Shown: positions 1 through 64,000 of the stretch, in pieces
Layout: each line of letters begins with the position of its first letter
Position numbering within the stretch: position 1 is the first letter of the stretch
Origin: a virus
DNA length: 64,000 nucleotides
Strand: one strand, 5' to 3'
Virus record (IMG/VR): IMGVR_UViG_3300040816_000831
The notes under the pieces: generated by a model
Seen by the model: the letters and a program-made list of their open reading frames with translations, nothing else
Told to the model about the DNA's origin: nothing
The model's database searches: none
Translations under genes and position numbers: made by a program

Positions 1-990
1 CAATATAAAATCTTTTGGTAGTTTCATAAGAGATAAAGCTTCTCTTACTGTTAAGTATCTATCTTCATCCGGATGAGTTAAGCACGTTGGCATATGTCCA
101 ACAAATGCTCCTATTTTATCTTTAGGAATCTCTGTAGTTTTTCTCATGATATTACCACCAGCTTTGAGCTTATGATATTGCCTATCGCATTTCTTTGCAA
201 CATTATCATATCCATTTTCTCTCATCCATTTAGCTACTTCTTTATATGTTGTTCTTTCTTCAATGTAGTCCATTGGGTTTGTTGTCTTTTCTATTTTATC
301 TTGAAATTCACTATGTGATATACCACCTTCTAATACTTCAAGAACATATCGATAATATGGTTCTTCAGAAGGTTTCTTTTCATTACAAAGAATTTGACTC
401 ATTGGGTCATCATCTTTTCTTTCAACTTCTCTTATATCATCAGCAATCATTGTAGGTCTTTCTAGTACATATTCAAATAATGGTACTTCATTACCTTTCC
501 AAAAGAAATAGAATGTTCTATCTCGTACTTGGCTGAGTCCATGTAGTATAGATTTTGTTTTAAAGATACTAAAAGTATATCCATTATCTTCTCCTATCTT
601 CCTCAATCTTCTTACAACGGGTTCTCCCATCTTACTTGCAAGCCTTGGTGCGTTCTCTCCCCAAAATACTTTTGGTTGTACTTCACTAAGTACATATTCA
701 GCAGATGTAAACATCCATTCGTTCATAGGATTATTACTTGCAGCTGATGGACTAAGTGAGCTGAGCCCTGCACATGGGCATACAGTATTAATCACATTAA
801 CTTTTTCTGTGTAACTCGCTCCCTCTGAGAGGTTCAAATATGGGACCTCATGGTTATAATGATTTAATAAGTGAGATTCATTAGCTTGAAAGCCTTCATA
901 TGTCATAATATACTTTGGTCTTTCTCCAAAGACATTTTCCATTGCTATTGTTTCTCCACCTATTAGTGGTACTATACTCGCATAACTCAT
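1..990 (-). CDS. C5 cytosine DNA methyltransferase-like protein (3' end runs off the window; absent from ORF track)
   Basis: Hand translation from ATG at 990 (ATGA overlap with upstream stop): MSYASIVPLIGGETIAM...TVCPCAGLS (motif IV PC)...FWGENAPRL (motif VI)...SQVRDRTFYF (motif VIII)...HPDEDRYLTVREALSLMKLP (motif IX-like). Motif I is degenerate. Confidence 0.8.
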   Translation of the reverse strand, partial: MSYASIVPLIGGETIAMENVFGERPKYIMTYEGFQANESHLLNHYNHEVPYLNLSEGASYTEKVNVINTVCPCAGLSSLSPSAASNNPMNEWMFTSAEYVLSEVQPKVFWGENAPRLASKMGEPVVRRLRKIGEDNGYTFSIFKTKSILHGLSQVRDRTFYFFWKGNEVPLFEYVLERPTMIADDIREVERKDDDPMSQILCNEKKPSEEPYYRYVLEVLEGGISHSEFQDKIEKTTNPMDYIEERTTYKEVAKWMRENGYDNVAKKCDRQYHKLKAGGNIMRKTTEIPKDKIGAFVGHMPTCLTHPDEDRYLTVREALSLMKLPKDFIL

Positions 991-1967
991 GCAAAAAACT
1001 CCTCTAGTCCAGCCTTTTCAATTCCATTCCAATATGGATAGAACTCTCTGGATAAATGTATTGATTGTGGTTTCTCCATATATTTAAAATCGAGCTTACC
1101 TTCTTTATTAAAGAGATGACCGGTCCATCTTTTGATACCGTATTCTTTCTCTATGTAATCGTTAAATTTATTTCTTGCATCATTTCTTTCTGACCAAGAA
1201 CCGTAAAATGGTTGTCCTTTATAATATCCTGATTGCGGTATTCTTCTACTTACATCTTCTATTGGAAGCAACTCATATATCTTTGCATTATACTTATGAG
1301 CTTCTTCAATATACCTATCAGCTAAATCTTCTATCTTTTGTCCTAGTCTAATTACATGATGTCTTATATCAATATTACCAAAATAGCATTCAAGCTCTTC
1401 ATAATCGTAAGGAATGTATTTATCAAATCCTTCGTTTAAAGCTCCATTTAAAGTTTTGAATGGAACACTGTTTACTGTCCAACCTGGTCGATACATGCAG
1501 ATGGAATGACTATCACCAATAACTATTTTAGAAGTTGGATTAGGATAGTCGATTCTTTCAGCTTCATTAAACATGCGTTCTAGATTTTTAAGGTCTACAT
1601 CATGCCATTCCGGTTGAACCTCTTTCTTAGCCGATTCCAGTTTTGATTTAACCATTTCGTGATACGGCGGGAAGTCGATTCCAATTGAAAAGACTCTGCC
1701 TTTGAACTTAGAAAAGTTGACAGTGTTCTTAACATAAGGAAAACCGTATACGCCACCAAACATATTAATTCCACCACTCCAATCAGTGCCGTGATAGACC
1801 CAAAGACTATCATAATCATTGTGGTCTTCAATTTCTCCACCGTAGTTAACATCGCAGTTTCCATATTTCTCCTTTATCATATCGCCATACATTACTCCTG
1901 CAGCTCCTCTATGAGAAGCAGCTCTCTTAGCTATTGGAATAAATGGACAATTAATTATATTTTTCAT
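987..1967 (-). CDS. Two-domain protein with C-terminal SGNH/GDSL hydrolase-like domain
   Basis: IVIGDSHS (block I), YFGNIDIRHH (block III-like), QSIHLS (block V-like); C-terminus LEEFFA; own promoter at 1975-2003. Confidence 0.55.
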   Translation of the reverse strand: MKNIINCPFIPIAKRAASHRGAAGVMYGDMIKEKYGNCDVNYGGEIEDHNDYDSLWVYHGTDWSGGINMFGGVYGFPYVKNTVNFSKFKGRVFSIGIDFPPYHEMVKSKLESAKKEVQPEWHDVDLKNLERMFNEAERIDYPNPTSKIVIGDSHSICMYRPGWTVNSVPFKTLNGALNEGFDKYIPYDYEELECYFGNIDIRHHVIRLGQKIEDLADRYIEEAHKYNAKIYELLPIEDVSRRIPQSGYYKGQPFYGSWSERNDARNKFNDYIEKEYGIKRWTGHLFNKEGKLDFKYMEKPQSIHLSREFYPYWNGIEKAGLEEFFA

Positions 1968-1974
1968 TAGATAT

Positions 1975-2003
1975 ATTATACCATACTTTTGTTCAAATGT
2001 AAA
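1975..2003 (-). promoter_or_regulatory. sigma70-type early promoter
   Basis: TTTACA-17 nt-TATAAT with TGG extended -10; same motif occurs ten times in the window. Confidence 0.8.
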
Positions 2004-2008
2004 CGTTT

Positions 2009-3073
2009 TTATTCAAAGAATTCACTAAGGGTATTAGTCTTTTGTACGCGCGCCACGCGTCTACGCGCGCATGCTCGCTCGTCTTCTCTTATCTGTAGGT
2101 ATACACCAAACTGACATGACAACACTTCAGTTCCGTAGTATTTAAGAGAATCTTGTTCATATTGAAATAATTTACTACCGTCTTTCTTATTTATATTGAA
2201 AGCTTTTGGATGAAATACAACATCTTTTGTTAATCCTATTTCATCTGAATTTTCTCTCATATAGTATATTGCTTCGTCATACAATTTCTTTGGAGCTTCT
2301 GGCCACATTAATTGTATTGTATACACAGCTCCTGGACCCGGCGATACAAATCTTTGGTCATGATGATACTTCATTTGTGGTAATACAGATGAAGAAGCAG
2401 CTCCATGGAATCCGTAATAATGTCCTATGCCAGGTTGTTCTCTTAAAAGAGTATAAATCTCTGACATATGATTACATTGTTGCATTCGTTCTAAGAAACC
2501 AGTATCTCTAAAAGAAGATACCCATTCACAAACATCAACTGCATGAAACTTTCTATCTGGTTCGTTATACTTTTCACGACAATAGTTTCTAGCAGCAGTT
2601 TGTATAGATGTGTGTAATTCTGTTGTTCCCCAAATTGGTTGCTTATTCTTTATTGCTTTATCTAAATTATTACGAACATATTGAATATAATCTTTATTTC
2701 CATTTGCTATTCTATCAAAATCAACAAAGACGTTATCTTCTCCTGAAGCAAGAAAATGAACTCCTCTTCCACCATAGAAATGAGATATAAAAGTATTACC
2801 TACAATATTCATTATTGTAGTATCTAGACTTGCTATCTCTTGACCAATAAATCTCATACGGTCATCAAGTGTAATTGTTGGATGAAAATATTCTACATCT
2901 TCGCCAAGACCAAAATCATTCTTGCCATGACGATTTACTGATTCATATTGTTCTTTTGAATATCCAAGTTGTATATTAGACCTTTCATTAACTTTATATA
3001 GAAACCAATTGAACTCTTTCATGAGTTCTTTATCGTAATTCGACCAATCGTAATTATATTTAGTACTTGACAC
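2009..3073 (-). CDS. aGPT-PPlase / 5-hmdU DNA kinase helical-domain family protein (HhH glycosylase-like base-hypermodification enzyme)
   Basis: PGIGHYYGF helix-hairpin-helix-like motif, SPGPGA, EVLSCQFGVY; these resemble the GxGxF...GPGA...ExxLCxxxKY pattern of the family; C-terminus LSEFFE. Confidence 0.6.
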   Translation of the reverse strand: MSSTKYNYDWSNYDKELMKEFNWFLYKVNERSNIQLGYSKEQYESVNRHGKNDFGLGEDVEYFHPTITLDDRMRFIGQEIASLDTTIMNIVGNTFISHFYGGRGVHFLASGEDNVFVDFDRIANGNKDYIQYVRNNLDKAIKNKQPIWGTTELHTSIQTAARNYCREKYNEPDRKFHAVDVCEWVSSFRDTGFLERMQQCNHMSEIYTLLREQPGIGHYYGFHGAASSSVLPQMKYHHDQRFVSPGPGAVYTIQLMWPEAPKKLYDEAIYYMRENSDEIGLTKDVVFHPKAFNINKKDGSKLFQYEQDSLKYYGTEVLSCQFGVYLQIREDERACARRRVARVQKTNTLSEFFE

Positions 3074-3473
3074 GTTCCTCGTTATCTCTCTTTAAATGAA
3101 CAATTGATATATCAGGACATCTTTTTTTAATCTCTTTGATTTGAATTGGGTCATCTTCGAAATGCATTTCTATTTCTACTCCCAAGTCTTTTAACATATT
3201 AATCATTTGTCCTTTAAAGATACCAGAAGCTTTTCTGCCATATAGTGGATTTTCTTTTACTCCATGAGTCACTTTATGATTTTTTAGTTTTCTTTCAAGT
3301 GGATTCATGTAAAGAGTATTATATATTCCTCTAGATTCTAGCATTTTTACTGTAGCTTCTCTATCAGCAAAAGGCCGCCCAGTAATGATGATGTCATCTT
3401 TACCGGGTCTTACGCCTGTGGTGCTTTCACCAAAATAGATTACTCCATCGATGTCAAACGAATTAATTTTCAT
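3060..3473 (-). CDS. HAD-superfamily phosphatase
   Basis: SFDIDGV (motif I), ITGR (II), K (III), HFEDD (IV); start taken at MKINSF. Confidence 0.8.
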   Translation of the reverse strand: MKINSFDIDGVIYFGESTTGVRPGKDDIIITGRPFADREATVKMLESRGIYNTLYMNPLERKLKNHKVTHGVKENPLYGRKASGIFKGQMINMLKDLGVEIEMHFEDDPIQIKEIKKRCPDISIVHLKRDNEERVKY

Positions 3474-4755
3474 AATCATTCTTCGCATCTTGGAAGGTGT
3501 GAGGCAAATCTGCTGCCTTCGGTCTATTCTCTTTGAGCTGTGGAGTAGTAATATCTGTCAATACTCTCCTAGCTAAAGCATCACATTCAAATTTGGCATC
3601 TTGAGTTTTGAGCTGTAATGGAGGAGTCTTTTGAGTCCATGCTGATGGTCCTCTTAAATATCCTACAATGCCCATCTCTGAAGCTACCTTACAAAATCTA
3701 ATTGCTGAAACAACAACTCCACCAGAGTTTGGAGAGTCTTGAACTGAAAGTCTAGCTGACATTTCATATCTTGCTCCTGCAAATCCATAAGCAACCATAT
3801 CAAAGTTAGCTATTTTATTATCAGATGAGATATAATCTCCACCTGGTTTTTGTTGAACAGTAAGAGATGGACCAGCAAATAATGTCATACCTGCAGTTGA
3901 TTCTCCTCTTACGCTGTTTTGTCCTTTTAAAACATTTTCTTTTGATACATGTTTGTTATGTAATCTATATTGTTTTGCCATATTCAAGAAGTCAGTATTT
4001 GCTGTTCTTCCTGTTCTTATATGCTCTTGTCCTTGTGTAGAACCAGCAGCCATATTCATTTGAATGTGTTGTGTTACCATTAAACCTGAATCTAACATAG
4101 CACCTTGTAGAACTTCTGACATTCTTGAAGCTCCCCAGGCTGACCTCATATCTGAACCAACAATTGTAAGTCCTGCATCTATGAATCTTTGTTCAGTTAT
4201 CATAGCATCTTCTGTTGAAATCAATGTCGGTATACAGTTTACGAAATGTATTCCTGCATCTAACGCAACATCAATCCAGTATTTAGAAGCTTCTTCTGAA
4301 CCAACTGGTAAATAGTTAATGAGTACATCTACATCATGATACTGTAGTAACTCAACAGTTCTTTCAAAAGATTCTGCTGGTACAGCTCCATTTACAAATG
4401 TGACTTCATCTGGATAATCATGCATGTGAGGAGCTATTCCGTCCATTTCTGGAGCTGAATAGACCATTGCATCATTATTTACAGCTGAACTATTTGATGT
4501 AGTTGTTATTTTTTCGACATGGTCCATAGCGCAATTAGGTTGAGCTCTTAAAGCTTTTGCTAATTTTTTATTTACTTTCCTTTTATCGATATCAAATCCA
4601 ATAACAAACTCGATGTCGTGTACTGAATATCCGCCGATATCTTCATACATTAGACCAATTTTGTCTTCTGGATTTTCGTTATAATATTGTACACCTTCCA
4701 CTAAAGACTTTGCACAACTTCCGACGCCGATTATTCCGGCTTTTATTTTTGACAT
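3463..4755 (-). CDS. ino1: myo-inositol-1-phosphate synthase-like protein
   Basis: GIIGVGSCA Rossmann motif, INYLPVGSEEA, FVNCIP, NTDFLNM, SDNK, QDSPNSGGVV, KTPP; SD AAGGAG. Confidence 0.85.
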   Translation of the reverse strand: MSKIKAGIIGVGSCAKSLVEGVQYYNENPEDKIGLMYEDIGGYSVHDIEFVIGFDIDKRKVNKKLAKALRAQPNCAMDHVEKITTTSNSSAVNNDAMVYSAPEMDGIAPHMHDYPDEVTFVNGAVPAESFERTVELLQYHDVDVLINYLPVGSEEASKYWIDVALDAGIHFVNCIPTLISTEDAMITEQRFIDAGLTIVGSDMRSAWGASRMSEVLQGAMLDSGLMVTQHIQMNMAAGSTQGQEHIRTGRTANTDFLNMAKQYRLHNKHVSKENVLKGQNSVRGESTAGMTLFAGPSLTVQQKPGGDYISSDNKIANFDMVAYGFAGARYEMSARLSVQDSPNSGGVVVSAIRFCKVASEMGIVGYLRGPSAWTQKTPPLQLKTQDAKFECDALARRVLTDITTPQLKENRPKAADLPHTFQDAKNDYEN

Positions 4756-4817
4756 ATTATTCTCCTTATATCAGTTTATTTGAGTGAGAAATTTGACTGG
4801 CGTACCAGAGTAGCTCA

Positions 4818-5123
4818 CTATATACTATTAGTTATAACACTTATCAGACCACTTCCAAGGATAATGACTGCTGCTGTGTTTAAAATTATCAATGCTCTAT
4901 CTTTCCAGATAAGAGCTACTATTAACCAACCGAATGTTCCAACTAAGGAAAACGCTTGGTCATAGAGAGCAAGGTCAGGATTAGACCTGCTTGCCATAGC
5001 AATTAAAAGAATAGCTGATGCTACCCATTTAATATACCAATCAATTGTATACTTAGGAGTTGCGCTCTTAAATATACGCTTTGAATTTTTTATTTCTTGT
5101 TCGTTAAATTTCGGTGAATTCAT
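4818..5123 (-). CDS. Small membrane protein with about three TM helices
   Basis: Three hydrophobic segments after DWYIKW; overlaps dCMP deaminase stop. Confidence 0.6.
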   Translation of the reverse strand: MNSPKFNEQEIKNSKRIFKSATPKYTIDWYIKWVASAILLIAMASRSNPDLALYDQAFSLVGTFGWLIVALIWKDRALIILNTAAVIILGSGLISVITNSI

Positions 5124-5544
5124 ATTTTACATTAGCCTCTTTAAATATTTCATGTGTTTTTTCTATTGCTTCTTTCCATCTATCTGGAGTATTTTCTGAA
5201 AGCGATACAACTCTAGATATTCCTGCTTGTATTATACCTAATGAGCAATGACCACAAACTGGTAAACCATAAATATATAATATAGAATCTTTTAAAGATA
5301 TTCCATTTTCTGCAGCATTATATATACAATTCATTTCTGCATGAACTACATATTGATACTTTGTTTCTCTATGATTATATCTTTCTTTACTATCTTCAAT
5401 ACCTTTAGGAAATCCATTATATCCTGTTGCTAATATTTTTCTATCTCTTACAGCAATTGCACCTATTTTTCTACTTGGGTCTTTACTCCATGTAGATATT
5501 TCACGAGCAATATCAAGAAATCTTTTATCCCACTTATTTAACAA
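5104..5544 (-). CDS. cd: dCMP deaminase
   Basis: SKDPSRKIGA, TGYNGFP, VHAEMN, PVCGHC zinc motifs; probable TTG start at 5544 after GAGAGG. Confidence 0.9.
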   Translation of the reverse strand: MLNKWDKRFLDIAREISTWSKDPSRKIGAIAVRDRKILATGYNGFPKGIEDSKERYNHRETKYQYVVHAEMNCIYNAAENGISLKDSILYIYGLPVCGHCSLGIIQAGISRVVSLSENTPDRWKEAIEKTHEIFKEANVKYEFTEI

Positions 5545-6211
5545 GGTCAAAGTGCCTCTCATACACATGTAAGTTTTGTACTTGCCAATAAATTTTACCA
5601 CCACTTTTAAGTGGATGACCATTATAGTATAAATCTTTTTCTAGTTTTTCTAATACGTATTTTTGCCAAGCGTAATCATTTCGATAACCATATACAACGT
5701 CATTACTTCTCATTTGAACTACACAATGTAATTGTTCATCTCTTATATAATATGTAACAGCATTTGTACAAATAAAATCATTCTTACCATCTTCTTTAAA
5801 TTCGCGCCAGATACTTGGTCTTTGATATACCATTGAAGCTCTACGAGAATCTGGATTAATTTCACTTAGTTCTTTTACTACTTGATTATATTGTCTATGA
5901 AATTTTTTACTGAATATAAGATGACCATAATTAGAATTGATTTCACCATAATCATTTGCAGAATATTCCCATGCTGCTGGCGACTTACCATATATTTCAG
6001 CAAGTTTATTAATATTAGTTGACCTAGAATTATACCATTCTATTTCAGCATCAATATATTCTTGATTGGGTTTACCAAAAATTGATGGCTTATCTGCTAG
6101 AAAAGACGCAGCAAATATTTCGATTGTTTTACAACCAGTCTTATCATCGGTAAACTCTTTGTTTTTAAGTTTATCGATAAACGTATTTGCGATATCTTTA
6201 GTCTTCAACAT
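5534..6211 (-). CDS. gp42: dCMP hydroxymethylase (T4 gp42 type)
   Basis: DKTGCKTIEI, EINSNYG, NPDSRRA, DFICTNAV, MRSNDVVYGYRNDYAWQKYVL, LHVYERHF closely match T4 gp42, including the Asp of RND that specifies dCMP over dUMP. Confidence 0.9.
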   Translation of the reverse strand: MLKTKDIANTFIDKLKNKEFTDDKTGCKTIEIFAASFLADKPSIFGKPNQEYIDAEIEWYNSRSTNINKLAEIYGKSPAAWEYSANDYGEINSNYGHLIFSKKFHRQYNQVVKELSEINPDSRRASMVYQRPSIWREFKEDGKNDFICTNAVTYYIRDEQLHCVVQMRSNDVVYGYRNDYAWQKYVLEKLEKDLYYNGHPLKSGGKIYWQVQNLHVYERHFDLVK

Positions 6212-6527
6212 TACTTACCTTTTTGTTGAACATATCTCTTGTTGGGTCTTGGCCTTCCATTTTACCTCGAGCATAAGCAACAGCAAAAGAACAATAGTTA
6301 ATCATATCTTTATAAGTATCTTCAATACTTTCGAAGTTTGGGTCATCGGCTGATTCAAGCAATGAAGTTGCTCTCATCATTTTACCAAGAATAATATCAT
6401 GAATCGTATCAATGCCACGTCTATAATGCATGGCTTGGACTACTGTTGATTCAGAACTTTGATAGTCTTGGGATTTTTTAGTTTGTAGTTCTGCGCATTC
6501 TTGCAGGACTCTTAAGCTTTCTTTCAT
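6198..6527 (-). CDS. Nucleotide modification-associated domain (Nmad1/DUF1599-like) all-helical protein
   Basis: KKSQDY and ESIEDTYKDMINYC motifs; coupled to gp42. Confidence 0.65.
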   Translation of the reverse strand: MKESLRVLQECAELQTKKSQDYQSSESTVVQAMHYRRGIDTIHDIILGKMMRATSLLESADDPNFESIEDTYKDMINYCSFAVAYARGKMEGQDPTRDMFNKKVSNVED

Positions 6528-6556
6528 AATGTCTCCATAATTAATTAGATATATCT

Positions 6557-6585
6557 ATTATATCATACTTTTGGTTAAATGTAAA
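6557..6585 (-). promoter_or_regulatory. sigma70-type early promoter heading the modification cluster
   Basis: TTTACA-17-TATAAT with TGA extended -10. Confidence 0.8.
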
Positions 6586-6592
6586 CTGTTTT

Positions 6593-7015
6593 TTAATATA
6601 TTTTACTACTTGTAAATTTTCGTAGTTCATCACCTTTACCTTTAAAGGTTGTTATCATTTTCATTTTACTTATTGGCCAACCACACATTACTCTTCCATC
6701 GCGTGTAGTTATTTCTTTTGTATCATTTCTATCAATACACTCCCATAATATTGCATCAGGGGAGTTATCATATTCAACAAAGAAAAGACGGTCTACTGAT
6801 TTACATTTTGGTACTTGATTTTTCCAAGCTGTATTTACAGTAAAGTAACCAAAGGGATGTCTATTTTGGCATTTAACTTCTGCTGTTTCATCAAGTATCA
6901 TACCATCTTTTTTGCTATCATATTTGTCAGTACTTTGTTCACCACTAAAGTAATCAAAAACTAATTGTTCGGCTAAAAAGCCCATCTTTTCTTTATTTGT
7001 TTTATATGTATTCAT
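6593..7015 (-). CDS. Putative PD-(D/E)xK nuclease
   Basis: GFLAE...KKDG...AEVKCQ spacing fits E...D...ExK. Confidence 0.45.
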   Translation of the reverse strand: MNTYKTNKEKMGFLAEQLVFDYFSGEQSTDKYDSKKDGMILDETAEVKCQNRHPFGYFTVNTAWKNQVPKCKSVDRLFFVEYDNSPDAILWECIDRNDTKEITTRDGRVMCGWPISKMKMITTFKGKGDELRKFTSSKIY

Positions 7016-7446
7016 TATCTACTAAGAGATTTATTGTATATAATACCTTCTGATATTAATACTTCTCTATTCCACATGTGTCCTTTTTCAGTGTCATCTT
7101 TTGACTGACCAAAATAAGGAACTGCATGACAATCTTTTATCATTTGTTGATTAACACTAAAATTAGAATTACCTATAAAAAGTTCACCAAGTATTCTGCC
7201 AAACTTTCCTTTATCATGAGATTGTAATTGAACCTCTTGGTCTTTTAGTATTTTCTTTAAGTGAGCTTTTGAAGCTAAGCCATAAAACTTTTCTTCTAAA
7301 TCTCTAGTTCTAGATTCTGGAGTATCAATACCCATCATTCTAACTCTTTGTTTTTTGTAGACCATTCCAAATCCTAAATCGATATCTACATCAACTGTAT
7401 CTCCATCTACGACTCTTGTGACCTTTACGTTATATCTATAGCTCAT
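7015..7446 (-). CDS. Thermonuclease (SNase) family nuclease
   Basis: VVDGDTV, RMMGIDTPES, GKFGRILG. Confidence 0.9.
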   Translation of the reverse strand: MSYRYNVKVTRVVDGDTVDVDIDLGFGMVYKKQRVRMMGIDTPESRTRDLEEKFYGLASKAHLKKILKDQEVQLQSHDKGKFGRILGELFIGNSNFSVNQQMIKDCHAVPYFGQSKDDTEKGHMWNREVLISEGIIYNKSLSR

Positions 7447-7709
7447 TAGTCTTCTCCTATTACTGCTTTAATGTGGTCAGCGTCTATAATAACAGCTGCG
7501 TTACCATCAACATTTACTGCCATTGACTTTGACCAATCTAAAAAGACTCTTTGTCCTGTCATGACTTTATCTAAAGCTCCAGTACTAACTGCTAAAACTA
7601 ATCCTGGTTTACTTGCGTTGTCAATATTTTCAGTAAGTATAATACCACCGGCCGATTGACTTTCTTTTTGTACTTCTGTTACGAGTACGTTGTTTCCTAA
7701 CATTTTCAT
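7446..7709 (-). CDS. groES: GroES-like co-chaperonin
   Basis: MLGNNVLV...SAGGIIL...GLVLAVSTG...IKAVI. Confidence 0.8.
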   Translation of the reverse strand: MKMLGNNVLVTEVQKESQSAGGIILTENIDNASKPGLVLAVSTGALDKVMTGQRVFLDWSKSMAVNVDGNAAVIIDADHIKAVIGED

Positions 7710-7719
7710 AATATCTCTC

Positions 7720-8232
7720 CTATTTGTAGAATATGTGGTTATTTATTATAACAGTTTGATTGAGCGAATCTGCCCAATAAGGAAGGACTCTATCATTGTG
7801 ATAATGTGTTGACCCCTCTGTAATATCCGGATATGCTCCTTGTATGACATCTCTTGCTATGTGTAATGATTTAAGCCATGTTGGACTATCTTCTGGGTCG
7901 TCTGATTTGCCATCACAAAACCAACTAAATTGGCATTGATTACGCATAGGAATCATTTCGCCTAACCAGTTTTCTTTCCACTTAGCTTGGTAAATAACTC
8001 CACAAACATCCGTTGGATAATTTGGATGTTTTGTTCTATTTAGAACAACATGAGCAACAGCTACTTTTCCAGCTAATGGTTGATTACCAGCTTCAAAGTA
8101 AATGTTTTGAGCCATACAATAAATATCATTGTTGGCGTCTGAAGCTTCAACCTTTGGAACAGCAAACATTACTGCACCTAGCATGAAACCAAATAACATT
8201 CCATATAGAAATGCTTTATATTCATCTGTCAT
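7720..8232 (-). CDS. SleB-like cell wall hydrolase with N-terminal TM/signal segment
   Basis: CMAQNIYFEA, AVAHVVLNR, CQFSW, THYH, HIFYK. Confidence 0.9.
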   Translation of the reverse strand: MTDEYKAFLYGMLFGFMLGAVMFAVPKVEASDANNDIYCMAQNIYFEAGNQPLAGKVAVAHVVLNRTKHPNYPTDVCGVIYQAKWKENWLGEMIPMRNQCQFSWFCDGKSDDPEDSPTWLKSLHIARDVIQGAYPDITEGSTHYHNDRVLPYWADSLNQTVIINNHIFYK

Positions 8233-9146
8233 ATATTATTTTTAAACACGAATTCAATAGCTCGTGCTGCCTCCTTTTCTAAATCTCTTTTATTATACCA
8301 CCCACCAGTATCAGTATCTAAATCTCTACAGATATATTCGATTTCTTTTGGTGTAATTGGATAACCTTTACTATGAGCATTACCAGCAGTTGTTAACATG
8401 ATTTGATACATTTTTGCATACCAACCAGTTCCACTGATACCTTTATATTCGTCAACTTGTTTTTTATTAACAAAAGGACAATCACGATATGATGTCCACG
8501 TATAATTTGTATTGTTCAATTCATTTCTTTTTCTTTCAAGTAACGCTTTTTGTATTGCTTCTGGAAAACGATCGAACATTGTTTGATTAGGTTTAACGTA
8601 TGGATATTGTTCCATAAGTTTATGTGGGTTCATAATATCTCCATCGTGAGAAAATATGAAATTAAAACTGTTTTTGTATTTAGCAGGAACATAATACATT
8701 CTGCTTAAGTCTTTGGTTTGAGCATCAGCAATATCGCCAATCTCTTTGTTTAAAGCATACCAAAAATGCTTAATGTCTTCTTTATCAACGAATTCTGTTA
8801 ATGGAAAGACGAGTCTAAACTTTGGTGATTCAACTGTAGATGATGCTGTTGAATAACATACATAACGATACTTATCATACTTTGATTCAATATCTTTCAT
8901 ATCGCCTTCATAATCATCAATATCAAGAATACCAAAGCCGGCCCAACCAACAACATTATCATTTGCACGAGTAGTACTAGTTTGATATATTGCTGGACTT
9001 AAAAGCGGAGCATCTTTCTTTGTAGGATATTTAGTCGACTCAGAAAGCTTATAGAGAATAGCCTCGAACTCGTCGAAACTATTATAATCCATACGCTTAT
9101 CTGTTTTGTTATCGTATATATTATCGAATATTGTGCAACTTACCAT
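8229..9146 (-). CDS. AEP-superfamily primase/primase-polymerase-like protein
   Basis: ILDIDD (DxD), YSTASS...PKFRLVFPL, KDLSRMYYVP; helical C-terminal domain. Confidence 0.6.
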   Translation of the reverse strand: MVSCTIFDNIYDNKTDKRMDYNSFDEFEAILYKLSESTKYPTKKDAPLLSPAIYQTSTTRANDNVVGWAGFGILDIDDYEGDMKDIESKYDKYRYVCYSTASSTVESPKFRLVFPLTEFVDKEDIKHFWYALNKEIGDIADAQTKDLSRMYYVPAKYKNSFNFIFSHDGDIMNPHKLMEQYPYVKPNQTMFDRFPEAIQKALLERKRNELNNTNYTWTSYRDCPFVNKKQVDEYKGISGTGWYAKMYQIMLTTAGNAHSKGYPITPKEIEYICRDLDTDTGGWYNKRDLEKEAARAIEFVFKNNI

Positions 9147-9534
9147 GATTTCCTTCGTGACTTGGTCCTTCCCAACCTTCTGGTTTGATTAGGTCTGGTA
9201 ATCCTAGTGGATTAGGTCTTTCAGGTTTTACTCCTACTGTTTTATTTAAGTTTGCTTTTAGAACTTCATCCCAAGCTTTATATGGGTCAATACCAAATGC
9301 ATCAAGTGTTCCAATAGCAACAACACATATATCGATTAAACCATCGACAATTTCTTCTGCATCGTTATTGGTTAATGCTGCTTCAGTTTCCATAAGTTCT
9401 TCTCTTATAAATTTGATTCTAAATCCAAGATAAGCACGTAGCTTTTCAGCGTTGTCTTTATTATCATGAATCCATTTATGAACTCCATACTTATACTGCA
9501 TGTCTTGAATATCTTTTATCCAGTTTTGGCTCAT
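9121..9534 (-). CDS. MazG/PRA-PH-like all-alpha NTP pyrophosphohydrolase
   Basis: IREELMETE...EEIVDGLIDI, ANLNK, KPEGW. Confidence 0.8.
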   Translation of the reverse strand: MSQNWIKDIQDMQYKYGVHKWIHDNKDNAEKLRAYLGFRIKFIREELMETEAALTNNDAEEIVDGLIDICVVAIGTLDAFGIDPYKAWDEVLKANLNKTVGVKPERPNPLGLPDLIKPEGWEGPSHEGNHGKLHNIR

Positions 9535-9806
9535 GTTATGATTCCTGATTTTGCTGTTACGATTCCACTATCCATTTGTCTTACCTGATCGACTAATTCA
9601 TCGACTGGATCGACCATGAATACAACAAAGTTTTTAGGAATAGTGATTCCTTCTTTTGCTTTTGTATAAGCCATGAAAGGCATAAATCCAATTTTGCCTT
9701 CTCCAGCTGGTATTAAAGAATAGCCATCGGTAATAGTAATGTCACTGCCATTATCTACTACTTTGCCAATTACTTCCTCTCCTGAGGATAATCTTACTAG
9801 TTTCAT
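9531..9806 (-). CDS. Conserved T4-like hypothetical protein (Sm-like fold likely)
   Basis: KLVRLSSGEEVIG N-terminus; GGAG before second Met; paralog-like to 24817-25215. Confidence 0.6.
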   Translation of the reverse strand: MKLVRLSSGEEVIGKVVDNGSDITITDGYSLIPAGEGKIGFMPFMAYTKAKEGITIPKNFVVFMVDPVDELVDQVRQMDSGIVTAKSGIIT

Positions 9807-9826
9807 ATTTTTCTCCATAGGTATAT

Positions 9827-9855
9827 ATTATACCATACTTTTAGTAGTTTGTAAA
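9827..9855 (-). promoter_or_regulatory. sigma70-type early promoter
   Basis: TTTACA-17-TATAAT. Confidence 0.8.
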
Positions 9856-9858
9856 CGA

Positions 9859-10431
9859 TTAATCCCAATTAATTGCAGGTATTTGTCCATAAAATCCTTG
9901 AGTTGCTTTTAATTGAGTAGGAAAATATTTAGAAAGCTTCTCAATATCTCCATGATCGTAATTTAATTTAGGCAATCTTGCCTCTTTCTTTTGAACTATA
10001 ACAGATACATCATATCCATAAGTTCTCACAGCTGCATCTGAACAGTCAAATCCAGCTAATATAAGATTATATAATAATAATCCTGCATTCCATAATGAAA
10101 CATGTCCACCAACAATATTGTGTCTAAGTGGTGGAACAGATATTGCAAGAATTCCATTTGTATCTATAAGATGAAATATCTTACTTAAAAAATGATGTAC
10201 ATTCAATTGATGTTCAAGTGTATGTGCACACCAAACACAATCAAAATTTCTATCAAAGTCGATTGTATTAAAATCACCTTGATAATCTGATTCGAGTATA
10301 TCTGTTGTATAAACTTTTTTACCTCTTTCTTTAAACATATTAGAAAACTTTCCATCACCTGCGCCAACATCAAGTACTGAATTAAATTGAAAATCTGTTA
10401 CTAACTTTTCAAAGGTGAGTAAACTTCTCAT
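9859..10431 (-). CDS. Class I SAM-dependent methyltransferase (small-molecule type)
   Basis: VLDVGAGDG, HTLEH, ISVPP; ATGA overlap with gp43 stop. Confidence 0.85.
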   Translation of the reverse strand: MRSLLTFEKLVTDFQFNSVLDVGAGDGKFSNMFKERGKKVYTTDILESDYQGDFNTIDFDRNFDCVWCAHTLEHQLNVHHFLSKIFHLIDTNGILAISVPPLRHNIVGGHVSLWNAGLLLYNLILAGFDCSDAAVRTYGYDVSVIVQKKEARLPKLNYDHGDIEKLSKYFPTQLKATQGFYGQIPAINWD

Positions 10432-12959
10432 CCGAAAAAATCCTCCAGGCTTGCAACTTCTTTCGAAGTCCAACCTACTGCTTCCAAGACCGGTTCAATA
10501 GGATCGAGGAATGTTTTTTGAAACTGTGTTTCATGGTCGATGTATTTTCTTAAGCCAAACTCATCTGGAAGATAAGATGGGAAAGCAATTACATTTTCAT
10601 GAATTGAATTTGGTTGACGAAGATATATGAACTTAATCTTTTCGCCATTGTTTATAAGTTCGTATTTCTTTTTAAGCTGATTGTCTTCAATTAGTTTATT
10701 GTAAAGAATAGCTCCACGAACATGTATAGGCGTTCCTTTTTTATAGAGGGTATTTCTATCTTGGAACTTTTTAACTTGAGTCACTCCGCGCGGAAATGCA
10801 ATCTGGTCAGGTTCAAGAGTTTTGAAATAGTTCTTAAACTGTTCGATAGCTTGTTGAACTGTATTTTCATCTTCTTTCATTATGACTTTGAATATATTTT
10901 TAAGAGCATCACGACATGGTTCAGGTGTAGAAGACTTAATTGCTTCAATACCCATAATCTTAAGCTTTGGCTCGGCATATCTCACGCCTTCGTTATCATG
11001 TACATTCATAATATATCTTTTCTTTGCAGTCCAAAGCGCACGGTCAGCGATTGCTTCACGTTTCATAACCATACGATTATCTACTCCACCAAGATACTTA
11101 TACAATTGCTCATAAGACTTTTCAAGCTCTGGTTCAAGCGCTTCACTAGCAACTTTATCTAGAAAGTCGATTGTATTTTCAGGTTTGAATTTTTGTACAA
11201 AGTCGTTTAAGCATACATACAGCGAGTCTGTGTCGATAGCAATAACATAGTCTTTCCATTTTTCAGGTTTGAGCACTCTATTGAGATAGGTGTTAAGCGA
11301 ATATTCGGCCCATCGAATTGTAAGTTGTCCGGTGAGGGTAATTGCTTCTGCGATTCTCTGGTCAAAGAATCGAAAATAGCGATTGCCAAGAGCGCCATAC
11401 AAACTGTTAAGAAGAATCTTAATAGCCATTTGTCTGTTTTCGGCAATTGCAATATCTCTTTCAATTTGATATAATTTTTGTTTGTCATTTTTATCTACCT
11501 TTTCTTTTTCTTTTTGAGCGTTAATCATTTCTTGTTTAATACCAACACGCTCTTTATACATCTCATCGATAATGAATGGTATTATACCTGGCTTATCTAC
11601 ATTAAAATATTGTCCATTAGCTGCAAGAGCTTTACCTTTATTAGGAGCGATACGATGTTCGCTTATAGCACTATCAATATCGAATTGAGCAATCTCTCCA
11701 TTAGCAATCGTTTCAGGCGACATATTGTATTGCATAATGATTGATGGATAGAGAGAGTTTAAGTCAAAAGAAACAACGTTATCATGTATTCCTACTTGTG
11801 GGTCTTTAACAAAGCCACCTGGATAGTTAGACTTTACTTTATCTTCAACGAAAGGTATAGCAATATTGTTTGCAAATAATCTGCGATAGATAATCGTATC
11901 CCATATCATTGTAGTACCGAATGTATCGTTATAGTTAACGCCAGCTTTATATGCCATTGTCATACAAAGAGTAATCAATCCAAGCTTATCTTCGATTTTG
12001 TCGACAAGCTCAACGTCTTTGATATTATAGTCAATAAACTTTTGGTGATTATGCTTGTAAAGAGTATGAAGATTCGAATACTCATCATAAGATAGTTTCT
12101 TTTCTCCTAACACGACATGAGCAATGTTATCAAGTTTATAAGATTCTTGTGGTCCATAAGAATAACCAAACTTCTTAAATAGGTCGAGGTAATCAAGTTG
12201 AGATATACCTTTAAGTTCATAAGCAGTTTGAGTCCTTCCCATCTTAGTTACGTCTTGTCTATCAATCATTCCCCAAGGACTGAGTCTTTTTACGTAAGCT
12301 TCTCCAAGCATACGATTGATTCTATTCACAAGGTATGGAATATCAAAGAACCTTGAATTCCAGCCAGTCACGACATCAGGACAATATTGTTGAGATGACC
12401 AATGAGTAATAAAATTAATAAGCAAGTCATCTTCACGGTCAAACTTACGATATACTACCATGTGGTCTTTCATATAAGATTTGTCAGTATCATAATCACC
12501 TAAGCCCCAGACATAATAAGTATTGCCAATATTGTTTTTCATACAAATGGCTGTAATCTTATGGTCGGCTTTTTCAGGCTCAGGGAATCCATCGTCAGAA
12601 GCAACTTCAATATCAATTGTTGATACGTTGATTTTGTTTCGATCGAATTCGATATTACCAGGATAGTAATCATTAATGAATGCTGGAACGTACTTTGTGT
12701 TTCCATATATCTTTTTACCAGATACGCCTTTATTAGCTTGAACATACTCGTTAGCAGTTCTCATGGATTCGAACCTTTTGCCAGCATTTGCTACACCTAC
12801 AGGATTTCCATCAAGCGATTTCCACTTGGTAGGAAGATTGGTAGATGTAAAAAGGATTGGTTCGTATTTGACTTTCTTTTCAATTCGTCTTCCGTGGTCA
12901 TATCCTCGTAAGAGAATCATATTACCATATCGAGACACATTAGTATAGAATTTCATCAT
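10428..12959 (-). CDS. gp43: Family B DNA polymerase
   Basis: DIEV exonuclease motif, SFDLNSLYPS, KILLNSLYGALG, DTDS, C-terminal SLEDFFG. Confidence 0.98.
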   Translation of the reverse strand: MMKFYTNVSRYGNMILLRGYDHGRRIEKKVKYEPILFTSTNLPTKWKSLDGNPVGVANAGKRFESMRTANEYVQANKGVSGKKIYGNTKYVPAFINDYYPGNIEFDRNKINVSTIDIEVASDDGFPEPEKADHKITAICMKNNIGNTYYVWGLGDYDTDKSYMKDHMVVYRKFDREDDLLINFITHWSSQQYCPDVVTGWNSRFFDIPYLVNRINRMLGEAYVKRLSPWGMIDRQDVTKMGRTQTAYELKGISQLDYLDLFKKFGYSYGPQESYKLDNIAHVVLGEKKLSYDEYSNLHTLYKHNHQKFIDYNIKDVELVDKIEDKLGLITLCMTMAYKAGVNYNDTFGTTMIWDTIIYRRLFANNIAIPFVEDKVKSNYPGGFVKDPQVGIHDNVVSFDLNSLYPSIIMQYNMSPETIANGEIAQFDIDSAISEHRIAPNKGKALAANGQYFNVDKPGIIPFIIDEMYKERVGIKQEMINAQKEKEKVDKNDKQKLYQIERDIAIAENRQMAIKILLNSLYGALGNRYFRFFDQRIAEAITLTGQLTIRWAEYSLNTYLNRVLKPEKWKDYVIAIDTDSLYVCLNDFVQKFKPENTIDFLDKVASEALEPELEKSYEQLYKYLGGVDNRMVMKREAIADRALWTAKKRYIMNVHDNEGVRYAEPKLKIMGIEAIKSSTPEPCRDALKNIFKVIMKEDENTVQQAIEQFKNYFKTLEPDQIAFPRGVTQVKKFQDRNTLYKKGTPIHVRGAILYNKLIEDNQLKKKYELINNGEKIKFIYLRQPNSIHENVIAFPSYLPDEFGLRKYIDHETQFQKTFLDPIEPVLEAVGWTSKEVASLEDFFG

Positions 12960-12965
12960 ATGTAT

Positions 12966-12994
12966 ATTATACCATAGTTTAGGTTAAATGTAAA
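12966..12994 (-). promoter_or_regulatory. sigma70-type promoter of gp43
   Basis: TTTACA-17-TATAAT, 6 nt before ATG. Confidence 0.8.
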
Positions 12995-13023
12995 GGTTTA
13001 TTTTCATTTATTTTCAAAAGATT

Positions 13024-13043
13024 GGGGGTAATTGCTTACCCCC
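13024..13043 (-). terminator. Rho-independent terminator
   Basis: GGGGGTAA-GCAA-TTACCCCC stem with GNRA loop followed by AATCTTTT. Confidence 0.7.
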
Positions 13044-13065
13044 GCATGATTTTGTCAATTTGGTC

Positions 13066-13206
13066 TTAAAATCCAGCAGCTTGAGCTATCATTAACGCTG
13101 GTGCTAATCCTAAGATTAGTCCTGTTGTTAACAAAGCTATAGTAACAGTTTTTAAGGCCTCGGCAACGTCTTCATACTTATCCATAAGATGGATTATATG
13201 TTTCAT
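13066..13206 (-). CDS. 46-aa membrane peptide (not in ORF track)
   Basis: MKHIIHLMDKYEDVAEALKTVTIALLTTGLILGLAPALMIAQAAGF; SD GGAGA just upstream. Confidence 0.6.
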   Translation of the reverse strand: MKHIIHLMDKYEDVAEALKTVTIALLTTGLILGLAPALMIAQAAGF

Positions 13207-13263
13207 GTTGTTCTCCAGTAAATAGTTTATTACATATCTACTGAGTTGTCGCTGCTCGCCAGT

Positions 13264-13719
13264 TTACCCTTTCAAGTATTCTTTCTTCTTTGATGCCCCA
13301 GCAGACCCTAATTCGATCTTTCTAGGACGCTTCTCTTCTGGAAGTTCTACTCTGGCATACACCACTAGTATTCCATCCTTCAAATCAGCACCGTCTATTA
13401 CAACAAATTCTGAGAGTCGAAATGATTTCTCAAATTTGCGGGACGATATACCTTTATATGCGTATTCACGCTCAGCTGGCTCCACCTCTCCTTTGACTTT
13501 CAATATGCCATCTTTAAGTTGGATATCAATATCCTTTTCCTTAAATCCAGCAATTGCAAGCTCGATGAGAAATTTCTCATCATCGATTTTCACAACGTTA
13601 TGTGGTGGATAGTTATCAGTTCCAGACCTAGCACTTTGATGAATCCTTTCTAAGTCTTCAAACAATGTGTCAAATCCGACAAAAAGTGAACGCGGTACGT
13701 TCAAAGTATTTCTTACCAT
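13264..13719 (-). CDS. hsp20: Small heat shock protein (IbpA-like)
   Basis: NYPPHNV, IELAIAGF, KGISSRKF, LKDGIL alpha-crystallin motifs. Confidence 0.95.
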   Translation of the reverse strand: MVRNTLNVPRSLFVGFDTLFEDLERIHQSARSGTDNYPPHNVVKIDDEKFLIELAIAGFKEKDIDIQLKDGILKVKGEVEPAEREYAYKGISSRKFEKSFRLSEFVVIDGADLKDGILVVYARVELPEEKRPRKIELGSAGASKKKEYLKG

Positions 13720-13727
13720 TTTTATTT

Positions 13728-13747
13728 CCTCCTATTAAATAGCAAGG
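13728..13747 (-). promoter_or_regulatory. ROSE-like RNA thermometer hairpin sequestering the hsp20 SD
   Basis: CCUUGCUAU-UUA-AUAGGAGG: UUGCU pairs with AGGA, with a bulged G. Confidence 0.65.
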
Positions 13748-13784
13748 TTGTGGGAACCGGTCCAATACCGCATTCCTCGTTATA

Positions 13785-13792
13785 TATTTATA
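13785..13792 (-). promoter_or_regulatory. T4 late promoter upstream of hsp20
   Basis: TATAAATA. Confidence 0.65.
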
Positions 13793-13822
13793 CAAGCTTT
13801 GTTGCTAGTTTAAATAAATTTT

Positions 13823-13912
13823 TTATAAGTAGATTTTTACTACTTTATTTAGTCTGCCTGCTTTCATAAATTTATGAAAATTCTTCCAGGCCTTTTTAAT
13901 TTTTTTCTCCAT
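13823..13912 (-). CDS. Possible 29-aa basic peptide
   Basis: MEKKIKKAWKNFHKFMKAGRLNKVVKIYL overlapping the end of regA. Confidence 0.35.
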   Translation of the reverse strand: MEKKIKKAWKNFHKFMKAGRLNKVVKIYL

Positions 13913-14330
13913 TATTAGAGTTCCCTATGTTATACTTAGGGCATAGTTCCCATTGAGTTTTTTCCTTAAAAGGAATCACCTTAATTTGTCTCAATGGTGC
14001 TAAATCTTTAGAAGATTCAGGCTTCATAATAGTTACTAAACCCCAGTCGGCTAGTAATGTTGCAATTGTATTTCTACGTTGTACATCATTCTCAAGTAAA
14101 CTAGATGGTTTTCCATCTAGTAAAAATAGTTCTTTAAAGTGAACTATAAAATATCTACCTTGCTTATGTAATATATGGCAAGATTGAAAAAGCTTCTGGT
14201 CTTTCCTAGAAGCTACACCTATACGTGTTAATGTTTCACGTATCTTTAAAAAGTCGTCTGGTTCGTTTAGAGAGACTTCTAACATAGAGTTAGGAGTCCA
14301 ATCTGTAATTTGTATGTTATTGTTTTCCAC
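13896..14330 (-). CDS. regA: Translational repressor RegA
   Basis: DDFLKIRETLTRIGVAS, QSCHILHKQGRYFIVHFKELF. Confidence 0.97.
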   Translation of the reverse strand: MENNNIQITDWTPNSMLEVSLNEPDDFLKIRETLTRIGVASRKDQKLFQSCHILHKQGRYFIVHFKELFLLDGKPSSLLENDVQRRNTIATLLADWGLVTIMKPESSKDLAPLRQIKVIPFKEKTQWELCPKYNIGNSNNGEKN

Positions 14331-14694
14331 CTTTATAAATCCTTTGTTTCAATTGTTCAATATTTTCATTACTCATTAATGATAATGCAGATTTAGCCTT
14401 TTCGTCACTATACCCATAATTTTCTTTGATGAGTTCTAGATGGTCAATATCACTGGCCTTAATCCACTTAGACCATCTTTTCTTCTTTCTAATTATATTT
14501 ATAAGAAAATCGAACTGAACGCGATGGTCTAGGTGATGATGTTTATTCATTTCATTAGCATACAATACAGTGTCTTTAAAGAAAGAAAGACCACGATTTA
14601 TAATGAAAGGATTGTATTCTTTCTCAGCAATGTCATCAACCATGATATCTTTCTTGGTTTCATTAATTGCTTTTAAGTAATCGAATGGACTCAT
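14317..14694 (-). CDS. gp62: Clamp loader small subunit
   Basis: YNPFIINRGLS, ANEMN, YGYS..KA; position between gp44 and regA. Confidence 0.92.
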   Translation of the reverse strand: MSPFDYLKAINETKKDIMVDDIAEKEYNPFIINRGLSFFKDTVLYANEMNKHHHLDHRVQFDFLINIIRKKKRWSKWIKASDIDHLELIKENYGYSDEKAKSALSLMSNENIEQLKQRIYKGGKQ

Positions 14695-14891
14695 TGTTTA
14701 TCTATGAACGTTTGAGCGTCTGATTTTTTGGTGAATGTTCTTTCAGAAATAATAACATTTGCAGAATTGAATTGAACTGCTCTATACTGTTCTTTTTGAC
14801 TTTCAAAATGAACGGTTACTATATCCCATCTATTAGTCGTTTCTTGTTCTACGATTTCGCCACCAAATGGCAAGTTTACGAATTTTTTCAT
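14691..14891 (-). CDS. Hypothetical protein
   Basis: 66-aa ORF overlapping both neighbours by ATGA. Confidence 0.6.
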   Translation of the reverse strand: MKKFVNLPFGGEIVEQETTNRWDIVTVHFESQKEQYRAVQFNSANVIISERTFTKKSDAQTFIDKQ

Positions 14892-15823
14892 TTGAATTTT
14901 ACTCCTGCCATTACTTCAGTTAAACATGCAACCATATTCAATTCATGGTCTGCAACAAAACTGTTTTTATATTGATAATCAGCCAGAATAAGTACCAATT
15001 GCGGTATTGATTGAGGCTCTACGTATTCATTCATGTTATCGTATACTTTACGAAACATTGATGCTGGTTCTATATCGATATTATCAGCAACCCATTGTCT
15101 CATTTTACGAAAGTCTTTTATTTTAAGAGCATTCATAAGAGTATCAAGAGCAATATCATTAGCATTGACTAATATACCACTATCGATTTTACCAAAGTTT
15201 GAATATCTTTGTAGTTCATTAAGTGTTCTTCTGAAATCTGGAAAGTATTTCATAATCAGTTCAGCAATAACAGCTGGTTCTGAATTTATACTTTCGACTG
15301 ATAGTATCTGTTGAACTCTTTGCATAAACTGACCAGCAAGAGCTTCTTTCTCTTTCTTTGGCATCGCAAATTCGATAACACTGGTTCTTGAATGTAGTGG
15401 CTCGATTATACGATTCTTGAAATTACAAGTAAGTATAAACCTACAGTTAGATGAAAACTCTTCGATAAATCCACGCAAAGCTGGTTGAGTGGATTGTGGA
15501 TTAAGGTAATCCGCTTCGTCCAAGATGACGACTTTGAGGCCGCCTGATAAGGAAACGGACGAAGCGAATTGTTTGATTTTGTTTCTTAGAGTATCAATAC
15601 CTGATTCTTCTGAACCATTAATGATTATATAGTCTAAGTCAAGCTCGTTGCAAAGTGCTCTAGCAACTGTGGTCTTTCCTGTACCAGCAGTACCAGTGAA
15701 CATCATATTCTGAAGTTCGCCTTTGTCTAAAACATTTTGGAATATCTTTTTAAGGTCTAGTGATAATACACATTCCTCTACTTTTCTTGGGCGGTACTTT
15801 TCCACCCATAGGAACTCTTCCAT
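14888..15823 (-). CDS. gp44: Clamp loader ATPase subunit
   Basis: LWVEKYRP, GTAGTGKT, ILDEAD, LHSR. Confidence 0.97.
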   Translation of the reverse strand: MEEFLWVEKYRPRKVEECVLSLDLKKIFQNVLDKGELQNMMFTGTAGTGKTTVARALCNELDLDYIIINGSEESGIDTLRNKIKQFASSVSLSGGLKVVILDEADYLNPQSTQPALRGFIEEFSSNCRFILTCNFKNRIIEPLHSRTSVIEFAMPKKEKEALAGQFMQRVQQILSVESINSEPAVIAELIMKYFPDFRRTLNELQRYSNFGKIDSGILVNANDIALDTLMNALKIKDFRKMRQWVADNIDIEPASMFRKVYDNMNEYVEPQSIPQLVLILADYQYKNSFVADHELNMVACLTEVMAGVKFK

Positions 15824-16080
15824 TATAGTACCTCCCAACCTTCTACGGTATCTAACCTAAAAGACCTCCATGCATTTTTATCCAATGACCATACTGGAAA
15901 TGCTTCCATTCCTGTCGCTGAATAATCTATTGATATTGTTACACCAGCCTCTTTTAGAGTTTCTGGTTTTAGAGTACACGGCATTATTCTTAGTTCGCCT
16001 GTATCTATTTTTTTGAATGTGACTGTGACTTGCCCTTTTTGTAAAGCCTCGAGCAATTTGGCTTTTTCATTGTTGTTCAT
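15823..16080 (-). CDS. WYL-like/SH3 beta-barrel phage protein
   Basis: VTVTFKK..G.LRIMPCTL...AWRSFR; start at MNNNEK after AGGA. Confidence 0.65.
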   Translation of the reverse strand: MNNNEKAKLLEALQKGQVTVTFKKIDTGELRIMPCTLKPETLKEAGVTISIDYSATGMEAFPVWSLDKNAWRSFRLDTVEGWEVL

Positions 16081-16102
16081 AATATATCCTATAATAAAAT
16101 TT

Positions 16103-16121
16103 GAGGGGACTTTCACCCCTC
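16103..16121 (-). terminator. Stem-loop, probable terminator
   Basis: GAGGGG-TGAAAGT-CCCCTC followed by AAATTTT. Confidence 0.5.
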
Positions 16122-16126
16122 CCGTA

Positions 16127-16384
16127 TTAACCTTCGACTGATTCTTCATCAGCAACTTCTTCCACCGGTACTTGACCTTCTGGTGTTTCGTTGCCTTTGG
16201 AGGCCGCGTTTAGAAACTTAACTGTTCTGTTTCTTAAACCACCAACTGCTTCAAGCTCAGGGCCTTCAAATCCACCTCTTTTAGAACAAATATCAATTAT
16301 TTGTACCATTGTAGCGATGTCCTGTAGACTTAACTGGACGCTTTCTGCAGCTTCAGTTTCAACGTTATTCACTTCTTCTGACAT
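16127..16384 (-). CDS. Hypothetical acidic protein
   Basis: IIDICSKRGGFEG.ELEAVG; SD AGGAG; late promoter at 16455-16462. Confidence 0.7.
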   Translation of the reverse strand: MSEEVNNVETEAAESVQLSLQDIATMVQIIDICSKRGGFEGPELEAVGGLRNRTVKFLNAASKGNETPEGQVPVEEVADEESVEG

Positions 16385-16454
16385 AATTTTCTCCTATGCA
16401 TAGTTACGAAAATAAGAAGACCTGCCCCATGCAGCATCTTCCATTCCTACAATA

Positions 16455-16462
16455 TATTTATA
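16455..16462 (-). promoter_or_regulatory. T4 late promoter
   Basis: TATAAATA overlapping gp45 stop. Confidence 0.6.
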
Positions 16463-17129
16463 CATCGTAGCTTGAGTTTTTCTCAAGAGCGATAAAGTAA
16501 TCCACTGGGTAGTTACTATTAGTCCAGTTAGAGATAAGCTTTGAGCTAATGCTTACAAAGTAATCTCCTGGTAGTAACTTCAAGTTGGGTATACTTACCA
16601 CGAAGTTAAACTCATTTTTACATGAGTTGTCTTTATCTAGTTCAATCTCAAATAAGTTTGAAGTCGAGTCTCTTGTATCGAGTACAGAGGCTGTAATAAC
16701 TCCAGAATTACCTGTGATTGCTAGTTCAGTATGACCAAGAACAGCAGCAGCTTTACGAATCTGATTTAGTTTATCTTCTTCGATATTAACTCCAACTTCT
16801 GGTTCTGGCATCTGAATATCTTTTTGAGGAGTGGTTAGGATATCGCTTTCAGAAAAGAAATATCTTATCTTTTGTCCACTACCTTGTACCAATACTGCTT
16901 TATCTTCAAACTCTAATGTAGGATTATCGATAAGACTTAAGACTGATAAGAATTCGTTTAAGTCATAGACTCCGAATTCTTTAGGAAAGTCTTCCACTAT
17001 TTCAGCAGAAGCTAGAATAGTTTTGGACTCTGAAATAGTCTTCAGTTTTTGTCCTGGTTTGAAAACAATATTTGGATTTATTGTTGCGAAGTTTTTTAAC
17101 ACATTCAAGGTGTCTGTTGATAAGTTCAT
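16458..17129 (-). CDS. gp45: Sliding clamp
   Basis: LKNFATINPNI, FGVYDLNEFL, YFIALE. Confidence 0.96.
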   Translation of the reverse strand: MNLSTDTLNVLKNFATINPNIVFKPGQKLKTISESKTILASAEIVEDFPKEFGVYDLNEFLSVLSLIDNPTLEFEDKAVLVQGSGQKIRYFFSESDILTTPQKDIQMPEPEVGVNIEEDKLNQIRKAAAVLGHTELAITGNSGVITASVLDTRDSTSNLFEIELDKDNSCKNEFNFVVSIPNLKLLPGDYFVSISSKLISNWTNSNYPVDYFIALEKNSSYDV

Positions 17130-17149
17130 ATTTTCTCCATTATATAACT

Positions 17150-17178
17150 ATTATACCATACTTTCATTGTAATGTAAA
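17150..17178 (-). promoter_or_regulatory. sigma70-type early promoter of gp45
   Basis: TTTACA-17-TATAAT. Confidence 0.8.
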
Positions 17179-17181
17179 CGA

Positions 17182-17478
17182 TTAGTTTTCATTTTTATCA
17201 TGGCAATCCAGAGCGATTATAGCATAGTGCAAAATCTTGAGAAGGTCAGCTCTGTTATGTCCTTCTTTTTTACCATACCTTTGAGCGTACTTAAGTACGT
17301 TTCCTAAAGAAAAACCCATACCATGTCCACAATCAATAATGAATTCAGTTGATTGAAACTGATTCTTTGAATAGTGGCCGGCATAAGTTTTGTCTATATA
17401 ACTCTTGAGCTCTTCAACAAGAGCTCCTTCGTTAAATTTGTAATCTATTTGATTAGACTTCATAAGTTTCTTCAGCAT
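17182..17478 (-). CDS. DUF3310-like protein (T7 gp1.7 nucleotide kinase-like)
   Basis: HYS...GNVLKYAQRYGKK...DLLKILHY; start at Met after AGGAG. Confidence 0.7.
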   Translation of the reverse strand: MLKKLMKSNQIDYKFNEGALVEELKSYIDKTYAGHYSKNQFQSTEFIIDCGHGMGFSLGNVLKYAQRYGKKEGHNRADLLKILHYAIIALDCHDKNEN

Positions 17479-18604
17479 TAATGTCTCCTGTCTCTTCGAC
17501 AATTTCATCAGCATCTACTTTGCTGTATAAGTCAAGGAAAGCTTCTTTTGTATCAGAATCGAACCTTGAAATACATAAGTCAATTGCTTTGTCTCTTTTC
17601 TCAAAGATGGAGAACGTTTGAACAATGTGACATAGTCTTCTTGTTGAAATTAATTCATCGACACCATCATCATAAAAAGTCTTTCTGATAATATCAGCCC
17701 AAAGGACTAGCTTTTCAGCAAAGTCGATATCCATACAATTGAATTTCTCCATGTGTTTGAATACAATCTTTTTCTCTACATTAAGAGATGGGAACTGTTG
17801 GTCAACTGATATTGTAAACCTTTCAAGGAAAGCATCATCGATGATTGAAGCTGCTGTGAACCTACCATCTTCTGAACCTTTACCTTTAGTATTAGCTGTT
17901 GCGATTACATTGAAACCTTCAGCAGGCTCTACGATTTCGCCAGTCTTTTTAACAAGTACTGGTTTACCTTCAAGGATTCCTTGTAAGCACATAATTTTGT
18001 TTGTTGCTCTATCGATCTCGTCAAGTAAGAGTATAGCTCCATTTTCCATTGCTTTAAGAACTGGACCTTTAGAGAAAACTGTTTCTCCATCGATAAGTCT
18101 AAAGCCACCAAGTAAATCATCTTCATCTGTTTCAGGATTGATTTGAACTCTGATAAACTCTTTGCCTACTTTAGCGCAAGCTTGTTCTACCATGAATGTT
18201 TTACCATTGCCTGATAGACCAGAGATATATGTTGGGTAGAACATATTCGACTTAACAATTTTTACGATGTCAGTAAATGCTCCCCAAGGTACGAATGAGT
18301 TATCTGTTTTAGCGAAGGTTTTTTCTTCGTTAACAATTGACTGCATTTGAGCTGCAGCTTGTGGCATTTGAACCACTGTGTTTGAAACCATTGTTTCTCT
18401 TAATGGTTCAATAAGACCGGCTAAGTCATAAGTACCAATTTTGACTCTGTTATTTTTAGTCATCATTGGGTCCCAATCTTTACCGGTGTAGCCGAAAGAT
18501 TTTCCAATCTCGACTATGATATTTTTTCTAAACTGAGTTGTATCAGGATATCTGGTAGCAAGCTCTTTTAGAATAATTTCGCTGGATTTTTTCAAGTTTT
18601 TCAT
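17453..18604 (-). CDS. cobS: CobS-like MoxR AAA+ ATPase
   Basis: GLSGNGKT, LLDEID, ATANTKG, STRRL. Confidence 0.9.
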   Translation of the reverse strand: MKNLKKSSEIILKELATRYPDTTQFRKNIIVEIGKSFGYTGKDWDPMMTKNNRVKIGTYDLAGLIEPLRETMVSNTVVQMPQAAAQMQSIVNEEKTFAKTDNSFVPWGAFTDIVKIVKSNMFYPTYISGLSGNGKTFMVEQACAKVGKEFIRVQINPETDEDDLLGGFRLIDGETVFSKGPVLKAMENGAILLLDEIDRATNKIMCLQGILEGKPVLVKKTGEIVEPAEGFNVIATANTKGKGSEDGRFTAASIIDDAFLERFTISVDQQFPSLNVEKKIVFKHMEKFNCMDIDFAEKLVLWADIIRKTFYDDGVDELISTRRLCHIVQTFSIFEKRDKAIDLCISRFDSDTKEAFLDLYSKVDADEIVEETGDINAEETYEV

Positions 18605-18637
18605 AATATTGTTTCCTTATCAATTTGTTATATGTAT

Positions 18638-18666
18638 ATTATACCATAGTTCTTTGTAAATGTAAA
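18638..18666 (-). promoter_or_regulatory. sigma70-type early promoter
   Basis: TTTACA-17-TATAAT. Confidence 0.8.
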
Positions 18667-18712
18667 GGTTTATTTTCACTTTTAGGTGAAATAATTAGCA
18701 GAATAGTGTTGT

Positions 18713-20920
18713 TCATTCTGCGACAGCTCTACCAAAGTTGGTTAATAATGTTTTATTAAGTTTTTTAGACTTACTGTATTTTTTAAATGCTGATGTTAAT
18801 TGCCCTTTAGTTGCAGTTGTATCAGGTGTAAAATCGTTTGCATCAGTGTTTAATGCATTCTTCCATGACTTAACAATATAAAGTTCATTGTATCCAAGCT
18901 TGTCTTTAAACGTAACACATTTGTTTTTTGAATACTCTCTGTTATATTGTTTCATGCCATCTCCCCACATGTCAGCTGCAGTATCGCAATCTGAAATTTT
19001 GTATTTAAAATTGTGGCTATTATCAGCAAGAAAGAATCCTATTGTTGTAAGACCAAATCGCTTTTGTAAATTCTCTAAAAGTCCAAGAGTAGCTTTTTTT
19101 CTAGTATCTTTTAGTTGAACGTTTTTGCCCATTATGTTTATAACAGCACCGCCCCATCTACTATCGTATTTAGTTCTTTTTACTTCTAATTCATAATCTT
19201 TAGCAACTCTTAAGCCATTTGCATCACCATCAGATATCACGACAAGGTTCATATTGTCAATATTGTTATCCCTTTTGAAACTATCAATCATCTTATGGCT
19301 GTGTATTAGAGCTTCATTTAGAGGGGTAGAACCATAATCTTCGTTTTTACTCATAACACATCTTTCTCTATGAGTATAATTATCTTGGCAAAGTTCTTTT
19401 CTTATGTATAAGAATTCTAATGCTTCTTCATAGTCTTTCTTTTTAAGAGTTGAAGCAATAAGCTGAGGAAGAGATATTCCACAATGGTCAATTTCTGAAT
19501 CCATTGGGTTAAGCTTTCTATCAGCATTCCAACCGCCACCAAGCTGTACATTTTGATTAGTAAATCCATAAACATCGAATGGTATGTTAACTGTTTTACA
19601 GAAAACAACTAGATGAATAAGTTGCTCTAAAACATCTCCCATAATATCATTCATAGAACCTGAAAAATCGATTAGCATAAACATACCATGATTTTTAGCA
19701 TCAGCTAATCTAGTAACTCGAGCAAATATATCTTCATTAGTTTTATAAGACCATAATCTATTAACGTCTATAGAACCTGTTTTCGCTGTTTGAGCTCTTG
19801 AGTATCTGTAACCAGCTTTTCTCATTTCAAATTCTTTAACTGCAAAGTTGACATTCTTTTTAACACCTTTAATATATTGTTTGAAATTATCTCTAATTTC
19901 GTCATAAGTTAAAGCTTCAGCTTCGTAATAATTATTGACATTAACAGTATTTAACCAGTCAATGTTTTCAGCAATTTTTTCTTTTCTTTCCTTTGCTAAT
20001 TGTTTGTATGGTGTAACAATCTTGTCAGCAATTTCTTTTCTAAATTCATTACCAATTAAAATTTGCTCACCATTTTCGTCAACATCTAAAAGAGTGTGTT
20101 CTTTTCTTCTGAATGTTTCATCAGTTTCAGATACATCTTCTTCAACATTTCCTTTACTTTCAGCTTCTGTGTTTTCTTCAACTTCTTTATCTTCAGTTAG
20201 TTGTTTTGAATCATCGCCTCTTTGTTTCGATTCTGCTTGAGCTTCCTCTTCTTCTGATTTTTCCATATCGTCATGGCCCATTTGAGGTTGTTGCTCTTGT
20301 TTTTCTTCTTCACCTTCTTCTGGTAAATCAGCAACTTCAGGCTCAGGTGGATTTAATAACTCTTCTTGGTTATCTTTAGTATATTGCAATATATCTCTTA
20401 CTAGGTTAGTGACGTCTTCAAAGGTCACTGTTTGCATAGCTCTATCCATATATACTTGTTCTTCATCAGTGAATGGTACATCAAGTAGATTTCCTACTTT
20501 AGCGTGCAAATTGATTTTATCAATCAACTTTACTTTATCCCAATTAAGAGAAGCGGTGTCTCCAAAGAAACCATCATCAAACAATTGCTTATATCCTCTT
20601 GACATAGGACCAACTAAACCAACGTATGCTTCTTTTATATGTCTTTCGATACGAGCATCTTCAACAACATTAATATACGAACGAGGACAGCCTTCTAGCT
20701 TTTCAGGACTATCATGCCAACCTTCGAAAGGTGTAAAGAGTGCATGTCCTACTTCGTGTCCAATTAATAAATCAGATACGTCTTTACCCATATCTTTCCA
20801 CATAGGTAATCCAAGTGTTCTATTTTTAATATCGAACCAAGCTGTTTGATAATTACCATATTGCACAGTAATATTTTCTCTAGCCATTAGTTTCGCGAGG
20901 GTGCTTTTGTGTTTAATCAT
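18713..20920 (-). CDS. Metallopeptidase-like + VWA domain protein (CobT-like partner of CobS)
   Basis: HEVGH, NVVEDARIE, acidic linker, MIDAS DFSGSM...STPL...SDGD. Confidence 0.85.
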   Translation of the reverse strand: MIKHKSTLAKLMARENITVQYGNYQTAWFDIKNRTLGLPMWKDMGKDVSDLLIGHEVGHALFTPFEGWHDSPEKLEGCPRSYINVVEDARIERHIKEAYVGLVGPMSRGYKQLFDDGFFGDTASLNWDKVKLIDKINLHAKVGNLLDVPFTDEEQVYMDRAMQTVTFEDVTNLVRDILQYTKDNQEELLNPPEPEVADLPEEGEEEKQEQQPQMGHDDMEKSEEEEAQAESKQRGDDSKQLTEDKEVEENTEAESKGNVEEDVSETDETFRRKEHTLLDVDENGEQILIGNEFRKEIADKIVTPYKQLAKERKEKIAENIDWLNTVNVNNYYEAEALTYDEIRDNFKQYIKGVKKNVNFAVKEFEMRKAGYRYSRAQTAKTGSIDVNRLWSYKTNEDIFARVTRLADAKNHGMFMLIDFSGSMNDIMGDVLEQLIHLVVFCKTVNIPFDVYGFTNQNVQLGGGWNADRKLNPMDSEIDHCGISLPQLIASTLKKKDYEEALEFLYIRKELCQDNYTHRERCVMSKNEDYGSTPLNEALIHSHKMIDSFKRDNNIDNMNLVVISDGDANGLRVAKDYELEVKRTKYDSRWGGAVINIMGKNVQLKDTRKKATLGLLENLQKRFGLTTIGFFLADNSHNFKYKISDCDTAADMWGDGMKQYNREYSKNKCVTFKDKLGYNELYIVKSWKNALNTDANDFTPDTTATKGQLTSAFKKYSKSKKLNKTLLTNFGRAVAE

Positions 20921-20947
20921 AGGTTTCCTTATCCTGAATATATGTAT

Positions 20948-20976
20948 ATTATACCATAGTTCAGCGCAAATGTAAA
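20948..20976 (-). promoter_or_regulatory. sigma70-type early promoter
   Basis: TTTACA-17-TATAAT. Confidence 0.8.
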
Positions 20977-21033
20977 CGATTTTTTTGAAAATAATTTTTA
21001 AAAGGTGATAAGAGTGCTAATTATTTTCACATG

Positions 21034-21109
21034 TGGTGGAGCTAGAGGGAATCGAACCCACGACCTCCTGGTTGCAAACCAGGCGCTCTCCCAACTGAGC
21101 TATAGCCCC
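21034..21109 (-). tRNA. tRNA-Ala (UGC) with encoded CCA
   Basis: GGGGCTA acceptor with G3:U70, anticodon arm CCTGG-TTTGCAA-CCAGG, TTCGATT T-loop, ACCA end; 76 nt. Confidence 0.95.
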
Positions 21110-22825
21110 TCACTTGATTTTTGAGAAATTTCTTTCTTTAAAGAACTCTATTTTACTTCTAAATTTGTTTTCGAGTACATCGCCTTTGTGAGATATAATA
21201 AACACATTGCTTCCATCATCAAGAGTATCGAGTATCTTTGTAAGATTATCAACACCATCTAAATCTAAACTTGAATCAAACGTTTCATCCAATATCAGTA
21301 GATTTGATGCAGCACTATTTTTCATTTTAGCAATTTGTCTCCATGTAAAGAGAAGAGCTAAATCGATTCTTTGTTTCTCTCCTTCACTGAATGAAGCATA
21401 ATTAAATGAATCACGATGCCTTGACCTAATTGTTTCATTAAAGTTTTCATCTAAATGGAACGATACAAAGAAGTCAAGTATCTGTAAATACTGATTAATC
21501 AACCTGTTCATCACTGGTAAATATTGCTTAATAACTTTAGTCTTGATACCAGTGTCTTTTAGCATTTCACCAATAACTTCATTATAGGTTCTTTCTTCTA
21601 CATACTCTAATTTCTTTTCAGTCGACTTATCTTTATTCTTTCTTAAATCAGTTAAATCTTTTTTAGCTTTCGAAACATCTCCAGTTTGACCTTGAAGATT
21701 GTCGATTTCTTTTTGGACTTTGTTAACTTCTTTTTGAAGAAGAGCTATAGCATCATTATTACTATTAATCTTCTGTTGTCTTTGGCGAAGAGCATTAAGA
21801 CTATTTGATACTTCTTGTTGTTCTGATTTTAGTTCAGCAATACTTTTTGATAAGTCACCTTTTGCTGTTTGTATTTCCTTTGCCTTAAGTTTAACTGATT
21901 CAATCTTTTCTGTTTTAAGTTGTTCATCTATAGCTTGGTCGCATGTTGGACAGTTATCATTGTCTTCATAGAATCTACTTTCATCTACTAATCCTTTTAT
22001 CTTATCATTAAATGACATGTCATAAGAATCTAGTTGAGACATTTTCTTTACGATTTCTGTACTATGTTTTTCTTCTGTTGATATAGCAACTGTAAGATTC
22101 TTTCCAAGCTCTTTACTTTCATCAAACAATTTGTTAATATCTTCTTTATGAGTATTAATCGATTCTCTTTTGTTTTGAATTTGGTCGTCGTTTAGTTCTT
22201 GTAAATCTTTGATATACTTACTTTGTGAATCCATCTTAGTCTTGAAAATATCTATTTGATGGTTAATATCAGTAAGTTCTTCTTTTATCTTAGAGTTTCT
22301 TTCCTTTAATAGCATATTCATCTTAGAAAAGATGTTGATATCTAGTAGGTCTTCAATAATATTTCTTCGAGACCAAACTGGTAATTGCATAAATGGTATA
22401 AAGGAAGATGAACCAAGTACAACTACCTGGTGAAATGATTTATGATTTAGCTTTAGGATATTTTGTTCTAAGAACTTTTGATAATCTCTTGCATTTGAAG
22501 CCTGGTTTATAAGATTACCATTTTGATATATTTCGAACTTCCCTGGTTTTATACCTCTTACAATCTTAAAGTCATGACTTCCTATTGTCATTTCAACTGT
22601 AACGATAGTACCTTTTTTATTGATACTATTAATCATTTGGTCTTTCTTTATATCTCTATGAGGTTTACCAAATAAGCCAAACGATAAAGCATCTAATAAA
22701 GTAGATTTGCCTGCGCCATTTTGGCCAATGATTAATGTTGATGGTGTTCTATCTAATTGTATTTTTATTGGGTCACTTCCAGTGGATAGAAAATTCTTCC
22801 ACTCACATGATTTAAAATGTATCAT
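21110..22825 (-). CDS. gp46: Rad50-like recombination endonuclease subunit
   Basis: GQNGAGKS, CPTC hook, FSEGEK, LILDE, ISH. Confidence 0.97.
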   Translation of the reverse strand: MIHFKSCEWKNFLSTGSDPIKIQLDRTPSTLIIGQNGAGKSTLLDALSFGLFGKPHRDIKKDQMINSINKKGTIVTVEMTIGSHDFKIVRGIKPGKFEIYQNGNLINQASNARDYQKFLEQNILKLNHKSFHQVVVLGSSSFIPFMQLPVWSRRNIIEDLLDINIFSKMNMLLKERNSKIKEELTDINHQIDIFKTKMDSQSKYIKDLQELNDDQIQNKRESINTHKEDINKLFDESKELGKNLTVAISTEEKHSTEIVKKMSQLDSYDMSFNDKIKGLVDESRFYEDNDNCPTCDQAIDEQLKTEKIESVKLKAKEIQTAKGDLSKSIAELKSEQQEVSNSLNALRQRQQKINSNNDAIALLQKEVNKVQKEIDNLQGQTGDVSKAKKDLTDLRKNKDKSTEKKLEYVEERTYNEVIGEMLKDTGIKTKVIKQYLPVMNRLINQYLQILDFFVSFHLDENFNETIRSRHRDSFNYASFSEGEKQRIDLALLFTWRQIAKMKNSAASNLLILDETFDSSLDLDGVDNLTKILDTLDDGSNVFIISHKGDVLENKFRSKIEFFKERNFSKIK

Positions 22826-23883
22826 ACTACCTCGAGGTTTTGTGCTTCTGTATATAGCTTTCTTAATTCAACTTTGATATGTTCTTTATCTAAGTCGGTA
22901 TCTACAGCTTCAACATAAGAATCTAGAAGTTCATTTGTATCTTCAAGGGATATTTTCTCGTCTTGTACGCTTTCTCCCAGATACTCTTCAAAAGATTCAG
23001 CAATCTTTAATTCATATGTTTCAATGTTTTGTAATCTATCAACAAACTTATCAAACATATACAAGTCATTTTTATTTATAACAATCAGCTTAATAAAATG
23101 TTTCTCAAACTGACTGACATCTATTTTGTCATAATCAGTTTTTAAGTCATCGTATATAACCTTTTTGAATATGGTTATTGGATTTCTTACAGCTTCGATT
23201 TCTCTTGTTTCAGTATCAAGGACATGAAAGTACTTAGGGTCATCTACGTCAGCCCAGGTAAATTCCATTTGAGAACCAAGATAAGTCACATTTCCCTGGC
23301 TTGATTTAGTATGGAAATGACCTGATAAAACCATTTCAAATCTTGAAAATACATCAGCACTCATTCCATGTGGATTAGGCATCCCTGCCATCATGTCGAA
23401 TCCTTTCAATTCCAAATGAGCTCCTAATATTGGAGCTTTGCATTGCATAGCCCATTTAGTATATTCTTGATAGTTTGCGTTATTAATCCAAGGTATAACT
23501 GCAACTCCAAGTCCATCATAATCTAATACAGTTGGCTTCATTACAATATTGACATTAGAAGTAAAATAACCTAAGAGTTCTTTAAGTGAACATAACTCAT
23601 TAGTATTCTTAAAATAAACATCATGATTACCAGGAATGATATCCATAGTAATTCCAGCATCACGTAAAGGTTCTAGAAAATGTTTACGATTTTGATTAAG
23701 AGCTTTAAAGTTGACAAACTTACGATGTTCATAATAGTCTCCTAAGTGTAATATGTTCTTAATGTTATGTTCTTTTAGATAAGGAAAAAATACCTCTTCA
23801 TAAAAGCGTTCTTGATATTGTAAAAAAATATCACTGCTATTCCTAACACCACAATGAGTGTCATTCAATATTGCTACTTTCAT
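22822..23883 (-). CDS. gp47: Mre11-like recombination endonuclease subunit
   Basis: DTH, HLGD, GNHD, SGHFH. Confidence 0.97.
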   Translation of the reverse strand: MKVAILNDTHCGVRNSSDIFLQYQERFYEEVFFPYLKEHNIKNILHLGDYYEHRKFVNFKALNQNRKHFLEPLRDAGITMDIIPGNHDVYFKNTNELCSLKELLGYFTSNVNIVMKPTVLDYDGLGVAVIPWINNANYQEYTKWAMQCKAPILGAHLELKGFDMMAGMPNPHGMSADVFSRFEMVLSGHFHTKSSQGNVTYLGSQMEFTWADVDDPKYFHVLDTETREIEAVRNPITIFKKVIYDDLKTDYDKIDVSQFEKHFIKLIVINKNDLYMFDKFVDRLQNIETYELKIAESFEEYLGESVQDEKISLEDTNELLDSYVEAVDTDLDKEHIKVELRKLYTEAQNLEVV

Positions 23884-24083
23884 GTTGCTCTAGATGCTGC
23901 CACTTGTTTTGCGAGCTTACTCATTTTTCTTTGAGCTCTTGCAATTCTTTTGTGTGACTGTTTGATTAATAGCATTTGAGCCATTACGTTATCTCTTCGT
24001 TCTTTTCTAAGAGCAGTTTTTCTAATTCTTTTTTTCATAACACGAATGTGTCTTTGATTTTGTTGTGTACTTACTTTTTTCAT
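23880..24083 (-). CDS. Very basic hypothetical protein
   Basis: 67-aa K/R-rich ORF coupled to gp55 and gp47. Confidence 0.6.
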   Translation of the reverse strand: MKKVSTQQNQRHIRVMKKRIRKTALRKERRDNVMAQMLLIKQSHKRIARAQRKMSKLAKQVAASRAT

Positions 24084-24658
24084 TACATAAACAGCTCAAG
24101 TTTTTCTTTCTCTCGCTTCTTCTCCTCTTTTGCAAATTTCTTAATAGCTTCATCTTTAGTACGTATAGTACCAATCCTTTGTCTTAATGTATCAACATAA
24201 GCCATCGTTTGTTCAGCGCCTTCATTGTCCATACCCATTTGTACAAAATCTTCAATACCCATTTTCTCAATGAATTTAAATTTGATATCTTGTTGTTTCT
24301 TTTCTTTAGTTATTCTACGTATAAAAGCAAAATAACATATTTGAGTGAAGTATGAAAATGCATTAGGTTTACCTGTTCTTGTAGCAGTTTCAATGTTATA
24401 GTTTCCTATTGCTCTTAAGCAATTTTCAACGGCATCCATAACCATTTCTTCTCTATAAGTGTACCGAACGAAGTTCGGTCTGTGAGACAGTCCCTCTGAT
24501 ATTCTAATGAAACATTTTGCAATGTAATCAGGAACAGTAGGAACTTTTTTATCAGCCTTTCTGCATGCATGAGCTTCTACTGCATAATCCATAACGGCTT
24601 CAGAGAATTCTCTATTGTTAACGTAATGTGGTTTATCTTTTGGTTTGACCTTAGTCAT
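24083..24658 (-). CDS. gp55: Late transcription sigma factor
   Basis: HYVNN, RPNFVRYTYREEM, NAFSYFTQI..AFIRRI.KEKKQ. Confidence 0.96.
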   Translation of the reverse strand: MTKVKPKDKPHYVNNREFSEAVMDYAVEAHACRKADKKVPTVPDYIAKCFIRISEGLSHRPNFVRYTYREEMVMDAVENCLRAIGNYNIETATRTGKPNAFSYFTQICYFAFIRRITKEKKQQDIKFKFIEKMGIEDFVQMGMDNEGAEQTMAYVDTLRQRIGTIRTKDEAIKKFAKEEKKREKEKLELFM

Positions 24659-24680
24659 AATATTTTCTCCATAATATACT

Positions 24681-24709
24681 ATTATACCACATTTTGGCGT
24701 AAAAGTAAA
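24681..24709 (-). promoter_or_regulatory. sigma70-type promoter of gp55
   Basis: TTTACT-17-TATAAT with TGG. Confidence 0.75.
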
Positions 24710-24754
24710 GGAATAATTTAATTAAATTTATTTCACTTTTTTGTGAAAAAGTCC

Positions 24755-24783
24755 TTTACATTTGCCTGTTTTTATGGTATAAT
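24755..24783 (+). promoter_or_regulatory. sigma70-type promoter on the plus strand, divergent from the gp55 promoter
   Basis: TTTACA-17-TATAAT with TATGG before -10, identical to the consensus but in opposite orientation. Confidence 0.7.
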
Positions 24784-24816
24784 ATATTAACACCCGGAGC
24801 GGTAGAGGATACTATA

Positions 24817-25215
24817 TTAATGTAGTGTTCTCTTTTTATCCAGCTCAATGAGTGGTTCCTCATCATATAAGTCAGTACCAGTTGCAAGACGAGACTCGTA
24901 CTCTTGTAAGAGCTCTTGGTCTGTTTTGGTCTGAACTGTTTGAATCGGATTATCCATTTTAAGAGCAAAGTTTACATACGTATCTTTTATAGTCTCTGCT
25001 ATAGGTACGTGCTGTATTATATTATTCTTAAAAACTTTAAATTGTTTTGCTTCGCTGAAAGGAAACCATGCTACAAATTGTATACCACCCAACACACTTG
25101 GATTGAGTTTAACTGGTCTTTCAATGATAAAGTTATCATCATTCTTAATAGCGACAAGACCAATAATCTCTTCGCCATTCATTAATTTGAAGTGTCTTAT
25201 ATTTAATCCTTCCAT
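24817..25215 (-). CDS. Conserved T4-like hypothetical protein (Sm-like fold likely)
   Basis: FKLMNGEEIIG; usual position between uvsW and gp55; late promoter 25222-25229. Confidence 0.75.
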   Translation of the reverse strand: MEGLNIRHFKLMNGEEIIGLVAIKNDDNFIIERPVKLNPSVLGGIQFVAWFPFSEAKQFKVFKNNIIQHVPIAETIKDTYVNFALKMDNPIQTVQTKTDQELLQEYESRLATGTDLYDEEPLIELDKKRTLH

Positions 25216-25216
25216 A

Positions 25217-26713
25217 TTATATATTTATATCAAACATTTTGTAGTTAAATCGCTCCTTAGAATATATTTTAATTCTTTCAGCTGCATGTTGTAGGGTATA
25301 GTTCTTTTGATTTTTCCAGTGTAAGTCATCTGCTATATCATATATCTTTGTATCTTGACCATCTTCACTCTTCCTTAATCCTCTCCCGATTGATTGTAGG
25401 ACTCTAATTTGACTCTTGCTTGGAGAGGCAAATATAATATTATGAAGATTACGTATATTAATCCCAGTAGAAAAAGTCCCAATACTTGCGACAATAATCG
25501 CGTCTTTCTCTTTCTCGGTAATCTCACGGACTGACTCTCTTGTATCGACATCGGTTTCTCCAGATACGTAAAATAGCTTTCTTTTTTCTGGCATTTTATC
25601 TTGCAACATTGAATGTAAAGGTTTGCCATGTTTATCCACATAATTAAAGAGTATCAATGTATTTCCTTTTTGGTCTAAAGCTAAATTACTTATAAAGGTA
25701 TTTCTTGGTTCATATCTTACAATAAAATCTAGTTCTTGTTGATATTTCTCTTTAACTATCTGCTTACAGTATTCTTCTTTATATTTTAATATAAGTATAT
25801 TTATATCTAATTGACTTAAATCGTCATTATCCATTAATTCTTTTGTAGTTGTCACTTGATATACTGGACCAAATAATCCTTCCAATACAAGCTGATGAGT
25901 TTGAGTTCCGTCCAATGTTCCAGTAGTACCAATACGATATTTTGCTTCAGTACATTTCTCTAATATACTCGTTAACGACTTAGCTTTAAAATTATGTGCT
26001 TCATCTCCTATCACCATCCCAAAACCGGCGAACCAAGATTGTGGTAATTTATAAACTGATTGCCAAGTTGATATAATAACTCTCTGATTTACGTTATGTT
26101 TCTCTCTACCTGAATATATTCTATGGCAATTATCGGCATGAGACCAAGTATCCTTAGAAGAATAGTCTCCGAAATCAGAATACATTTGCTCTACCAATGA
26201 TGTTGTAGGTACTATAAGCAAAACATTACCTTCAAAAACATCAAGGTAATATCGTATAGCCAAATATATGATTAAACTCTTCCCAGAAGCAGTAGGTGAT
26301 AGCAATAACGTTTTTTCCTGAGAAAGCGTGTGCGACAGTCCCTCCAACTGATATGGGCGGGGTGTTATATCAGCTCCATTCACAGAAAGGGCCATTTGTG
26401 ATAATAGCCCATTTATGTCAGGGCTGAGGGATGACTGCAGTGCACCATAGGTAGGGGAATCAACCACTTCTAGGGTATAATCTCTCACGTCACAAAACTC
26501 CTGCAAATATTTGTGCAATCCTGTATATAATGTTTTCTTTCTAGAGTCAAATAATCTTATTTTGCCATCCCACATTCTATTTCTATATGCAGGCATAAAC
26601 TTATAACCTGGAACAAAGAACTGGAAATGTTCTGATAGTTCCATCTCAATTGATGGGTCGCATTGGATGTTTAAGAAGACTTCATTCTTCTTTTGAATAG
26701 TGACAGTATCCAT
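25217..26713 (-). CDS. uvsW: SF2 helicase UvsW
   Basis: SPTASGKS, GDEAH, TGT, QSIGRGLR. Confidence 0.96.
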   Translation of the reverse strand: MDTVTIQKKNEVFLNIQCDPSIEMELSEHFQFFVPGYKFMPAYRNRMWDGKIRLFDSRKKTLYTGLHKYLQEFCDVRDYTLEVVDSPTYGALQSSLSPDINGLLSQMALSVNGADITPRPYQLEGLSHTLSQEKTLLLSPTASGKSLIIYLAIRYYLDVFEGNVLLIVPTTSLVEQMYSDFGDYSSKDTWSHADNCHRIYSGREKHNVNQRVIISTWQSVYKLPQSWFAGFGMVIGDEAHNFKAKSLTSILEKCTEAKYRIGTTGTLDGTQTHQLVLEGLFGPVYQVTTTKELMDNDDLSQLDINILILKYKEEYCKQIVKEKYQQELDFIVRYEPRNTFISNLALDQKGNTLILFNYVDKHGKPLHSMLQDKMPEKRKLFYVSGETDVDTRESVREITEKEKDAIIVASIGTFSTGINIRNLHNIIFASPSKSQIRVLQSIGRGLRKSEDGQDTKIYDIADDLHWKNQKNYTLQHAAERIKIYSKERFNYKMFDINI

Positions 26714-27159
26714 TAGACTCCGCTAGTAAATTTTCTCCACTCAATCATGTTTTTTATATTTTGGTGTCGCCATTTAACGTTTTCTAATATCTCTTTTAAT
26801 GTACTACAAACTTCTTCAAGATACTGTATTTTTGCCTGATGTTCTTGTATCACTGGGTCGGCATTATAGTAATAGTCCATATCGCCTTTTAATACAGTGA
26901 GTCCATTTAATGGGTCATAGTCCCAGCCTTTTTCATCTATCTGTTCTTTACTCATTTTGCCATTATAATGCATCCACTTGTCTTTAAGTATAACCTTAAA
27001 TTCAAGTTCAGCTTTCTTGAGTTTCATACGATTTATTGAAAGAAGTTCTAGGTATTTACCATGTAATTTAGCGGAATCTCTTGATGTCTCATCTAAATTC
27101 ATTTCATCGATGATTGAGTCAGTTTTCCACATTTCTAAGATTTGTTGCAAATTATTCAT
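26713..27159 (-). CDS. uvsY: Recombination mediator UvsY
   Basis: LHGKYL, IKNMIEWRKF; synteny. Confidence 0.9.
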   Translation of the reverse strand: MNNLQQILEMWKTDSIIDEMNLDETSRDSAKLHGKYLELLSINRMKLKKAELEFKVILKDKWMHYNGKMSKEQIDEKGWDYDPLNGLTVLKGDMDYYYNADPVIQEHQAKIQYLEEVCSTLKEILENVKWRHQNIKNMIEWRKFTSGV

Positions 27160-27166
27160 AATATAT

Positions 27167-27195
27167 ATTATACCATATTTTAGTGTATTTGTAAA
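27167..27195 (-). promoter_or_regulatory. sigma70-type promoter of uvsY
   Basis: TTTACA-17-TATAAT, 7 nt before ATG. Confidence 0.8.
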
Positions 27196-27203
27196 CGGTT
27201 TTT

Positions 27204-27674
27204 TTACTTAAATTCAAAATAAGTGTAACCAAATCCAACATCCATTTGAACAAATTCAACGCTTTCAGCTTGTGCGTTAAATTCTATAGGTGCCATACTT
27301 GTTGGAAACACTCCTTTGAATTCAACTTCTTTAACTACATTATTGTGGGATGTAAGTATAAGAAGAGTAGCATCGACCTTTAAATCTTCTGCATCTTTTT
27401 GCTGAGCAATTTTATGCATCCAATCAAAAGTCTCTATATAGTTATCTAGGTTTTCTGTTATATTAATACGTAATGATAAATCATCAAATGTAATTCTATC
27501 ACCTGTAAATGCTAAATTTACTCCACGATAACTTTGTTCGGCTTTAGTCATACTAAGACCTGGCAACGTAGCCGCAACAGCAAAATATTCTAAATTAGGA
27601 TAAAGATTGCTGGAAATTTTAAATTGAAATCCTACTGGACTTAAAAAATTCTTATTTGTAGTTAACGTTGCCAT
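27204..27674 (-). CDS. gp3: Tail completion / tube terminator protein
   Basis: NFLSPVGFQF, DATLLILTS; synteny; late promoter 27680-27687. Confidence 0.85.
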   Translation of the reverse strand: MATLTTNKNFLSPVGFQFKISSNLYPNLEYFAVAATLPGLSMTKAEQSYRGVNLAFTGDRITFDDLSLRINITENLDNYIETFDWMHKIAQQKDAEDLKVDATLLILTSHNNVVKEVEFKGVFPTSMAPIEFNAQAESVEFVQMDVGFGYTYFEFK

Positions 27675-27695
27675 ATATCTATTTATACGAGTTTA

Positions 27696-27911
27696 TTACT
27701 TACTATTAACAAATTCGTTTAATTCACCAGCAATTGCTATCACATCGCCTGCGCTAATTGAAGCGGCTGGTAAAGGTTTCTTATCATCTGGATGATTATC
27801 GTTATGCATATAAATTGCATCGACTTTTCTCTGGATGTTTTGCTCTAATAAACCTTGAGCTTGGTGTAGTAAGTCGGCTCTTATTTCAAAGCCTGATTTT
27901 CCGTTTGACAT
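27696..27911 (-). CDS. Hypothetical protein
   Basis: KSGFEIRADLL...A..LNEFV; SD AGGAG. Confidence 0.7.
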   Translation of the reverse strand: MSNGKSGFEIRADLLHQAQGLLEQNIQRKVDAIYMHNDNHPDDKKPLPAASISAGDVIAIAGELNEFVNSK

Positions 27912-27967
27912 ATTTTTCTCCTGTGTGTATGTGTCTGTACTTTAGTGTACCTATTATATATACACAT

Positions 27968-27995
27968 AAAAAAAGGGTCTCCGAAGAAACCCTTT
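27968..27995 (-). terminator. Rho-independent terminator after gp23
   Basis: AAAGGGTTTC-TTCG-GAGACCCTTTTTTT with cUUCGg loop. Confidence 0.9.
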
Positions 27996-28023
27996 AGTCG
28001 AATTAGATTTAACTAATTACAGT

Positions 28024-29349
28024 TTACACCATAATGTCGTCAACTCTGAAGATTCTGAAGTACTGGTTAGCACGGTTAGTACCGACGCCATCAGCAGCTA
28101 CGAATGGATTTGCAACCATACCGTATCTTGTTTTGAATCCCATTCTTGGTTGGAAGTCGTTCTCACCCACTGCTTTAACCATAGTTAAAGGTACGTAAGG
28201 ACAGTAGAACATACCAGCGTCATACGGGTTTGTTCCTCTATAACCAACACAAACAAAGTCTTGAGTAGCATAAGGGTCTATGTAAACTTTAACTCTTCCG
28301 TTAAGAACACCAGCAAAAGTATTACCTGTGTCATCAACGTTTAAGTTAGCTGATAAAGCTGGAGTATAATCCAACATTCCAGCAGCTGCTAAAGCTGAAG
28401 CAACGTCTGAAGAACAGATAACAAAATTACCTTTTCCACGTCTTGTTTCTTTAGCGATAACGTTACATTCTCTCTCTATTTGCATGATAAGACCTTTAAA
28501 TCTCTCTACCATCCATCTACCGTCTGAGTCTGTGTTAACATCAAAAATACCTGAAACAGCAGTTGAAGTTTGTAAAGCACCAATTTTTGCTTTAGTTAGA
28601 ATAGTTCTAACAACTTCTCTGTTGATTTCAGCTAAAATTTCAGCTGATAAGATATTAGCAAGTTCGCCTTCAGCGTCCAATCCATGAACTGCTTTAAGGT
28701 CTTGTGCTAATTCCATTGTGTACTCAGCTTTTAGAGCTCTTGACTTAGCTGTTACTGTTGATTTCTCGATTGAGAACGCCATCTCTCCGAAAGCGCCATC
28801 ACCAGTTTCGCCAACTCCTAATCTTTCAGCCGCAGCTGTAGATAAACCAGTACCGAATGTAGATACTGTATCAGCTTCGTCAGCGATTGTACCATCAGTA
28901 TCAGCATCAGTTACACCACCTAAACCAGTTGGTTCAGCTTGATGTGTACCTGTTCCTGAGAAGTCAGTGTCAGCTTCATTAAATAAAGCTTCAGTACCGC
29001 CCTGAGTTGAGTATTTTGATTTCATTGCGAAGATAAGTCCTGTAGGACCACTCATTGGCTGAACGCCAGCGATATCATAAGCAATAAGGTTAGGCATTGC
29101 ACGTCTGACTAAAGAGATTAATACTGGGTCAAATGAACCAATATTACCGCCGCCAATGTTATTGGCTGCTGCAGCTTCAGAAATATAATTTCCTTGTGCT
29201 TGAACTCTTTCTTCTTGTAGTGCAATTTCTTGGTTTTCTAACAATCTAGCTGTTACGGCTTTCTTGTAGTTATCCTGGATAGGTGATACTGATTCGTGAT
29301 CGAGTACAGCACCCCATTTTTCCATTAAGTTTTTGTCTGCATTAAACAT
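28024..29349 (-). CDS. gp23: Major capsid protein
   Basis: LVRRAMPNLIAYDIAGVQPM, KSRALKAEYTMELAQDLKAVHGLDAE, YCPYVPL. Confidence 0.99.
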   Translation of the reverse strand: MFNADKNLMEKWGAVLDHESVSPIQDNYKKAVTARLLENQEIALQEERVQAQGNYISEAAAANNIGGGNIGSFDPVLISLVRRAMPNLIAYDIAGVQPMSGPTGLIFAMKSKYSTQGGTEALFNEADTDFSGTGTHQAEPTGLGGVTDADTDGTIADEADTVSTFGTGLSTAAAERLGVGETGDGAFGEMAFSIEKSTVTAKSRALKAEYTMELAQDLKAVHGLDAEGELANILSAEILAEINREVVRTILTKAKIGALQTSTAVSGIFDVNTDSDGRWMVERFKGLIMQIERECNVIAKETRRGKGNFVICSSDVASALAAAGMLDYTPALSANLNVDDTGNTFAGVLNGRVKVYIDPYATQDFVCVGYRGTNPYDAGMFYCPYVPLTMVKAVGENDFQPRMGFKTRYGMVANPFVAADGVGTNRANQYFRIFRVDDIMV

Positions 29350-29359
29350 TTTTTTTTCC

Positions 29360-30502
29360 TTAATTATTAAAGTTTGTTATAGCTTGTGTGTATTTAGCCA
29401 TAGTGTCAGAAACGTCTGAATCGACAGTTCCTTCTCCTAATAAGCTATCTACTTCATCCACTGATTCACTAGACTCATTTTTAAAGTATGATTCTTTAAC
29501 AGTTTTTACTTTCATTTCGAAAGATTCTTTGTTATCAAAATCGATATCTTCTACTAATGATGCTAATTTTTCAGCTTCAGTTTCTGCAAGCCCTGATGAT
29601 TGTTCTCTTACTACAGCTTGTTTTTCAAATTCTTGAACTTTAGCATGTAACTCAATATTATCATCTGTGGTTTTATTTAAAGTCTCTTCTAGCTCAGTAA
29701 CTTGTTCTGATAAATCATCAACTAAGTCCACTTTACCTTCAGGTACTTCTATGTAGTGTTCTTTAAACACCGCTTGTAATGAAGTCATAAACTCTTCAGC
29801 AATTTCAGTCCTAAGACCTTCTTGTACTTGGAGTTGGTTCTCTTCCATCCAACCTTCGACTACGTAGTTAAGATATGAATCTACCTTTTCTACAAGTGAA
29901 GAATGAACTTCTGAAACTTCTTCTTCTAAATTTTGCGCATATTCTGCTTCAAGTCTATCAACTTCTTCGCTTAACTTACTAGTAAGTACTGCTTCGAATA
30001 TAATAGATGCTTTTTCACGGAATCCTTCGCTTAAAGTAGCTTCTTCTTTAATGATTGCATCTATATCATCTGAAAAGTCAATAGCCTCAACTGCAGCTTT
30101 CGCTTTAGGTTCTGGCATTTTGCTTGATACAGCATTTTCTGCATCCTTTTCTGATTTAATATTTGCAGGTTCACTATCGATAGTAACTAGCTTAGAGTAA
30201 AGTTTTTTTGCGTCTTCTGATTTAGCCTTCTTTAGCATATCAACTGTTGCTTGAATAACTCCAGCTTTAGTTTTTGGAATTTCAACTTGAGGTGCGTCTT
30301 CTTTGACTTCCTCTTCGTCTTCTTCTTCTTCTACTGGTTCTTCTTTAGAGTCGGAGTGTTTCATAGCATTAACTTTTTTCTTGTCTTTGCCATAAGTCTC
30401 TTCAAGTGATTCCTCATCTAAATTTTCATTTTCAACGAGAGCATCAACTTGCTCTTCTTCAACAGAGGATACTATTTCTGACTGATTTCTGTCGTCTGAC
30501 AT
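29360..30502 (-). CDS. gp22: Prohead core scaffold protein
   Basis: Acidic coiled coil; VDSYLNYVVE.W, FKEHYIEVPE. Confidence 0.93.
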   Translation of the reverse strand: MSDDRNQSEIVSSVEEEQVDALVENENLDEESLEETYGKDKKKVNAMKHSDSKEEPVEEEEDEEEVKEDAPQVEIPKTKAGVIQATVDMLKKAKSEDAKKLYSKLVTIDSEPANIKSEKDAENAVSSKMPEPKAKAAVEAIDFSDDIDAIIKEEATLSEGFREKASIIFEAVLTSKLSEEVDRLEAEYAQNLEEEVSEVHSSLVEKVDSYLNYVVEGWMEENQLQVQEGLRTEIAEEFMTSLQAVFKEHYIEVPEGKVDLVDDLSEQVTELEETLNKTTDDNIELHAKVQEFEKQAVVREQSSGLAETEAEKLASLVEDIDFDNKESFEMKVKTVKESYFKNESSESVDEVDSLLGEGTVDSDVSDTMAKYTQAITNFNN

Positions 30503-30514
30503 AATAGTTTTCTC

Positions 30515-31171
30515 CTATTTTAGATTTAATTTAGAGAGGAAATTTTTAAACGCTCTTATTTCAGCTTCATGCAAATTTTTGCTAGGAGCACGTCTAATTT
30601 CAGTCTCAATTTCTTCAATATCTTGTTGTCTAATAAGGCCGTTATCCCATACCCATTCAACACCTTCCATAACTCCATTTACAAACGCACTTGGAGCACT
30701 TGGGTCTTGAACGATATCTACTGTGGCCAACATAAAGTCGTCCCCCACGTAACTAGCGCCATTCTTTTGTACAAGACTTCCCATACCACGACTTGAAACA
30801 CCAAGCTTAACTCCACCCTCGAGTAGTCCTTCGACTATTTTTCCCATAGGGGTTTTAAGTATTGATGCCTTTCCTACAACATCATTTCCTTGCCAATGCA
30901 AATCTGTGATTTTGTGTGAAACTTTATCAAGGTTAACTGTTGGTCCTTCTGGATGATTTAACTCTCCAACAGCTCTCCCTGTTTTAACTTGTTCGGTAAC
31001 GTATTTATCTACAGCTTTCTCTAATGAAGCTTTTTCGTAAATACGACCGTTTCTGTTCTTTTTATTCGATTGCATGAACACACCTTCGATAAAATAGTCT
31101 CTAGAACCATCTTTCTTTTGTTCACAAATCGTTTCTATATTTTGTTCTACGTATTCTGTTATTAATTTCAT
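30515..31171 (-). CDS. gp21: Prohead protease
   Basis: NRNGRIY, GELNHP, GVSSRGMGS, DPSAP. Confidence 0.97.
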   Translation of the reverse strand: MKLITEYVEQNIETICEQKKDGSRDYFIEGVFMQSNKKNRNGRIYEKASLEKAVDKYVTEQVKTGRAVGELNHPEGPTVNLDKVSHKITDLHWQGNDVVGKASILKTPMGKIVEGLLEGGVKLGVSSRGMGSLVQKNGASYVGDDFMLATVDIVQDPSAPSAFVNGVMEGVEWVWDNGLIRQQDIEEIETEIRRAPSKNLHEAEIRAFKNFLSKLNLK

Positions 31172-31191
31172 TTAAATACCTAGTGAGAGGA

Positions 31192-31380
31192 TTAATCCTC
31201 TTCTGTTACTTGTTCTTCTTCAGCAGTAACTGCAACACGCTGGTTAAGTCCTGACGCAATTTCTATTTTCTTTGCATCAAGAGCAGCTGTCATTTTTGCA
31301 GCCATAACAGTATTAAACTGTTTATTTGCTGAAACGTTATCTCCATCTTGTAGATTTTTTATCAATTCATTTACATTCAT
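31192..31380 (-). CDS. Small prohead core protein (gp67/gp68 position)
   Basis: Between portal and protease; SD AAGGA; late promoter 31400-31407. Confidence 0.65.
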   Translation of the reverse strand: MNVNELIKNLQDGDNVSANKQFNTVMAAKMTAALDAKKIEIASGLNQRVAVTAEEEQVTEED

Positions 31381-31410
31381 TTGTTTATCCTTGTTTATAT
31401 ATTTATATTA

Positions 31411-32913
31411 TTATGCATCCCAACGAGGGTCATCTGCATCTGGAGTATCATTATCTCCACTTTTTGTCTCCTGGTCGATTTGTTTTTGAATTTCTTCAAT
31501 CTCATCGTCAGTCTGACGTAATACGTTTTTACGTATCCATTCATTTGAAATATATTTGCCTACGTATTGGTCTAAAGAACTTAACATATCAAATCTTTCT
31601 CTCAACATTTCTGATTGTTTTAATTCAGAAAAGTAGTTATCTTCTATAAAATCAAAGGCAATACTTTCTTTCCAATCTTTCCAATCACTCTCAGTAATAA
31701 TACCTTTAAGTAATAATTGAGTTTTTAATAGTTGCATAAACAAATCAGAGAATCTTTTTCTTAATCTGTCTATGAACTTCTTAAACTTTACTTCGTCTCT
31801 TGTAATCTCAGATGTTCTTCCAAGACTGAATTGAGCTTCTTGTTCTAATCTATTAACTGGAACATTCAATGACTTATACAATTTCTTCTGGAAATATATA
31901 ATATCATCTATTTGTCCTAAGTTTTCGCCGCCTGGTAGCGTAGTGATTTCAGTTCCTCTTCCACCTTCTCTTCGTGGTAAGAAGAAATCTTCCAACATAC
32001 TCATATGTTTTCTGTCGTCTTTGATATCACCAGTCTTAGCATCATATACCAATTTGTTTCTATATTGATTCATAATACCTCTTAGGTATTCTTCAGCCTT
32101 ACCTTTAGGTAAGTTACCAACATCAATATAAAATATCCTACGTTCTGGGGCACGTGATATTCTGTATATAACCAATGAATCTTCCATCATTCTAAGTTGA
32201 TTTACTGGTTTTAATGCTTTATGTAAATAAGATAGAATTCTTTTTCTACCTGGGTCCATTACACCCGATGTACAATATGCAATTGCATCAGGATATATTT
32301 TTAAACCTTGTTCTGCGCCATTCATTGTCTTATCTTGAAATAAGAAAAACTCATCTACTTTCTTAATAAGTTTTGCGCCTGTCTTAGGGTCTTGTTGTTC
32401 CTCAATCTCTTTAACTTTTCTTAGTTTAGTTGGGTCAATGTACCTAAGTTCTTTTATTCCTTTCTTTGGATTTTTACTATCAATTATAATATGATATGGT
32501 AATCTACCATCTATATACCATTTACGATATATATCATGAGCATAAGCATTAAAGTTTAATAATTTTAATACTTCTTCAAACTCAAATTTAATAGCTTCTT
32601 TAATTTTATCTGATAAATCTAATTCATCTAATACTATATTAACAGGAGCTTCATCGTTATCTCCTACTATTGATTCATTTATTATATCCTCAACAGCTGC
32701 ATCGCATTCTGGCTGTGATGCTATATCTCTATATTTTAATATTAATTCAACTTCATTTTTGACCTTATCACCATCCATGTCGATGTATGCGCCAAAATGA
32801 CCGCCAGCTTGTATAACACCTGAACCATCCTCGTCCGTTTTAGGGACGAATGAAGGTAGCTCTTTCGCATTAGCTAATTTTCTTTTTATTTCAAAACCGA
32901 ATAGTTCTGCCAT
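31411..32913 (-). CDS. gp20: Portal vertex protein
   Basis: YRISRAPERRIFYIDVGNLPK.KAEEY, LPRREGGRGTEI. Confidence 0.98.
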   Translation of the reverse strand: MAELFGFEIKRKLANAKELPSFVPKTDEDGSGVIQAGGHFGAYIDMDGDKVKNEVELILKYRDIASQPECDAAVEDIINESIVGDNDEAPVNIVLDELDLSDKIKEAIKFEFEEVLKLLNFNAYAHDIYRKWYIDGRLPYHIIIDSKNPKKGIKELRYIDPTKLRKVKEIEEQQDPKTGAKLIKKVDEFFLFQDKTMNGAEQGLKIYPDAIAYCTSGVMDPGRKRILSYLHKALKPVNQLRMMEDSLVIYRISRAPERRIFYIDVGNLPKGKAEEYLRGIMNQYRNKLVYDAKTGDIKDDRKHMSMLEDFFLPRREGGRGTEITTLPGGENLGQIDDIIYFQKKLYKSLNVPVNRLEQEAQFSLGRTSEITRDEVKFKKFIDRLRKRFSDLFMQLLKTQLLLKGIITESDWKDWKESIAFDFIEDNYFSELKQSEMLRERFDMLSSLDQYVGKYISNEWIRKNVLRQTDDEIEEIQKQIDQETKSGDNDTPDADDPRWDA

Positions 32914-32933
32914 ATATTCCTCACTACATTATC

Positions 32934-32972
32934 AGAGGGGACATAATATCCCCTCTTCTAATATTATTTATA
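32934..32972 (-). promoter_or_regulatory. Late promoter plus 5' stem-loop ahead of gp20
   Basis: TATAAATA at 32965-32972; AGAGGGGA...TCCCCTCT hairpin 32934-32956 without U-tract. Confidence 0.6.
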
Positions 32973-32975
32973 TAC

Positions 32976-33503
32976 CTAAGAAGTAGTGTCAGATTCCCAG
33001 TATTGTACTTGGAATTCAACTGTGAACTCTTCAATAGTATTTTCTGAGTCATAACTTACTTCTATCTCAGAGATATTAGTTGGAAATAGACCTCTAAAGT
33101 CATATTTCTTCGTAACTTCTCCAGCTTTATTCAATTGTTCTACAACTGCGTCAGCTTGATAGTCGGTAGGATTAGATAATCCTGTGTTTTCGTTATGTCC
33201 ATTAATACCATTCATCCAACGTTCCATAGCGTTACGAACTGTGAAATCAACATCGTTGATTACAGTAATTGTCCAAGGGTCAAATGTTCTGTCACCAGCT
33301 ATTTGCAATGTTCTACCTCTGAATAATACAGGGATAGGTGCAATAATTGATGCAGGCATTTGAGCTGTTTTACACATAAAGGATGTTTGTTCAACATCAC
33401 CTCGTGCATAACTTGGATAGTTCATAGTCACCTTGAAAAGGTTAGACCTTGCTCCACCGCCTACTAATTTTGATTTAAAATCGTCTACGCCTAATATTGC
33501 CAT
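32976..33503 (-). CDS. gp19: Tail tube protein
   Basis: GGARSNLF, AGDRTFDPWTITVIND, IEEFTVEF. Confidence 0.96.
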   Translation of the reverse strand: MAILGVDDFKSKLVGGGARSNLFKVTMNYPSYARGDVEQTSFMCKTAQMPASIIAPIPVLFRGRTLQIAGDRTFDPWTITVINDVDFTVRNAMERWMNGINGHNENTGLSNPTDYQADAVVEQLNKAGEVTKKYDFRGLFPTNISEIEVSYDSENTIEEFTVEFQVQYWESDTTS

Positions 33504-33514
33504 GTCTTAATCTC

Positions 33515-35233
33515 CTATGAACCTGAGATCTCGGAGAATTCAACTCCGGACCTTGTTGCTACGAAGCTCAATGTAATAAAGTTAATACTTCTTGCAGGCT
33601 TGATAAAGATATCTGCTACAAATTTATTACCGTCAATTACTGAGCTAGTGTTGTTAGTGTTATCACAGATTACTGAAAAATCTGTAAGTCCACGTCTACC
33701 TTTGACGTCTCTTAAGAACGGTTCAACTAAGTTTCTGAACTGCGCTCTTGTAAATTCGTCGTTAAATTCGAATAGTTGCGCTTTAGCTGCTGTGCTAACC
33801 GCTTTTTCTAATACGATAAAGAGTCTACGTACATTTATTCTATCGAATGCTGAAGGTCTGCTTAATAAAGTTTTATCTCCAAATAGTAAAGTACCTTGTC
33901 CAGGTAATGATACTATAGGATTGACTCTTGCTTTATATAAAGAATCCCTATCTGCTTTCTTAGGATTAAATGCTAATTTAGTTACTCCTAAAAGTTGACC
34001 CCTGTTTATTCCTGCTGGAGAGAACCATGCATCTGCTACTGAATCAGTATTAGCGCAAAGTCCTGCCATGTGACCAGAAGCTGCTATATATCTGTATTTG
34101 TCATTATATTTGTCATATACATATAGTGCTGTTGAATCACAAGAAGCATAAGATGTTGATGTTAAACCATCAGCAAAAGCTTTTACGCTTGCTGCTGGAG
34201 TAGCATTATTAACAGTGTCTTCTAATGGTGGTGAAATAAATGCCATACAATCTTTTCTTGCATTTACAATAGATATTAAATCTTCTGCTATTACTTCATC
34301 GCCATCGGCGTCTGCAGCTGCAAAAAGTAAGTTAACATCTACAGTTTCAGCATCTTCTAAAAGATCGAATCCTGCGGCTATTTCGCCAGTTGTTGGTGTG
34401 TTATCATCAACTCCACCTGCAAGTGAAGCTTCAATTGCTGATGCGTGTGTGTGGAAGCTATTAGACGCTTCTGCGTCTCCTGTTCCACCAGTTACTGCTT
34501 TCGCTGCAACTAAAGTAAATCCTGCTTCTAGTAAGTTTGTATCATGGTCAATCCATCTGATATAGTTAGATTGATTGTTAATAACATCCTTATAGTAGTT
34601 AGTACTACCGTCGTCTTTTTTAGCGTCAGAGGCTTGTGATACAAATCCAAAAGTTTCTAATACTGTACCTGGTGTACCGCTTAATGCGCCATCTTCATCT
34701 ATAACAGCAATATGCAGTTCGTCATTAGTGACTCCTGCTGCAGTTGCAGATGCTGATGTACCTGGTGCAGCATCAAAATTACTAGCATAAGTCCAACCAC
34801 TGAATGGTGAAGCTCCTGCTGTTATCATTGATACCTTTATGCTATTACCCAGTACTCCTGGATGTTTAGCTGCCCATGCCCCCAAATTAAGACTTCCATC
34901 TGCATAATTATTCAAATAATGTTCATTATTTTTTATCAGCTGTCCTGTACCTTGCGCGGTCGCGTTTAAATGACCTGAAGCTACTCGAACCACTTTAAGA
35001 GCATTACCATACTTTAAAAAAGATGCTGCTACTAGAAAGTGTTTAGCTGTGGAATCGTCTGGTGTACCAAACGTAGCTGCAAGTTCGTTTTCTGAACCTA
35101 CCGTTACAATTTGTTCCACTGGACCCCAGTTGAATGCTCCTGCAAATCCACCAATGCTGGTTGATACTGCTGGGACTACATTCGTGGCGTCGATTTCTTG
35201 AACCTGAACGCCCGGTGATACTTGAAATGCCAT
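33515..35233 (-). CDS. gp18: Tail sheath protein
   Basis: SPGV, WFSPAG, FDRINVRRLF, KPARSINFI; late promoter 35296-35303. Confidence 0.97.
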   Translation of the reverse strand: MAFQVSPGVQVQEIDATNVVPAVSTSIGGFAGAFNWGPVEQIVTVGSENELAATFGTPDDSTAKHFLVAASFLKYGNALKVVRVASGHLNATAQGTGQLIKNNEHYLNNYADGSLNLGAWAAKHPGVLGNSIKVSMITAGASPFSGWTYASNFDAAPGTSASATAAGVTNDELHIAVIDEDGALSGTPGTVLETFGFVSQASDAKKDDGSTNYYKDVINNQSNYIRWIDHDTNLLEAGFTLVAAKAVTGGTGDAEASNSFHTHASAIEASLAGGVDDNTPTTGEIAAGFDLLEDAETVDVNLLFAAADADGDEVIAEDLISIVNARKDCMAFISPPLEDTVNNATPAASVKAFADGLTSTSYASCDSTALYVYDKYNDKYRYIAASGHMAGLCANTDSVADAWFSPAGINRGQLLGVTKLAFNPKKADRDSLYKARVNPIVSLPGQGTLLFGDKTLLSRPSAFDRINVRRLFIVLEKAVSTAAKAQLFEFNDEFTRAQFRNLVEPFLRDVKGRRGLTDFSVICDNTNNTSSVIDGNKFVADIFIKPARSINFITLSFVATRSGVEFSEISGS

Positions 35234-35315
35234 CGCTTTGTCCTCTATTTTGAGTTAGTTAATAAGTTTCATAATAAGAATTATTCAATTACTATTATTT
35301 ATAATAAAGTGTTTT

Positions 35316-36524
35316 CTAACGAGTTAACTCAACTGATTGAGAATTATATTCTATTATAGGATTTTTGCCTGATATATCAATAATATTATGTTCATGCATT
35401 ACCCCATTTTTTGACCACTTAACTCTATCTCCATCGAATTCCATGGAATCTGTTTGTATTTTATTTTCAAACATTGATATATATGTTGTTGGTTTTAACC
35501 AATAGTCTCTATTTTTAAATTTTTCTAAAACCTTTTTAGGTAAATTTTCACCTGTTGCTTTTCTATAACCTTTTGTTCCTGGTGTTGAATTGATTTCAAT
35601 AAACATTGGTGGTATCTTATTTCTATCTTTCGATGGGAATATATCTACACCTACCCATAAACCATCAACAGCTTTAGCTGCTTTTTCTACATGTTCTATT
35701 TCTAAATCTGTTAATTCTATTGGTTCAGGTTTTGAGCCTAAAGATACGTTTGTTCTAAAGTCCTTTGCAACTTGTGGTCTTTTTATTGCGCCATGAAACT
35801 TACCACCAATCACATGTGCACGAATATCGAATGTAAAGTCATCAATCATTGTTTGTAATAACACACCCATATTCGGGTCTAACTTATGCATTAATTGTAC
35901 AGTAGAATGTAATGAACTTTCTGAATCTACTTTAATAACACCAATACCTAATGAACCTGTAAGTGTTTTAAGAATAACTGGATATTTACCACCTAATCTT
36001 TTCATAGCATCAATTGCTTTTTCTGGATGATGTATTAAAACAGTTTTAGGTTGATTTAGTTCTGCTTCAGCAAGATACAAACTTGTTCTATATTTATCAG
36101 ATGTAATTTCCATACATGCTCTTGTATTTACACATACAACGCCTGCTCTTTCTAATTGAGTTAAAAAGTCTGACCATGCTTTTCTTTTAGTAACAGGTGC
36201 TCTTACAAATACAATTGTATTATCATCAATTTTAAACTTTCTTTCTTTCTCTGCAATACCATCATAGATATACCTTACACCATTTTCTAAATCAGAATAT
36301 GCACCTTGCACATCTACTTTAAACGCTTTAAGACCTAGCTTCTCTCCTTCTTTTATAAAGTCATCTGCAGTTGCCTCAGGGTCATCAGGGTCTTCTGGGT
36401 CATCATACCAGAGATATACGAATCGATATGTTTTCTCTTCTTCTTCAGACAATACTTCTATATCTTCCCACTGTTCTGTAGTATAGTTATATTTTCTTTT
36501 TCTATAATCGCTAAAATTTTGCAT
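35316..36524 (-). CDS. RimK-like ATP-grasp ligase
   Basis: DKY, YPVILKTLTGSLGIGV, DIRAHV, FRTNVSLG, GVDI, IEINSTPG; start at MQNFSD overlapping gp17 end. Confidence 0.85.
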   Translation of the reverse strand: MQNFSDYRKRKYNYTTEQWEDIEVLSEEEEKTYRFVYLWYDDPEDPDDPEATADDFIKEGEKLGLKAFKVDVQGAYSDLENGVRYIYDGIAEKERKFKIDDNTIVFVRAPVTKRKAWSDFLTQLERAGVVCVNTRACMEITSDKYRTSLYLAEAELNQPKTVLIHHPEKAIDAMKRLGGKYPVILKTLTGSLGIGVIKVDSESSLHSTVQLMHKLDPNMGVLLQTMIDDFTFDIRAHVIGGKFHGAIKRPQVAKDFRTNVSLGSKPEPIELTDLEIEHVEKAAKAVDGLWVGVDIFPSKDRNKIPPMFIEINSTPGTKGYRKATGENLPKKVLEKFKNRDYWLKPTTYISMFENKIQTDSMEFDGDRVKWSKNGVMHEHNIIDISGKNPIIEYNSQSVELTR

Positions 36525-38127
36525 TTCCAGTCCACTCCTGTTCGAACCAGATGTTTCCATCTTCGTCTTTAGTATATTTATCCTTTTCATAGTTCCCACT
36601 CTCAACGTAGCCAAATGGTAACATATCGTCTTGAATAGCTTTTAATCTTTCTTTATATAACATATCTTTCATATCAATATTTGTTAATGATTGAAAAACA
36701 TCTGTTGTTGTAAACCATGCAAATAATACTAAATTCATCATTAAGTCATCATGATTTGGAGCAACAGCCATATAAGTATTTCCTTTACTTACAAATGTAC
36801 TCATTTCAACTATAGTATTTGCATCATTTATTTTTAATTTCTTTTGTTCTATTAAATCTTTTATACTCGAACAACCAATACGTTTTACTCTTTTTGTCAT
36901 TGTAGCACCAAGAGCATTTGCTTTAATACTTGATTCTACAAACATGTTCTCATATTCTAAATCATAATAGAGTCCATTACATACAACTCCACCTTGGTCA
37001 TTACTTTCAATTACAACATAAGCTTCGTTATATGTATTTGCATATTTGTATATAATATCTGGTAATAACATTGGAGATATATTATTATCTCTAAATACAC
37101 AAACTTGTTCAAATGGTTGTGTAGTCACATCAATAATTGTAAATGTACTATAGTCTTGATTTCTTCCCTTTGAAACATCAACAGTCATGACATACTCATG
37201 TTCAAGTTCAGGTTGTTTGTATACAAATACGTTTTCTTTATAAAATTCTGGTTCAATACTTTGTTGAGCTAATAAATAATTTGAACCTATTAATGTATTA
37301 CCTCTTCCATGAAATGTATTACCAAATTCTTGCTCAAACTGTAATTCCGAAGTATTAGATACAGTTTGTCTTTTCCACTCTTCATCTCTTCCTGGTACAT
37401 CCCACCAATCAACTCTAAAAGGTTTAAACTCATTTGTTTTTTGTACAGCACCTTCCCATAGTTTATGATATACATTACCTATTCCATTTGCCGTAGAAGT
37501 AATAATAACCTTTGTATCTTTACCAGATGAAACTACCGGATAAGTAGATGTATAAAACTGTGCGTCATTCTCTACAAAAGCAAACTCATCTAAAAATAAT
37601 AAGTTAATTGATAAACCCCTTATTGAACTACCACTTGTAGCAGAAGCTATTATCTTACTATTATTACTAAACTCTATACTACCTTTATTTAATGCCTTAC
37701 AACCTGGCTGTAAAAAGAAAGGTAAATTTTCTAGCGCAAGCGTAATACGCGCGAGCATTTCTCTAGCAACTGCTCCCTTATTAGCTAATATAGCAATTGT
37801 TTTTTCTGGATGAAATACTGCATACCATAAAAGATATACGACTGAAGAAATTGATTTACCACTTTGTCGACAAGCTAATACAATACTAAATCTACTATCA
37901 TTAAAGTGTTTAAACATCTTTTCTTGATATGGATATAAATCAAATGGAACTAAACCTTCATCTAGATTAATAATTTTAATATAAGTTCTTGCAAAATATG
38001 CAGGATTTCTCATGCACTTTTGGTATTCTAGAATATCCTCTCTTGTGAATTCAGTTTCAACACCATCTCTTTTAACAGACGGGTTGCCTAGATAACCAAA
38101 CTCATTATTCTTTAACTTTTGCATCAA
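36511..38127 (-). CDS. gp17: Terminase large subunit
   Basis: CRQSGKS, FLDEFAF, TSTANG, HDDLMM. Confidence 0.98.
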   Translation of the reverse strand: MMQKLKNNEFGYLGNPSVKRDGVETEFTREDILEYQKCMRNPAYFARTYIKIINLDEGLVPFDLYPYQEKMFKHFNDSRFSIVLACRQSGKSISSVVYLLWYAVFHPEKTIAILANKGAVAREMLARITLALENLPFFLQPGCKALNKGSIEFSNNSKIIASATSGSSIRGLSINLLFLDEFAFVENDAQFYTSTYPVVSSGKDTKVIITSTANGIGNVYHKLWEGAVQKTNEFKPFRVDWWDVPGRDEEWKRQTVSNTSELQFEQEFGNTFHGRGNTLIGSNYLLAQQSIEPEFYKENVFVYKQPELEHEYVMTVDVSKGRNQDYSTFTIIDVTTQPFEQVCVFRDNNISPMLLPDIIYKYANTYNEAYVVIESNDQGGVVCNGLYYDLEYENMFVESSIKANALGATMTKRVKRIGCSSIKDLIEQKKLKINDANTIVEMSTFVSKGNTYMAVAPNHDDLMMNLVLFAWFTTTDVFQSLTNIDMKDMLYKERLKAIQDDMLPFGYVESGNYEKDKYTKDEDGNIWFEQEWTGNAKF

Positions 38128-38515
38128 TCACATTATCTCTATCTAATAAAAGTCTTTGCAAGTCAGTTGTACTACCTACAAACATATTATTATTTGTCAC
38201 ATTTTTTTGTTTTTCAGTCTCATCTGCTGTTAAGTCTTTCTTTTTCTTTTGTAAAGACATAAGCTTTTCAGTAGTATCACCAATATTTTTTATTGTTTGA
38301 GCAAGCACTTCAAAAGCTCTTGGATGTTCAGATTCTCTCGCAAGTTCTGCAAGTACGTCCATAGAGCGAGTACCTGTATATATTAAGTCTTTATAAGTTT
38401 TTCGTGAAAACTCATAATCATCTTTAATATCTTTATCTATTTTAATAGGTCTGTTCTGTCTTACTTCTGGCAAATTCTTTTCTAAATTTGCAGTCATTTT
38501 TTCTTTTTTATCCAT
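38105..38515 (-). CDS. gp16: Terminase small subunit
   Basis: DYEFSR, ESEHPRAFEV, FVGSTTDLQ. Confidence 0.93.
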   Translation of the reverse strand: MDKKEKMTANLEKNLPEVRQNRPIKIDKDIKDDYEFSRKTYKDLIYTGTRSMDVLAELARESEHPRAFEVLAQTIKNIGDTTEKLMSLQKKKKDLTADETEKQKNVTNNNMFVGSTTDLQRLLLDRDNVIDAKVKE

Positions 38516-39264
38516 TATCCACCTTCAGTAATAGTTTCCGTTACCGTGAAACTATCAGCATTATCAGAAGCACCAACAGTAAAATCTATTTCCTCAAACG
38601 TTCTACCTACGTTATCTTTTTCGTGGAAATCTAGATTGACTTCACGTATTATTGCTTGGTCGGATGTTGGACCAAAAAACTTCATTTTCATTGTAAAGTC
38701 TAATTGATAGATTAATACTCTTCTTTCTGTAAAGTCTCCTTCATATTGGTCGTCTATAGCAATTGAACCAAGTATTACAGAAACATCTTGTTTATAATCA
38801 AACCCTGTGACTGGCTTGATTGTGACATTATACTCTGGTTGAAAATATGGTAATATTTGTTCTACTATTTGTAAACCATCATCTTGATTTTTTGCCATAA
38901 TATATAATGACATTCCAATATCGTATGAAGTATAATGCTTTATTGTTTTCTTTTTAGTAACATCTGAAGCATGTGTTTCAGATATAATATTTCTTTTAGC
39001 TAACTTTTGAGTAGTATCTAAAGTAACGCCACTAATTTCAAAGGCCATTCTTGGTAATTTGATAGCCATTTGAGCATCAAATCCAGTTTCTTGGTCTAAT
39101 CTAGCTAAAAACTTTTGTTTAGGTCCATACGCTAATGGAACTCTTATTTGATTTAAAATACTACCATCAGCTGCAGTTCTTGCAACTTTTAAATTATTAA
39201 ACAATGTACCAAAGACTGCAACAGACTTTCTCATTGTAGCATGATAAAAATGGTCACCAAACAT
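38515..39264 (-). CDS. gp15: Tail sheath stabilizer
   Basis: FGTLFN, VPLAYGPKQKF, LPRMAFE, EQILPYFQP. Confidence 0.95.
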   Translation of the reverse strand: MFGDHFYHATMRKSVAVFGTLFNNLKVARTAADGSILNQIRVPLAYGPKQKFLARLDQETGFDAQMAIKLPRMAFEISGVTLDTTQKLAKRNIISETHASDVTKKKTIKHYTSYDIGMSLYIMAKNQDDGLQIVEQILPYFQPEYNVTIKPVTGFDYKQDVSVILGSIAIDDQYEGDFTERRVLIYQLDFTMKMKFFGPTSDQAIIREVNLDFHEKDNVGRTFEEIDFTVGASDNADSFTVTETITEGG

Positions 39265-40208
39265 TAGTATGTCTCCGATGGGTCGCCAAATGGATTTGAT
39301 TCTGAGAAATCAATAAATCCATCAGCATTTATTTCAAAGTCTATATTTTGAGCTTCTTCATCAGCAATCCAAGAGTTTCCTGTTAAATCAGTGACATCGC
39401 TATAAACTTTTGCTATTGTTCCAGTATATGCGCTTGTTCTACCTGTTAGTGTTCCACCTACAGTAAAGTCCTTTGCTGACGTTGAGCCTGATGTACCAAT
39501 ATTAGATACCCATAGTTTACTTAAAATATTAGATGGTTTCTTTCTTTGTTGTACTTCACCAAATACAATAACTGCTGGAGTATCTCCTACAGCTGCTGTA
39601 ATAGTTTGTTCTACTATTTCTCCTACTGCAAAATGATTTCCACCTGATATCGTAACATCTATTGGAAGTTGATAAGCAGCTTTTGCTGTTGAAGTATCTA
39701 TTGACTCAACACCTGTTTCAAAGTCCTCATCACTATATTCAAATAGTGAGCATTGCATTTTGTATACAGGTAAGTTAGATAATTGATAGAATGGTGATTC
39801 GTCTTCTACAAAAGTTATCTCAAAAAATGAATTGGTCATTGGTAAGAAGATTAAATCTCCTTCTTGTGGTCTTGGGTCAACAACATTATCTGAGAATGCA
39901 CCAACTCTTGTTTCCCATCTTCTTCTTGATACGATAAAGGTAGCATCGTCTCGTATTTCTAAACCAAATTTAGAATATAAATCTCCAGCACCTTCAAACC
40001 CTTCAGTATTTTCAATGTACATTTCTAAGAGATATGCATCATCAAATTTTCCTGCAGGGTCTTCGTTAAGTATACTATCTCTATTTACAAGAGTACGTGG
40101 AATGTAATAAACATCTTGTCCATATATTCCTAATGATTCTATTATCAGGTCTTCGTATAAGTGTTGTTCACTTTTGACGGCCTGAGAAAAGTATACGTTT
40201 CTCGGCAT
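39264..40208 (-). CDS. gp14: Neck protein
   Basis: YGQDVYYIPR, SKFGLEIRD, RPQEGDLI, DFSESNPFG. Confidence 0.95.
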   Translation of the reverse strand: MPRNVYFSQAVKSEQHLYEDLIIESLGIYGQDVYYIPRTLVNRDSILNEDPAGKFDDAYLLEMYIENTEGFEGAGDLYSKFGLEIRDDATFIVSRRRWETRVGAFSDNVVDPRPQEGDLIFLPMTNSFFEITFVEDESPFYQLSNLPVYKMQCSLFEYSDEDFETGVESIDTSTAKAAYQLPIDVTISGGNHFAVGEIVEQTITAAVGDTPAVIVFGEVQQRKKPSNILSKLWVSNIGTSGSTSAKDFTVGGTLTGRTSAYTGTIAKVYSDVTDLTGNSWIADEEAQNIDFEINADGFIDFSESNPFGDPSETY

Positions 40209-40211
40209 GTT

Positions 40212-40961
40212 TTATCCTGTCATGAAGTCGACTGGTTGTTCCCAATTAAGCCTAGCTTCTTCTTCTAATTTTACTAATTCTTCGTTTGCGTCATCAAACA
40301 ATTGACGACCATTGAACGTTACTCCACCTGGCATTACCATACCTTCAAACTTAATTAAGTTTTGTCCCCATTGTCTTTTTAATAGTGCAGTACAATATCT
40401 TTTTAAGAAATAATCGTTATAAACATCAGTATATGTGTCAGGGTCTATTACTCTATAACATTCTACAATTAAGTAATCACCAACAATAACTTCTTCAGAC
40501 CAGTCCATAAATATTTCTAATCTATTTTTATGTCTTTCAAAGTTGATATGTTTTTCATCTGAATCGACAACAACATCTAATAAAGATAAGAATTGTCTTG
40601 ACATTACGTATTCAGTTAAATTACCCATAAAGCCGACTGAATGAATATCGTTTAAATGTATTTGATATCTTATATCAAACATATCAGTTGATGTAACAGA
40701 ATCTCTGATAGGCATAACTCTTACAACATCTGTAATTAAGTCATTGATTGCAATATATTTATTATCGATATCTGTTTGAGTGACTTGATGTTTTAAATAA
40801 AATTTTTCAATTGAATCTGCGTGATATGTTTGATAAAATTGTAAAGCTTCATCAACTCTGTCATCAATTTGGTCATCATCTATATTAATCTCAATCACTG
40901 GTGCACCCAATGACCTTAAACAATAATCGATAAATGTTTGTTTACTATTTGGTTTTGCCAT
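40212..40961 (-). CDS. gp13: Neck protein
   Basis: LGAPVIEIN, KRQWGQNL.KF.G..MPGGVT; late promoter 40982-40989. Confidence 0.95.
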   Translation of the reverse strand: MAKPNSKQTFIDYCLRSLGAPVIEINIDDDQIDDRVDEALQFYQTYHADSIEKFYLKHQVTQTDIDNKYIAINDLITDVVRVMPIRDSVTSTDMFDIRYQIHLNDIHSVGFMGNLTEYVMSRQFLSLLDVVVDSDEKHINFERHKNRLEIFMDWSEEVIVGDYLIVECYRVIDPDTYTDVYNDYFLKRYCTALLKRQWGQNLIKFEGMVMPGGVTFNGRQLFDDANEELVKLEEEARLNWEQPVDFMTG

Positions 40962-41005
40962 ATTTAATTCCTATTATATTCTATTTATAATAGTTTTACC
41001 CTTAC

Positions 41006-41611
41006 TTATACACTTAGTGTTCCGGAACGTAAGGCATAAAGTGTGTAGCCATATTCCTTAATTCTATTATTTGATGGGTCGGTAGTTTCAAATCTTACAC
41101 CATAATGTGAATTAAACCTATTATGTACTCCAGCTCCACCAATATGCGATGCTAAAGAAGTGGAAATTCTATGGGTTCCATGCCACCAAACATTTGGAAA
41201 AGCATTACCTGTACCTCGTGTTGGGTCAGAAATATTAATTGTATAATTGCCCATATAAGCGTTGAGTTCATTACCTGTTTTTAAAGCCGTAATTGGAAAT
41301 CCTCTACGATTATTAAAGCTTAAATCATTATTACTAATATCTCCATTACCTTCTCCATGAGAATAATAACCTCCATAACATCCAATTGTGTCTAGTGTAT
41401 TTGCAGCACTCATTGGTGTCATAAGTAGTGCATACCCATTAACTTCAACATTATGTAATTCGATTATAAATCTACCATAACCTGCATTTCTAGCACTGGA
41501 ATATTCAACATCAAAATGAGATACACTAGTACTTGTATAACCACTGCTCCAAACTACTCCAGGACCTTCTGATTTTTTAGCAGTTGTTCCGTCTGTAATA
41601 TATAAAGGCAT
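41006..41611 (-). CDS. Tail-fibre-associated hypothetical protein
   Basis: Beta-rich G/S/N protein coupled to upstream fibre gene. Confidence 0.6.
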   Translation of the reverse strand: MPLYITDGTTAKKSEGPGVVWSSGYTSTSVSHFDVEYSSARNAGYGRFIIELHNVEVNGYALLMTPMSAANTLDTIGCYGGYYSHGEGNGDISNNDLSFNNRRGFPITALKTGNELNAYMGNYTINISDPTRGTGNAFPNVWWHGTHRISTSLASHIGGAGVHNRFNSHYGVRFETTDPSNNRIKEYGYTLYALRSGTLSV

Positions 41612-44600
41612 TAGTCTGTTACCTCCGTAAGATTAAATTTATATTTTTTACCATTTCTTCTATTAATTAAGAATAAATCATCAGCACCTTCTTGTATTGT
41701 CCAAGAACCATTTGTTCCATCAACTTCATTGCCTTCTCTTGTATATGCATTTCCTTCCATATCCTCGCCTTCCGGTGGCATATTTGATAAGTTAAGGTCA
41801 TTAGTATAGATATTTCTATAACCAGATGAAGCAGAACCTAAATCAAAAGTATTATTTACTCTTGGAAGTTGATGACCGGCTTCTGTCCAAATAGTATGGT
41901 AATCTGCCATTGTATCATTACCTATACCAAAGTTTCTATTACCGGCCCCATAAGGATTAATGCCCATTACAACTTTATAAGCACATGCTGGGTTTGCATC
42001 ATTTAAAAAATCAGATTCAGTAGCACCATTAATAAATGCCATACTTATTTCAGCGTCTGAAGTATTAGCTATTCTAAAATGACCCCAACTTGCATAAGAG
42101 TTAGAGGCTATTACTCCCATTCTACCACCACTTACATGTAACTTTCCTGTAGGACTATCAGTTCCAATACCAACGTTGCCGAGATATGGTTGTAATACTA
42201 AATTATATGCGGCAGTAGCATTGTAGTTACTAACATCAATATAATATGCGCCTGTACCATTATCCATAGCACCTATTCTAAGAGCATCACTTCCGGCGAT
42301 ATTTCCGTTAAAGTAAGCTACTGCACCAGAGACAATAGTTGCTGAATTTGTTACTGCACCACCACCCGCTCTTGATACATAAAATGGTAAACGTGCTGTC
42401 GTGTCGGCAACAAGAGCCCTTCCAGCAACTTGAAGATTCCACGAAGGTGAAATTACTCCGATACCAACGTTGCCGTTTGTATGAATACGCATACGCTCTG
42501 TATATGATCCACCACCCATAAACTTAACAGGAGCATTTGCAGACCAGCCGTATTCTAATTCATTACTACTATTCGCCCGCATAATTGTGCGAATAGTTCC
42601 GCCAGTATCTTTAGTTCGTATCTCTAGTGCGTTATTTAGGAGTATATTACCTCCTGATATGTGCAGTTTTTCTGCTGGAGAACTTGTTCCGATACCAACG
42701 TTGCCTGAGCTATTAATTCTTATTCCTACATTAGAATCAGAAAAGCCTATCCCATGCAATATTTTAAATTCGTCATCCGTATCAACACCCCATGACCACC
42801 ATTGGGCAGCATCATTTGAATCAGTAGAAGCAATTAAATTAAGTGCTTTTTTCGATGTGCCAACTGCACTTAATTGAGTTAATCTATCTTGTGTAGGCTC
42901 AGCACCTTTAATATGTAATGATGCATCTGCAGTACTACCTTCAGTTGCTCCTGTATTTATGATTTGCATTGAAGCATTATAGATATCAAGTTTTGAATTA
43001 TTACCTACATTATTTGTTCCAATTCCAATACTTCCATTACTTAAATCCATTGTCAATATATTATTTGTAATAAAAGAATTTCCAGCATCATTTAATGAAC
43101 CAAATTTACCAATTCCTCCATCTACAACAAAATTTAAATGTTTATCATCTGTAGAACCTGAGTAATCAATTAAATCTAAATGAGCTCCATCGCCACCATT
43201 TATTACAATCCTTGCTCTTTGACTTGTATCTTGTACTTGTAAAACAGTGGCTGCATTATCTGTATAACTTGCCCATGAATTAGGACTATCAGTTCCAATT
43301 CCAACATTGCCTAAACTATCAATACGCATAGCTTCTGCTGGAGTTCCTGCATGATTAGTCCAAAACACCAAATTTGTTGGATTACCACTAGCTGCTGTGT
43401 TTTCAGCATAAAGACCAACACCACCATTAAACGAAACAGTTCCACCATTACTTGAAACAGTATAAGTAGTACTTGTAGCTCCTAATCCAATTCCTGATGC
43501 CTTTGGATAAGTTCCAGTAGTGCTGTGATTTACATTTAAAACACTACCACTATTAATAGTTCCTGCAAAGGTAGCATTTTGTGATGCATCTAGTGTAAGA
43601 GCACTAGATGCACCAGTGAAGAAACTCATTGTATCTCCATTAACACTTACTCTATTGCCATTATTTGTTGAGCTACTATCTTCAATAATTATAGCCGCAC
43701 CTGCATCTGTTGATTCAAATTTAGCAACATAATCGTATGGTGTGGAAGTAACTAAAGGAAAAGAACCAATAGAATTGGAAAATATTCCTGTATTAGTAGT
43801 AGTTGTAAAAACGCCCGCAGAGATAGTTCCTGTTACGTCTATGCCTGTTGAGGTGGCGGTTAGTATATCGCCTGTACCATTTAAATGTATCCTGTAACTA
43901 CCATCAGAAACAGCTCTGTTATACCAAGGCTGATTAGAACCTTGCTTTATACCAAACTGGTAATCTGAGCCTGTTAAATCTAATCTCTCTTCACTTGCAT
44001 CCCAAAAGAACTTAGCCGTAGTTCCTGTATCTTCGTAAAAAGAGATGTCTCCGTTGTTGGCTATGTTTAGCCTAGTATCCCCATCAGTATATAGCCTTAC
44101 AGCCCCTGAGCCTGTGCCTGACTGATAAACAACAAAATCTTCCGTTGAGTCTCCACTTACGCCAACGTACCAAGGAACAGACGATACTGCACTTTCAAAA
44201 CTAATTTGAGAGCCATTGTTTGTACTATTAATAGCGATACCAGTAAGACTGGTTGTGTTTACAGCTATAGCACCATCAACAGTCAAACCATCCATTGTGG
44301 CTGTACCTGTTACATTAATATCTTTATTAAAGTCCCATTCGTCGTTAGTACCATCATAGATAATTGTGGCTGATGCTCCATCTACTGTAATTCCAGCGCC
44401 ATTAGCTGCAGCCGCATTGGCTGCTCCTGATGCTAATGTGAGATTTAAATCATCTACTGTCATTGTAGTAGAATTAATTGTAGTTGTTGTACCATCAACT
44501 TGTAAATTACCAGCGATAACGACTGTTCCAGTATTGTTTCCTACTGCAGCCGGGTCGATAGTAAATGTTGCTGGACCTGCTATATATCCAGTTGTTGTAA

Positions 44601-45009
44601 TATTACCAAAGGTCGGAGTAGCAGACGTTCCTACATCTTGTCCTATTGCAATAGCACCTGATGAATATGTAACTCCAGTTCCACCAGATAAATGCGAATC
44701 TATTCTTGCATTTGTGAAATATAAATTAGTTGAGCCTTCTGTTAAATCATCTGTTGTCGCAGCTGCAATTCGAGCATCTGCTCTTGCATCCGTATAATAA
44801 AGATTAGTACTTCCTTCTGATACATCATCAGTATCAATTGAAGTTAAATTACTTGTTGATACGGTAAACGAGGTATGCAACATTGCAGCAGTAATAGTAT
44901 TATCTGCAACATGGTCGCTTGTAATATAGTCATTCGGTATTTTACCAGTATTTAACTGACCATTACCATCTACTAATTGTGCTAATCTTCTGTTTATTGT
45001 ATATGCCAT
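41611..45009 (-). CDS. Tail fibre protein
   Basis: TDD(L/V)xEGSTNLY repeats, multiple GNVGIGT repeats, C-terminal NEVDGTNGSWTIQEG...KKYKF domain. Confidence 0.8.
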   Translation of the reverse strand: MAYTINRRLAQLVDGNGQLNTGKIPNDYITSDHVADNTITAAMLHTSFTVSTSNLTSIDTDDVSEGSTNLYYTDARADARIAAATTDDLTEGSTNLYFTNARIDSHLSGGTGVTYSSGAIAIGQDVGTSATPTFGNITTTGYIAGPATFTIDPAAVGNNTGTVVIAGNLQVDGTTTTINSTTMTVDDLNLTLASGAANAAAANGAGITVDGASATIIYDGTNDEWDFNKDINVTGTATMDGLTVDGAIAVNTTSLTGIAINSTNNGSQISFESAVSSVPWYVGVSGDSTEDFVVYQSGTGSGAVRLYTDGDTRLNIANNGDISFYEDTGTTAKFFWDASEERLDLTGSDYQFGIKQGSNQPWYNRAVSDGSYRIHLNGTGDILTATSTGIDVTGTISAGVFTTTTNTGIFSNSIGSFPLVTSTPYDYVAKFESTDAGAAIIIEDSSSTNNGNRVSVNGDTMSFFTGASSALTLDASQNATFAGTINSGSVLNVNHSTTGTYPKASGIGLGATSTTYTVSSNGGTVSFNGGVGLYAENTAASGNPTNLVFWTNHAGTPAEAMRIDSLGNVGIGTDSPNSWASYTDNAATVLQVQDTSQRARIVINGGDGAHLDLIDYSGSTDDKHLNFVVDGGIGKFGSLNDAGNSFITNNILTMDLSNGSIGIGTNNVGNNSKLDIYNASMQIINTGATEGSTADASLHIKGAEPTQDRLTQLSAVGTSKKALNLIASTDSNDAAQWWSWGVDTDDEFKILHGIGFSDSNVGIRINSSGNVGIGTSSPAEKLHISGGNILLNNALEIRTKDTGGTIRTIMRANSSNELEYGWSANAPVKFMGGGSYTERMRIHTNGNVGIGVISPSWNLQVAGRALVADTTARLPFYVSRAGGGAVTNSATIVSGAVAYFNGNIAGSDALRIGAMDNGTGAYYIDVSNYNATAAYNLVLQPYLGNVGIGTDSPTGKLHVSGGRMGVIASNSYASWGHFRIANTSDAEISMAFINGATESDFLNDANPACAYKVVMGINPYGAGNRNFGIGNDTMADYHTIWTEAGHQLPRVNNTFDLGSASSGYRNIYTNDLNLSNMPPEGEDMEGNAYTREGNEVDGTNGSWTIQEGADDLFLINRRNGKKYKFNLTEVTD
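44272..44660 (-). repeat. ~130-codon block duplicated at about 48189-48575
   Basis: GQDV.TS.TPTFGNITTTGYIAGPATFTIDPAAVG...EWDFNKDINVTGTATMDGLTVDG near-identical in two fibre genes. Confidence 0.85.
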
Positions 45010-45017
45010 TTAACTAT

Positions 45018-45371
45018 TTATCCCTCTGGTTTTTCTGGCCACACAACATCATCTAAGGATGTATATGTTTCAGTTATATCTCTTAATGCTTGACGATATG
45101 TTTGCCATGATAACCTAATGTCTTCTGGTATATCTGAATTTTGTGTCCAATCACAACTACTCAATAACATATTTCTTTCTGCTCTTAGTCGTTTTAATTT
45201 TATGCTATTTTCAGCTGATATTCCCCATTCATCTAATTGTTCTCTTGTAGGCGGTTCTGAATCTTCATTCCATTCTAATATATTACCTCGCAAAGTTATA
45301 TCTAATTCATGACCTCTGTTATTCATTATTCCTATAAACTGTTCGTATGTTATATTTTCTATCTTAATCAT
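45018..45371 (-). CDS. Tail fibre assembly chaperone-like protein
   Basis: LRAERN.LL..CDWTQ...W..YRQALRDIT...VVWPEKP. Confidence 0.8.
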   Translation of the reverse strand: MIKIENITYEQFIGIMNNRGHELDITLRGNILEWNEDSEPPTREQLDEWGISAENSIKLKRLRAERNMLLSSCDWTQNSDIPEDIRLSWQTYRQALRDITETYTSLDDVVWPEKPEG

Positions 45372-48300
45372 TAGAACGTTCCTTGTAATATTTCTGTTGC
45401 AACAAATCCATACGGTTGTACAGGATAAGCATCATCACTACCAAAACCATTAGCTACACCAATTTGAATAAATGAATTGCCGCCGGCGTGATATAATACT
45501 AACCTATATGCTATTGTTTGGCCTTCATCACTAAAGTCTGGGTCATCAATGATACAAGAATATTTAGAAGTTGTTCTATATCTATCTTGTTGTGACATAT
45601 AGGTATTAGGGTCTGTGTTGTCAGAACCAACTCTTGGCGGCGATAATTCTATATGAGCTTGTTGTGCTCCTTGACTGAAACCATCAACTCCTAAATCACT
45701 ACAATCAGTCCAAGTACCACCATTTATACTTCTTTGCATTCTACCATATCGATATGGATTTTGATTTTGATTTCCACCATTAGCATCATCTGTCGTATTT
45801 ACATTACAAAAAATATCTATTTTAAAATGACTATTTTTACTCATAGGTGTATAAGTAGCACTTGTGCTTAATACTACAGCACCTGTAGAGGTTGTATTCA
45901 TAGGTGAAGTTTGTATACCATCAATTAAAATTCCTTTAGGGTCACGATATACAGCTTTTGTTCCATTACTATAACCAGACAATGATGATAAAGTACTCAT
46001 TGACCAACCAACTGCATAGTTTTCAAGTACATTTTGAAAACCTTGTACAAAATCAGTGACTGCTAATTCGCACCTTGCAACACCACTCGTAGTTCCTAAA
46101 AAGACTGTAACCTTACCACTAGGATTAGTTAAAAATTGTATTTCTCCTACCCATTCTTCTGGCATCGTTCCTTGAACAGTTGTATTATAAAAATTATTTT
46201 CGCCAGAATAGCAACCTAAAACCATATCAATGGCGCCACCATTATTTGAGTTATACCAATATCCTACAACTCTAAATGAAAACATATTAGCATTACCGGA
46301 TTGGTTATGGCCAGGTATATTTGTATGAATAGCTACACCGGTATCAGAAGATGAATAAAAACTGCCAGTACATAAATGAGTATAAAAATTAGTTCCAGAA
46401 TCTGTTGAAGAATGAATAGGCTTCTGCACATCAACTACTCGTGTAGGTTGTAAACTAATATCCATGCCTGTATTTTGTGCTTCTATTACGAAATGTGATT
46501 CTTGATTAAGTTCAACAGATTTACTAGTAGATGTATTTTGTAATCTAAGTGTTGCAGTGCCAGCTTTTTCTATTTCTAGTCCTTCGCCAGCTGTAAAACT
46601 AGCCGCACCACCACTTCCAATTTTAAGGTTTCCATCATAATACATTCCGGGATTTCCACCACCTCCACCATACCATCGATATGACCCTTGGTTTGTGTTA
46701 AAGAATGCATAGTTAGAAGCATTAGAACTTATTCCTGTATTAAAAAATCCACCATCTTGACACACATATTGAGTGTATGTTTCAGCTGCAGAATCTTCGT
46801 TTTCCAGTCTTATTAATAAAGCTCCGGAATCATGTTTAATGTGTAATTTTTCACTAGGATTAGTTTCACCAATACCAACATTACCGTCATACCTAAGTGT
46901 TAATTTTTCTTGTCTAATATTACCAGCTTCAGTTACATAGAAATGTAAATTTCCATCTTCAGAGCTATTAGTATTATCAACTATACTAGCACCTATTCCA
47001 CCATATTCTATTTTTGTATCTGAACTATTTTTTAAAGAGAAATGAAGATTCGAACCACCACCAACTGTATTATGAGCCATGTGCAAATCTAAAATACCAT
47101 ATTCTTGAGATGCCCCAGTATAATTAGACTTTGTTATAACAAATGGAACTGGTGTATTGGACCCTGTATGCTCAAACAACGTTTGTTCAGCGCCATTACC
47201 CACATCAACATAAAACGCATTATTAGTTGCACCGTTATTATTAACTACAAAAAGCGCCTGTGGGTTGTCTTCATTAATACCAACATAACCATTAGACTTA
47301 ATTACTATTTTATCACTATATACTGCACTAGCATATCTTGTAATTCTAAAGGTATCATCACCTTTAACTGTATATAATCCCCATGCATTTGAGGTGTCAT
47401 ATTCTTGTAAATGAATTCCAGTATTAGTATCATAAGGAGCTTTAACTGTAAGTGTAGCATTATCTAATGGTGTTGTACCAATAGCAACTTTGCCCGATGA
47501 GTCGATGGTCATACGAGCGAGTCTGCCATCAGTGTTTGATGTGGCAAAAACTATAGGTGAACTAGCAGTATTGGCATTTCCAAAAATTTGCGACTCAATT
47601 CTAAACTCATTAGAATTGTCATATATTCTATATACGTTATTCCCTGATGAGTAATTTTCGGAAACATAAAGACCCGTACCATTTGTTCTTACAGCACCTT
47701 CAACATCTAACTTAAAGGCTGCATTAGGACTAGTCGTTCCAATTCCAACTCTGCCAGTTGACCTAACAACCATTTTATAGCCGCCATCTGCATAAACACC
47801 CATAACAGTTGCATCATGCGCTGCTGTGGCATCTGACCTAACTAATAATCCTTGTGCGTTTGCATCTGAACCTGTGTTATATATTCTTGAAATCCATGTA
47901 TCTTTATCTGCTTCTACAGTCAAACCATCAGCAACAACTGTACCTGTTACGTCTATACCAGATGCAGTAACCCTCATTCTTTCACCACCATCAACATTAA
48001 GAACCATCTCATTAGTTCCAGTGTCGTCTAATAGTAAATAATTGTTAGTGCTTTTTAACACAACACCATTTTCTGCATCAATAGTTAAACCATTACTTAC
48101 GTAAGTGTCATCTGTGTAGATTTTGTTTACAGGAGTAGAGCTAGTATTAAACCGAAGCTCATTACCTTCAGAATTAAAAAGAATATTGCCATCAACAGTC
48201 AACCCATCCATCGTGGCTGTACCTGTTACATTTATGTCTTTATTAAAATCCCACTCATCATTTGTTCCATCGTATGTAATAGTTGCACTTGCACCATCGA

Positions 48301-48982
48301 CTGTTATTCCAGCACCATTTGCTGCTGCTGCATTTGCCGCACCACTCGCAAGAGTAATATTTAAATCATCAACTTCCAATGTGGTTGAATTAATTGTGGT
48401 TGTTGTACCATCAACCTGAAGATTACCTGCAATAACAACTGTTCCTGTATTATCGCCTACTGCGGCAGGGTCAATTGTAAATGTAGCAGGTCCTGCAATA
48501 TAACCTGTGGTTGTAATATTACCAAATGTTGGTGTTGATGAAGTGGCAACATCTTGCCCTATTGATATTGCTCCACCCGATACAGTAACACCTGTACTAC
48601 CAGAGATTGCTCCCTGTGCTCTTGCATTTGTGAAATATAAATTTGTTGAACCTTCTCCAATATCATCAGTATCAAGTGTGACTGAACCTCCTAATGATAC
48701 AGAGTTTGAATTAACTGTTAATGAACTATTTGTTAAACTGGCATTTGGTATGGAACCAATTTGAATGACTCCAGTACCTGAATCATAACTTAAACCACCA
48801 CCAGTAACAGATACAGAACCTCTGGCTCTTGCATTTGTAAAATAAGTATTAGTACTACCTTCACTGACATTATCAGTGGTAATACTACTTAAACTAGAAT
48901 GTGTTACAGCACCCGAAGCAAGATGGTCACTTGTGACTGCTCCAGTTCCGATAACATCTGATGTGATTTTTGTTAGTGCCAT
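45371..48982 (-). CDS. Tail fibre protein
   Basis: MALTKI start, EGSTN repeats, GxVGIG repeats, distinct C-terminal domains; late promoter 48988-48995. Confidence 0.8.
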   Translation of the reverse strand: MALTKITSDVIGTGAVTSDHLASGAVTHSSLSSITTDNVSEGSTNTYFTNARARGSVSVTGGGLSYDSGTGVIQIGSIPNASLTNSSLTVNSNSVSLGGSVTLDTDDIGEGSTNLYFTNARAQGAISGSTGVTVSGGAISIGQDVATSSTPTFGNITTTGYIAGPATFTIDPAAVGDNTGTVVIAGNLQVDGTTTTINSTTLEVDDLNITLASGAANAAAANGAGITVDGASATITYDGTNDEWDFNKDINVTGTATMDGLTVDGNILFNSEGNELRFNTSSTPVNKIYTDDTYVSNGLTIDAENGVVLKSTNNYLLLDDTGTNEMVLNVDGGERMRVTASGIDVTGTVVADGLTVEADKDTWISRIYNTGSDANAQGLLVRSDATAAHDATVMGVYADGGYKMVVRSTGRVGIGTTSPNAAFKLDVEGAVRTNGTGLYVSENYSSGNNVYRIYDNSNEFRIESQIFGNANTASSPIVFATSNTDGRLARMTIDSSGKVAIGTTPLDNATLTVKAPYDTNTGIHLQEYDTSNAWGLYTVKGDDTFRITRYASAVYSDKIVIKSNGYVGINEDNPQALFVVNNNGATNNAFYVDVGNGAEQTLFEHTGSNTPVPFVITKSNYTGASQEYGILDLHMAHNTVGGGSNLHFSLKNSSDTKIEYGGIGASIVDNTNSSEDGNLHFYVTEAGNIRQEKLTLRYDGNVGIGETNPSEKLHIKHDSGALLIRLENEDSAAETYTQYVCQDGGFFNTGISSNASNYAFFNTNQGSYRWYGGGGGNPGMYYDGNLKIGSGGAASFTAGEGLEIEKAGTATLRLQNTSTSKSVELNQESHFVIEAQNTGMDISLQPTRVVDVQKPIHSSTDSGTNFYTHLCTGSFYSSSDTGVAIHTNIPGHNQSGNANMFSFRVVGYWYNSNNGGAIDMVLGCYSGENNFYNTTVQGTMPEEWVGEIQFLTNPSGKVTVFLGTTSGVARCELAVTDFVQGFQNVLENYAVGWSMSTLSSLSGYSNGTKAVYRDPKGILIDGIQTSPMNTTSTGAVVLSTSATYTPMSKNSHFKIDIFCNVNTTDDANGGNQNQNPYRYGRMQRSINGGTWTDCSDLGVDGFSQGAQQAHIELSPPRVGSDNTDPNTYMSQQDRYRTTSKYSCIIDDPDFSDEGQTIAYRLVLYHAGGNSFIQIGVANGFGSDDAYPVQPYGFVATEILQGTF

Positions 48983-48990
48983 TTATCTAT

Positions 48991-49041
48991 TTATATCCCA
49001 GAGTTTTCATTTGCTGTTTTTTTAGCTTCTTTTATTGCCAT
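48991..49041 (-). pseudogene. 16-codon mini-ORF / probable gene remnant
   Basis: AAGGA SD then MAIKEAKKTANENSGI*. Confidence 0.3.
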
Positions 49042-49050
49042 TGTTTATCC

Positions 49051-49377
49051 TTATGCTTCCGGTGTTATATTAAACCCGTCGGGGTATGCGTCAATTGTCG
49101 CTTCTATTTCTGCTTTCATTTCGTTTAATCTTGTACTTCCTACTCTTGTTTCTATCCATGATTGTAAAGTTGTTTTATTAATTGAAGTTATCTCAGAAAA
49201 AGTATCAGTTGATACGCCTTGCTCTACGTTATAGTCTAACGCACCCCCTAGAGTGGCAGACTTGCCATCCTTTGTTCCTGTAATAGTCCAACCTATTTCT
49301 TGTATAAGGTCTCTTTGTTGACTTTCTATATTGTAAGGAACTATTTTATTTATTTTTATATTCCATGTGTATTCCAT
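49051..49377 (-). CDS. Small tail-fibre-associated protein
   Basis: YTWNI...W.ITGT...WIE pattern typical of fibre accessory genes; SD AGGAG. Confidence 0.65.
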   Translation of the reverse strand: MEYTWNIKINKIVPYNIESQQRDLIQEIGWTITGTKDGKSATLGGALDYNVEQGVSTDTFSEITSINKTTLQSWIETRVGSTRLNEMKAEIEATIDAYPDGFNITPEA

Positions 49378-49386
49378 ATTTTTCTC

Positions 49387-51495
49387 CTATGATATAGTGA
49401 CCGTAAGGTCTTTAAAATCTGTTTCATGGTCACTGCTAGTGTCCCCTGCTTTTGTAATTCTATAGTAAATTGAGGGGTGAATATAAGCAGGAATATCTAT
49501 ATCAAAGTAGAATCCTTGGTGAGATATAGTTCCATAACTAACTGAATGACTACCACTCGATCTTATAATTGTTGCTTCTGATAAAGTTATACTGTTATTA
49601 GTATACCCTGAAAGCATTGCACTACAGTATTTTCCTTGATAACCTGATATATAAACTTCTAATTGAAACCCACCCCAAGCATTTCCTGATGTACCTGTTG
49701 GAGCAGGAACAGTTACTCTTACATTTCCACTAAAAGTACCTGAGCTACCACTCGAGCCAAAAAACGTCCAGTAATTACTAAGATGTCCTGCATCCTTTAT
49801 TCCGGCTGACGACTGAGCGCACCCATTGATAAGTAGACCACCTTTTTTAACATGTAAACCAGCAAGATTATTAGGCACAGCACTCTCATTACCAACAGTC
49901 ATGTATCTATCTGAATCAATAAGTACTGCCTGACTTCCTCCTACAGATATTCCTAACTTATCAGCAGCTGGCCAATATACACCAGTATTTTCATCATCAT
50001 ATGAAGCAAGACCCGGTAGATTTGCTGCAGTATCGCCTGATGAATATTGATTTGGCCTAATTGAACCACCACTTCCTGTTCTTTTCCATTCTCCTGCAAC
50101 CGTATCGTTTAGATAAAACTTCATTCTAGTTGCCGTTGTTTGGTCAGTTTCTATACGATTGTTCATCGTGGTATGAAACCCTAAACCATCTGCACCTACT
50201 TTTGCGCCATCTGAAGCAAAAGAGAGTTTTCCATTTCCTGCCGCCATTAACCAACCAGTTTGTGAACTAGCCGCATTTATAGTTATACCACCTGCATAAA
50301 CACCTAAATGATTAACTGTATAAGTCCCTGCAGTATTTGGATAAACGTGCCCTACACTTACCGAACCACCAATTCCAACATTGCCTGAATTATCCAATAC
50401 TAAAACATCAGTAACATTAGAAGCACTACCACTACCACCACCATCAGCATAGTTAAAATATAGTCCTGAACCTTGAGCAACTGCAAACCAGTCTCTAGCC
50501 TGACCAGTATCGCTCCAAACTATTGCTGGTGAACTAGTATCTTGAATTACTAAAGCTGCTTGTGAATTAGCGTAACTTGTAGGATTACTCGTATTAATTC
50601 CAACGTTGCCTCCATTAAAATAACTAACACCAGCAGTATATATTTGAGCCTTAACAGTTCCTGCGTCTGATAGTTGTAATATACCATAGTCCTCGGCACC
50701 ACTACTACCTGTACCTAAAAATGCAATTTCATTAGTTGTATTATTCTTAACAATGTTAAGGGCGGCGTCTGCTCCGCTTCTATCTATTGTTAACCCTCTT
50801 CCTGGATTATCTGTTCCAATACCAACGTTGCCTGAAGAATCTATGTTAAGCCTAGTTACATAGTTTGCATTATTAGCATCGCCTTGTTGTATAGATAAAT
50901 CATTACCTGCATCATTTTGTAAAAATCTAAAACCAAAAACACTTGGTTTATCAAATTCTAGGTATCCATCTAAAAGTTTTAAATTACCTGCAACATCTAA
51001 TTTTTGTGAAGGATTATCTGTTCCAATACCAACGTTGCCTGAAGAATCAACAACTAAAGTAGCTGCAGGAGCATTTTCATGCATAGAAAATGGTACAACA
51101 GAATCAGTTGTATTTGTAATATGAAACCCAACTTGACCATTTACAGTACCAGTTCCAAATAAAATATCATCAAAGCCACTTCTAGATAATGTTAATTGAT
51201 TACCTGCGGCTGTAATATCAAGAGCTCCTGTTAAACTTCCACCTGCTAAAGGTAATTTAGTAGCAATACTGTTTGTTACAGTGGTACTAAAGTTTGCATC
51301 GTCACCAAGAGCTGCAGCTAATTCATTCAGTGTATTTAAAGCATCAGGTGAACTATCAACTAATGCTGAAATTTCTTGTTGAACAAAAGCAGTAGTCGCA
51401 GGAGCAGTTGTATTTGTTCCTGTACTTGCTGTTGTCAGAGTAATTTGGTCTGGTGTTATTACTCCATCTGCGATTAATTTTACTTTTGTTGCCAT
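49387..51495 (-). CDS. Tail fibre protein
   Basis: ATTAFV, PDALNTLNELAAALGDD, GNVGIGTDNP repeats. Confidence 0.8.
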   Translation of the reverse strand: MATKVKLIADGVITPDQITLTTASTGTNTTAPATTAFVQQEISALVDSSPDALNTLNELAAALGDDANFSTTVTNSIATKLPLAGGSLTGALDITAAGNQLTLSRSGFDDILFGTGTVNGQVGFHITNTTDSVVPFSMHENAPAATLVVDSSGNVGIGTDNPSQKLDVAGNLKLLDGYLEFDKPSVFGFRFLQNDAGNDLSIQQGDANNANYVTRLNIDSSGNVGIGTDNPGRGLTIDRSGADAALNIVKNNTTNEIAFLGTGSSGAEDYGILQLSDAGTVKAQIYTAGVSYFNGGNVGINTSNPTSYANSQAALVIQDTSSPAIVWSDTGQARDWFAVAQGSGLYFNYADGGGSGSASNVTDVLVLDNSGNVGIGGSVSVGHVYPNTAGTYTVNHLGVYAGGITINAASSQTGWLMAAGNGKLSFASDGAKVGADGLGFHTTMNNRIETDQTTATRMKFYLNDTVAGEWKRTGSGGSIRPNQYSSGDTAANLPGLASYDDENTGVYWPAADKLGISVGGSQAVLIDSDRYMTVGNESAVPNNLAGLHVKKGGLLINGCAQSSAGIKDAGHLSNYWTFFGSSGSSGTFSGNVRVTVPAPTGTSGNAWGGFQLEVYISGYQGKYCSAMLSGYTNNSITLSEATIIRSSGSHSVSYGTISHQGFYFDIDIPAYIHPSIYYRITKAGDTSSDHETDFKDLTVTIS

Positions 51496-51503
51496 TTAAC
51501 TAT

Positions 51504-54134
51504 TTATCCTTCCAACTCTGTTATTCTTGCTTCTGCAGCATCTAATTTTGTTTTAAGTTCTTGTATTGCTTTTGTTAAAAGAGGTACTATTTTTGAATAA
51601 TCTAATTCTTGATAGATAGGTTCTTCACCCGTTCGTGTCCATGTTTGACCTTCTTTACAGAAATGTTCATACATTCCTTCAGATACTACATTCCCATCAG
51701 AATCAGTAATTGTACCTATAGGTTCCATGTGGTCTTTTTCACCTGTAACACTGCCAGGAACTATATCCATAACTTCGTGTGCTAAAAACCCTTGTTTTGT
51801 TTTTCCTGGAGCTTTAATAAAATTAAACCTAGCTGGTTTTAATTGACTAACTAAAGTAAGTGCATTCCAATCATAATCAACATTTTCTTTTAATCTATAA
51901 TCTGATGTATCATTGAAAGTAATGCTTCCATCAGCATTATGTCTAACTGTACCAACAGTACCACCACCATCAGTAAATCTAATAAAAGTAGCACTTGAAG
52001 ATGGAGCTTGATCACGTAAATAACAAGTTAAAACGGTATTACCAATACCAGTTGATACATCAGAATCTTCTATAACAACAGTTCCACCAGGTGTTGAATT
52101 TCTACTAAATACAGCAGCATGAGCATATGTGTTATGGGCAAAGGAATTAGTGGCGTTTGTAAAATAGTGTGTTCCTTTTGTATCAAGAGCCATGCGAACA
52201 ACTCCATTTCCCCCATCAGAATCATCTTCTTGAATAAGTCTTAATACGGAAGCATTAGAGACATTGAAGGTATCAAAACTGAATTTTTTTGCAGTTGTAG
52301 AGCCAGAAGGTGCCCTTAACGTTATTTGCCCACCTTCATTTGAAGAAGAGAAACTGTCTTTTAAACTCTCTATAGTACCGTTTACAGTAAGTTTAGAGGA
52401 AGGATTATTAGTTCCAATTCCAACGTTGCCTGATGAGTCTATTCTCATTCGTTCATAGGCACCACTATTAGCTTCGCCATTTGCTCCGCTTGATGTAGTC
52501 CAAAGAGTTAAATATCCACCATAGTCTCCATCAGCTGCAGTTGTCTGTTTACCACCACTTACAAAACCCATCTGATATTGTCCGCTTTGAGCTGCATTAC
52601 CCATATAACCAGATATTGATAGCCAACCGCCTTCAGTAACTGATGTATTTGTATTTTCTAAATTTAAATTACCATCACGTCCACGTCCATAAACACCATT
52701 AGAGTCAGACATTCTAATATCTAATTTAGCAACAGGACTGTCGGTTCCAATTCCAACGTTGCCTGAAGAATCAATACGCATTTTTTCTGCAGGAGTTCCG
52801 CCAGATGTAGCTGTTTTCCATACAAATGCACCCCCAGTATTTGAACTACTAAAATTACCGCCACTTATTGTGCTCGTTACAACATCTCCCGTTTCACCAC
52901 TTCCAAATACCCATGTATCTCCTAAATATCCTTTTTGTGCGTAATATGCATCATTACCCGAACCTATTCTTATTCTTGCAGCACCCCCCGATTTATTTAC
53001 ATGTAGTGTATCGTCTGGAGTAGTTTCTCCAATTCCAACGTTACCTGATGCATCAATACGCATTCTTTCTTCTGGATTAGAGCCATTTGCTCTAGTACCA
53101 AAAGCTAAGTAAGCAGAATAGTGTCCTGATTGTCCACTTGTATTAGCACCAAAAATATATGGACCAGTTCTATTATTTACACCGTCATGATAACCAAAAA
53201 GAATTTTACTACCAGTATTTTCTGCACCTGTGGTATCTGTTGTATCTACTAGTAACTGACTATTAAAAATACCAGCAGGACTCGCACCTTTTATATGAAG
53301 TTCAGAAGAAGGACTAGTCGTTCCAATTCCAAGCGATTCAGCACTTGCATCCCAAAATAGTTTTGCAGTCGTGCCAGTGTCTTCGTAGAAGCTGATGTCT
53401 CCGCCCTCGGCAACAGAAAGACTTTTGCTATTATTGGTATATAAATCTATTCCTCTTGCTCCTGCTGTAGTTCCAGTCGCTAAAACTACATTGTCTGAAC
53501 CATCTAAATATAAAACATTACGATTACTTGAGCCTGAATCAGTAAACTGGATATTACCATCAAAAGCAGTATTTTGAAGTAATGTACTACCTTCAACAGT
53601 CAACCCATCAGCAGTCACTGTACCTGTTACATTTACAGATTTATTAAAATCCCATTCTGAATTTGTCTCATCCCATAATATACTTGCACTTGAACCATCA
53701 ATGATAATACCACTTCCACCTGAATTTGCCTCTGTTTGTCCGGCTCCAAGTGTTATGGTTTGGTCTGTCACATCTAAGTCTGTGACATTATAAGAATTAA
53801 CATTACCAGTAATATCTAAATCACCAGTGACTGCAAGATTACCAGTAACTGTTGCACCGGTAGAAGAAGTTTGAAATACAGTTGAACCACCATAAGCAAG
53901 AGCAACTTCACCAGTTGAATCTGTAATTGTAATTGCACTTCTAGGTGTTGTACCTCTTTGTATTAATAAATTATCAGATGACCTTAATACTGAATTAGTA
54001 CCATCATTAAATATTTTTAATTCAGAAGCATCACCAAATTGTATTTGTTCGTTATCACCAAGCGTAATATTACCCTGAAGGTCAAATCCTCCTGATGTGT
54101 CTAATAAACTACTTGGTATTTTTGTTAGTGCCAT
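51504..54134 (-). CDS. Tail fibre with C-terminal peptidase S74 intramolecular chaperone
   Basis: GNVGIG repeats; TSDYRLKEN...GFLAHEV...LDYSKIVPLLTKAIQEL. Confidence 0.88.
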   Translation of the reverse strand: MALTKIPSSLLDTSGGFDLQGNITLGDNEQIQFGDASELKIFNDGTNSVLRSSDNLLIQRGTTPRSAITITDSTGEVALAYGGSTVFQTSSTGATVTGNLAVTGDLDITGNVNSYNVTDLDVTDQTITLGAGQTEANSGGSGIIIDGSSASILWDETNSEWDFNKSVNVTGTVTADGLTVEGSTLLQNTAFDGNIQFTDSGSSNRNVLYLDGSDNVVLATGTTAGARGIDLYTNNSKSLSVAEGGDISFYEDTGTTAKLFWDASAESLGIGTTSPSSELHIKGASPAGIFNSQLLVDTTDTTGAENTGSKILFGYHDGVNNRTGPYIFGANTSGQSGHYSAYLAFGTRANGSNPEERMRIDASGNVGIGETTPDDTLHVNKSGGAARIRIGSGNDAYYAQKGYLGDTWVFGSGETGDVVTSTISGGNFSSSNTGGAFVWKTATSGGTPAEKMRIDSSGNVGIGTDSPVAKLDIRMSDSNGVYGRGRDGNLNLENTNTSVTEGGWLSISGYMGNAAQSGQYQMGFVSGGKQTTAADGDYGGYLTLWTTSSGANGEANSGAYERMRIDSSGNVGIGTNNPSSKLTVNGTIESLKDSFSSSNEGGQITLRAPSGSTTAKKFSFDTFNVSNASVLRLIQEDDSDGGNGVVRMALDTKGTHYFTNATNSFAHNTYAHAAVFSRNSTPGGTVVIEDSDVSTGIGNTVLTCYLRDQAPSSSATFIRFTDGGGTVGTVRHNADGSITFNDTSDYRLKENVDYDWNALTLVSQLKPARFNFIKAPGKTKQGFLAHEVMDIVPGSVTGEKDHMEPIGTITDSDGNVVSEGMYEHFCKEGQTWTRTGEEPIYQELDYSKIVPLLTKAIQELKTKLDAAEARITELEG

Positions 54135-54135
54135 A

Positions 54136-56700
54136 TTATAATCCTGCCTCGTCTAATCTAGATTTTAAATCGTCTATTATTGTTTGTTGTTCTTGTATAG
54201 CTTTGGTTAAATACCCCACTAAACCTACTGTATCGACACCCATATCTTTTTGACCATCAGTACCAACTGTAATATCTGGTATTATTGCTTCAACTTCTTG
54301 AGCAATAAATCCTACTTGTGTTCTTGGAGTTTCTACTTCGCCTCCATCAGAACTTACTTCATAATCTTTTATAAAATTAAATTTTCTTACTTCTAATTGA
54401 GTTATTTTATCTAAAGCAGTATCAGTTACAGATATTATATTTTCTTTTAAATCTCTATCAGATACATTACTTCCTGCAAAAGAGTAATTACCATTTCCGT
54501 AAACTCTTAACAATCCATCAGCACCCCAATGAGATAAATGAATATAGTTACTATCAGAACCTGACGCATTCCATTCATATCCTAAATACCCCATATTTTT
54601 AGTGTTTGTAGATTTACCTAATCCTAAAAATACGTCTTCTCCGGCCGTTAAATTTGGTACTTTATTTTCTTGTACATGATTAAAAGCATTACTATTCACA
54701 TTATTCACAATAAGATTTGCAGTACCTGCAGTTCCAGCTGGTGTTATTTGAACTGAAGCAGAAAATGTTCCATTACTTTCTAATCTTTTGCCAAGTGCAA
54801 TATTTCCATTAGTGCCAGATGAAGTATGAAATATACTAAGTTCTCTACTAGAACCAGATAAATCAATACCAAAACCTGATTTAATACTACTTCCGCCGTA
54901 AACGTAAATGATTTCACCATCAGCTTGTCCTAGATTTAAGTTTCCTCTATTACTACCATTATCATAAGTAAGAGATACCTGAGTATTACTACTTTCATCT
55001 AATATTTTATATCCAGCTATTCTATTGTTAGCTGTGTTTTGAGCAACATAATGAACATCCGCTCCACCACTATCTACAGTTGTTAGATGTAAACTACCTG
55101 TAGGACTAGTCGTTCCAATTCCAACTCTTCCTGCATCATCAACAATAAACATATCTCCTTCAGTACCACCTACCCATGTAACTCTAAATGGGTCTACTCC
55201 ACTATTACCTCCAGACTTAATTGATATTCCAGGATTAGTAGCCCCACCAACTACATTAAGTTTGCTTGAAGTACTCTCTGTTCCAATACCAACATTGCCA
55301 CCTTGTGGATTTATGAGAAATGGCCTGGCCCCGGAATAGTCTGTAGGGACTTTACATTGGATATATCCAGCATAGTTATTTGCACTGGCGTTAATAATTC
55401 CCATCAGAATTTCATTTCCACTCCAAGTTCTATCGGTATAGCCTATACGAGCAAAGCCTACTGGAGTAGTTCCTGAAGTCCCTGGAAGACCAAAACTAGT
55501 ACTTGAAGATAAATCTAATTTTAGAGTTGGACTATTTGTTCCAATTCCAACGTTGCCATCGAAATCAATACGCATTCTTTCTTCTAATGAATTACCAAGG
55601 TTTGTGGAAAAAGCTAATCCTGTTTTATAGTCCCCAGCACTCCAACTAACCTCTGCTTTTGCATAAATTTGCGCGCCATTAATATAAGTTGAACCATCTT
55701 CTGTTCCTGAAAAATTAATTACGCCCAAAGAGTTAGTATTATTAATTGTAGAATCATTTCTAGTTAGATATAAATTTGTTACTCCAGTAGACTCAATCTC
55801 TAAATTACCTCTTGGACTATCTGTACCAATACCTACGTTGCCTGTATCTCTAGCAATTGTTAATCTAGTTGTATCTACACTAGAACCAACACCAATTTTA
55901 AATAAATTATTTGCACCATCATATCTAATAGATGCACCATTAACAGGACTTGCAGAAGTTCCTTCATGTAATAATATCTTTGAATCTGCAGCTGCTAAAT
56001 TAGTATTAATATCTAAAGTAGCACCTGATTGATTAACAATATTTAAATCTGTTTGAGGACTATCAGTTCCAATTCCAACTCTTTTTTGTTCTGTATCAAC
56101 AAGTAAAGTTGTTGCATTTGTAGCATTAGGATATTTAATTATTATTTCGTCTGCACCTGCACCTGTAAAATTATATCTTAATGTATTATCGTTATATTGA
56201 TATAATATCCATGCATCTGTATCATGAGCATCTGTTGGTTGTAGATAAAACCCACCACCTGATTTAGCAGTTATAGCTCCTGTAGATGTAATAGCACCAC
56301 TAGAGATAGTTCCTGTTAGATTAATACTTTTATTAAAGTCCCATTCATCATTGGTTTCATCCCAAAGAATACTTGCATTTGAGCCATCTACAACAATGCC
56401 TGAACCACCAGATGCTGATTCAACTTGGCCTACACCTAATGTAATTGTTTGGTCTGTGACATCTAAATCAGTCACTGAAAGAGAGTTGACATCGCCGGTA
56501 ATATTTAAATCACCAGTTAAATTTAAATCACCACCAACTGCAATATCATTGGTTAATGTTAAATTATTAAATGTTGGAGAGTCTGTAGACGCGAGTGTTT
56601 GTCCACCAAGTGCCGCAGATGTAACTACGCCTGATGAACTTACGACTTCTTGGCCTCCTACTTCGAGACCATTTTTAACTATGAAATTTTTATCTGCCAT
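54136..56700 (-). CDS. Tail fibre with C-terminal peptidase S74 intramolecular chaperone
   Basis: GNVGIG repeats; VSDRDLKENI...GFIAQEVE...LTKAIQEQQ; late promoter 56733-56740. Confidence 0.88.
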   Translation of the reverse strand: MADKNFIVKNGLEVGGQEVVSSSGVVTSAALGGQTLASTDSPTFNNLTLTNDIAVGGDLNLTGDLNITGDVNSLSVTDLDVTDQTITLGVGQVESASGGSGIVVDGSNASILWDETNDEWDFNKSINLTGTISSGAITSTGAITAKSGGGFYLQPTDAHDTDAWILYQYNDNTLRYNFTGAGADEIIIKYPNATNATTLLVDTEQKRVGIGTDSPQTDLNIVNQSGATLDINTNLAAADSKILLHEGTSASPVNGASIRYDGANNLFKIGVGSSVDTTRLTIARDTGNVGIGTDSPRGNLEIESTGVTNLYLTRNDSTINNTNSLGVINFSGTEDGSTYINGAQIYAKAEVSWSAGDYKTGLAFSTNLGNSLEERMRIDFDGNVGIGTNSPTLKLDLSSSTSFGLPGTSGTTPVGFARIGYTDRTWSGNEILMGIINASANNYAGYIQCKVPTDYSGARPFLINPQGGNVGIGTESTSSKLNVVGGATNPGISIKSGGNSGVDPFRVTWVGGTEGDMFIVDDAGRVGIGTTSPTGSLHLTTVDSGGADVHYVAQNTANNRIAGYKILDESSNTQVSLTYDNGSNRGNLNLGQADGEIIYVYGGSSIKSGFGIDLSGSSRELSIFHTSSGTNGNIALGKRLESNGTFSASVQITPAGTAGTANLIVNNVNSNAFNHVQENKVPNLTAGEDVFLGLGKSTNTKNMGYLGYEWNASGSDSNYIHLSHWGADGLLRVYGNGNYSFAGSNVSDRDLKENIISVTDTALDKITQLEVRKFNFIKDYEVSSDGGEVETPRTQVGFIAQEVEAIIPDITVGTDGQKDMGVDTVGLVGYLTKAIQEQQTIIDDLKSRLDEAGL

Positions 56701-56735
56701 TTACCTTTTCACTCTCCAAGGTTGATATAATCTAT

Positions 56736-59700
56736 TTATACAGGAATCGCACTTGACATGACCTTTACTGCCATACTTGTTGCACTTCCTGGTGTGATTT
56801 GTAATAATATATTACCACTTGAAATTGTAGCATTGAATGTACCTAATGAAGCATTATCGAATAATGTTCCATATTCTGTAATATAAACAGTTGTACCATC
56901 ATGAATTAAATTAATTTCTGTTGAATGGTAATCTGTTCCTTGTGTACATTGTACTAAATATTTAATTGTTCTATATGTTGCTGCAGCATGTGTTGCAATT
57001 GTTGTTGCACTTGTAGATGCTACAGTTGTTGCTGTAACTGTTTGTGGTATTAATACGGTTGTATCATACATTGTTGCATCATCAATTGACCCTACAGCTG
57101 GTTGTTGTAATTCAGTTGTTTTAGGTATAATAACCTCAATTGAATCACCACTTGCTGGTGCACCTGTAAATGATAATGTTGTACCACTAACACTATATTC
57201 TGATTTTTCCTGATATACACCATCTAAATAAACGAATGTATTATTTTCATTCATTGGTGCAAGTGTTAATGTAAAGTCTGTTGTACTATTATCACCAGTA
57301 AAGTTATTTCTTACAAGTGATTGACCTGATATTAAATCACTGACAATATGAACAACAACTTCTTCGCCAGAACCTGGAGCACCTGAAAGAGTTAATGTAC
57401 TACTAGTTAATGAATATGAATTTTTATTCTGATAAACACCTTCGACAAATACAATTAAATTATCTTCTGAACTTGGTGTAACACTTAAAACAAAATCAGT
57501 AGTAACTGCATCAGCTGTTGTAAATAAATCTGTTGTAAATGGAGAATAAGATGTTCTTCCATCAATTGTAACTGTATCTGTTGAAGCATCTGTTGTAATT
57601 GCAACACCATTTTGACCAACCAATGTTAATGTATCATTTGTGCTATCTGCTGCAACAGTTGTTTGTCCACTTACTGCAATATTACCAAATGCATTATCTC
57701 CAGTAGCATTATTTGTAATTGTAATTGTATCAGTAGAAGCATTTGTAGTAATTGCAATACCTGTACCTGCTGCCAATGTTAATGTATCAGTTGCACTATC
57801 TGCAACTACATCACTTTGACCACTAACGGCAATTGTTTCAAATAAGTTTTGTATTGCTCCACTACTTACTGTTGCAAAACTTAAATTACCAGAACCATCT
57901 GTTTGTAATACTTGTCCACTTGAACCATCGCTGGTTGGAAACTTGTATGCGTTGTTAAATGTAATAGCACCACTATCGTTACCATCAATCTTAAATTGCA
58001 CATCACTCAAATTACTGGCATCAACTGATGTACCGTCTGTGGTAACTGCAACCGTAAACTGTGTTCTGTTAGCATTGTTGGTGTTGTCAAAAGCAAACTG
58101 TCCACCAACAATAAGTGCTGAACCATTATAGTATTCGTGGTTACTTCTAAATAGATAATCACCTGATTGTATAGCACTTGGTGAGGCAATTGTACCTCTG
58201 TATCTTCTTGTTCTTATATCTGGAGCGTCAGCATTATCATTGTATTGCTCCATACGAATCTGTGCTGTTTGAGCACCCACACCTGTCATATGTAGTGTTA
58301 CTTCAGGTGAGGATTGGTTAATACCCAATCTATTACTACTAGTATCAACTGCTAGTGTACTATTACTTACAATACTAGTACCATCTCCGCCAACAACCAG
58401 TAATTCGTTAACACTACCTAGTGTAATACCAGTAGGTACACCGGCTTTTGCAAGAACATAAGCAGAATCAATTAATGCAATAGTTTCTGCAGAATCTAGG
58501 AAGTCATAAGTTAGTTGACGAGCTTGTACCCAAGAAGAATCAAGTTGAACACTATCATCGTAAATCCCACCTATAACATTTAAACCGTCAATAGTAATTT
58601 CAGCTTTCTTAGTATTGTTATTGTAGAACTCAATACCGCCATTCTTATAGAATTCAGCCATCTTCTCAGCATTACCGCCATGGCTTAATACAATACTAAT
58701 ACCGTTTGTATCAAGTACTAAATTGCCGGTGCCAAGATCTCGTACAAAGCTATTTCCACCATTGTGATAGATCTCTAAATCAGATCCATCACCCATAATT
58801 AATCTTTCGTTATCAGACCATCTAGTAGTGCGTACATCAGCTGAATCAAAATCTGTTTTAGTACCGATAAGTGCAACTAACGTTCCATAAGCAGAATCAT
58901 CATCATTGAGAGCTGCGGCAATCTCATTTAATGTATTTAATGTGGTAGGAGCCCCATCAATTAATGCATTAATTTGTGCAGTAACAAAAGTGCTATCAGC
59001 AAAATTAGACGTGTTATAGGTAATCTGGTTTGCTTGTACGTATGTTGCATCAATAACGCCGGTAACAGTAGTAGAATCTAAATAATTTGCATCATTAATA
59101 AATTCTGATACATTTGAATATGTAGTTTGTCTAGCTTGAACATATGCAGAGTCAATTAATCCAAGTGTGTCAGCAGAATCATATTTAGTAAATCCATCAG
59201 CTGTTACGATAGAAAGTACAGATGCAGAATCAACACCAGCTTCTGGAATAGTTACTCGTGCATTGATATAAGCAGAATCAACAAGTCCAGTAATAATTGG
59301 AACATAACCAGCTGAATCACCAGAGATTGCAGTAATAGTAACCGCATCACCTGAATCTGCACCAGATACAAGAGTAACTGAGGTGCTACCAGTTGTTGTA
59401 TAATCATTACCTGGTCTGAGTAAGATACCGTTTAAATGAACTTGTAGATTTGACGGTGCAAACGAAAGCGTATTACCATCGTCGTCAGTGCCACTAAAGA
59501 CCGTCTGACCAGAATCAGCCGTATAATGATAATCATCAAGCGATACACGCTGAGAATAGGTATCGTATGCAATGATTCTTACTTCATCGGCTGAATCAGC
59601 AGCATCCGTTAACGTAATTGTATTATTATTTGTTGTTGTGTAATCTGACTGCTTGAGTAAGATACCATTGACAAATACTTGAATATTATCTGTACCGATA

Positions 59701-62700
59701 AAGGATAGGATCGATCCACCATCATCAGCACCAGTAAATGATGTTTGTCCTGAGTCTGCCGTAAAGTCAAAGTGGTTAACTTCACTTACACCACCACCGA
59801 TTGCTCTGCCAGCAGTGAAGTTAAAGACTGTAACAAAGTCGCCTGAGTCAACACCTTGGGTGAATGTGATCGTACTTGAATTAGTAGTCAGGAAATCATT
59901 TCCTGGAACCATTAAAGTACCATTCAAGAAGACTAATACATCGGTCGCATTATATGTTAGACTATTACCATCGCGATCAGCACCAGTAAAGACTGTCTGT
60001 CCTGAATCACCAAGGAACTCAAACTGATTCACACCTTGAAGTGTTGCATCAGGTATAATGCTAAGCACTGCTGCAGAATCTAATCCACCAGATCCACCGC
60101 CAGCATCCGCTTCTCTTAATGCAACATAAGCTGAGTCAACAGTAGCTTGTATTAATGCTATTGTTGCTGCAGAATCCGTTCCTGCTACAGCGTCTACTCT
60201 TGCATTGATATATGCTGAATCAATTAACCCGAGAGTATTAGTAGAATCGTAAGTAGTATATCCCGCACCATTTGTTAATTGGTTATTATTTGTCGGTATA
60301 CTTGAATTATTAGCTAATTGTACCCATGATCCAGCATGTGCAAAATAAGCAGCGCCAGTAGCATGGACATGTGCAAACATGCCATGATAAGATGAAGCAT
60401 TTGGTAAAGCACCAATTGAATCATAAACGTTTGAGTACAAAATCTTATTTGTACCCATATCAAGATCAGATCCAGTGATAAGAGCAATTGCTTCAGCTGA
60501 ATCTAAAGCATCAGTTAAGTAACCTTGCGTTGCAATCAATGCGATTGCTTCAGCTGAATCTAAGAAATCATATGTAGTCTGATTTGCTTGAACATAAGCA
60601 GCATCGATAACGCCTTGAACTGTAGTTGAATCAAGATAATTAGCGTCATTTGTGAAAGTTGATACAGTTGTTGGTGCACCAGTTAATGAACTGTATGCAA
60701 AATCTTGTGGTGTTTGGCGTAATTGTACATACGCTGAATCAATAGTTGTTATAACATATGATTGAGTTGCTAATCCAGCCGCAGTAACATCAGAATCAAA
60801 TCCAAGATACTCACCTGTTAATGTCCTTGCTGCAAACGGTGCTAGACTAAATGATGCATGCGCTGTATTAATTTGTACTGCAGCATCCGGTTCAAGAGTA
60901 TAACCTTCATAAACCTTAAATGTATTGTCATCGGCATCTCGGAACATACCAACATGAGCATATGATCCGTCATCATTAACATTTGCTGCCCAACCAACAT
61001 CAATACTTGCAGTTGGAGAACCTGCTGACTCACCAGCATTCATATAGATCATGTTATCAGTAACTGATAAATCTTCAGAATTTACAGTTACTGTTGTACC
61101 ATTAACTTGTAGATTACCACCAATAATAGCATTACCTGTTACATTTAACGTAGCAAACGTAACACTATCAGTACTATTTAAAGTTTGGTCAGGATTTGAT
61201 TGTCTAGCTTGAATATACGCGCTATCAATTAATCCAAGGGTATCGACCGAATCATACTTAGTAAATCCATCTGAAGTTACAAGCGCAAGAACTGCGGCTG
61301 AATCTGTACCAGGGGTTTGTCTTGCCTGAACGTAAGCACTATCGATGAGTGATAAAATCTCTTGGTTAATTAGTGCAGAGTCAGTTCCACCTGCTACAAT
61401 ATTTTGGACTGTAATTATATCAGCAGAATCTGCTCCTACAGCTAAAACAATGCTTGATGCATCGTTAGCTGTATAATCAATGCCATTTACTTGTAAAATA
61501 CCATTAAGATAAACAACTACACTATGTGGCATGTAAACAAGTGAATTTCCATTATCATCAGTACCACTAAACGTAGTATCACCTGAATCAGCTGTAAATG
61601 TGTATGAACGAATTCCTCTAAATGTTCCATCTGGAATCAATCGAGTAACTTCAACCGAGTCAAGACCTCCAGATGTAACGTTAAATGCAGTAATAACATC
61701 TGCAGAATCGGCAGCCTGATTTAAAATAATAGACGATCCACTTGTTGCAGTGTAATCTACACTATCAACAAGTAAAATACCATTTACAAATACTTGTAAC
61801 GAAGGACGTGAATAAACTAATGTATTCCCATTATCGTCAATACCGGTAAATGTAGTGTCACCTGAATCAGCTGTAAATGTGTACGTTCTTAGTCCACGAT
61901 ATGTTCCATCAGGAAGTTTTTCAATTACATAATCTGAATCAACTGTTCCGTTAATAATTGAAATAACTTGAGCAGAATCAGTTGAAGAAACTCTAGCATT
62001 AATATATGCAGAGTCAATAATACCTTCTATAAACGCAGAGTCTCTGAAAATATCAGCTTGAATTGATTGAACATAAGCAGAATCGACTGTAGAAGTGATT
62101 AATGATATTACCGCAGATGAATCTGTACCAGGAGCTTGCCGAGCTTGAACATATGCAGAATCAACAACAGCAATTAATGCAGCCGAATCAATATTTGCCT
62201 CGGTAAGACTATTAATGTATGTTGCATCGATAACGCCAGTAACAGTCGTAGAATCAAGATAATTTGCATCGTTTGTAAATGTTGATACTGGTAAACCTGT
62301 AACAAACGCAGAATCTGTAAAGTCGCTTGTATTATATGTAATCTGGTTTGCTTGTATATAATTATCATCAATAACACCTATAACAGTAGTGCTATCTAAA
62401 TAGTTAGTATCATTAGTAAATTGGCTTAGATTAGTTGGTGCACCAGTTAAAGATGAATATGCAAAATCCTGAAGAATCTGTCTTGCTTGAACATAAGCCG
62501 AGTCTACGAGTGAAGTTACTCCAGCCGTATTTAATTTTGTATCAACTACTGTTACTAATGCAGCAAGAGCATCAGAATCATTTTGTAATGCAGTTGCAAT
62601 CTCGTTTAATGTATCAAGTGCAATCGGGGCACCATCAACAAGATTGCTAATCTGTGTAGCTACATAATTTGAATCAACAAAATCTGCAGTCGAATAAGTA

Positions 62701-63575
62701 GTCTGATTTGCTTGAACATAAGCAGCATCGATAATACCTTGAACAGTTGTAGAGTCAAGGTAGTTTGTATCATTAGTAAACTCAGATAATGCCGTAGGTG
62801 TTCCAGTTAATGAACTATATGCAAAATCTTGCCTAGCTTGTACGTAGGCTGAATCAACAACAGCAATTAGTGCGACCGAATCAATATTTGCTTCGGTAAG
62901 ACTATTAATGTATGTTGCATCAACTACACCTTGAACAGTTGTAGAGTCAAGGTAATTAGCGTCATTCGTAAACGTTGATACGGTTGTTGGCGCGCCAGTT
63001 AAAGATGAATACGCAAAATCTTGAGGAGTCTGACGTGCTTGTACATGAGCACTATCAATAAGAGCAATAGTTTCTGCAGAATCCAAGAAGTCATAAGTTG
63101 TTTGATTCGCTTGAATATATGATGCATCGATAACACCAGTAACAGTTGCAGAATCTAAATAATTAGCATCATTTGTAAATGTTGAAACAGTTGTTGGTGC
63201 ACCAGTCAAAGATGAATATGCAAAATCTTGTCTAGATTGAACGTATGCAGAGTCTACAATATCTTCAACGAATCCAGAGTCACGAATACGGTCTCTTGCT
63301 TGGATATATGCAGTGTCGACAATATTAGTAACAAATGCAGAATCTCTAAAAATATCAGCTTGGCGTGCTTGGATATAAGCAGAATCTACAGTTTGATTGA
63401 TGATTGAGGTAACATCACCACTATCACTAATAGTTCCAGAAACAAGAATACCACCGGCGGTTAATCCATCACCGATATATAATTTTTTATTATTAGTAGT
63501 GTATAGCGGTTCGCCGATATCGGGAGTTATTCCCAATCGATCCGAATCGGTACCTCGTCTAAATTGTAAACCCAT
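56736..63575 (-). CDS. Giant (2279 aa) Asp-Ser-repeat virion fibre protein
   Basis: N-terminal QFRRGT...GEPLYTT..KKLYIGDG.T.GG (tropism-determinant N-terminal-like), DSAY repeats, V(F/Y)xNGxL beta-domains; late promoter 63597-63604. Confidence 0.8.
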   Translation of the reverse strand: MGLQFRRGTDSDRLGITPDIGEPLYTTNNKKLYIGDGLTAGGILVSGTISDSGDVTSIINQTVDSAYIQARQADIFRDSAFVTNIVDTAYIQARDRIRDSGFVEDIVDSAYVQSRQDFAYSSLTGAPTTVSTFTNDANYLDSATVTGVIDASYIQANQTTYDFLDSAETIALIDSAHVQARQTPQDFAYSSLTGAPTTVSTFTNDANYLDSTTVQGVVDATYINSLTEANIDSVALIAVVDSAYVQARQDFAYSSLTGTPTALSEFTNDTNYLDSTTVQGIIDAAYVQANQTTYSTADFVDSNYVATQISNLVDGAPIALDTLNEIATALQNDSDALAALVTVVDTKLNTAGVTSLVDSAYVQARQILQDFAYSSLTGAPTNLSQFTNDTNYLDSTTVIGVIDDNYIQANQITYNTSDFTDSAFVTGLPVSTFTNDANYLDSTTVTGVIDATYINSLTEANIDSAALIAVVDSAYVQARQAPGTDSSAVISLITSTVDSAYVQSIQADIFRDSAFIEGIIDSAYINARVSSTDSAQVISIINGTVDSDYVIEKLPDGTYRGLRTYTFTADSGDTTFTGIDDNGNTLVYSRPSLQVFVNGILLVDSVDYTATSGSSIILNQAADSADVITAFNVTSGGLDSVEVTRLIPDGTFRGIRSYTFTADSGDTTFSGTDDNGNSLVYMPHSVVVYLNGILQVNGIDYTANDASSIVLAVGADSADIITVQNIVAGGTDSALINQEILSLIDSAYVQARQTPGTDSAAVLALVTSDGFTKYDSVDTLGLIDSAYIQARQSNPDQTLNSTDSVTFATLNVTGNAIIGGNLQVNGTTVTVNSEDLSVTDNMIYMNAGESAGSPTASIDVGWAANVNDDGSYAHVGMFRDADDNTFKVYEGYTLEPDAAVQINTAHASFSLAPFAARTLTGEYLGFDSDVTAAGLATQSYVITTIDSAYVQLRQTPQDFAYSSLTGAPTTVSTFTNDANYLDSTTVQGVIDAAYVQANQTTYDFLDSAEAIALIATQGYLTDALDSAEAIALITGSDLDMGTNKILYSNVYDSIGALPNASSYHGMFAHVHATGAAYFAHAGSWVQLANNSSIPTNNNQLTNGAGYTTYDSTNTLGLIDSAYINARVDAVAGTDSAATIALIQATVDSAYVALREADAGGGSGGLDSAAVLSIIPDATLQGVNQFEFLGDSGQTVFTGADRDGNSLTYNATDVLVFLNGTLMVPGNDFLTTNSSTITFTQGVDSGDFVTVFNFTAGRAIGGGVSEVNHFDFTADSGQTSFTGADDGGSILSFIGTDNIQVFVNGILLKQSDYTTTNNNTITLTDAADSADEVRIIAYDTYSQRVSLDDYHYTADSGQTVFSGTDDDGNTLSFAPSNLQVHLNGILLRPGNDYTTTGSTSVTLVSGADSGDAVTITAISGDSAGYVPIITGLVDSAYINARVTIPEAGVDSASVLSIVTADGFTKYDSADTLGLIDSAYVQARQTTYSNVSEFINDANYLDSTTVTGVIDATYVQANQITYNTSNFADSTFVTAQINALIDGAPTTLNTLNEIAAALNDDDSAYGTLVALIGTKTDFDSADVRTTRWSDNERLIMGDGSDLEIYHNGGNSFVRDLGTGNLVLDTNGISIVLSHGGNAEKMAEFYKNGGIEFYNNNTKKAEITIDGLNVIGGIYDDSVQLDSSWVQARQLTYDFLDSAETIALIDSAYVLAKAGVPTGITLGSVNELLVVGGDGTSIVSNSTLAVDTSSNRLGINQSSPEVTLHMTGVGAQTAQIRMEQYNDNADAPDIRTRRYRGTIASPSAIQSGDYLFRSNHEYYNGSALIVGGQFAFDNTNNANRTQFTVAVTTDGTSVDASNLSDVQFKIDGNDSGAITFNNAYKFPTSDGSSGQVLQTDGSGNLSFATVSSGAIQNLFETIAVSGQSDVVADSATDTLTLAAGTGIAITTNASTDTITITNNATGDNAFGNIAVSGQTTVAADSTNDTLTLVGQNGVAITTDASTDTVTIDGRTSYSPFTTDLFTTADAVTTDFVLSVTPSSEDNLIVFVEGVYQNKNSYSLTSSTLTLSGAPGSGEEVVVHIVSDLISGQSLVRNNFTGDNSTTDFTLTLAPMNENNTFVYLDGVYQEKSEYSVSGTTLSFTGAPASGDSIEVIIPKTTELQQPAVGSIDDATMYDTTVLIPQTVTATTVASTSATTIATHAAATYRTIKYLVQCTQGTDYHSTEINLIHDGTTVYITEYGTLFDNASLGTFNATISSGNILLQITPGSATSMAVKVMSSAIPV
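58440..63400 (-). repeat. Internal repeats of the giant fibre gene (QDFAYSSLTGAPT..STFTNDANYLDSTTV.G.IDA.Y.QA and (I/V)DSAY(V/I)QARQ)
   Basis: Visible in both translation and DNA; approximate bounds. Confidence 0.85.
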
Positions 63576-63599
63576 ATCTTACCTCAAGCTTTAAACTAT

Positions 63600-64000
63600 T
63601 TATATGGCACCCATATCTAGTGAAAATGTAACTGGTGCAGAAAAAGTACCAAAGTCAAAAGCTTGGGTAACATTTGCTCCAATCGTAATTCTTTTACTTG
63701 CAACATCTGTTGAAATTTGAACACCATTACCAGCTGCAAATGTAATTGTATCACCGCCAGTAGTAGCATCAACAGACAAATCCCCAACAACCGCAACAGT
63801 ACCAAAGTTCTCGGCAAAGTCACCTACTCGTAATGCAACATATGCTGAATCAACAATTGTTGCAACATAGTCATCGCCGACTAAGGTTTGGATAAATGCG
63901 CTATCGACTGCACTTCGTATTTGATCAGAATCTGCAGGACTTACGGTTGTTGATGCAATTCCAGAAACAAATGCTGAATCTGGAATTGAAGGGGCATTAA
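63600..64000 (-). CDS. 3' end of another Asp-Ser-motif structural protein (partial; not in ORF track)
   Basis: Hand translation ...PDSAFVSG...VDSAFIQ...VDSAYVALR...DFGTFSAPVTFSLDMGAI*, stop at 63600-63602. Confidence 0.75.
   Translation of the reverse strand, partial: NAPSIPDSAFVSGIASTTVSPADSDQIRSAVDSAFIQTLVGDDYVATIVDSAYVALRVGDFAENFGTVAVVGDLSVDATTGGDTITFAAGNGVQISTDVASKRITIGANVTQAFDFGTFSAPVTFSLDMGAI

Follow-up and report, generated by a model that had tools for sequence, protein, structure and literature searches.

The stretch of DNA analysed here (the window, 64,000 nucleotides) comes from an uncultured T4-like phage of estuarine/marine origin and carries a cassette of inositol synthesis genes together with three clamp-tethered DNA-acting enzymes. 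All features described below lie on the minus strand, and the nine genes listed in the original prediction were all found where it had placed them. The contig L006, which is 99.7% identical to the window, continues with ribosomal protein S21, UvsX and the gp41 helicase, so the cassette sits between gene 42 and uvsX, a slot that is occupied by b-gt in T4 and by a glucosyl transferase in phage teqhad. The window also encodes the gp43 DNA polymerase (10428..12959), which ends in SLEDFFG, the clamp-binding tail taken here as the reference, and the gp45 sliding clamp (16458..17129; PF09116, 1.7e-12).

The promoter that had been proposed at the head of the cluster (6557..6585) does match a sigma-70-like consensus at 11 of 12 positions plus TG, by pattern only, and it lies in the gap upstream of the Nmad1 gene and is the joint-best site of the region. 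However, another pattern match at 1975..2003, in the gap before the gene that we call P0001 (TTTACA, 17 bases, TATAAT, with TG), scores equally, and the total of promoter-like sites in the region is not above that of shuffled sequence.

Several genes may serve the supply of hydroxymethylcytosine (hmC). The first one past the promoter-like site encodes an Nmad1/DUF1599 protein (6198..6527; PF07659, 1.5e-7; phrog_1485, 4e-15) and is followed by a gp42-type dCMP hydroxymethylase (5534..6211; PDB 1b5e, 1.1e-67), which in the alignment with PDB 1b5e retains the equivalent of T4 Asp179 in RNDYAW and the catalytic Cys in FICTN. Because this specificity Asp is retained, the base is expected to be hmC and not hmU, two options that had previously been left side by side. 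The dCMP deaminase (5104..5622; PF00383, 3.1e-19; phrog_174, 7e-46) probably starts at an internal ATG near 5568 or 5562, because the listed reading frame overlaps gp42 by 89 bases. Next comes a small DUF6552 membrane protein (4818..5123; PF20189, 1.5e-17), found in many relatives and absent from some among the loci compared; of the three membrane spans first attributed to it, three hydrophobic stretches are visible by eye and one passes a strict hydropathy cut. A MazG/PRA-PH-type nucleotide pyrophosphohydrolase (9121..9534; PF01503, 7.8e-11; phrog_671, 3.5e-22) is a candidate for the dCTPase role, and its similarity to T4 proteins was not detectable.

P0004 (3463..4755) is a homologue of myo-inositol-3-phosphate synthase (MIPS; PF01658, 31.3 bits with a cut-off of 27; PDB 1gr0, 5.7e-49), and the catalytic Asp/Lys/Asp/Lys positions are conserved in its alignment with 1gr0. 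Against the NCBIfam model TIGR03450 it scores 193 bits, under the equivalog cut-off of 638. The most likely product of MIPS together with the adjacent phosphatase is myo-inositol or its 3-phosphate; since the relatives of P0004 also include 6k96, a synthase of a five-membered cyclitol, a different cyclitol may be made instead. The phosphatase, P0003 (3060..3488, 142 aa), is assigned to the small HAD-motif enzymes by its DIDGV motif, and this is the least secure of the gene calls: the sole family match is phrog_415 (5.6e-7), a polynucleotide-kinase family, and sequence searches of Pfam, NCBIfam and PDB gave no match.

This family match to polynucleotide-kinase-type phosphatases, the clamp-like C-terminal tail QLSLF of one HAD sub-clade, which points to HAD acting on DNA, and the phosphate ester as direct product of MIPS would all agree with attachment of inositol-3-phosphate itself to DNA, where the PNKP-like HAD would remove the phosphate or a phosphodiester-linked adduct would be retained. 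We consider this distinctly improbable, as the HAD of the window has no clamp tail and sugar phosphates are common substrates of small HAD phosphatases; moreover, it is a variant of the mechanism preferred below and not mutually exclusive with it.

P0002 (2009..3073) belongs to the aGPT-Pplase/AADT/HMUDK_hel superfamily (PF18723, 1.2e-11), its Pfam match being HMUDK_hel with 45 bits and a cut-off of 25. The best solved structure for its predicted model (pLDDT 85) is PaMx11 gp46/PUGT (8z2n; Z 11.1, rmsd 4.1, 224 aa), a likeness that is structural only, with no match by sequence, and whose Z of 11 is for an all-helical protein not far above background. The invariant pair Glu316-x3-Cys320 (ExxxC) is common to P0002, the Aeromonas phage 44RR fusion, RP13 ORF120 and the Cr30 ADDT protein, and occurs in this way both in a bona fide ADDT and in HMUDK_hel proteins; Glu and Cys are required in the characterised enzymes of the superfamily (PMC8989533, PMC11472151).

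P0001 (987..1967) is a two-domain enzyme composed of a beta-glucosyltransferase (beta-GT)-like acceptor domain (residues ~1-140) and an SGNH domain (145-314). The former aligns with T4 beta-GT in hhalign (probability 80%, E 1.4e-5), placing Asp98, which is invariant among relatives, on the catalytic Asp D100, and the predicted model (pLDDT 82) matches 1qkj in Foldseek at 4.9e-4. The SGNH fold is recovered with Z 12.0-12.8 and rmsd ~3 over 150-160 aa; Ser153 (GDSH block), Asn198 (GNID block) and His304 are in place, and the DxxH block is without its usual Asp. The earlier claim that no T4 glucosyltransferase is encoded thus stands for the complete enzyme but not for this N-terminal domain. Late further acylation, the role formerly given to the SGNH protein, is probably not its function; the chimera more likely activates the hmC hydroxyl and replaces the missing kinase. 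Neither a kinase nor a complete glycosyltransferase was found, and GT1, GT2, full beta-GT and HMUD2 kinase were found in none of the related contigs, which measure up to 128 kb and are at most 71% complete, so that such an enzyme may still be encoded in another part of the genome.

Position 1 of the window falls within the gene of a C5-cytosine methyltransferase homologue (1..990; PF00145, 1.1e-13), of which the window has the first 330 of 395 aa. The full gene (L006:17-1204; PF00145, 1.6e-15 at full length) has the motifs PC, ENA, QVRDR and QNVP and the C-terminus LQLTDFML. If hmC fully replaces cytosine in the phage DNA, the obvious substrate of this enzyme would be missing, which speaks against the mechanism preferred below.

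The C-terminal tails of P0001 (GLEEFFA), P0002 (TLSEFFE) and the methyltransferase (LTDFML) are like that of gp43. Across relatives, the clamp pattern fits 39 of 41 distinct tails for P0001, 35 of 36 for P0002 and 17 of 19 for the methyltransferase, and none of 30 for MIPS or of 20 for gp42. Where the tail of the phage's own polymerase is altered, as in Aeromonas phage 25 and Cr30, these tails are altered with it. Prediction of the clamp-tail complex (score 0.60, with 0.00 for the best control) gives weak support and may reflect memory, because a clamp-peptide complex has already been solved. The connection of the cassette to DNA is well supported, and its description as a DNA-modification cassette based on hmC is supported.

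The linkage between the genes was counted in the best 80 of 192 IMG/VR contigs, with MIPS identity of at least 75%, using only loci with enough flank. HAD lies immediately behind MIPS in 72/72 loci, and close to MIPS are also found the aGPT-like protein (60/60), SGNH (41/41), the methyltransferase (31 of 34) and gp42 (41 of 48). The association of MIPS and HAD with the two DNA-acting enzymes is close and widespread. The order MIPS-HAD-transferase-SGNH was held on those contigs, among the same 80, that reach far enough, and all SGNH relatives with at least 59% identity and enough upstream flank are accompanied by MIPS-HAD-aGPT. In four loci (L071-73 and L083) gene order is rearranged and the four genes are still together. 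In variants of the block, sugar-type accessory genes occur within it or next to it, for an O-methyltransferase of the FkbM type, for an NAD epimerase/dehydratase and for a UDP-glucose dehydrogenase.

The two pairs of genes also occur separately, and neither therefore strictly needs the other. MIPS-HAD is found without P0001 or P0002 in Ralstonia phage RP13, adjoining HMUDK_hel and an HMUD2 kinase, in Caulobacter phage Cr30, adjoining ADDT and a clamp-tailed TAGT-like protein, and in Stenotrophomonas phage Moby, within a 7-deazaguanine cluster. Conversely, Aeromonas phages 44RR and 31 have P0001 and P0002, and phage 25 has P0001, without MIPS and beside a solute symporter or a UDP-galactopyranose mutase. 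The latter phages are one argument that P0001 and P0002 might hypermodify hmC with something other than a cyclitol (an amino acid or a polyamine, some other metabolite of the host, or just the acyl ester), MIPS and HAD being neighbours with a separate job. The characterised enzymes of the P0002 superfamily all transfer amino acids or putrescine (PMC8989533), and identity within the P0002 clade goes from 25 to 99% while that of MIPS goes from 75 to 100%. We regard this explanation as somewhat unlikely, because the four-gene linkage is 100% where the flank permits a test and survives rearrangement, the FkbM O-methyltransferases and sugar-nucleotide enzymes inside the block suit a polyol adduct, and MIPS-HAD recurs next to three other kinds of DNA-modification genes.

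MIPS and HAD could also be an auxiliary metabolic module that happens to lie in the early region, which is hyperplastic in T4-like genomes, and whose inositol does not go to DNA but serves another target (host lipid or envelope, osmolyte, diversion of glucose-6-phosphate). The MIPS gene of a Stenotrophomonas phage has been published as bacteria-like and horizontally acquired (PMC9025141), MIPS and the window's HAD are both without clamp tails, unrelated auxiliary genes (ribosomal protein S21, alternative oxidase) lie in the same region and the DUF6552 membrane protein adjoins MIPS. This is nevertheless improbable in view of the four independent lineages, and the 60/60 testable uncultured loci, in which MIPS-HAD adjoins genes for DNA-base modification, and of the sub-clade HAD with the QLSLF tail.

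Gene identities, folds, conserved catalytic residues, gene linkage and tails are what was observed here; the chemistry that follows hmC is inferred at each step, as are the acyl donor and the nature of the nucleophile. We tentatively favour a kinase-free post-replicative hypermodification of cytosine, in which hmC would be O-acylated and the acyl group then displaced by the MIPS-derived cyclitol. gp42, aided by the deaminase and the MazG/Nmad1-type nucleotide hydrolases, would produce hmdCMP, and hmC would be incorporated into phage DNA, while MIPS and the HAD phosphatase would convert host glucose-6-phosphate into the cyclitol. P0001, carried on the gp45 clamp, would grip the flipped hmC with its beta-GT-like domain; Asp98 would activate the 5-CH2OH, whose hydroxyl would attack an acyl-Ser153 intermediate in the SGNH domain, giving 5-acyloxymethyl-C, where the acyl group would be the counterpart of the phosphate in thymidine hypermodification. 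Cys320 of the clamp-tethered P0002 would then add to C6 and the leaving group would be expelled to give an exocyclic methylene, to which a cyclitol hydroxyl would add, forming an ether-linked 5-(cyclitol-O-methyl)cytosine. In some relatives an FkbM-type O-methyltransferase may decorate the adduct further.

Thymidine hypermodification, in phages M6, ViI, PaMx11, PhiW-14 and SP10, employs a 5-hmdU DNA kinase and an aGPT-Pplase2/amino-acid:DNA transferase (PMC8989533, PMC11472151). There too a C5-hydroxymethyl pyrimidine is modified after replication in the DNA polymer, by a transferase that has the fold of P0002 and, like it, the essential Glu and Cys, a pair that implies attack on C6 and an exocyclic methylene intermediate. 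The serine hydroxyl is a known nucleophile of the superfamily and yields an ether link (PMC8989533), so that serine transfer in ViI is a precedent for the proposed cyclitol ether. The cassette differs in its base (hmC instead of hmU), in the beta-GT-like/SGNH chimera standing in the place of the activating enzyme, with no P-loop/HMUD2 kinase found, in supply genes that would make a cyclitol whereas theirs process an amino acid, and in the clamp-binding tails of its enzymes.

T-even glucosylation (gp42, gp56, alpha-/beta-glucosyltransferase) shares with the cassette the same gp42, hmC incorporated first and modified after, the same genomic slot, and an acceptor domain with catalytic-base Asp homologous to the N-domain of P0001. 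In P0001, however, an SGNH domain replaces the UDP-glucose-binding domain, and the phage would encode the synthesis of its own, presumed, donor. Arabinosylated cytosine in RB69-like and DLP3-like phages (PMC6024577, PMC13326640) is likewise a non-glucose carbohydrate on C5-oxygenated cytosine with phage-encoded donor enzymes, but the GT-B glycosyltransferases and the nucleotide-sugar pathway (isomerase, kinase, nucleotidyltransferase) employed there are all absent from the cassette. A further parallel may be seen in Aeromonas phages 44RR2.8t, 31 and 25, where gene 42 is present and glucosyltransferase is absent (PMC2993671). Their P0001 homologues have 27 to 34% identity and form, in 44RR and 31, one fused protein with a P0002 homologue, their gp42 has the specificity Asp, and the tails of the phage 25 homologue and of the 44RR fused protein resemble that of their own gp43, as in the cassette. 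They differ in having no MIPS-HAD, with a sodium:solute symporter (44RR) or the mutase (25) as neighbours. We know of no DNA modification described in these phages.

As a whole, the earlier interpretation is partly supported. No cyclitol on DNA was described in the literature searched, and the inositol adduct is what we infer from gene linkage. The gene set suggests that the DNA of this phage may contain a cyclitol-decorated cytosine.

All nine genes of the cassette lie on the minus strand in the first 6.6 kb of the window and mostly overlap or abut, as the original prediction held. Searches against Pfam, PHROGs and PDB sequences confirmed the assignments of Nmad1/DUF1599, the thymidylate-synthase-fold enzyme, dCMP deaminase, DUF6552, the MIPS domain, the HMUDK_hel-type helical protein and the C5-methyltransferase. 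The promoter that had been placed at the head of the run (6585-6557) is intergenic and is, as a pattern match, the joint-best fit to the consensus in the region. A twin promoter-like site lies at 2003-1975, ahead of the SGNH gene P0001; the overall number of promoter-like sites in the region equals the expectation from shuffled sequence, with no excess.

The window is continued to the left by L006, a 4.7-kb IMG/VR contig with 99.7% identity over the overlap, in which the full 395-aa methyltransferase homologue is followed by ribosomal protein S21, UvsX, a 120-aa ORF and the gp41 helicase. Upstream of the cassette are found a small ORF, an SNase-type nuclease, a cell-wall hydrolase, primase, a MazG-type pyrophosphohydrolase, the DNA polymerase gp43, the clamp-loader region and the sliding clamp gp45. 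By this order in L006 and in the window, the cassette occupies the interval between gene 42 and uvsX, which harbours b-gt in T4 and a glucosyl transferase in the T-even phage teqhad. Neither for the MazG-like protein nor for Nmad1 could a counterpart be detected in T4, 44RR or phage 25. Several other genes of these flanks deserve mention: the S21 gene (L006:1235-1501, plus strand; PF01165, 2e-17), immediately beyond the left end of the window, with the methyltransferase homologue on one side and uvsX on the other; a small-molecule-type SAM methyltransferase (9859-10473, minus strand; Methyltransf_23/11, BioC- or UbiG-like), directly downstream of the DNA polymerase gene; and, between gp45 and large downstream ORFs, an AAA_5/CbbQ-type ATPase of 383 aa followed by a 735-aa protein without family match (17453-20920, minus strand). 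The nearest cultured polymerases to gp43 of the window are those of phage C48C1 (52%) and marine cyanophages (46-48%), and many studies of estuary and marine metagenomes contain near-identical DNA. Positions 1-7100 are also covered, at 90-100% identity, by contigs that were assembled from the RNA libraries of three marine studies; with lengths of 4-6 kb for some, these contigs possibly derive from DNA in the libraries and are not taken as proof of transcription.

The hydroxymethylated base had been left as either 5hmC or 5hmU, and the former is favoured. The gp42-type enzyme matches T4 gp42 (PDB 1b49/1b5e) with an E-value of 1.1e-67 over residues 15-224; its RNDYAW and FICTN motifs align with RNDYAW and FMCTN of T4, and the D179N mutant entry 6l18 reads RNNYAW. 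In T4 gp42, Asp179 is the residue that selects cytosine (Asn in thymidylate synthases) and Cys148 the catalytic one. Since the homologue keeps both, the phage is predicted from this alignment to make hmdCMP rather than hmdUMP.

The C5-methyltransferase homologue (L006:17-1204; 1-990 of the window, minus strand) scores 57.9 bits against PF00145 (cut-off 22), with CPCAG, GENAP and QVRDR readable in its sequence, and stays under the cut-off of the NCBIfam dcm model. With its PC, ENA and QxRxR motifs intact and its C-terminus clamp-like, it is a conserved gene of an hmC-making phage, in whose hmC C5 is already occupied and cannot be methylated. The protein may act on residual cytosine, or may apply the same C6-addition chemistry to hmC.

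The supply of the cyclitol would depend on P0004 (3463..4755, minus strand) and P0003 (3060..3488, minus strand). P0004 scores 31.3 bits against PF01658 (Pfam cut-off 27) and aligns with Mycobacterium tuberculosis Ino1 (1gr0) at 5.7e-49 over residues 3-389. The positions D197, K284, D310 and K346 of Ino1, which we take to be catalytic, are all identical in the alignment. The equivalog model TIGR03450 gives 193.5 bits, far under its cut-off of 638, and 6k96, the synthase of a five-membered cyclitol phosphate, is also related (5e-25). P0004 is assigned to the MIPS family, and its product may be another cyclitol. In P0003, a putative HAD phosphatase, the motifs FDIDGV, ITGR and FEDD are readable and phrog_415 (polynucleotide-kinase-type phosphatases) is matched at 5.6e-7; no match was obtained in Pfam, NCBIfam or PDB sequence searches.

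The proposed co-occurrence of MIPS, gp42 and the aGPT-like protein was borne out across IMG/VR contigs. A scan of IMG/VR with MIPS returned 192 related stretches; the proteins of the window were searched by tblastn in the best 80 of these (identity of 75% or more), counting only loci whose contig reaches far enough. HAD was present in 72/72 testable MIPS loci, the aGPT-like gene in 60/60, the SGNH gene in 41/41, the methyltransferase in 31/34 and gp42 in 41/48. Reciprocally, a scan with the SGNH family gave at least 509 stretches, and MIPS, HAD and aGPT were found in every kept locus (SGNH identity of at least 59%) with enough upstream flank. The four genes are still grouped where their order differs (L071-73, L083). 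Over the loci analysed, aGPT-like clades are 25-40% identical to one another, and MIPS stays above 75%. In variant loci the four genes are interspersed with FkbM-type O-methyltransferases, or have an NAD epimerase/dehydratase and a UDP-glucose dehydrogenase as neighbours. One group of relatives has an alternative oxidase (L062:13430-14005; PF01786, 1e-68) together with an FkbM methyltransferase between the aGPT-like and SGNH genes.

P0001 (987..1967, minus strand) was modelled with a pLDDT of 82. Its residues 145-314 adopt an SGNH fold (Z 12.0-12.8 against GDSL esterases), in which the family keeps S153 (block I), N198 (block III) and H304 (block V) without exception and does not conserve the Asp that usually stands three residues ahead of the block V His. 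The N-terminal 140 residues align with the acceptor domain of T4 beta-GT (hhalign probability 80%, E 1.4e-5, residues 29-98 on 38-100), placing the invariant Asp98 on Asp100 of beta-GT. The latter is the catalytic base, in agreement with the title of the D100A entry 1nzd. Foldseek found the beta-GT structure 1qkj at 4.9e-4 and listed beta-GT entries over the full length. Since the N-terminal domain is beta-GT-like and residues 145-314 are SGNH, P0001 is, as judged from alignment and model, a chimera that joins a putative hmC-acceptor domain to a putative acyl-enzyme one. Membership of the beta-GT family was considered and rejected: no score exceeds the cut-off, and the C-terminal half is SGNH and not a UDP-glucose-binding domain. 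P0001 has no Pfam hit, and two relatives reach only 13-14 bits against the beta-GT model PF09198 (cut-off 27). The SGNH family comprises 1274 clusters in a large protein collection, and among the 120 best listed none has a functional name or a Pfam domain.

The second protein predicted to act on DNA is P0002 (2009..3073, minus strand), which scores 45 bits against PF18723 (HMUDK_hel, cut-off 25) in a partial match to profile positions 109-238 of 281. Modelled from an 11-sequence alignment (pLDDT 85), its best solved match by VIA-align is 8z2n_B, that is PaMx11 gp46 or PUGT, a 5-phosphomethyl-dU glycinyltransferase (Z 11.1, rmsd 4.1, 224 aa). Queuine-salvage proteins and DNA glycosylases of the HhH/OGG type rank below it, with Z of 7 to 9, and the predicted fold is the HhH-glycosylase-like two-bundle seen in PUGT. 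Foldseek alone gave no significant match, and the family profile found no match to PUGT among PDB sequences, so this kinship is structural only. A Glu316-x3-Cys320 pair is invariant in 11 homologues and aligns with the corresponding pair of the ADDT protein of Caulobacter phage Cr30 (PF18724, 1e-52), of the HMUDK_hel protein of RP13 and of the C-terminal half of the Aeromonas 44RR fusion. In the characterised transferases an active-site Cys and a neighbouring Glu are essential; it has been proposed that the Cys adds to C6, the phosphate leaves and the exocyclic methylene is then attacked by an amine or a hydroxyl, and in phage ViI serine is joined via its hydroxyl (PMC8989533, PMC11472151). 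In a rival reading the group added is not a cyclitol and may be an amino acid, a polyamine or the ester alone; in the IMG/VR loci analysed, the aGPT-like gene accompanied MIPS and HAD wherever the flank sufficed.

In thymidine hypermodification the substrate is 5-hmdU, formed from the product of a dUMP hydroxymethylase, whereas the enzyme of the window carries the cytosine-specific Asp; moreover, a kinase there provides the phosphate leaving group, in place of which we propose an acyl group. No 5-hydroxymethylpyrimidine DNA kinase was found in the early region of the window. In four related contigs (up to 128 kb, at most 71% complete) PF18747 (HMUD2 kinase) had no match, the same model detecting the RP13 kinase, and the hits of AAA_33 were confined to P-loops in ORFs of 311-405 aa. 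The statement that no T4 glucosyltransferase is recognisable stood in so far as T4 beta-GT, GT1 and GT2 were not found in the four fragmentary related contigs, and is qualified by a beta-GT signal, below the threshold, that the P0001 homologues themselves gave. In Aeromonas phages 44RR and 31, P0001 and P0002 form a single polypeptide, which resembles the fusion of kinase and helical domain in 5-HMUDK.

The C-termini offer a further indication of which proteins work on DNA. The polymerase gp43 ends in SLEDFFG, P0001 in GLEEFFA, P0002 in TLSEFFE and the methyltransferase homologue in LTDFML. Among distinct tails of relatives the clamp-tail pattern is present in 39/41 for P0001, 35/36 for P0002 and 17/19 for the methyltransferase, and in their other proteins in 0/30 for MIPS, 0/20 for gp42 and 2/42 for the deaminase. 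The tail also tracks the polymerase of its own phage: in Aeromonas phage 25 gp43 ends in LFDMFDI and the P0001 homologue in TLELFDI, and in Cr30 gp43 ends in DLSSLFD and the TAGT-like protein adjoining ADDT and MIPS (L003:6943-7869) in DLSKLF. Clamp tails on DNA-modifying enzymes may thus be general in T4-like phages. For three gp45 copies and the 50 C-terminal residues of P0002, the complex prediction reached a score of 0.60, the best control having 0.00, and was rated "weak support"; the mark is passed by 58/80 solved complexes and 2/110 mismatched pairs, and passes at or below 0.60 comprise 7 of the 80 solved complexes and both mismatches. At least 70% of contacts are shared between the runs, with a partner pLDDT of about 40, and the prediction may be a recall of known structure, a solved clamp-peptide complex being available. 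From tails and model together, P0001, P0002 and the methyltransferase would work behind the fork, on DNA, and the proteins that lack a tail on small molecules. A 191-aa protein elsewhere in the window (24083-24658, minus strand), without Pfam match, has the clamp-type end KLELFM and may be a gp55-like late sigma factor.

The phosphatase itself differs among relatives. In one HAD sub-clade (L076, L080-L082, L084, L153-L158, L160; MIPS about 75-77% identical to that of the window) the protein is longer and ends in the clamp-like QLSLF or ELDLF, which hints that there the phosphatase acts on DNA. Inositol-3-phosphate may be attached first and its phosphate removed on DNA, a variant favoured by the members ending in QLSLF; the HAD protein of the window ends in NEERVKY, without a clamp-like tail.

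Cultured phages of three lineages also carry MIPS followed by HAD: Ralstonia phage RP13 has the pair flanked by a strong HMUDK_hel protein and an HMUD2 kinase, Cr30 has it directly after ADDT and the TAGT-like protein, and the Stenotrophomonas Menderaviruses have it between FolE and QueC/DpdA/QueE. The MIPS-HAD pair may serve a target other than DNA; its neighbours in RP13 and Cr30 are of the DNA-modifying kind, and in the Stenotrophomonas phage paper MIPS was treated as a horizontally acquired gene. Conversely, Aeromonas phages 44RR, 31 and 25, reported without glucosyltransferases (PMC2993671), have gp42 with the specificity Asp and P0001 homologues with or without the P0002 half, beside a sodium:solute symporter or a UDP-galactopyranose mutase. 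The DNA-acting pair thus joins different genes of polyol or sugar supply, and MIPS-HAD different DNA-modifying enzymes. In Aeromonas phage 25 the P0001 homologue is directly preceded by the mutase (PF03275, 5e-54) and an unassigned protein of 358 aa (L005:3776-5957), an arrangement that suggests a furanose-type decoration of hmC; the 358-aa protein was rejected as a relative of P0002 (hhalign probability 0.8%).

From the gene identities, folds, residues, tails and linkage we infer the following chemistry. hmC would be built into DNA; P0001, borne by the clamp, would then activate the hydroxymethyl oxygen through Asp98 and pass to it an acyl group from Ser153, the acyl standing in for the phosphate of the thymidine pathway. 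Cys320 of P0002 would add to C6, the carboxylate would be expelled and a hydroxyl of the cyclitol would add to the methylene; O-methylation would be an optional last step in some relatives. The fullest form of this reading, to which we give somewhat less than an even chance, is a new natural DNA base, a cytosine with an ether-linked cyclitol (5-(inositol-O-methyl)cytosine, sometimes O-methylated), reached by a hitherto undescribed kinase-free route with beta-GT-derived/SGNH activation, an AADT-like Cys swap and clamp-tethered DNA-acting steps, and widespread in marine and freshwater T4-like phages, with Aeromonas variants using other polyol or sugar supplies. A literature search for inositol or MIPS with phage DNA modification found no description, the mentions of inositol only citing MshA-like glycosyltransferase folds; the earlier remark that no inositol-modified base has been described agrees with this search, which found none linking a cyclitol to DNA.

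If this reading is true, cyclitols would be a new chemical class among natural DNA modifications, and acylation in place of phosphorylation a new activation of 5-hydroxymethylpyrimidines. It would also explain the fate of hmC in T4-like phages that have gene 42 and lack a glucosyltransferase, a question since the Aeromonas phage genomes (PMC2993671). The inositol adduct would equal glucosyl-hmC in mass, and surveys based on mass only could misread it; being ether-linked, it would resist glycosidases. The enzymes of the cassette could serve as tools for selective labelling of 5hmC. With a MIPS relative in 192 IMG/VR stretches, a P0001 relative in at least 509 and 1274 P0001 protein clusters, the cassette is abundant, and such a modification would bear on the response of marine phage DNA to restriction and CRISPR targeting and on its behaviour in sequencing-library preparation and nanopore base-calling.

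Follow-up and report, generated by a model that had tools for sequence, protein, structure and literature searches.

A phage protein family with the fold and catalytic motifs of a DNA cytosine-C5 methyltransferase and conserved changes in the cofactor motifs, linked to a hydroxymethylcytosine pathway

The viral DNA analysed here (the window, 64,000 nucleotides of IMG/VR record IMGVR_UViG_3300040816_000831), from a marine T4-like phage, begins with a gene that raises a simple question: what does an enzyme with the catalytic motifs of a cytosine-C5 methyltransferase, and with an altered AdoMet-binding loop, do beside a pathway for hydroxymethylcytosine (hmC)? C5-methyltransferases are among the best understood of DNA enzymes, and the FxGxG loop of motif I is treated as definitional for them. 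In phage T4 cytosine is fully replaced by hmC.

The gene lies on the minus strand, and its open reading frame runs off the edge of the window, so that its 3' end, with motif X and the C-terminal tail, falls past the window start. Full-length relatives have 395 residues; the best of these, P0001, is 94% identical across all 330 residues encoded in the window. The PF00145 profile matches residues 59-329 only (E 1.1e-13, 51.8 bits, with a curated cut-off of 22 bits). At the DNA level none of 50,697 phage records is close to the window. The features of the gene are as follows.

1..990, minus strand: C5-cytosine methyltransferase-fold gene, first 330 of about 395 codons (open reading frame; PF00145; homology to P0001)
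987..990, minus strand: ATGA overlap of the stop of the upstream 326-aa gene with the start of the methylase-like gene (sequence)
952..975, minus strand: variant motif I, I6-V-P-L-I-G-G-E13 against the canonical D-L-F-x-G-x-G-G (translation; mapping to Dcm and HhaI)
877..909, minus strand: motif II region, strand β2 I-M-T30 and then Y-E-G-F34-Q-A-N37-E38 (column counts; model secondary structure)
823..840, minus strand: motif III region, Y51-L-N-L-S55-E56 (family column counts)
760..783, minus strand: motif IV with the catalytic Cys, V-C-P-C73-A-G-L-S, with Thr just before it (aligns to the PC of HhaI and HaeIII)
646..660, minus strand: motif VI, G-E112-N-A-P (aligns to the ENV of HhaI and HaeIII)
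517..531, minus strand: motif VIII, Q154-V-R156-D-R158 (aligns to QxRxR)
91..483, minus strand: insert between motifs VIII and IX, mostly helical, at the target-recognition position (model secondary structure; conservation)
7..60, minus strand: motif IX, R311-Y-L-T-V-R-E-A-L-S-L-M-K-L-P-K-D-F (translation; family profile)

A preliminary description of this DNA had stated that the PC, EN and QxRxR motifs are kept and that PLIGGE replaces FxGxGG at motif I. The former can be read directly from the translation (C73, E112 and Q154/R156/R158). The latter is confirmed by two independent mappings that agree: alignment with E. coli Dcm (hhalign) pairs A-S-I-V-P-L-I-G-G-E with F-I-D-L-F-A-G-I-G-G, and structural superposition, in which model residue 1 falls on HhaI residue 12, likewise equates I/V7 with HhaI Phe18, Leu9 with Gly20, and G11-G12 with Gly22-Gly23. 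The Phe of the defining FxGxG loop is replaced by Ile or Val and its first Gly by Leu (I-V-P-L-I-G-G). Motif X, which lies outside the window, reads ICQNVPV in the full-length relatives, where the canonical Gly-Asn is absent; HMMER pairs the family Gln342 with the canonical motif X Asn of HaeIII.

The AlphaFold2 model of P0001 (pLDDT 96.3) is predicted to be a typical two-domain C5-methyltransferase. Over model residues 1-363 it superimposes on HaeIII (Z 25.7) and HhaI (Z 25.3), with an r.m.s.d. of about 3 Å over 277-290 residues; for CmoX Z is 23.4. The insert between motifs VIII and IX is in part conserved throughout the family (K274, A295). At the C-terminus many members end in [ST]-L-x-x-F-[FM], and P0001 ends in L-Q-L-D-R-F-M-I. 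Similar tails are found on the DNA polymerase of the window (S-L-E-D-F-F-G) and on two upstream cluster proteins, a likeness which suggests the tail as a candidate for clamp docking. When three copies of the window gp45 were modelled together with residues 346-395 of the family alignment, the complex prediction scored 0.31 against a mark of 0.32, which counts neither for nor against binding.

Grouped at the 50% identity level, the matches of an exhaustive search form at least 823 clusters at E <= 1e-3, of which 253 reach E <= 1e-30. Conservation was assessed in 126 full-length cluster representatives, 28-72% identical to P0001. Within this set E112, R156 and R158 never vary, and 125 of the 126 have C73. 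The change in motif I, with the family form [IV]PL[IV]GG, is conserved in 121-124 of the 126 representatives, P8, L9, G11 and G12 each being kept in 96-98%. After β2 the family consensus is S30-Y-x-x-F34-x-x-N37-[DE]38, and no acid is conserved at the end of β2. Position 30 is Ser in 112 representatives (89%) and Thr in 10, as in the window (Thr30); its canonical counterpart is the ribose-binding acid (Glu) at the end of β2, in a stretch, motif II, where the alignment is unreliable. Position 32 varies across the family, F34 and N37 are each found in 94% of representatives and an acid at position 38 in 98%, and N37-[DE]38 might stand in for the motif II acid. In motif III position 55 is Asp in 87 of the 126 (69%) and Glu or Asn in 22 more (17%). 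W92, which aligns with the Leu of motif V, occurs in 84%, and Q342 (98%) and N343 (94%) take the place of the canonical Gly-Asn of motif X. A family profile built from the 126 representatives begins to align with M.HaeIII, M.HhaI, DNMT1 and CmoX no earlier than position 40-60.

Because a pocket without a ligand should drift, and this pocket ranks with the best conserved parts of the protein, the altered motifs I, II and X point to a conserved variant with a working but rebuilt pocket and not to decay. 'Degenerate', as the AdoMet motif had earlier been called, is the wrong word for changes that fall among the most conserved positions of the family. From these columns we infer that the pocket binds something common to all members. 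The family is best filed as a variant of the C5-methyltransferase kind, having the fold and catalytic residues of these enzymes and departing from them at motifs I and X. Full-text literature searches turned up neither a characterised member nor any account of this motif set.

The surroundings of the gene can be placed by two further features and by comparison with T4.

5534..6211, minus strand: gp42-type dCMP hydroxymethylase (PDB 1b49, E 1e-67; T4 gp42 by phmmer, E 2e-70)
6198-6527, same co-directional run: Nmad1-like gene, preceding the hydroxymethylase gene

The TS homologue at 5534-6211 carries the RSND and RND(Asp) signatures, with Asp three residues before the catalytic Cys (D169 kept). 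By published criteria a kept D169 denotes a 5hmdCMP synthase and D169N is the signature of a 5hodCMP synthase (PMC13326640). Since it has Asp at the specificity position and keeps D169, the homologue is assigned as a 5hmdCMP synthase; a 5-hydroxy-dCMP synthase was rejected, the D169N signature being absent. A 5-hmdU pathway of thymidine hypermodification, prompted by the dCMP deaminase and HMUDK_hel, was also rejected, as the TS is of the gp42 type with the specificity Asp and Asp169. The hmC pathway that had been proposed beside the methylase-like gene is thus real. Homologues of gp43, regA, gp62, gp44, gp45, gp46, gp47 and gp55 are also present in the window; a phmmer search confined to these 64 kb gave no homologue of T4 gp56, gp1, alpha-gt or beta-gt.

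The operon runs from Nmad1 through the gp42 dCMP hydroxymethylase, a dCMP deaminase and a variable donor/transferase cassette to the methylase-like gene, and then to bS21-uvsX-gp40-gp41. As the bS21-uvsX-gp40-gp41 genes come after the methylase-like gene in the relatives, the locus corresponds to T4 42 - b-gt - uvsX - 40 - 41. The gene therefore occupies a position equal to that of the T4 beta-glucosyltransferase gene, between the hydroxymethylase gene and uvsX, but shares only the position and not homology with it, and T4 has no C5-methyltransferase-fold gene there. The ATGA overlap is a predicted translational coupling of the 326-aa gene with the methylase-like gene. Likewise in L005, L088, L102, L121 and L122 the methylase-like gene has a 4-nt overlap with whichever gene precedes it. 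The methylase-like gene is the last, translationally coupled gene of a cytosine-hypermodification operon.

The link with a hydroxymethylase extends across the family. Of the 48 loci in which 5.5 kb or more of upstream sequence is available, 45 have a TS with RSND...[KR]ND on the same strand as the methylase-like gene, at a median distance of 4.3 kb. In Pseudoalteromonas phage XG4 (29% identity) the order is TS, HAD, NTP-transferase/kinase, GT, GT and then the methylase-like gene. In L088 (28%) TS, a deaminase and a GT-like protein precede two tandem methylase-like paralogues, an arrangement seen in some loci of the family, and in L122 TS is followed further on by an NTP-transferase, a GT-like protein and the methylase-like gene. 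The link is also present in L102 and L103 and in the large marine viral contigs G005-G008; a hydroxymethylase-type TS lies 55 kb from the methylase-like gene in G005, and one with the hydroxymethylase signature lies immediately downstream in G008. The TS of L107 is again downstream. The sole TS homologue of S-TIM5, which is annotated as ThyA, carries an Asp at the position of Asn177 and is found 2.4 kb off on the other strand, in a genome that also encodes an AGT homologue. Members of the P0327 clade have no TS within 8 kb of the methylase-like gene, and three large viral contigs of this clade encode, elsewhere, a canonical ThyA and an Asp-type TS with the hydroxymethylase signature. The exceptions are L105, an 84-kb contig of a possibly incomplete genome whose only TS is a canonical ThyA and which has an inositol/HMUDK_hel cluster, and L087, where no linked hydroxymethylase is seen in the 17 kb visible.

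Searching 185,579 prokaryote species genomes gave 18 family matches, all on MAG contigs, and those examined carry phage-type genes; no R-M context was seen, and the family is absent from the isolate bacterial genomes in this search. Among the 50,697 phage records it occurs only in TIM5-like cyanophages and XG4. The P0171 query had no IMG/VR match, and a link of eukaryote-like members to DNMT6 or to dinoflagellate retrotransposon DNMTs was sought and not established. The family is essentially phage-only and tied to hmC phages. The preliminary description had called a C5-methyltransferase beside hmC paradoxical; with this family-wide association the paradox is real and general.

The donor cassette shows what the enzyme does not follow. 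Over a comparison set of 80 IMG/VR loci plus assemblies, at 58-95% identity, the order Nmad1, gp42-type TS, dCMP deaminase, variable cassette, methylase-like gene is invariant. The cassette itself takes several forms: inositol-1-P synthase-like / HAD / HMUDK_hel / 326-aa protein, as in the window; a galactofuranose type with UDP-galactopyranose mutase, epimerase and a 370-aa protein; a type with a homologue of T4 alpha-glucosyltransferase (E 3e-92 in L102); a type with a GT-like family of about 420 aa, plus nucleotidyltransferase-kinase fusions; and a 270-aa protein alone. A quick maximum-likelihood tree built from the methylase-like proteins shows 11 or more changes of cassette label, and galactofuranose cassettes are nested inside inositol clades at very short tree distances, while the enzyme and its pocket residues are unchanged across the cassette types. 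Swapping of the cassette with the enzyme unchanged implies a co-substrate common to all these phages. Moreover, each cluster holds a transferase candidate of its own (T4-type AGT, the GT-like family of about 420 aa, or HMUDK_hel/c6), and since the pocket does not track the cassette the enzyme is not the donor-specific transferase. A role as an inositol-specific hmC transferase is rejected by these swaps, and the link to inositol drawn in the preliminary description is unsupported.

The bacterial type II enzymes M.HaeIII and M.HhaI (PF00145) share with the family the fold, motifs IV, VI, VIII and IX and the target-recognition insert. They differ at motif I (FxGxGG, against [IV]PL[IV]GG in the family), motif IV (PCQxFS against PCAGLS) and motif X (GNAVP against CQNVP); in the family, by contrast with these enzymes, no acid is conserved at the end of β2, the insert consists mainly of helices, and the genes lack a restriction partner, are phage-only and are linked to dCMP hydroxymethylases. 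The best single-sequence PDB match of the window protein (E 0.005) is CmoX, the DNA cytosine C5-carboxymethyltransferase of Synechococcus phage S-B43 (PDB 8YF3), a phage PF00145-fold enzyme whose pocket is altered for non-methyl transfer and which starts a hypermodification pathway (PMC12783734). Both are phage enzymes of this fold with an altered cofactor pocket in a hypermodification setting. CmoX keeps Phe25, Glu47 and Asp69 for adenosine and is defined by SPPC and Arg350 (PMC12783734), whereas the family has V/T-C-P-C and Gln-Asn. CmoX also travels with CmoA, and no CmoA-like gene is seen beside the family in the Pfam lists of the loci. With SPPC, Arg and the CmoA partner all missing, a carboxymethyltransferase of the CmoX type was rejected.

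Marine phages also contain C5-methyltransferases coupled to TET/5mYOX, which make 5mC for oxidation by TET; like the present gene they sit in cytosine hypermodification clusters with GT- or kinase-type genes, often near the DNA polymerase gene, and they follow a post-replicative route, as is proposed for the present enzyme (PMC8256090). The partner of the present family is instead a pre-replicative gp42-type hydroxymethylase. Tet_JBP gave no match in the four viral records searched, a search in which control genomes likewise gave no match, and it is absent from the precomputed Pfam lists of the loci.

The explanation that we prefer, tentatively and with less than even confidence, is a post-replicative DNA cytosine-C5 enzyme, probably AdoMet-dependent, acting on cytosines left bare by the nucleotide-level pathway. 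Cys73 as nucleophile, with Glu112, Arg156 and Arg158, makes up an intact cytosine-specific covalent-catalysis apparatus, which speaks for covalent activation of a cytosine-type base in DNA. The enzyme would act on DNA after replication, Cys73 attacking C6 of cytosine. An adenosyl cofactor would still be bound, most likely AdoMet in an altered pose, and the methyl group would pass to cytosines unsubstituted by the nucleotide-level hmC pathway. Virion DNA would then carry hypermodified hmC and some 5mC but no bare C. Retention of AdoMet is suggested because the GG of motif I and the Asp of motif III are kept and W92 supplies an aromatic side chain at motif V; the adenine-stacking aromatic has apparently been swapped from motif I, where Phe is lost, to motif V. 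The tandem paralogues, usual for sequence-specific methyltransferases, and the fusion of one family member to a CXXC finger fit AdoMet-dependent methylation of bare C, and as each cluster has its own transferase candidate the enzyme is not needed for group transfer. Against this explanation, simultaneous and conserved changes affect three elements that contact AdoMet; in CmoX there is a precedent for a motif X residue setting the transferred group; and if C were fully replaced by hmC a C-methylase would have no substrate. Counted on the same side is the MetaGPA Pfam table, which does not list DNA_methylase (PF00145) as enriched in fully cytosine-modified metavirome contigs, although that table is uninformative for this subfamily.

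It is a real possibility, though less likely than not, that plain AdoMet methylation has been lost, and that the enzyme adds a hydroxymethyl or other non-methyl group to C that has escaped, or covalently activates hmC. The former course would use a co-substrate other than AdoMet on leftover DNA cytosine, for example by direct addition of hydroxymethyl, and would make the enzyme a DNA-level back-up of gp42 producing the handle for the transferase. Deprived of AdoMet, C5-methyltransferases do add aldehydes to C in vitro. In this family the conserved rebuilding of the pocket is densest at the sites closest to the group being transferred. In CmoX motif X (R350, at the HhaI Asn304 site) decides which group is transferred (PMC12783734), and in L105, with a canonical ThyA only, the enzyme would be the sole visible source of a C5 handle. 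That genome may be incomplete, however, and where CmoX has SPPC and Arg the family has CPC and QN. The family also keeps the motif III Asp and other adenine-side positions, and shows no conserved neighbour for synthesis of a special cofactor, a CmoA-like gene included, in the Pfam lists of the loci. We regard this course as rather unlikely. Action on hmC itself, the idea of the preliminary description, with the Cys attacking C6 to exchange, remove or derivatise the 5-hydroxymethyl group, has a counterpart in vitro, where C5-methyltransferases free of AdoMet take formaldehyde off hmC or attach thiols to it. A gp42-type hydroxymethylase is linked in nearly every lineage with a searchable long contig, PCQ has become PCA, and the cofactor side is altered. 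On the other hand, the exchange of cassettes with no change in enzyme or pocket excludes specificity for inositol or for any other single donor, and such activation is superfluous in clusters that have a T4-type alpha-glucosyltransferase. No hydroxymethylase is seen on the L105 contig, and the conserved adenine side suggests continued binding of a nucleotide cofactor; action on hmC is unlikely.

An ordinary orphan C5-methyltransferase with an anti-restriction role would account for synteny of the locus with T4 42 - b-gt - uvsX - 40 - 41 as inherited order at a T4-type hot spot, with proximity to hmC genes having no functional meaning; most of the sampled loci do come from one clade, and 4-nt overlaps are common in compact phage genomes. 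Yet the link to the hydroxymethylase persists at 28-50% identity, outside the clade of the window and where synteny is lost (S-TIM5, G005, L107), and neither isolate bacterial genomes nor the other cultured phages in the 50,697 records contain the family. The near-exclusive association with hydroxymethylase phages thus argues against an unrelated orphan methylase, which we consider improbable; that such an enzyme is not expected almost solely in hmC phages is also a point against the preferred explanation of a post-replicative methylase. A target other than phage DNA, either RNA (a tRNA m5C methyltransferase like DNMT2) or the C-containing DNA of the host, would account for retention of the gene in a phage that lacks bare C, and DNMT2 and DNMT6 show that PF00145 enzymes with all the motifs can leave DNA unmethylated. 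Such a target is very improbable, given that the large target-recognition insert and the superposition resemble DNA methyltransferases bound to DNA, and that the [ST]LxxF[FM] ends of many members resemble the tail of the phage DNA polymerase.

Because cultured carriers exist (the TIM5-like cyanophages and Pseudoalteromonas phage vB_Psh_XG4), the question is directly testable. It concerns a large and abundant family, common in Tara and other marine metagenomes, in which catalysis has been kept and the pocket rebuilt. Should the enzyme methylate bare cytosine, replacement by hmC would be incomplete in widespread marine phages and topped up by 5mC, which would alter the way sequencing chemistries, restriction enzymes and host defences read their DNA. 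Should it use a co-substrate other than AdoMet or act on hmC, the fold would have been turned to a new reaction, as with CmoX, and the enzyme might serve as a tool to label or map C or hmC; it would then provide the first example in nature of the AdoMet-independent chemistry that C5-methyltransferases show in vitro, and hmC phages would have it as a general accessory.

The cassette site that separates the gp42/cd genes (T4-type dCMP hydroxymethylase and dCMP deaminase) from the methylase-like gene is prone to swaps. The features concerned, in window coordinates, are:

987-4755 (-), the cassette site, gp42/cd to methylase-like gene, compared with the relatives L003, L005, L102 and L002
2009-3073 (-), a protein matching the 5-hmdU DNA kinase helical domain (HMUDK_hel; PF18723, E 1e-11)
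987-1967 (-), a 326-aa protein immediately upstream of the methylase-like gene, homologue at L105:4991-6223

The window cassette consists of inositol-1-P synthase-like, HAD-like and HMUDK_hel genes together with that of the 326-aa protein. In these close relatives the set is replaced by a UDP-galactopyranose mutase/epimerase set, by T4 alpha-GT homologues, or by GT-like proteins with nucleotidyltransferase-kinase genes. A gene for a small membrane protein (DUF6552; 4818-5123, -) separates the dCMP deaminase gene from that of the inositol-1-P synthase-like protein; it is found in many relatives and is absent from some.

The HMUDK_hel gene shares an operon with a hydroxymethylase that is dCMP-specific, which suggests that hmC, and not hmU, undergoes a kinase- or transferase-type step. 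The HMUDK_hel pairing is seen again in the distant phage contig L105, there also with an FkbM-type methyltransferase. The 326-aa protein has no Pfam match. L105 encodes a 410-aa homologue (E 1e-16) at the equivalent position, immediately before the methylase-like gene, and on this evidence the 326-aa protein is assigned to the inositol/HMUDK_hel cassette. Both window proteins end in similar residues, GLEEFFA for the 326-aa protein (987-1010, -) and TLSEFFE for the HMUDK_hel protein (2009-2035, -), as does the DNA polymerase gp43 (SLEDFFG, 10428-10450, -), and many methylase-like relatives terminate in [ST]LxxF[FM]. These ends may represent a common, putative clamp-docking tail.

A cultured carrier of the methylase-like gene, Cyanophage S-TIM5 (L001), encodes two features relevant to modified cytosine:

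L001 4769-5605, thymidylate synthase (TS) homologue
W01:6802-7188, DNA alpha-glucosyltransferase homologue

The former, annotated ThyA, is the sole TS homologue of this phage and has Asp where E. coli has Asn177. Because this Asp-type TS occurs with a glucosyltransferase homologue, S-TIM5 probably carries modified (hm/glucosyl) cytosine. On large viral contigs (L121, of the P0327 clade, and G005-G007; 120-180 kb, 40-65% complete by CheckV) the methylase-like gene closes a big amino-sugar cluster of DegT aminotransferase, hexapeptide acetyltransferase, GT2, epimerase and PhyH-type oxygenase genes, and both canonical ThyA and an Asp-type TS are encoded elsewhere.

Directly downstream of the methylase-like gene, relatives encode ribosomal protein bS21 (L003:11219-11476; L005:11220-11456). 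As bS21 has been described as a pelagimyophage core gene (PMC7029224), this neighbour hints at phage lineage and host.

Two unrelated phage contigs carry tandem methylase-like paralogues, both of the variant family (L087:8001-10668 and L088:4899-7303). The PLIGG-type N-terminus is also found on long proteins of 598-1462 aa (sub-branch P0201, P0192, P0163, P0185), one with a CXXC zinc finger, and the sub-branch has matches in a eukaryotic transcriptome set (EukProt; P0292, P0321). Judged from these homologues, the range of the variant motif extends beyond phages of bacteria.

Follow-up and report, generated by a model that had tools for sequence, protein, structure and literature searches.

Three enzymes of a marine T4-like phage, namely an SGNH-fold protein (ORF987), an AADT/aGPT-Pplase-like protein (ORF2009), and a C5-cytosine-methyltransferase-like protein (MTase), end in the same class of C-terminal peptide as the phage DNA polymerase gp43 and late sigma factor gp55, and on this sequence evidence all three are likely to be clients of the gp45 sliding clamp that act behind the replication fork. 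The preliminary description of the 64,000-nt stretch of phage DNA analysed here (the window; all features given below lie on its minus strand) had proposed that the first two enzymes ride the clamp and act on newly replicated DNA, and the comparisons presented below support that interpretation. Observed directly are the motif and its place in the proteins, the degree to which it is conserved, its confinement to enzymes that act on DNA, and its variation in step with the tail of the polymerase.

The peptides were read from the ORF translations of the window. The gp43 polymerase (10428-12959; 843 aa; phrog_262, 1030 bits; 46-52% identical to marine T4-like polymerases) ends ...ASLEDFFG, with the SLEDFFG codons at 10431-10451; ORF987 (987-1967; 326 aa) ends ...AGLEEFFA, with the GLEEFFA codons at 990-1010; ORF2009 (2009-3073; 354 aa) ends ...NTLSEFFE, with the TLSEFFE codons at 2012-2032; and gp55 (24083-24658; 191 aa) ends ...EKLELFM, with the KLELFM codons at 24086-24103. 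These are the four ends that had been listed beforehand for gp43, the SGNH protein, the aGPT-PPlase-like protein, and gp55, and they match the letters exactly; the span 987-2032 given for them takes in all of ORF 987-1967 and, from ORF 2009-3073, the stop codon and the seven codons of the tail (2009-2032). The gp55 tail served as internal positive control for a clamp-binding tail (gp55 is 36% identical to T4 gp55, E 3e-23). The T4 homologues end ASLDFLFG (gp43) and SLDFLYEAND (gp55); the T4 clamp epitopes are established, those of gp43, gp55, and gp33 can replace one another, and the gp45-binding epitope is the gp43 C-terminal peptide in both T4 and RB69 (PMC2988020). Judged by its letters, the tail motif of the three enzymes, (S/T)L-x-(D/E)-F-(F/M/L), belongs to the same peptide class as the tails of gp43 and gp55.

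Chance was assessed on the 59 minus-strand ORFs of at least 60 aa in the window (20,353 residues). The pattern L..F[FLMIY] occurs 12 times in this set, and four of the occurrences fall within the last 7 residues vs 0.07 expected (Poisson P ~9e-7); the narrower pattern L.[DE]FF occurs four times, three of them terminal (P ~1e-7), and none of the other window ORFs among the 59 carries such an end (P ~1e-6). The tails of ORF987, ORF2009, and gp43 are spelled with different codons for Leu, Glu, and Phe (CTA GAG GAG TTT TTT, CTT AGT GAA TTC TTT, and CTG GAG GAT TTT TTC, respectively), and therefore are not a recent DNA copy. A resemblance by chance, or by recent copying of the gp43 3' end, thus has a negligible probability: loose hydrophobic C-terminal patterns are indeed common, as [LIM]..[FLMY][FLMYI].{0,2}$ fits 15 of 278 T4 ORFs, but both chance and recent duplication are ruled out by the window P values (~1e-6 to 1e-7), the differing tail codons, and the conservation of the tail over hundreds of diverged homologues. 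The loose expression is unspecific, and specificity is a property of the lineage-specific tail patterns only; when the pattern specific to T4 was run on the 278 T4 ORFs to control the method, it found gp43, gp55, a 115-aa ORF (149193-149540) that from its position and size is taken to be gp33, and no other.

The anatomy of the tail fits that of a short linear motif, with a flexible, poorly conserved linker and an extreme C-terminal position. The linker before the tail is 3-25 residues long and variable in length and sequence, the ends extend 12-35 and 11-41 residues of variable sequence beyond the last conserved domain motif, and in the AF2 models of ORF987 and ORF2009 the final ~10 residues have pLDDT values that drop below 50-60, the tail being modelled with a one-turn helix.

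Conservation was examined in a sample of 80 related viral contigs (IMG/VR loci). The tail is present in 74/74 homologues of ORF987, 61-65 of 65 of ORF2009, 67/68 of the MTase, and 26/26 of gp43, as well as in 78 of 79 complete ORF987 relatives among database homologues, and is essentially absent (~0) from 14 neighbouring families with, together, more than 500 ORFs, which include all nucleotide-level enzymes of the cluster. The preliminary description had made its reading depend on conservation of the tails among homologues, and they are kept in essentially all of them, down to 38-52% identity; within these enzyme families, some lineages are without the tail. In a complete 153-kb genome (G008) the strict tail is found in five of 232 ORFs. 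Four of them are gp43 and the three enzymes; the fifth encodes a baseplate protein, the end of which lies within the fold.

The homologues also bear on the idea that a nucleotide signal gives rise to the peptide as a by-product, in that a Shine-Dalgarno (SD) GAGGA, a U-rich spacer, and an ATGA stop/start overlap with the following gene (CTN GAG GAN TTT TTT NNN TGA) would dictate the encoded residues. The MTase start overlaps with the ORF987 tail (GAG GAG TTT TTT GCA TGA), an ATG of the next ORF overlaps with the gp43 tail (GAG GAT TTT TTC GGA TGA), and an SD-like word stands in the tail codons of 65/74 ORF987 homologues. The peptide is nevertheless kept without an SD-like word in 9/74 homologues of ORF987, 48/65 of ORF2009, 68/68 of the MTase, and 15/26 of gp43; synonymous variation is free (six Leu codons, GAA/GAG, TTT/TTC); ORF2009 is followed by a 41-nt spacer; and the tail classes SLF, LLEF, VNLLSMM, and LDFLF encode no SD. 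This explanation, very unlikely in our estimate, was rejected at the sequence level by the tails without an SD and by the free synonymous variation.

The enzyme tails vary with the polymerase tail by lineage, in the forms LKxF, [LI]IEF, SLF, and FDI. The tails read SLESFFA, SLNSFFE, and TLNDFIG in the lineage of G005; SSLKAFF, ISLKNF, and NLSKYF in G004; KTIIEF, KPLIEF, and SQLIVF in G001 (359 kb); STSLF, TSLF, and NSLF in a lineage with a split polymerase; and LFDMFDI, SLDGLFAI, and TLELFDI in the Aeromonas phages 44RR2.8t and 25. A further lineage, additional to the eight of the permutation below, has tail-less enzymes and a polymerase without a hydrophobic end. The tails STSLF, TSLF, and NSLF resemble the bacterial beta-clamp-binding motif QL(S/D)LF, and for this lineage only the host beta clamp was considered as a candidate partner. 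When the pairing across eight lineages was permuted, the observed score of 220 (vs 121 +/- 26) was reached by 28 of 40,320 permutations. The enzyme motif thus appears to evolve jointly with the polymerase motif, which indicates the same binding site. Hydrophobic C-terminal residues are typical of protease tags, and a degradation or turnover tag by which a host or phage protease would time the abundance of the enzymes was considered on that ground; a lineage-wise change in step with the polymerase tail is unexpected for a host-protease tag, as is its presence on a replicative polymerase and a late sigma factor, and we give this explanation very little credence.

The proposed partner is encoded in full by the phage. 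The gp45 sliding clamp (16458-17129; 223 aa; phrog_223, E 6e-73; PF09116 match) matches RB69 gp45 (1b77/1b8h, E 1e-23) over its full length, as well as T4 gp45 (1czd), and the clamp loader (14317-15838) is made up of gp62 (14317-14694), a small ORF, and gp44 (14888-15838), with matches to PF16790 Phage_clamp_A and to PF21328 Gp44_lid and AAA. The tail might instead dock on a common partner other than gp45, either a replisome protein or a modification scaffold, which the polymerase would use as well. No gene for gp45 (protein search, PF02916) or beta-clamp (PF00712) was found in the contigs with SLF, [LI]IEF, or LKxF tails, and yet in the SLF- and [LI]IEF-type contigs the polymerase and enzymes share a tail; most of these contigs, however, are fragments, 19-50% complete. 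Against such a partner also stand the binding of the T4/RB69 gp43 C-terminal peptide to gp45 (PMC2988020; RB69 complex 1b8h), the full-length homology of the window polymerase and clamp to those of T4/RB69, and the tail on gp55, for which the only known use is clamp binding. We regard a non-gp45 partner as improbable, and the motif suggests gp45 as the partner, with a tethering that would couple modification to replication.

The MTase-like gene (1-990) is cut by the window edge rather than broken, and its first 330 aa are available. It matches PF00145 (51.8 bits, cut-off 22), and its TIGR00675 score of 33.7 bits is below the cut-off of 100.65. The relatives are 395-412 aa at full length and end LQLTDFM(L/V). 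A tail had been foreseen on the missing MTase C-terminus, and it is indeed there: in contig L003, which is 100% identical over the common part, the MTase-like protein ends SLQLTDFML, and LQLTDFML or related forms were found in 67/68 loci.

ORF987 begins with an alpha/beta domain (residues 1-139) without assigned family; the SGNH/GDSL-fold domain follows (aa 140-314), and a short linker connects it to the tail. Its AF2 model has a pLDDT of 88 (below 50 in the tail, 318-326). Foldseek matched the model to 3p94 (E 4e-5), and VIA gave Z 11-12 and rmsd ~3 over ~155 aa (140-313), in agreement with the SGNH label of the preliminary description. G151-D152-S153-H154, G197-N198, and H304 are invariant among the homologues, and the modelled domain has an SGNH fold with the GDS serine of block I, the Asn of block III, and a candidate His of block V. 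Weak matches to T4 beta-glucosyltransferase were also seen (Pfam E 0.087; Foldseek 1j39, E 2e-3, TM 0.29).

ORF2009 has a DNA-glycosylase fold and matches PF18723 (45 bits, cut-off 25). The top structural match of its AF2 model (pLDDT 91, low over the last ~10 aa) is the 5-PmdU glycinyltransferase PUGT (8z2n; Z 10.6, rmsd 4.1, 221 aa), followed by HhH glycosylases with Z 6-8.6. PUGT was raised solely by VIA re-alignment, Foldseek giving no match at E <=0.001, and a profile of the ORF2009 homologues had no match among PDB sequences. The PF18723 match and PUGT as the closest solved structure bear out the earlier aGPT-PPlase-like label. Across 42 homologues, residues E316, C320, and Q321 do not vary; in the AADT/aGPT-Pplase superfamily, the catalytic Cys is conserved and has a Glu close by (PMC8989533). 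Tail-less AADT-like proteins carry a C-terminal domain of 135-155 aa, for which no Pfam match was found.

The tail-less part of the cluster (3060-6527) works at the level of nucleotides or metabolites, as judged from Pfam and NCBIfam matches. It comprises a HAD-like protein (3060-3488), an inositol-phosphate-synthase-like protein (3463-4755), DUF6552 (4818-5123), a dCMP deaminase (5104-5622), a gp42-type dCMP hydroxymethylase (5534-6211), and DUF1599 (6198-6527), and each family shows 0-1 tails among 38-63 homologues. Because the TS-fold hydroxymethylase is 53% identical to T4 gp42, the modified base is probably 5-hmC and not derived from thymidine. A P-loop 5-hm-pyrimidine DNA kinase would be the expected partner of an AADT/aGPT-Pplase-type enzyme, supplying its phosphorylated substrate; no P-loop kinase was detected by Pfam among the ORFs of positions 1-10473, and a megablast of window positions 1-7000 against phages gave no match.

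In the clamp-client model, gp44/62 would load gp45 trimers at primer ends, and each trimer would offer three peptide-binding sites. Clamps that move with the polymerase, or that are left behind, could then recruit the modifying enzymes via their tails, and the just-incorporated hydroxymethyl-pyrimidine (probably 5-hmC, from the gp42-type enzyme) would be processed, right behind the fork, into the final hypermodified base. The tailed enzymes (AADT/aGPT-Pplase-like with base flipping, SGNH-fold, and C5-MTase-like) would be those that must act on polymeric DNA.

A comparable arrangement is seen in phage ViI. The ViI polymerase ends RRVNLLSMMGKKG, gp160 ends SVNLLDRLKKPE, gp243 (5-HMUDK) ends SVSLLGLMRKA, and gp247 (AADT) ends SVNLMSLLKR; a VNLLxxM-type end occurs in only five of 214 ViI ORFs, i.e., these four and one 70-aa protein, and gp67 and gp226 are without the tail. 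The gp45 of ViI is Vi01_135c. The ViI thymidine hypermodification enzymes resemble the window enzymes in that ORF2009 falls in the same PF18723/AADT superfamily and in that their C-terminal motif is common with their own polymerase. They differ in the motif (VNLLxxM(K/R)K vs LxEFF in the window) and in the chemistry, ViI using 5-hmdU and P-loop kinases and the window cluster a gp42-type dCMP hydroxymethylase with no visible P-loop DNA kinase. ViI hypermodification has been reconstituted in vitro without a clamp, and the tail is therefore dispensable for catalysis; the papers concerned make no mention of a clamp (PMC5889632, PMC8989533).

We lean towards a general rule, that phages with their own replisome recruit polymer-level hypermodification enzymes to the sliding clamp via the lineage-specific C-terminal peptide of the polymerase. 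If true, hypermodification would be replication-coupled, the tails would define the clamp-binding code of each phage, and "ends like the polymerase" would be a sequence-only marker for new DNA-acting enzymes, with the SGNH-fold protein, the repurposed C5-MTase, ViI Vi01_049c, and phage 25 p227nc as candidates. The tail sorts a modification cluster into DNA-level enzymes (with tail) and nucleotide- or donor-level enzymes (without), and could be a search handle for DNA-modifying enzymes in T4-like phages, Ackermannviridae, and jumbo phages. Replication coupling is also a candidate mechanism for fast protection of nascent DNA from host nucleases and from phage nucleases that degrade unmodified DNA. 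A docking peptide on three enzyme families is directly testable, for which the purified and assayed ViI gp160, gp243, and gp247 are of help; C-terminal tags may hide the docking site of such enzymes in interaction assays. No prior description of clamp-linked hypermodification enzymes was found in the literature searched, which excluded subscription papers.

Among known systems, the eukaryotic DNMT1 binds PCNA via a PIP box. There, too, a short clamp-binding peptide brings a DNA-modifying enzyme to newly replicated DNA, but the motif (QxxLxxFF) lies at the N-terminus or within the chain, a cellular clamp is bound, and the reaction is maintenance methylation and not hypermodification. An interaction between T4 alpha-glucosyltransferase and gp45 has been claimed (Sommer et al. 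2004, as cited in PMC6024577), in which gp45 would likewise keep a modifying enzyme at the fork, for modification of hmC as soon as it has been synthesised. This only earlier proposal of clamp coupling is now disputed, since neither in vitro nor in vivo experiments reproduced the interaction (PMC13216743 / 10.64898/2025.12.06.692756), and such coupling is therefore not universal. The T4 case rests on pull-down and the window case on a conserved, co-varying docking motif; T4 a-gt lacks a polymerase-type tail, as do b-gt and dam. The ParB-dependent phage T-dioxygenases are also phage DNA-modifying enzymes in need of a ring- or clamp-type DNA-loading partner, but that partner is a CTP-dependent ParB homologue encoded beside the enzyme (PMC13229309) instead of the replicative clamp, and there is no common C-terminal peptide. 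Closest are the T4/RB69 epitopes of gp43, gp55, and gp33, which share with the window tails the extreme C-terminal position, the flexible divergent linker, the hydrophobic-plus-acidic core (S/T)L(D/E)F(L/F), and the presence on the phage's own polymerase and late sigma factor; the difference is that the carriers in the window include DNA base-modifying enzymes, which are not replication or transcription proteins.

The docking peptide that ends the DNA polymerase gp43 is present on the three DNA-acting enzymes of the modification cluster (MTase, ORF987 and ORF2009) and absent from its small-molecule enzymes. The window has a G+C content of about 34%, and its minus strand carries all genes. Its T4-type replication module encodes gp43 (10428-12959; phrog_262, 1030 bits), RegA (13896-14330), gp62 (14317-14694), gp44 (14888-15838), the sliding clamp gp45 (16458-17129; phrog_223, E 6e-73; full-length match to RB69 gp45 1b77/1b8h and T4 gp45 1czd), gp46, gp47, gp55 (24083-24658; 36% identity to T4 gp55) and UvsW, and is followed by structural genes. 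The source is an uncultured marine T4-like myovirus: gp43 shows 52% identity to Phage C48C1 and about 46% to marine cyanomyoviruses, and Megablast of 1-7000 found no near-identical phage record. A staphylococcal-nuclease homologue (7015-7446), a cell-wall hydrolase (Hydrolase_2, 7720-8232), an Hsp20 homologue (13264-13719) and a WYL_2 protein (15823-16155) sit between the modification cluster and gp45.

ORF 1-990, truncated by the window edge, covers the N-terminal 330 residues of a C5-cytosine-methyltransferase homologue (MTase; PF00145, 51.8 bits). ORF987 (987-1967) has no Pfam family; in its AlphaFold model (pLDDT 88), residues 140-314 form an SGNH/GDSL hydrolase fold (Foldseek E 4e-5; structure re-alignment by VIA, Z 11-12), with invariant G-D-S-H (151-154), N198 and H304. 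ORF2009 (2009-3073) matches PF18723 (HMUDK_hel, 45 bits) and lacks a P-loop, and its model (pLDDT 91) is best matched by 8z2n (Z 10.6, 221 aligned), the solved 5-phosphomethyl-dU glycinyltransferase PUGT of phage PaMx11, and then by helix-hairpin-helix DNA glycosylases (Z 6-8.6). From these matches ORF2009 is taken to be a DNA-acting, base-flipping enzyme that resembles amino-acid:DNA-transferases (AADT, formerly aGPT-Pplase). Aeromonas phage 44RR2.8t encodes an ORF987 homologue and an ORF2009 homologue as a single 795-aa protein, ORF233c (L001, 6001-8388), a fusion that ties the SGNH-fold and AADT-like activities together; a sodium:solute symporter gene adjoins ORF233c. The upstream genes of the cluster act on small molecules and encode a gp42-type hydroxymethylase (53% identity to T4 gp42, RNDYAWQ stretch included), a dCMP deaminase, a DUF1599 protein, an inositol-3-phosphate-synthase homologue (within 3060-6527; TIGR03450, 193 bits, below cut-off) and a HAD-like protein, so that the precursor base is probably 5-hmC rather than 5-hmU. 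Neither a T4-type glucosyltransferase nor a P-loop DNA kinase was found among the ORFs of 1-10473, and the gene mix at 3060-6527 suggests a novel-type, possibly cyclitol-bearing, 5-hmC hypermodification.

Translation confirmed the four C-termini reported in the preliminary description: SLEDFFG in gp43, GLEEFFA in ORF987, TLSEFFE in ORF2009 and KLELFM in gp55. Among the 59 minus-strand ORFs of at least 60 aa, only these four contain L..F[FLMIY] within the last seven residues (0.07 expected from the internal frequency; P ~1e-6), and three of the four occurrences of L.[DE]FF in window ORFs are terminal (P ~1e-7). Chance resemblance is excluded by these statistics and by conservation in homologues. 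The codons differ among the three LxxFF tails (gp43, ORF987, ORF2009), which are therefore not copies of one DNA segment; together with conservation in homologues, this excludes a recent duplication of the tail. In ORF987 (987-1010) and gp43 (10428-10451) the tail codons include GAGGA, downstream of which the stop overlaps the start of the following gene (ATGA), so the same bases also serve translational coupling, and the peptide might be taken for a by-product of a Shine-Dalgarno (SD) signal. That explanation is rejected, since the peptide is kept without an SD-like word in 9/74 ORF987, 48/65 ORF2009, 68/68 MTase and 15/26 gp43 sequences, synonymous change is free, and the remaining tail classes encode no SD. 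The ORF listed at 9859-10473 belongs to the class I SAM methyltransferases (PF13489); instead of the listed TTG, its start is more likely the ATG (MRSLLTFEKLV...) that overlaps the stop codon of gp43.

Database homologues were inspected for ORF987 (at least 120, 52-90% identity) and ORF2009 (at least 120, 38-92% identity) among the matches listed. Among the 79 ORF987 relatives whose domain end is intact, 78 carry a T4-type tail and the remaining one stops at the domain boundary. Across 80 IMG/VR loci surrounding homologues of ORF987, strict tails occur in 74/74 ORF987, 61/65 ORF2009 (65/65 with a looser pattern), 67/68 MTase and 26/26 gp43 ends, and in 0-1 members of each of 14 other neighbouring families (>500 ORFs together). 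The tail predicted for the missing C-terminus of the MTase is present in locus L003, whose 395-aa protein is 100% identical to the window MTase over the shared 330 residues and ends SLQLTDFML. The last conserved domain motif lies 12-35 (ORF987) or 11-41 (ORF2009) residues from the C-terminus, in sequence that is not conserved, and in both proteins the final ~10 residues, which include a one-turn helix, are modelled with lower confidence. A variable linker and a low-confidence end are the anatomy of a putative short linear docking motif, in agreement with gp55, whose divergent linker leads to a conserved epitope of hydrophobic and acidic character (PMC2988020).

Distant ORF2009 relatives have other ends, e.g., LLEF, LIVF and TLF. 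When 80 loci were fetched for these relatives and polymerases located in the same contigs, the enzyme tails were alike within every lineage, and like the polymerase tail wherever a polymerase was found. The complete 153-kb genome G008, which has gp45, combines polymerase SLEDFFG with ORF987-like ENFFS, ORF2009-like SSFFD and MTase-like SSYFQ. The polymerase, ORF987-like and ORF2009-like ends (no MTase-like end recorded) are SLESFFA, SLNSFFE and TLNDFIG in G005; SSLKAFF, ISLKNF and NLSKYF in G004; KTIIEF, KPLIEF and SQLIVF in G001 (359 kb); and STSLF/ASALF, TSLF/NSLF/GLF and NSLF/ALF/TLF in a split-polymerase lineage. In L098/L104, where the polymerase was not found, the ORF987-like, ORF2009-like and MTase-like ends are LLDF/LLEF, LLEF and LLSF/LLEF. 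The polymerases of Aeromonas phages 44RR2.8t and 25 end LFDMFDI, the 44RR2.8t fusion SLDGLFAI and the phage 25 homologue TLELFDI. In lineage L133-L153 the polymerase end (EIIKEKATI) is without a hydrophobic tail, as are the enzymes. When polymerase tails were reassigned among eight lineages, the observed similarity of 220 (121 +/- 26 in permutations) was reached by 28 of 40,320 permutations, several of which only exchange equivalent lineages. This lineage-specific co-evolution, and the fact that gp43 and gp55 carry the tail too, make a protease tag or a partner other than gp45 an unlikely explanation.

In tail-less lineages, L133-L153 among them (examples: L146, 9944-11407; L124, 9923-11473), the AADT-like protein has an extra C-terminal domain of 135-155 aa, without a Pfam match, that replaces linker and tail and may be an alternative hold on DNA. 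In the split-polymerase lineage (L100-L159), both enzymes and the C-terminal part of the polymerase terminate in (S/T/N)(S/A)LF, a sequence similar to the bacterial QL(S/D)LF beta-clamp motif; its contigs, 19-50% complete, yielded no phage clamp gene, and the host clamp may serve instead. In phage 25, the region L002 3776-5957 includes a UDP-galactopyranose mutase homologue without tail, adjoined by a 358-aa protein with no Pfam match, ending SCLDLIMA, and then by the ORF987 homologue; the 358-aa protein may be a further tail-marked DNA-acting enzyme.

The strict pattern is found in 5/232 ORFs of G008: gp43, the three enzymes and one baseplate protein, whose terminus lies inside its own Pfam domain. 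In T4, L[DE][FLM][LFM] occurs near the end of exactly 3/278 ORFs, namely gp43, gp55 and a 115-aa ORF (149193-149540) ending TLDFLL, taken to be gp33 from position and size; a-gt, b-gt and dam have no tail. A loose hydrophobic pattern fits 15/278 T4 ORFs and is unspecific, so only lineage-specific motifs are suitable. In phage ViI (NC_015296), the gp45 clamp and its loader adjoin the modification genes, and only 5/214 ORFs fit the ViI tail pattern: the DNA polymerase (orf00236, RRVNLLSMMGKKG), gp160 (aG/PT-PPlase1, PMC5889632; GSVNLLDRLKKPE), gp243 (5-hmdU DNA kinase, PMC5889632; SSVSLLGLMRKA), gp247 (aG/PT-PPlase2 of PMC5889632 and serine transferase of PMC8989533; TSVNLMSLLKR) and Vi01_049c (L203 1856-2068; KVNLLSLMRK). 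The last, a 70-aa Cys-rich protein (phrog_4789) with no assigned function, may be a small clamp partner, perhaps akin to gp33. The pattern is absent from gp67 (second kinase) and gp226 (PLP decarboxylase). The published accounts of the ViI modification enzymes that were consulted, including PMC5889632 and PMC8989533, make no mention of a clamp, and an earlier report of such tails on modification enzymes was not found among the full texts searched.

The preliminary description had proposed that enzymes with a polymerase-type tail ride gp45 and act on newly replicated DNA. The comparative evidence from sequence supports this interpretation, and clamp tethering of these enzymes appears quite likely. 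The enzyme tails would dock in the gp45 hydrophobic pocket, in the way seen for the RB69 gp43 peptide in 1b8h; held by clamps at the fork or trailing it, the enzymes would accumulate on nascent DNA, and hydroxymethyl-pyrimidine would be converted without delay and to completion. ViI modification has been reconstituted in vitro without the clamp (PMC5889632, PMC8989533), so catalysis itself is clamp-independent and the expected effect of the tail is thus on targeting and rate. For T4 alpha-glucosyltransferase, coupling of modification to the clamp had been suggested (Sommer 2004, cited in PMC6024577), and a recent study did not reproduce it (PMC13216743 and its preprint); since T4 a-gt has no tail, this dispute is not directly relevant to the window enzymes. 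The enzymes in the PMC13216743 study were C-terminally tagged, which would not suit the tail-bearing enzymes of the window. With these enzymes, a known docking motif would gain a new class of clients, one that recurs in several phage lineages. The closest general parallel to such clamp-recruited enzymes is DNMT1, whose PIP box binds PCNA.
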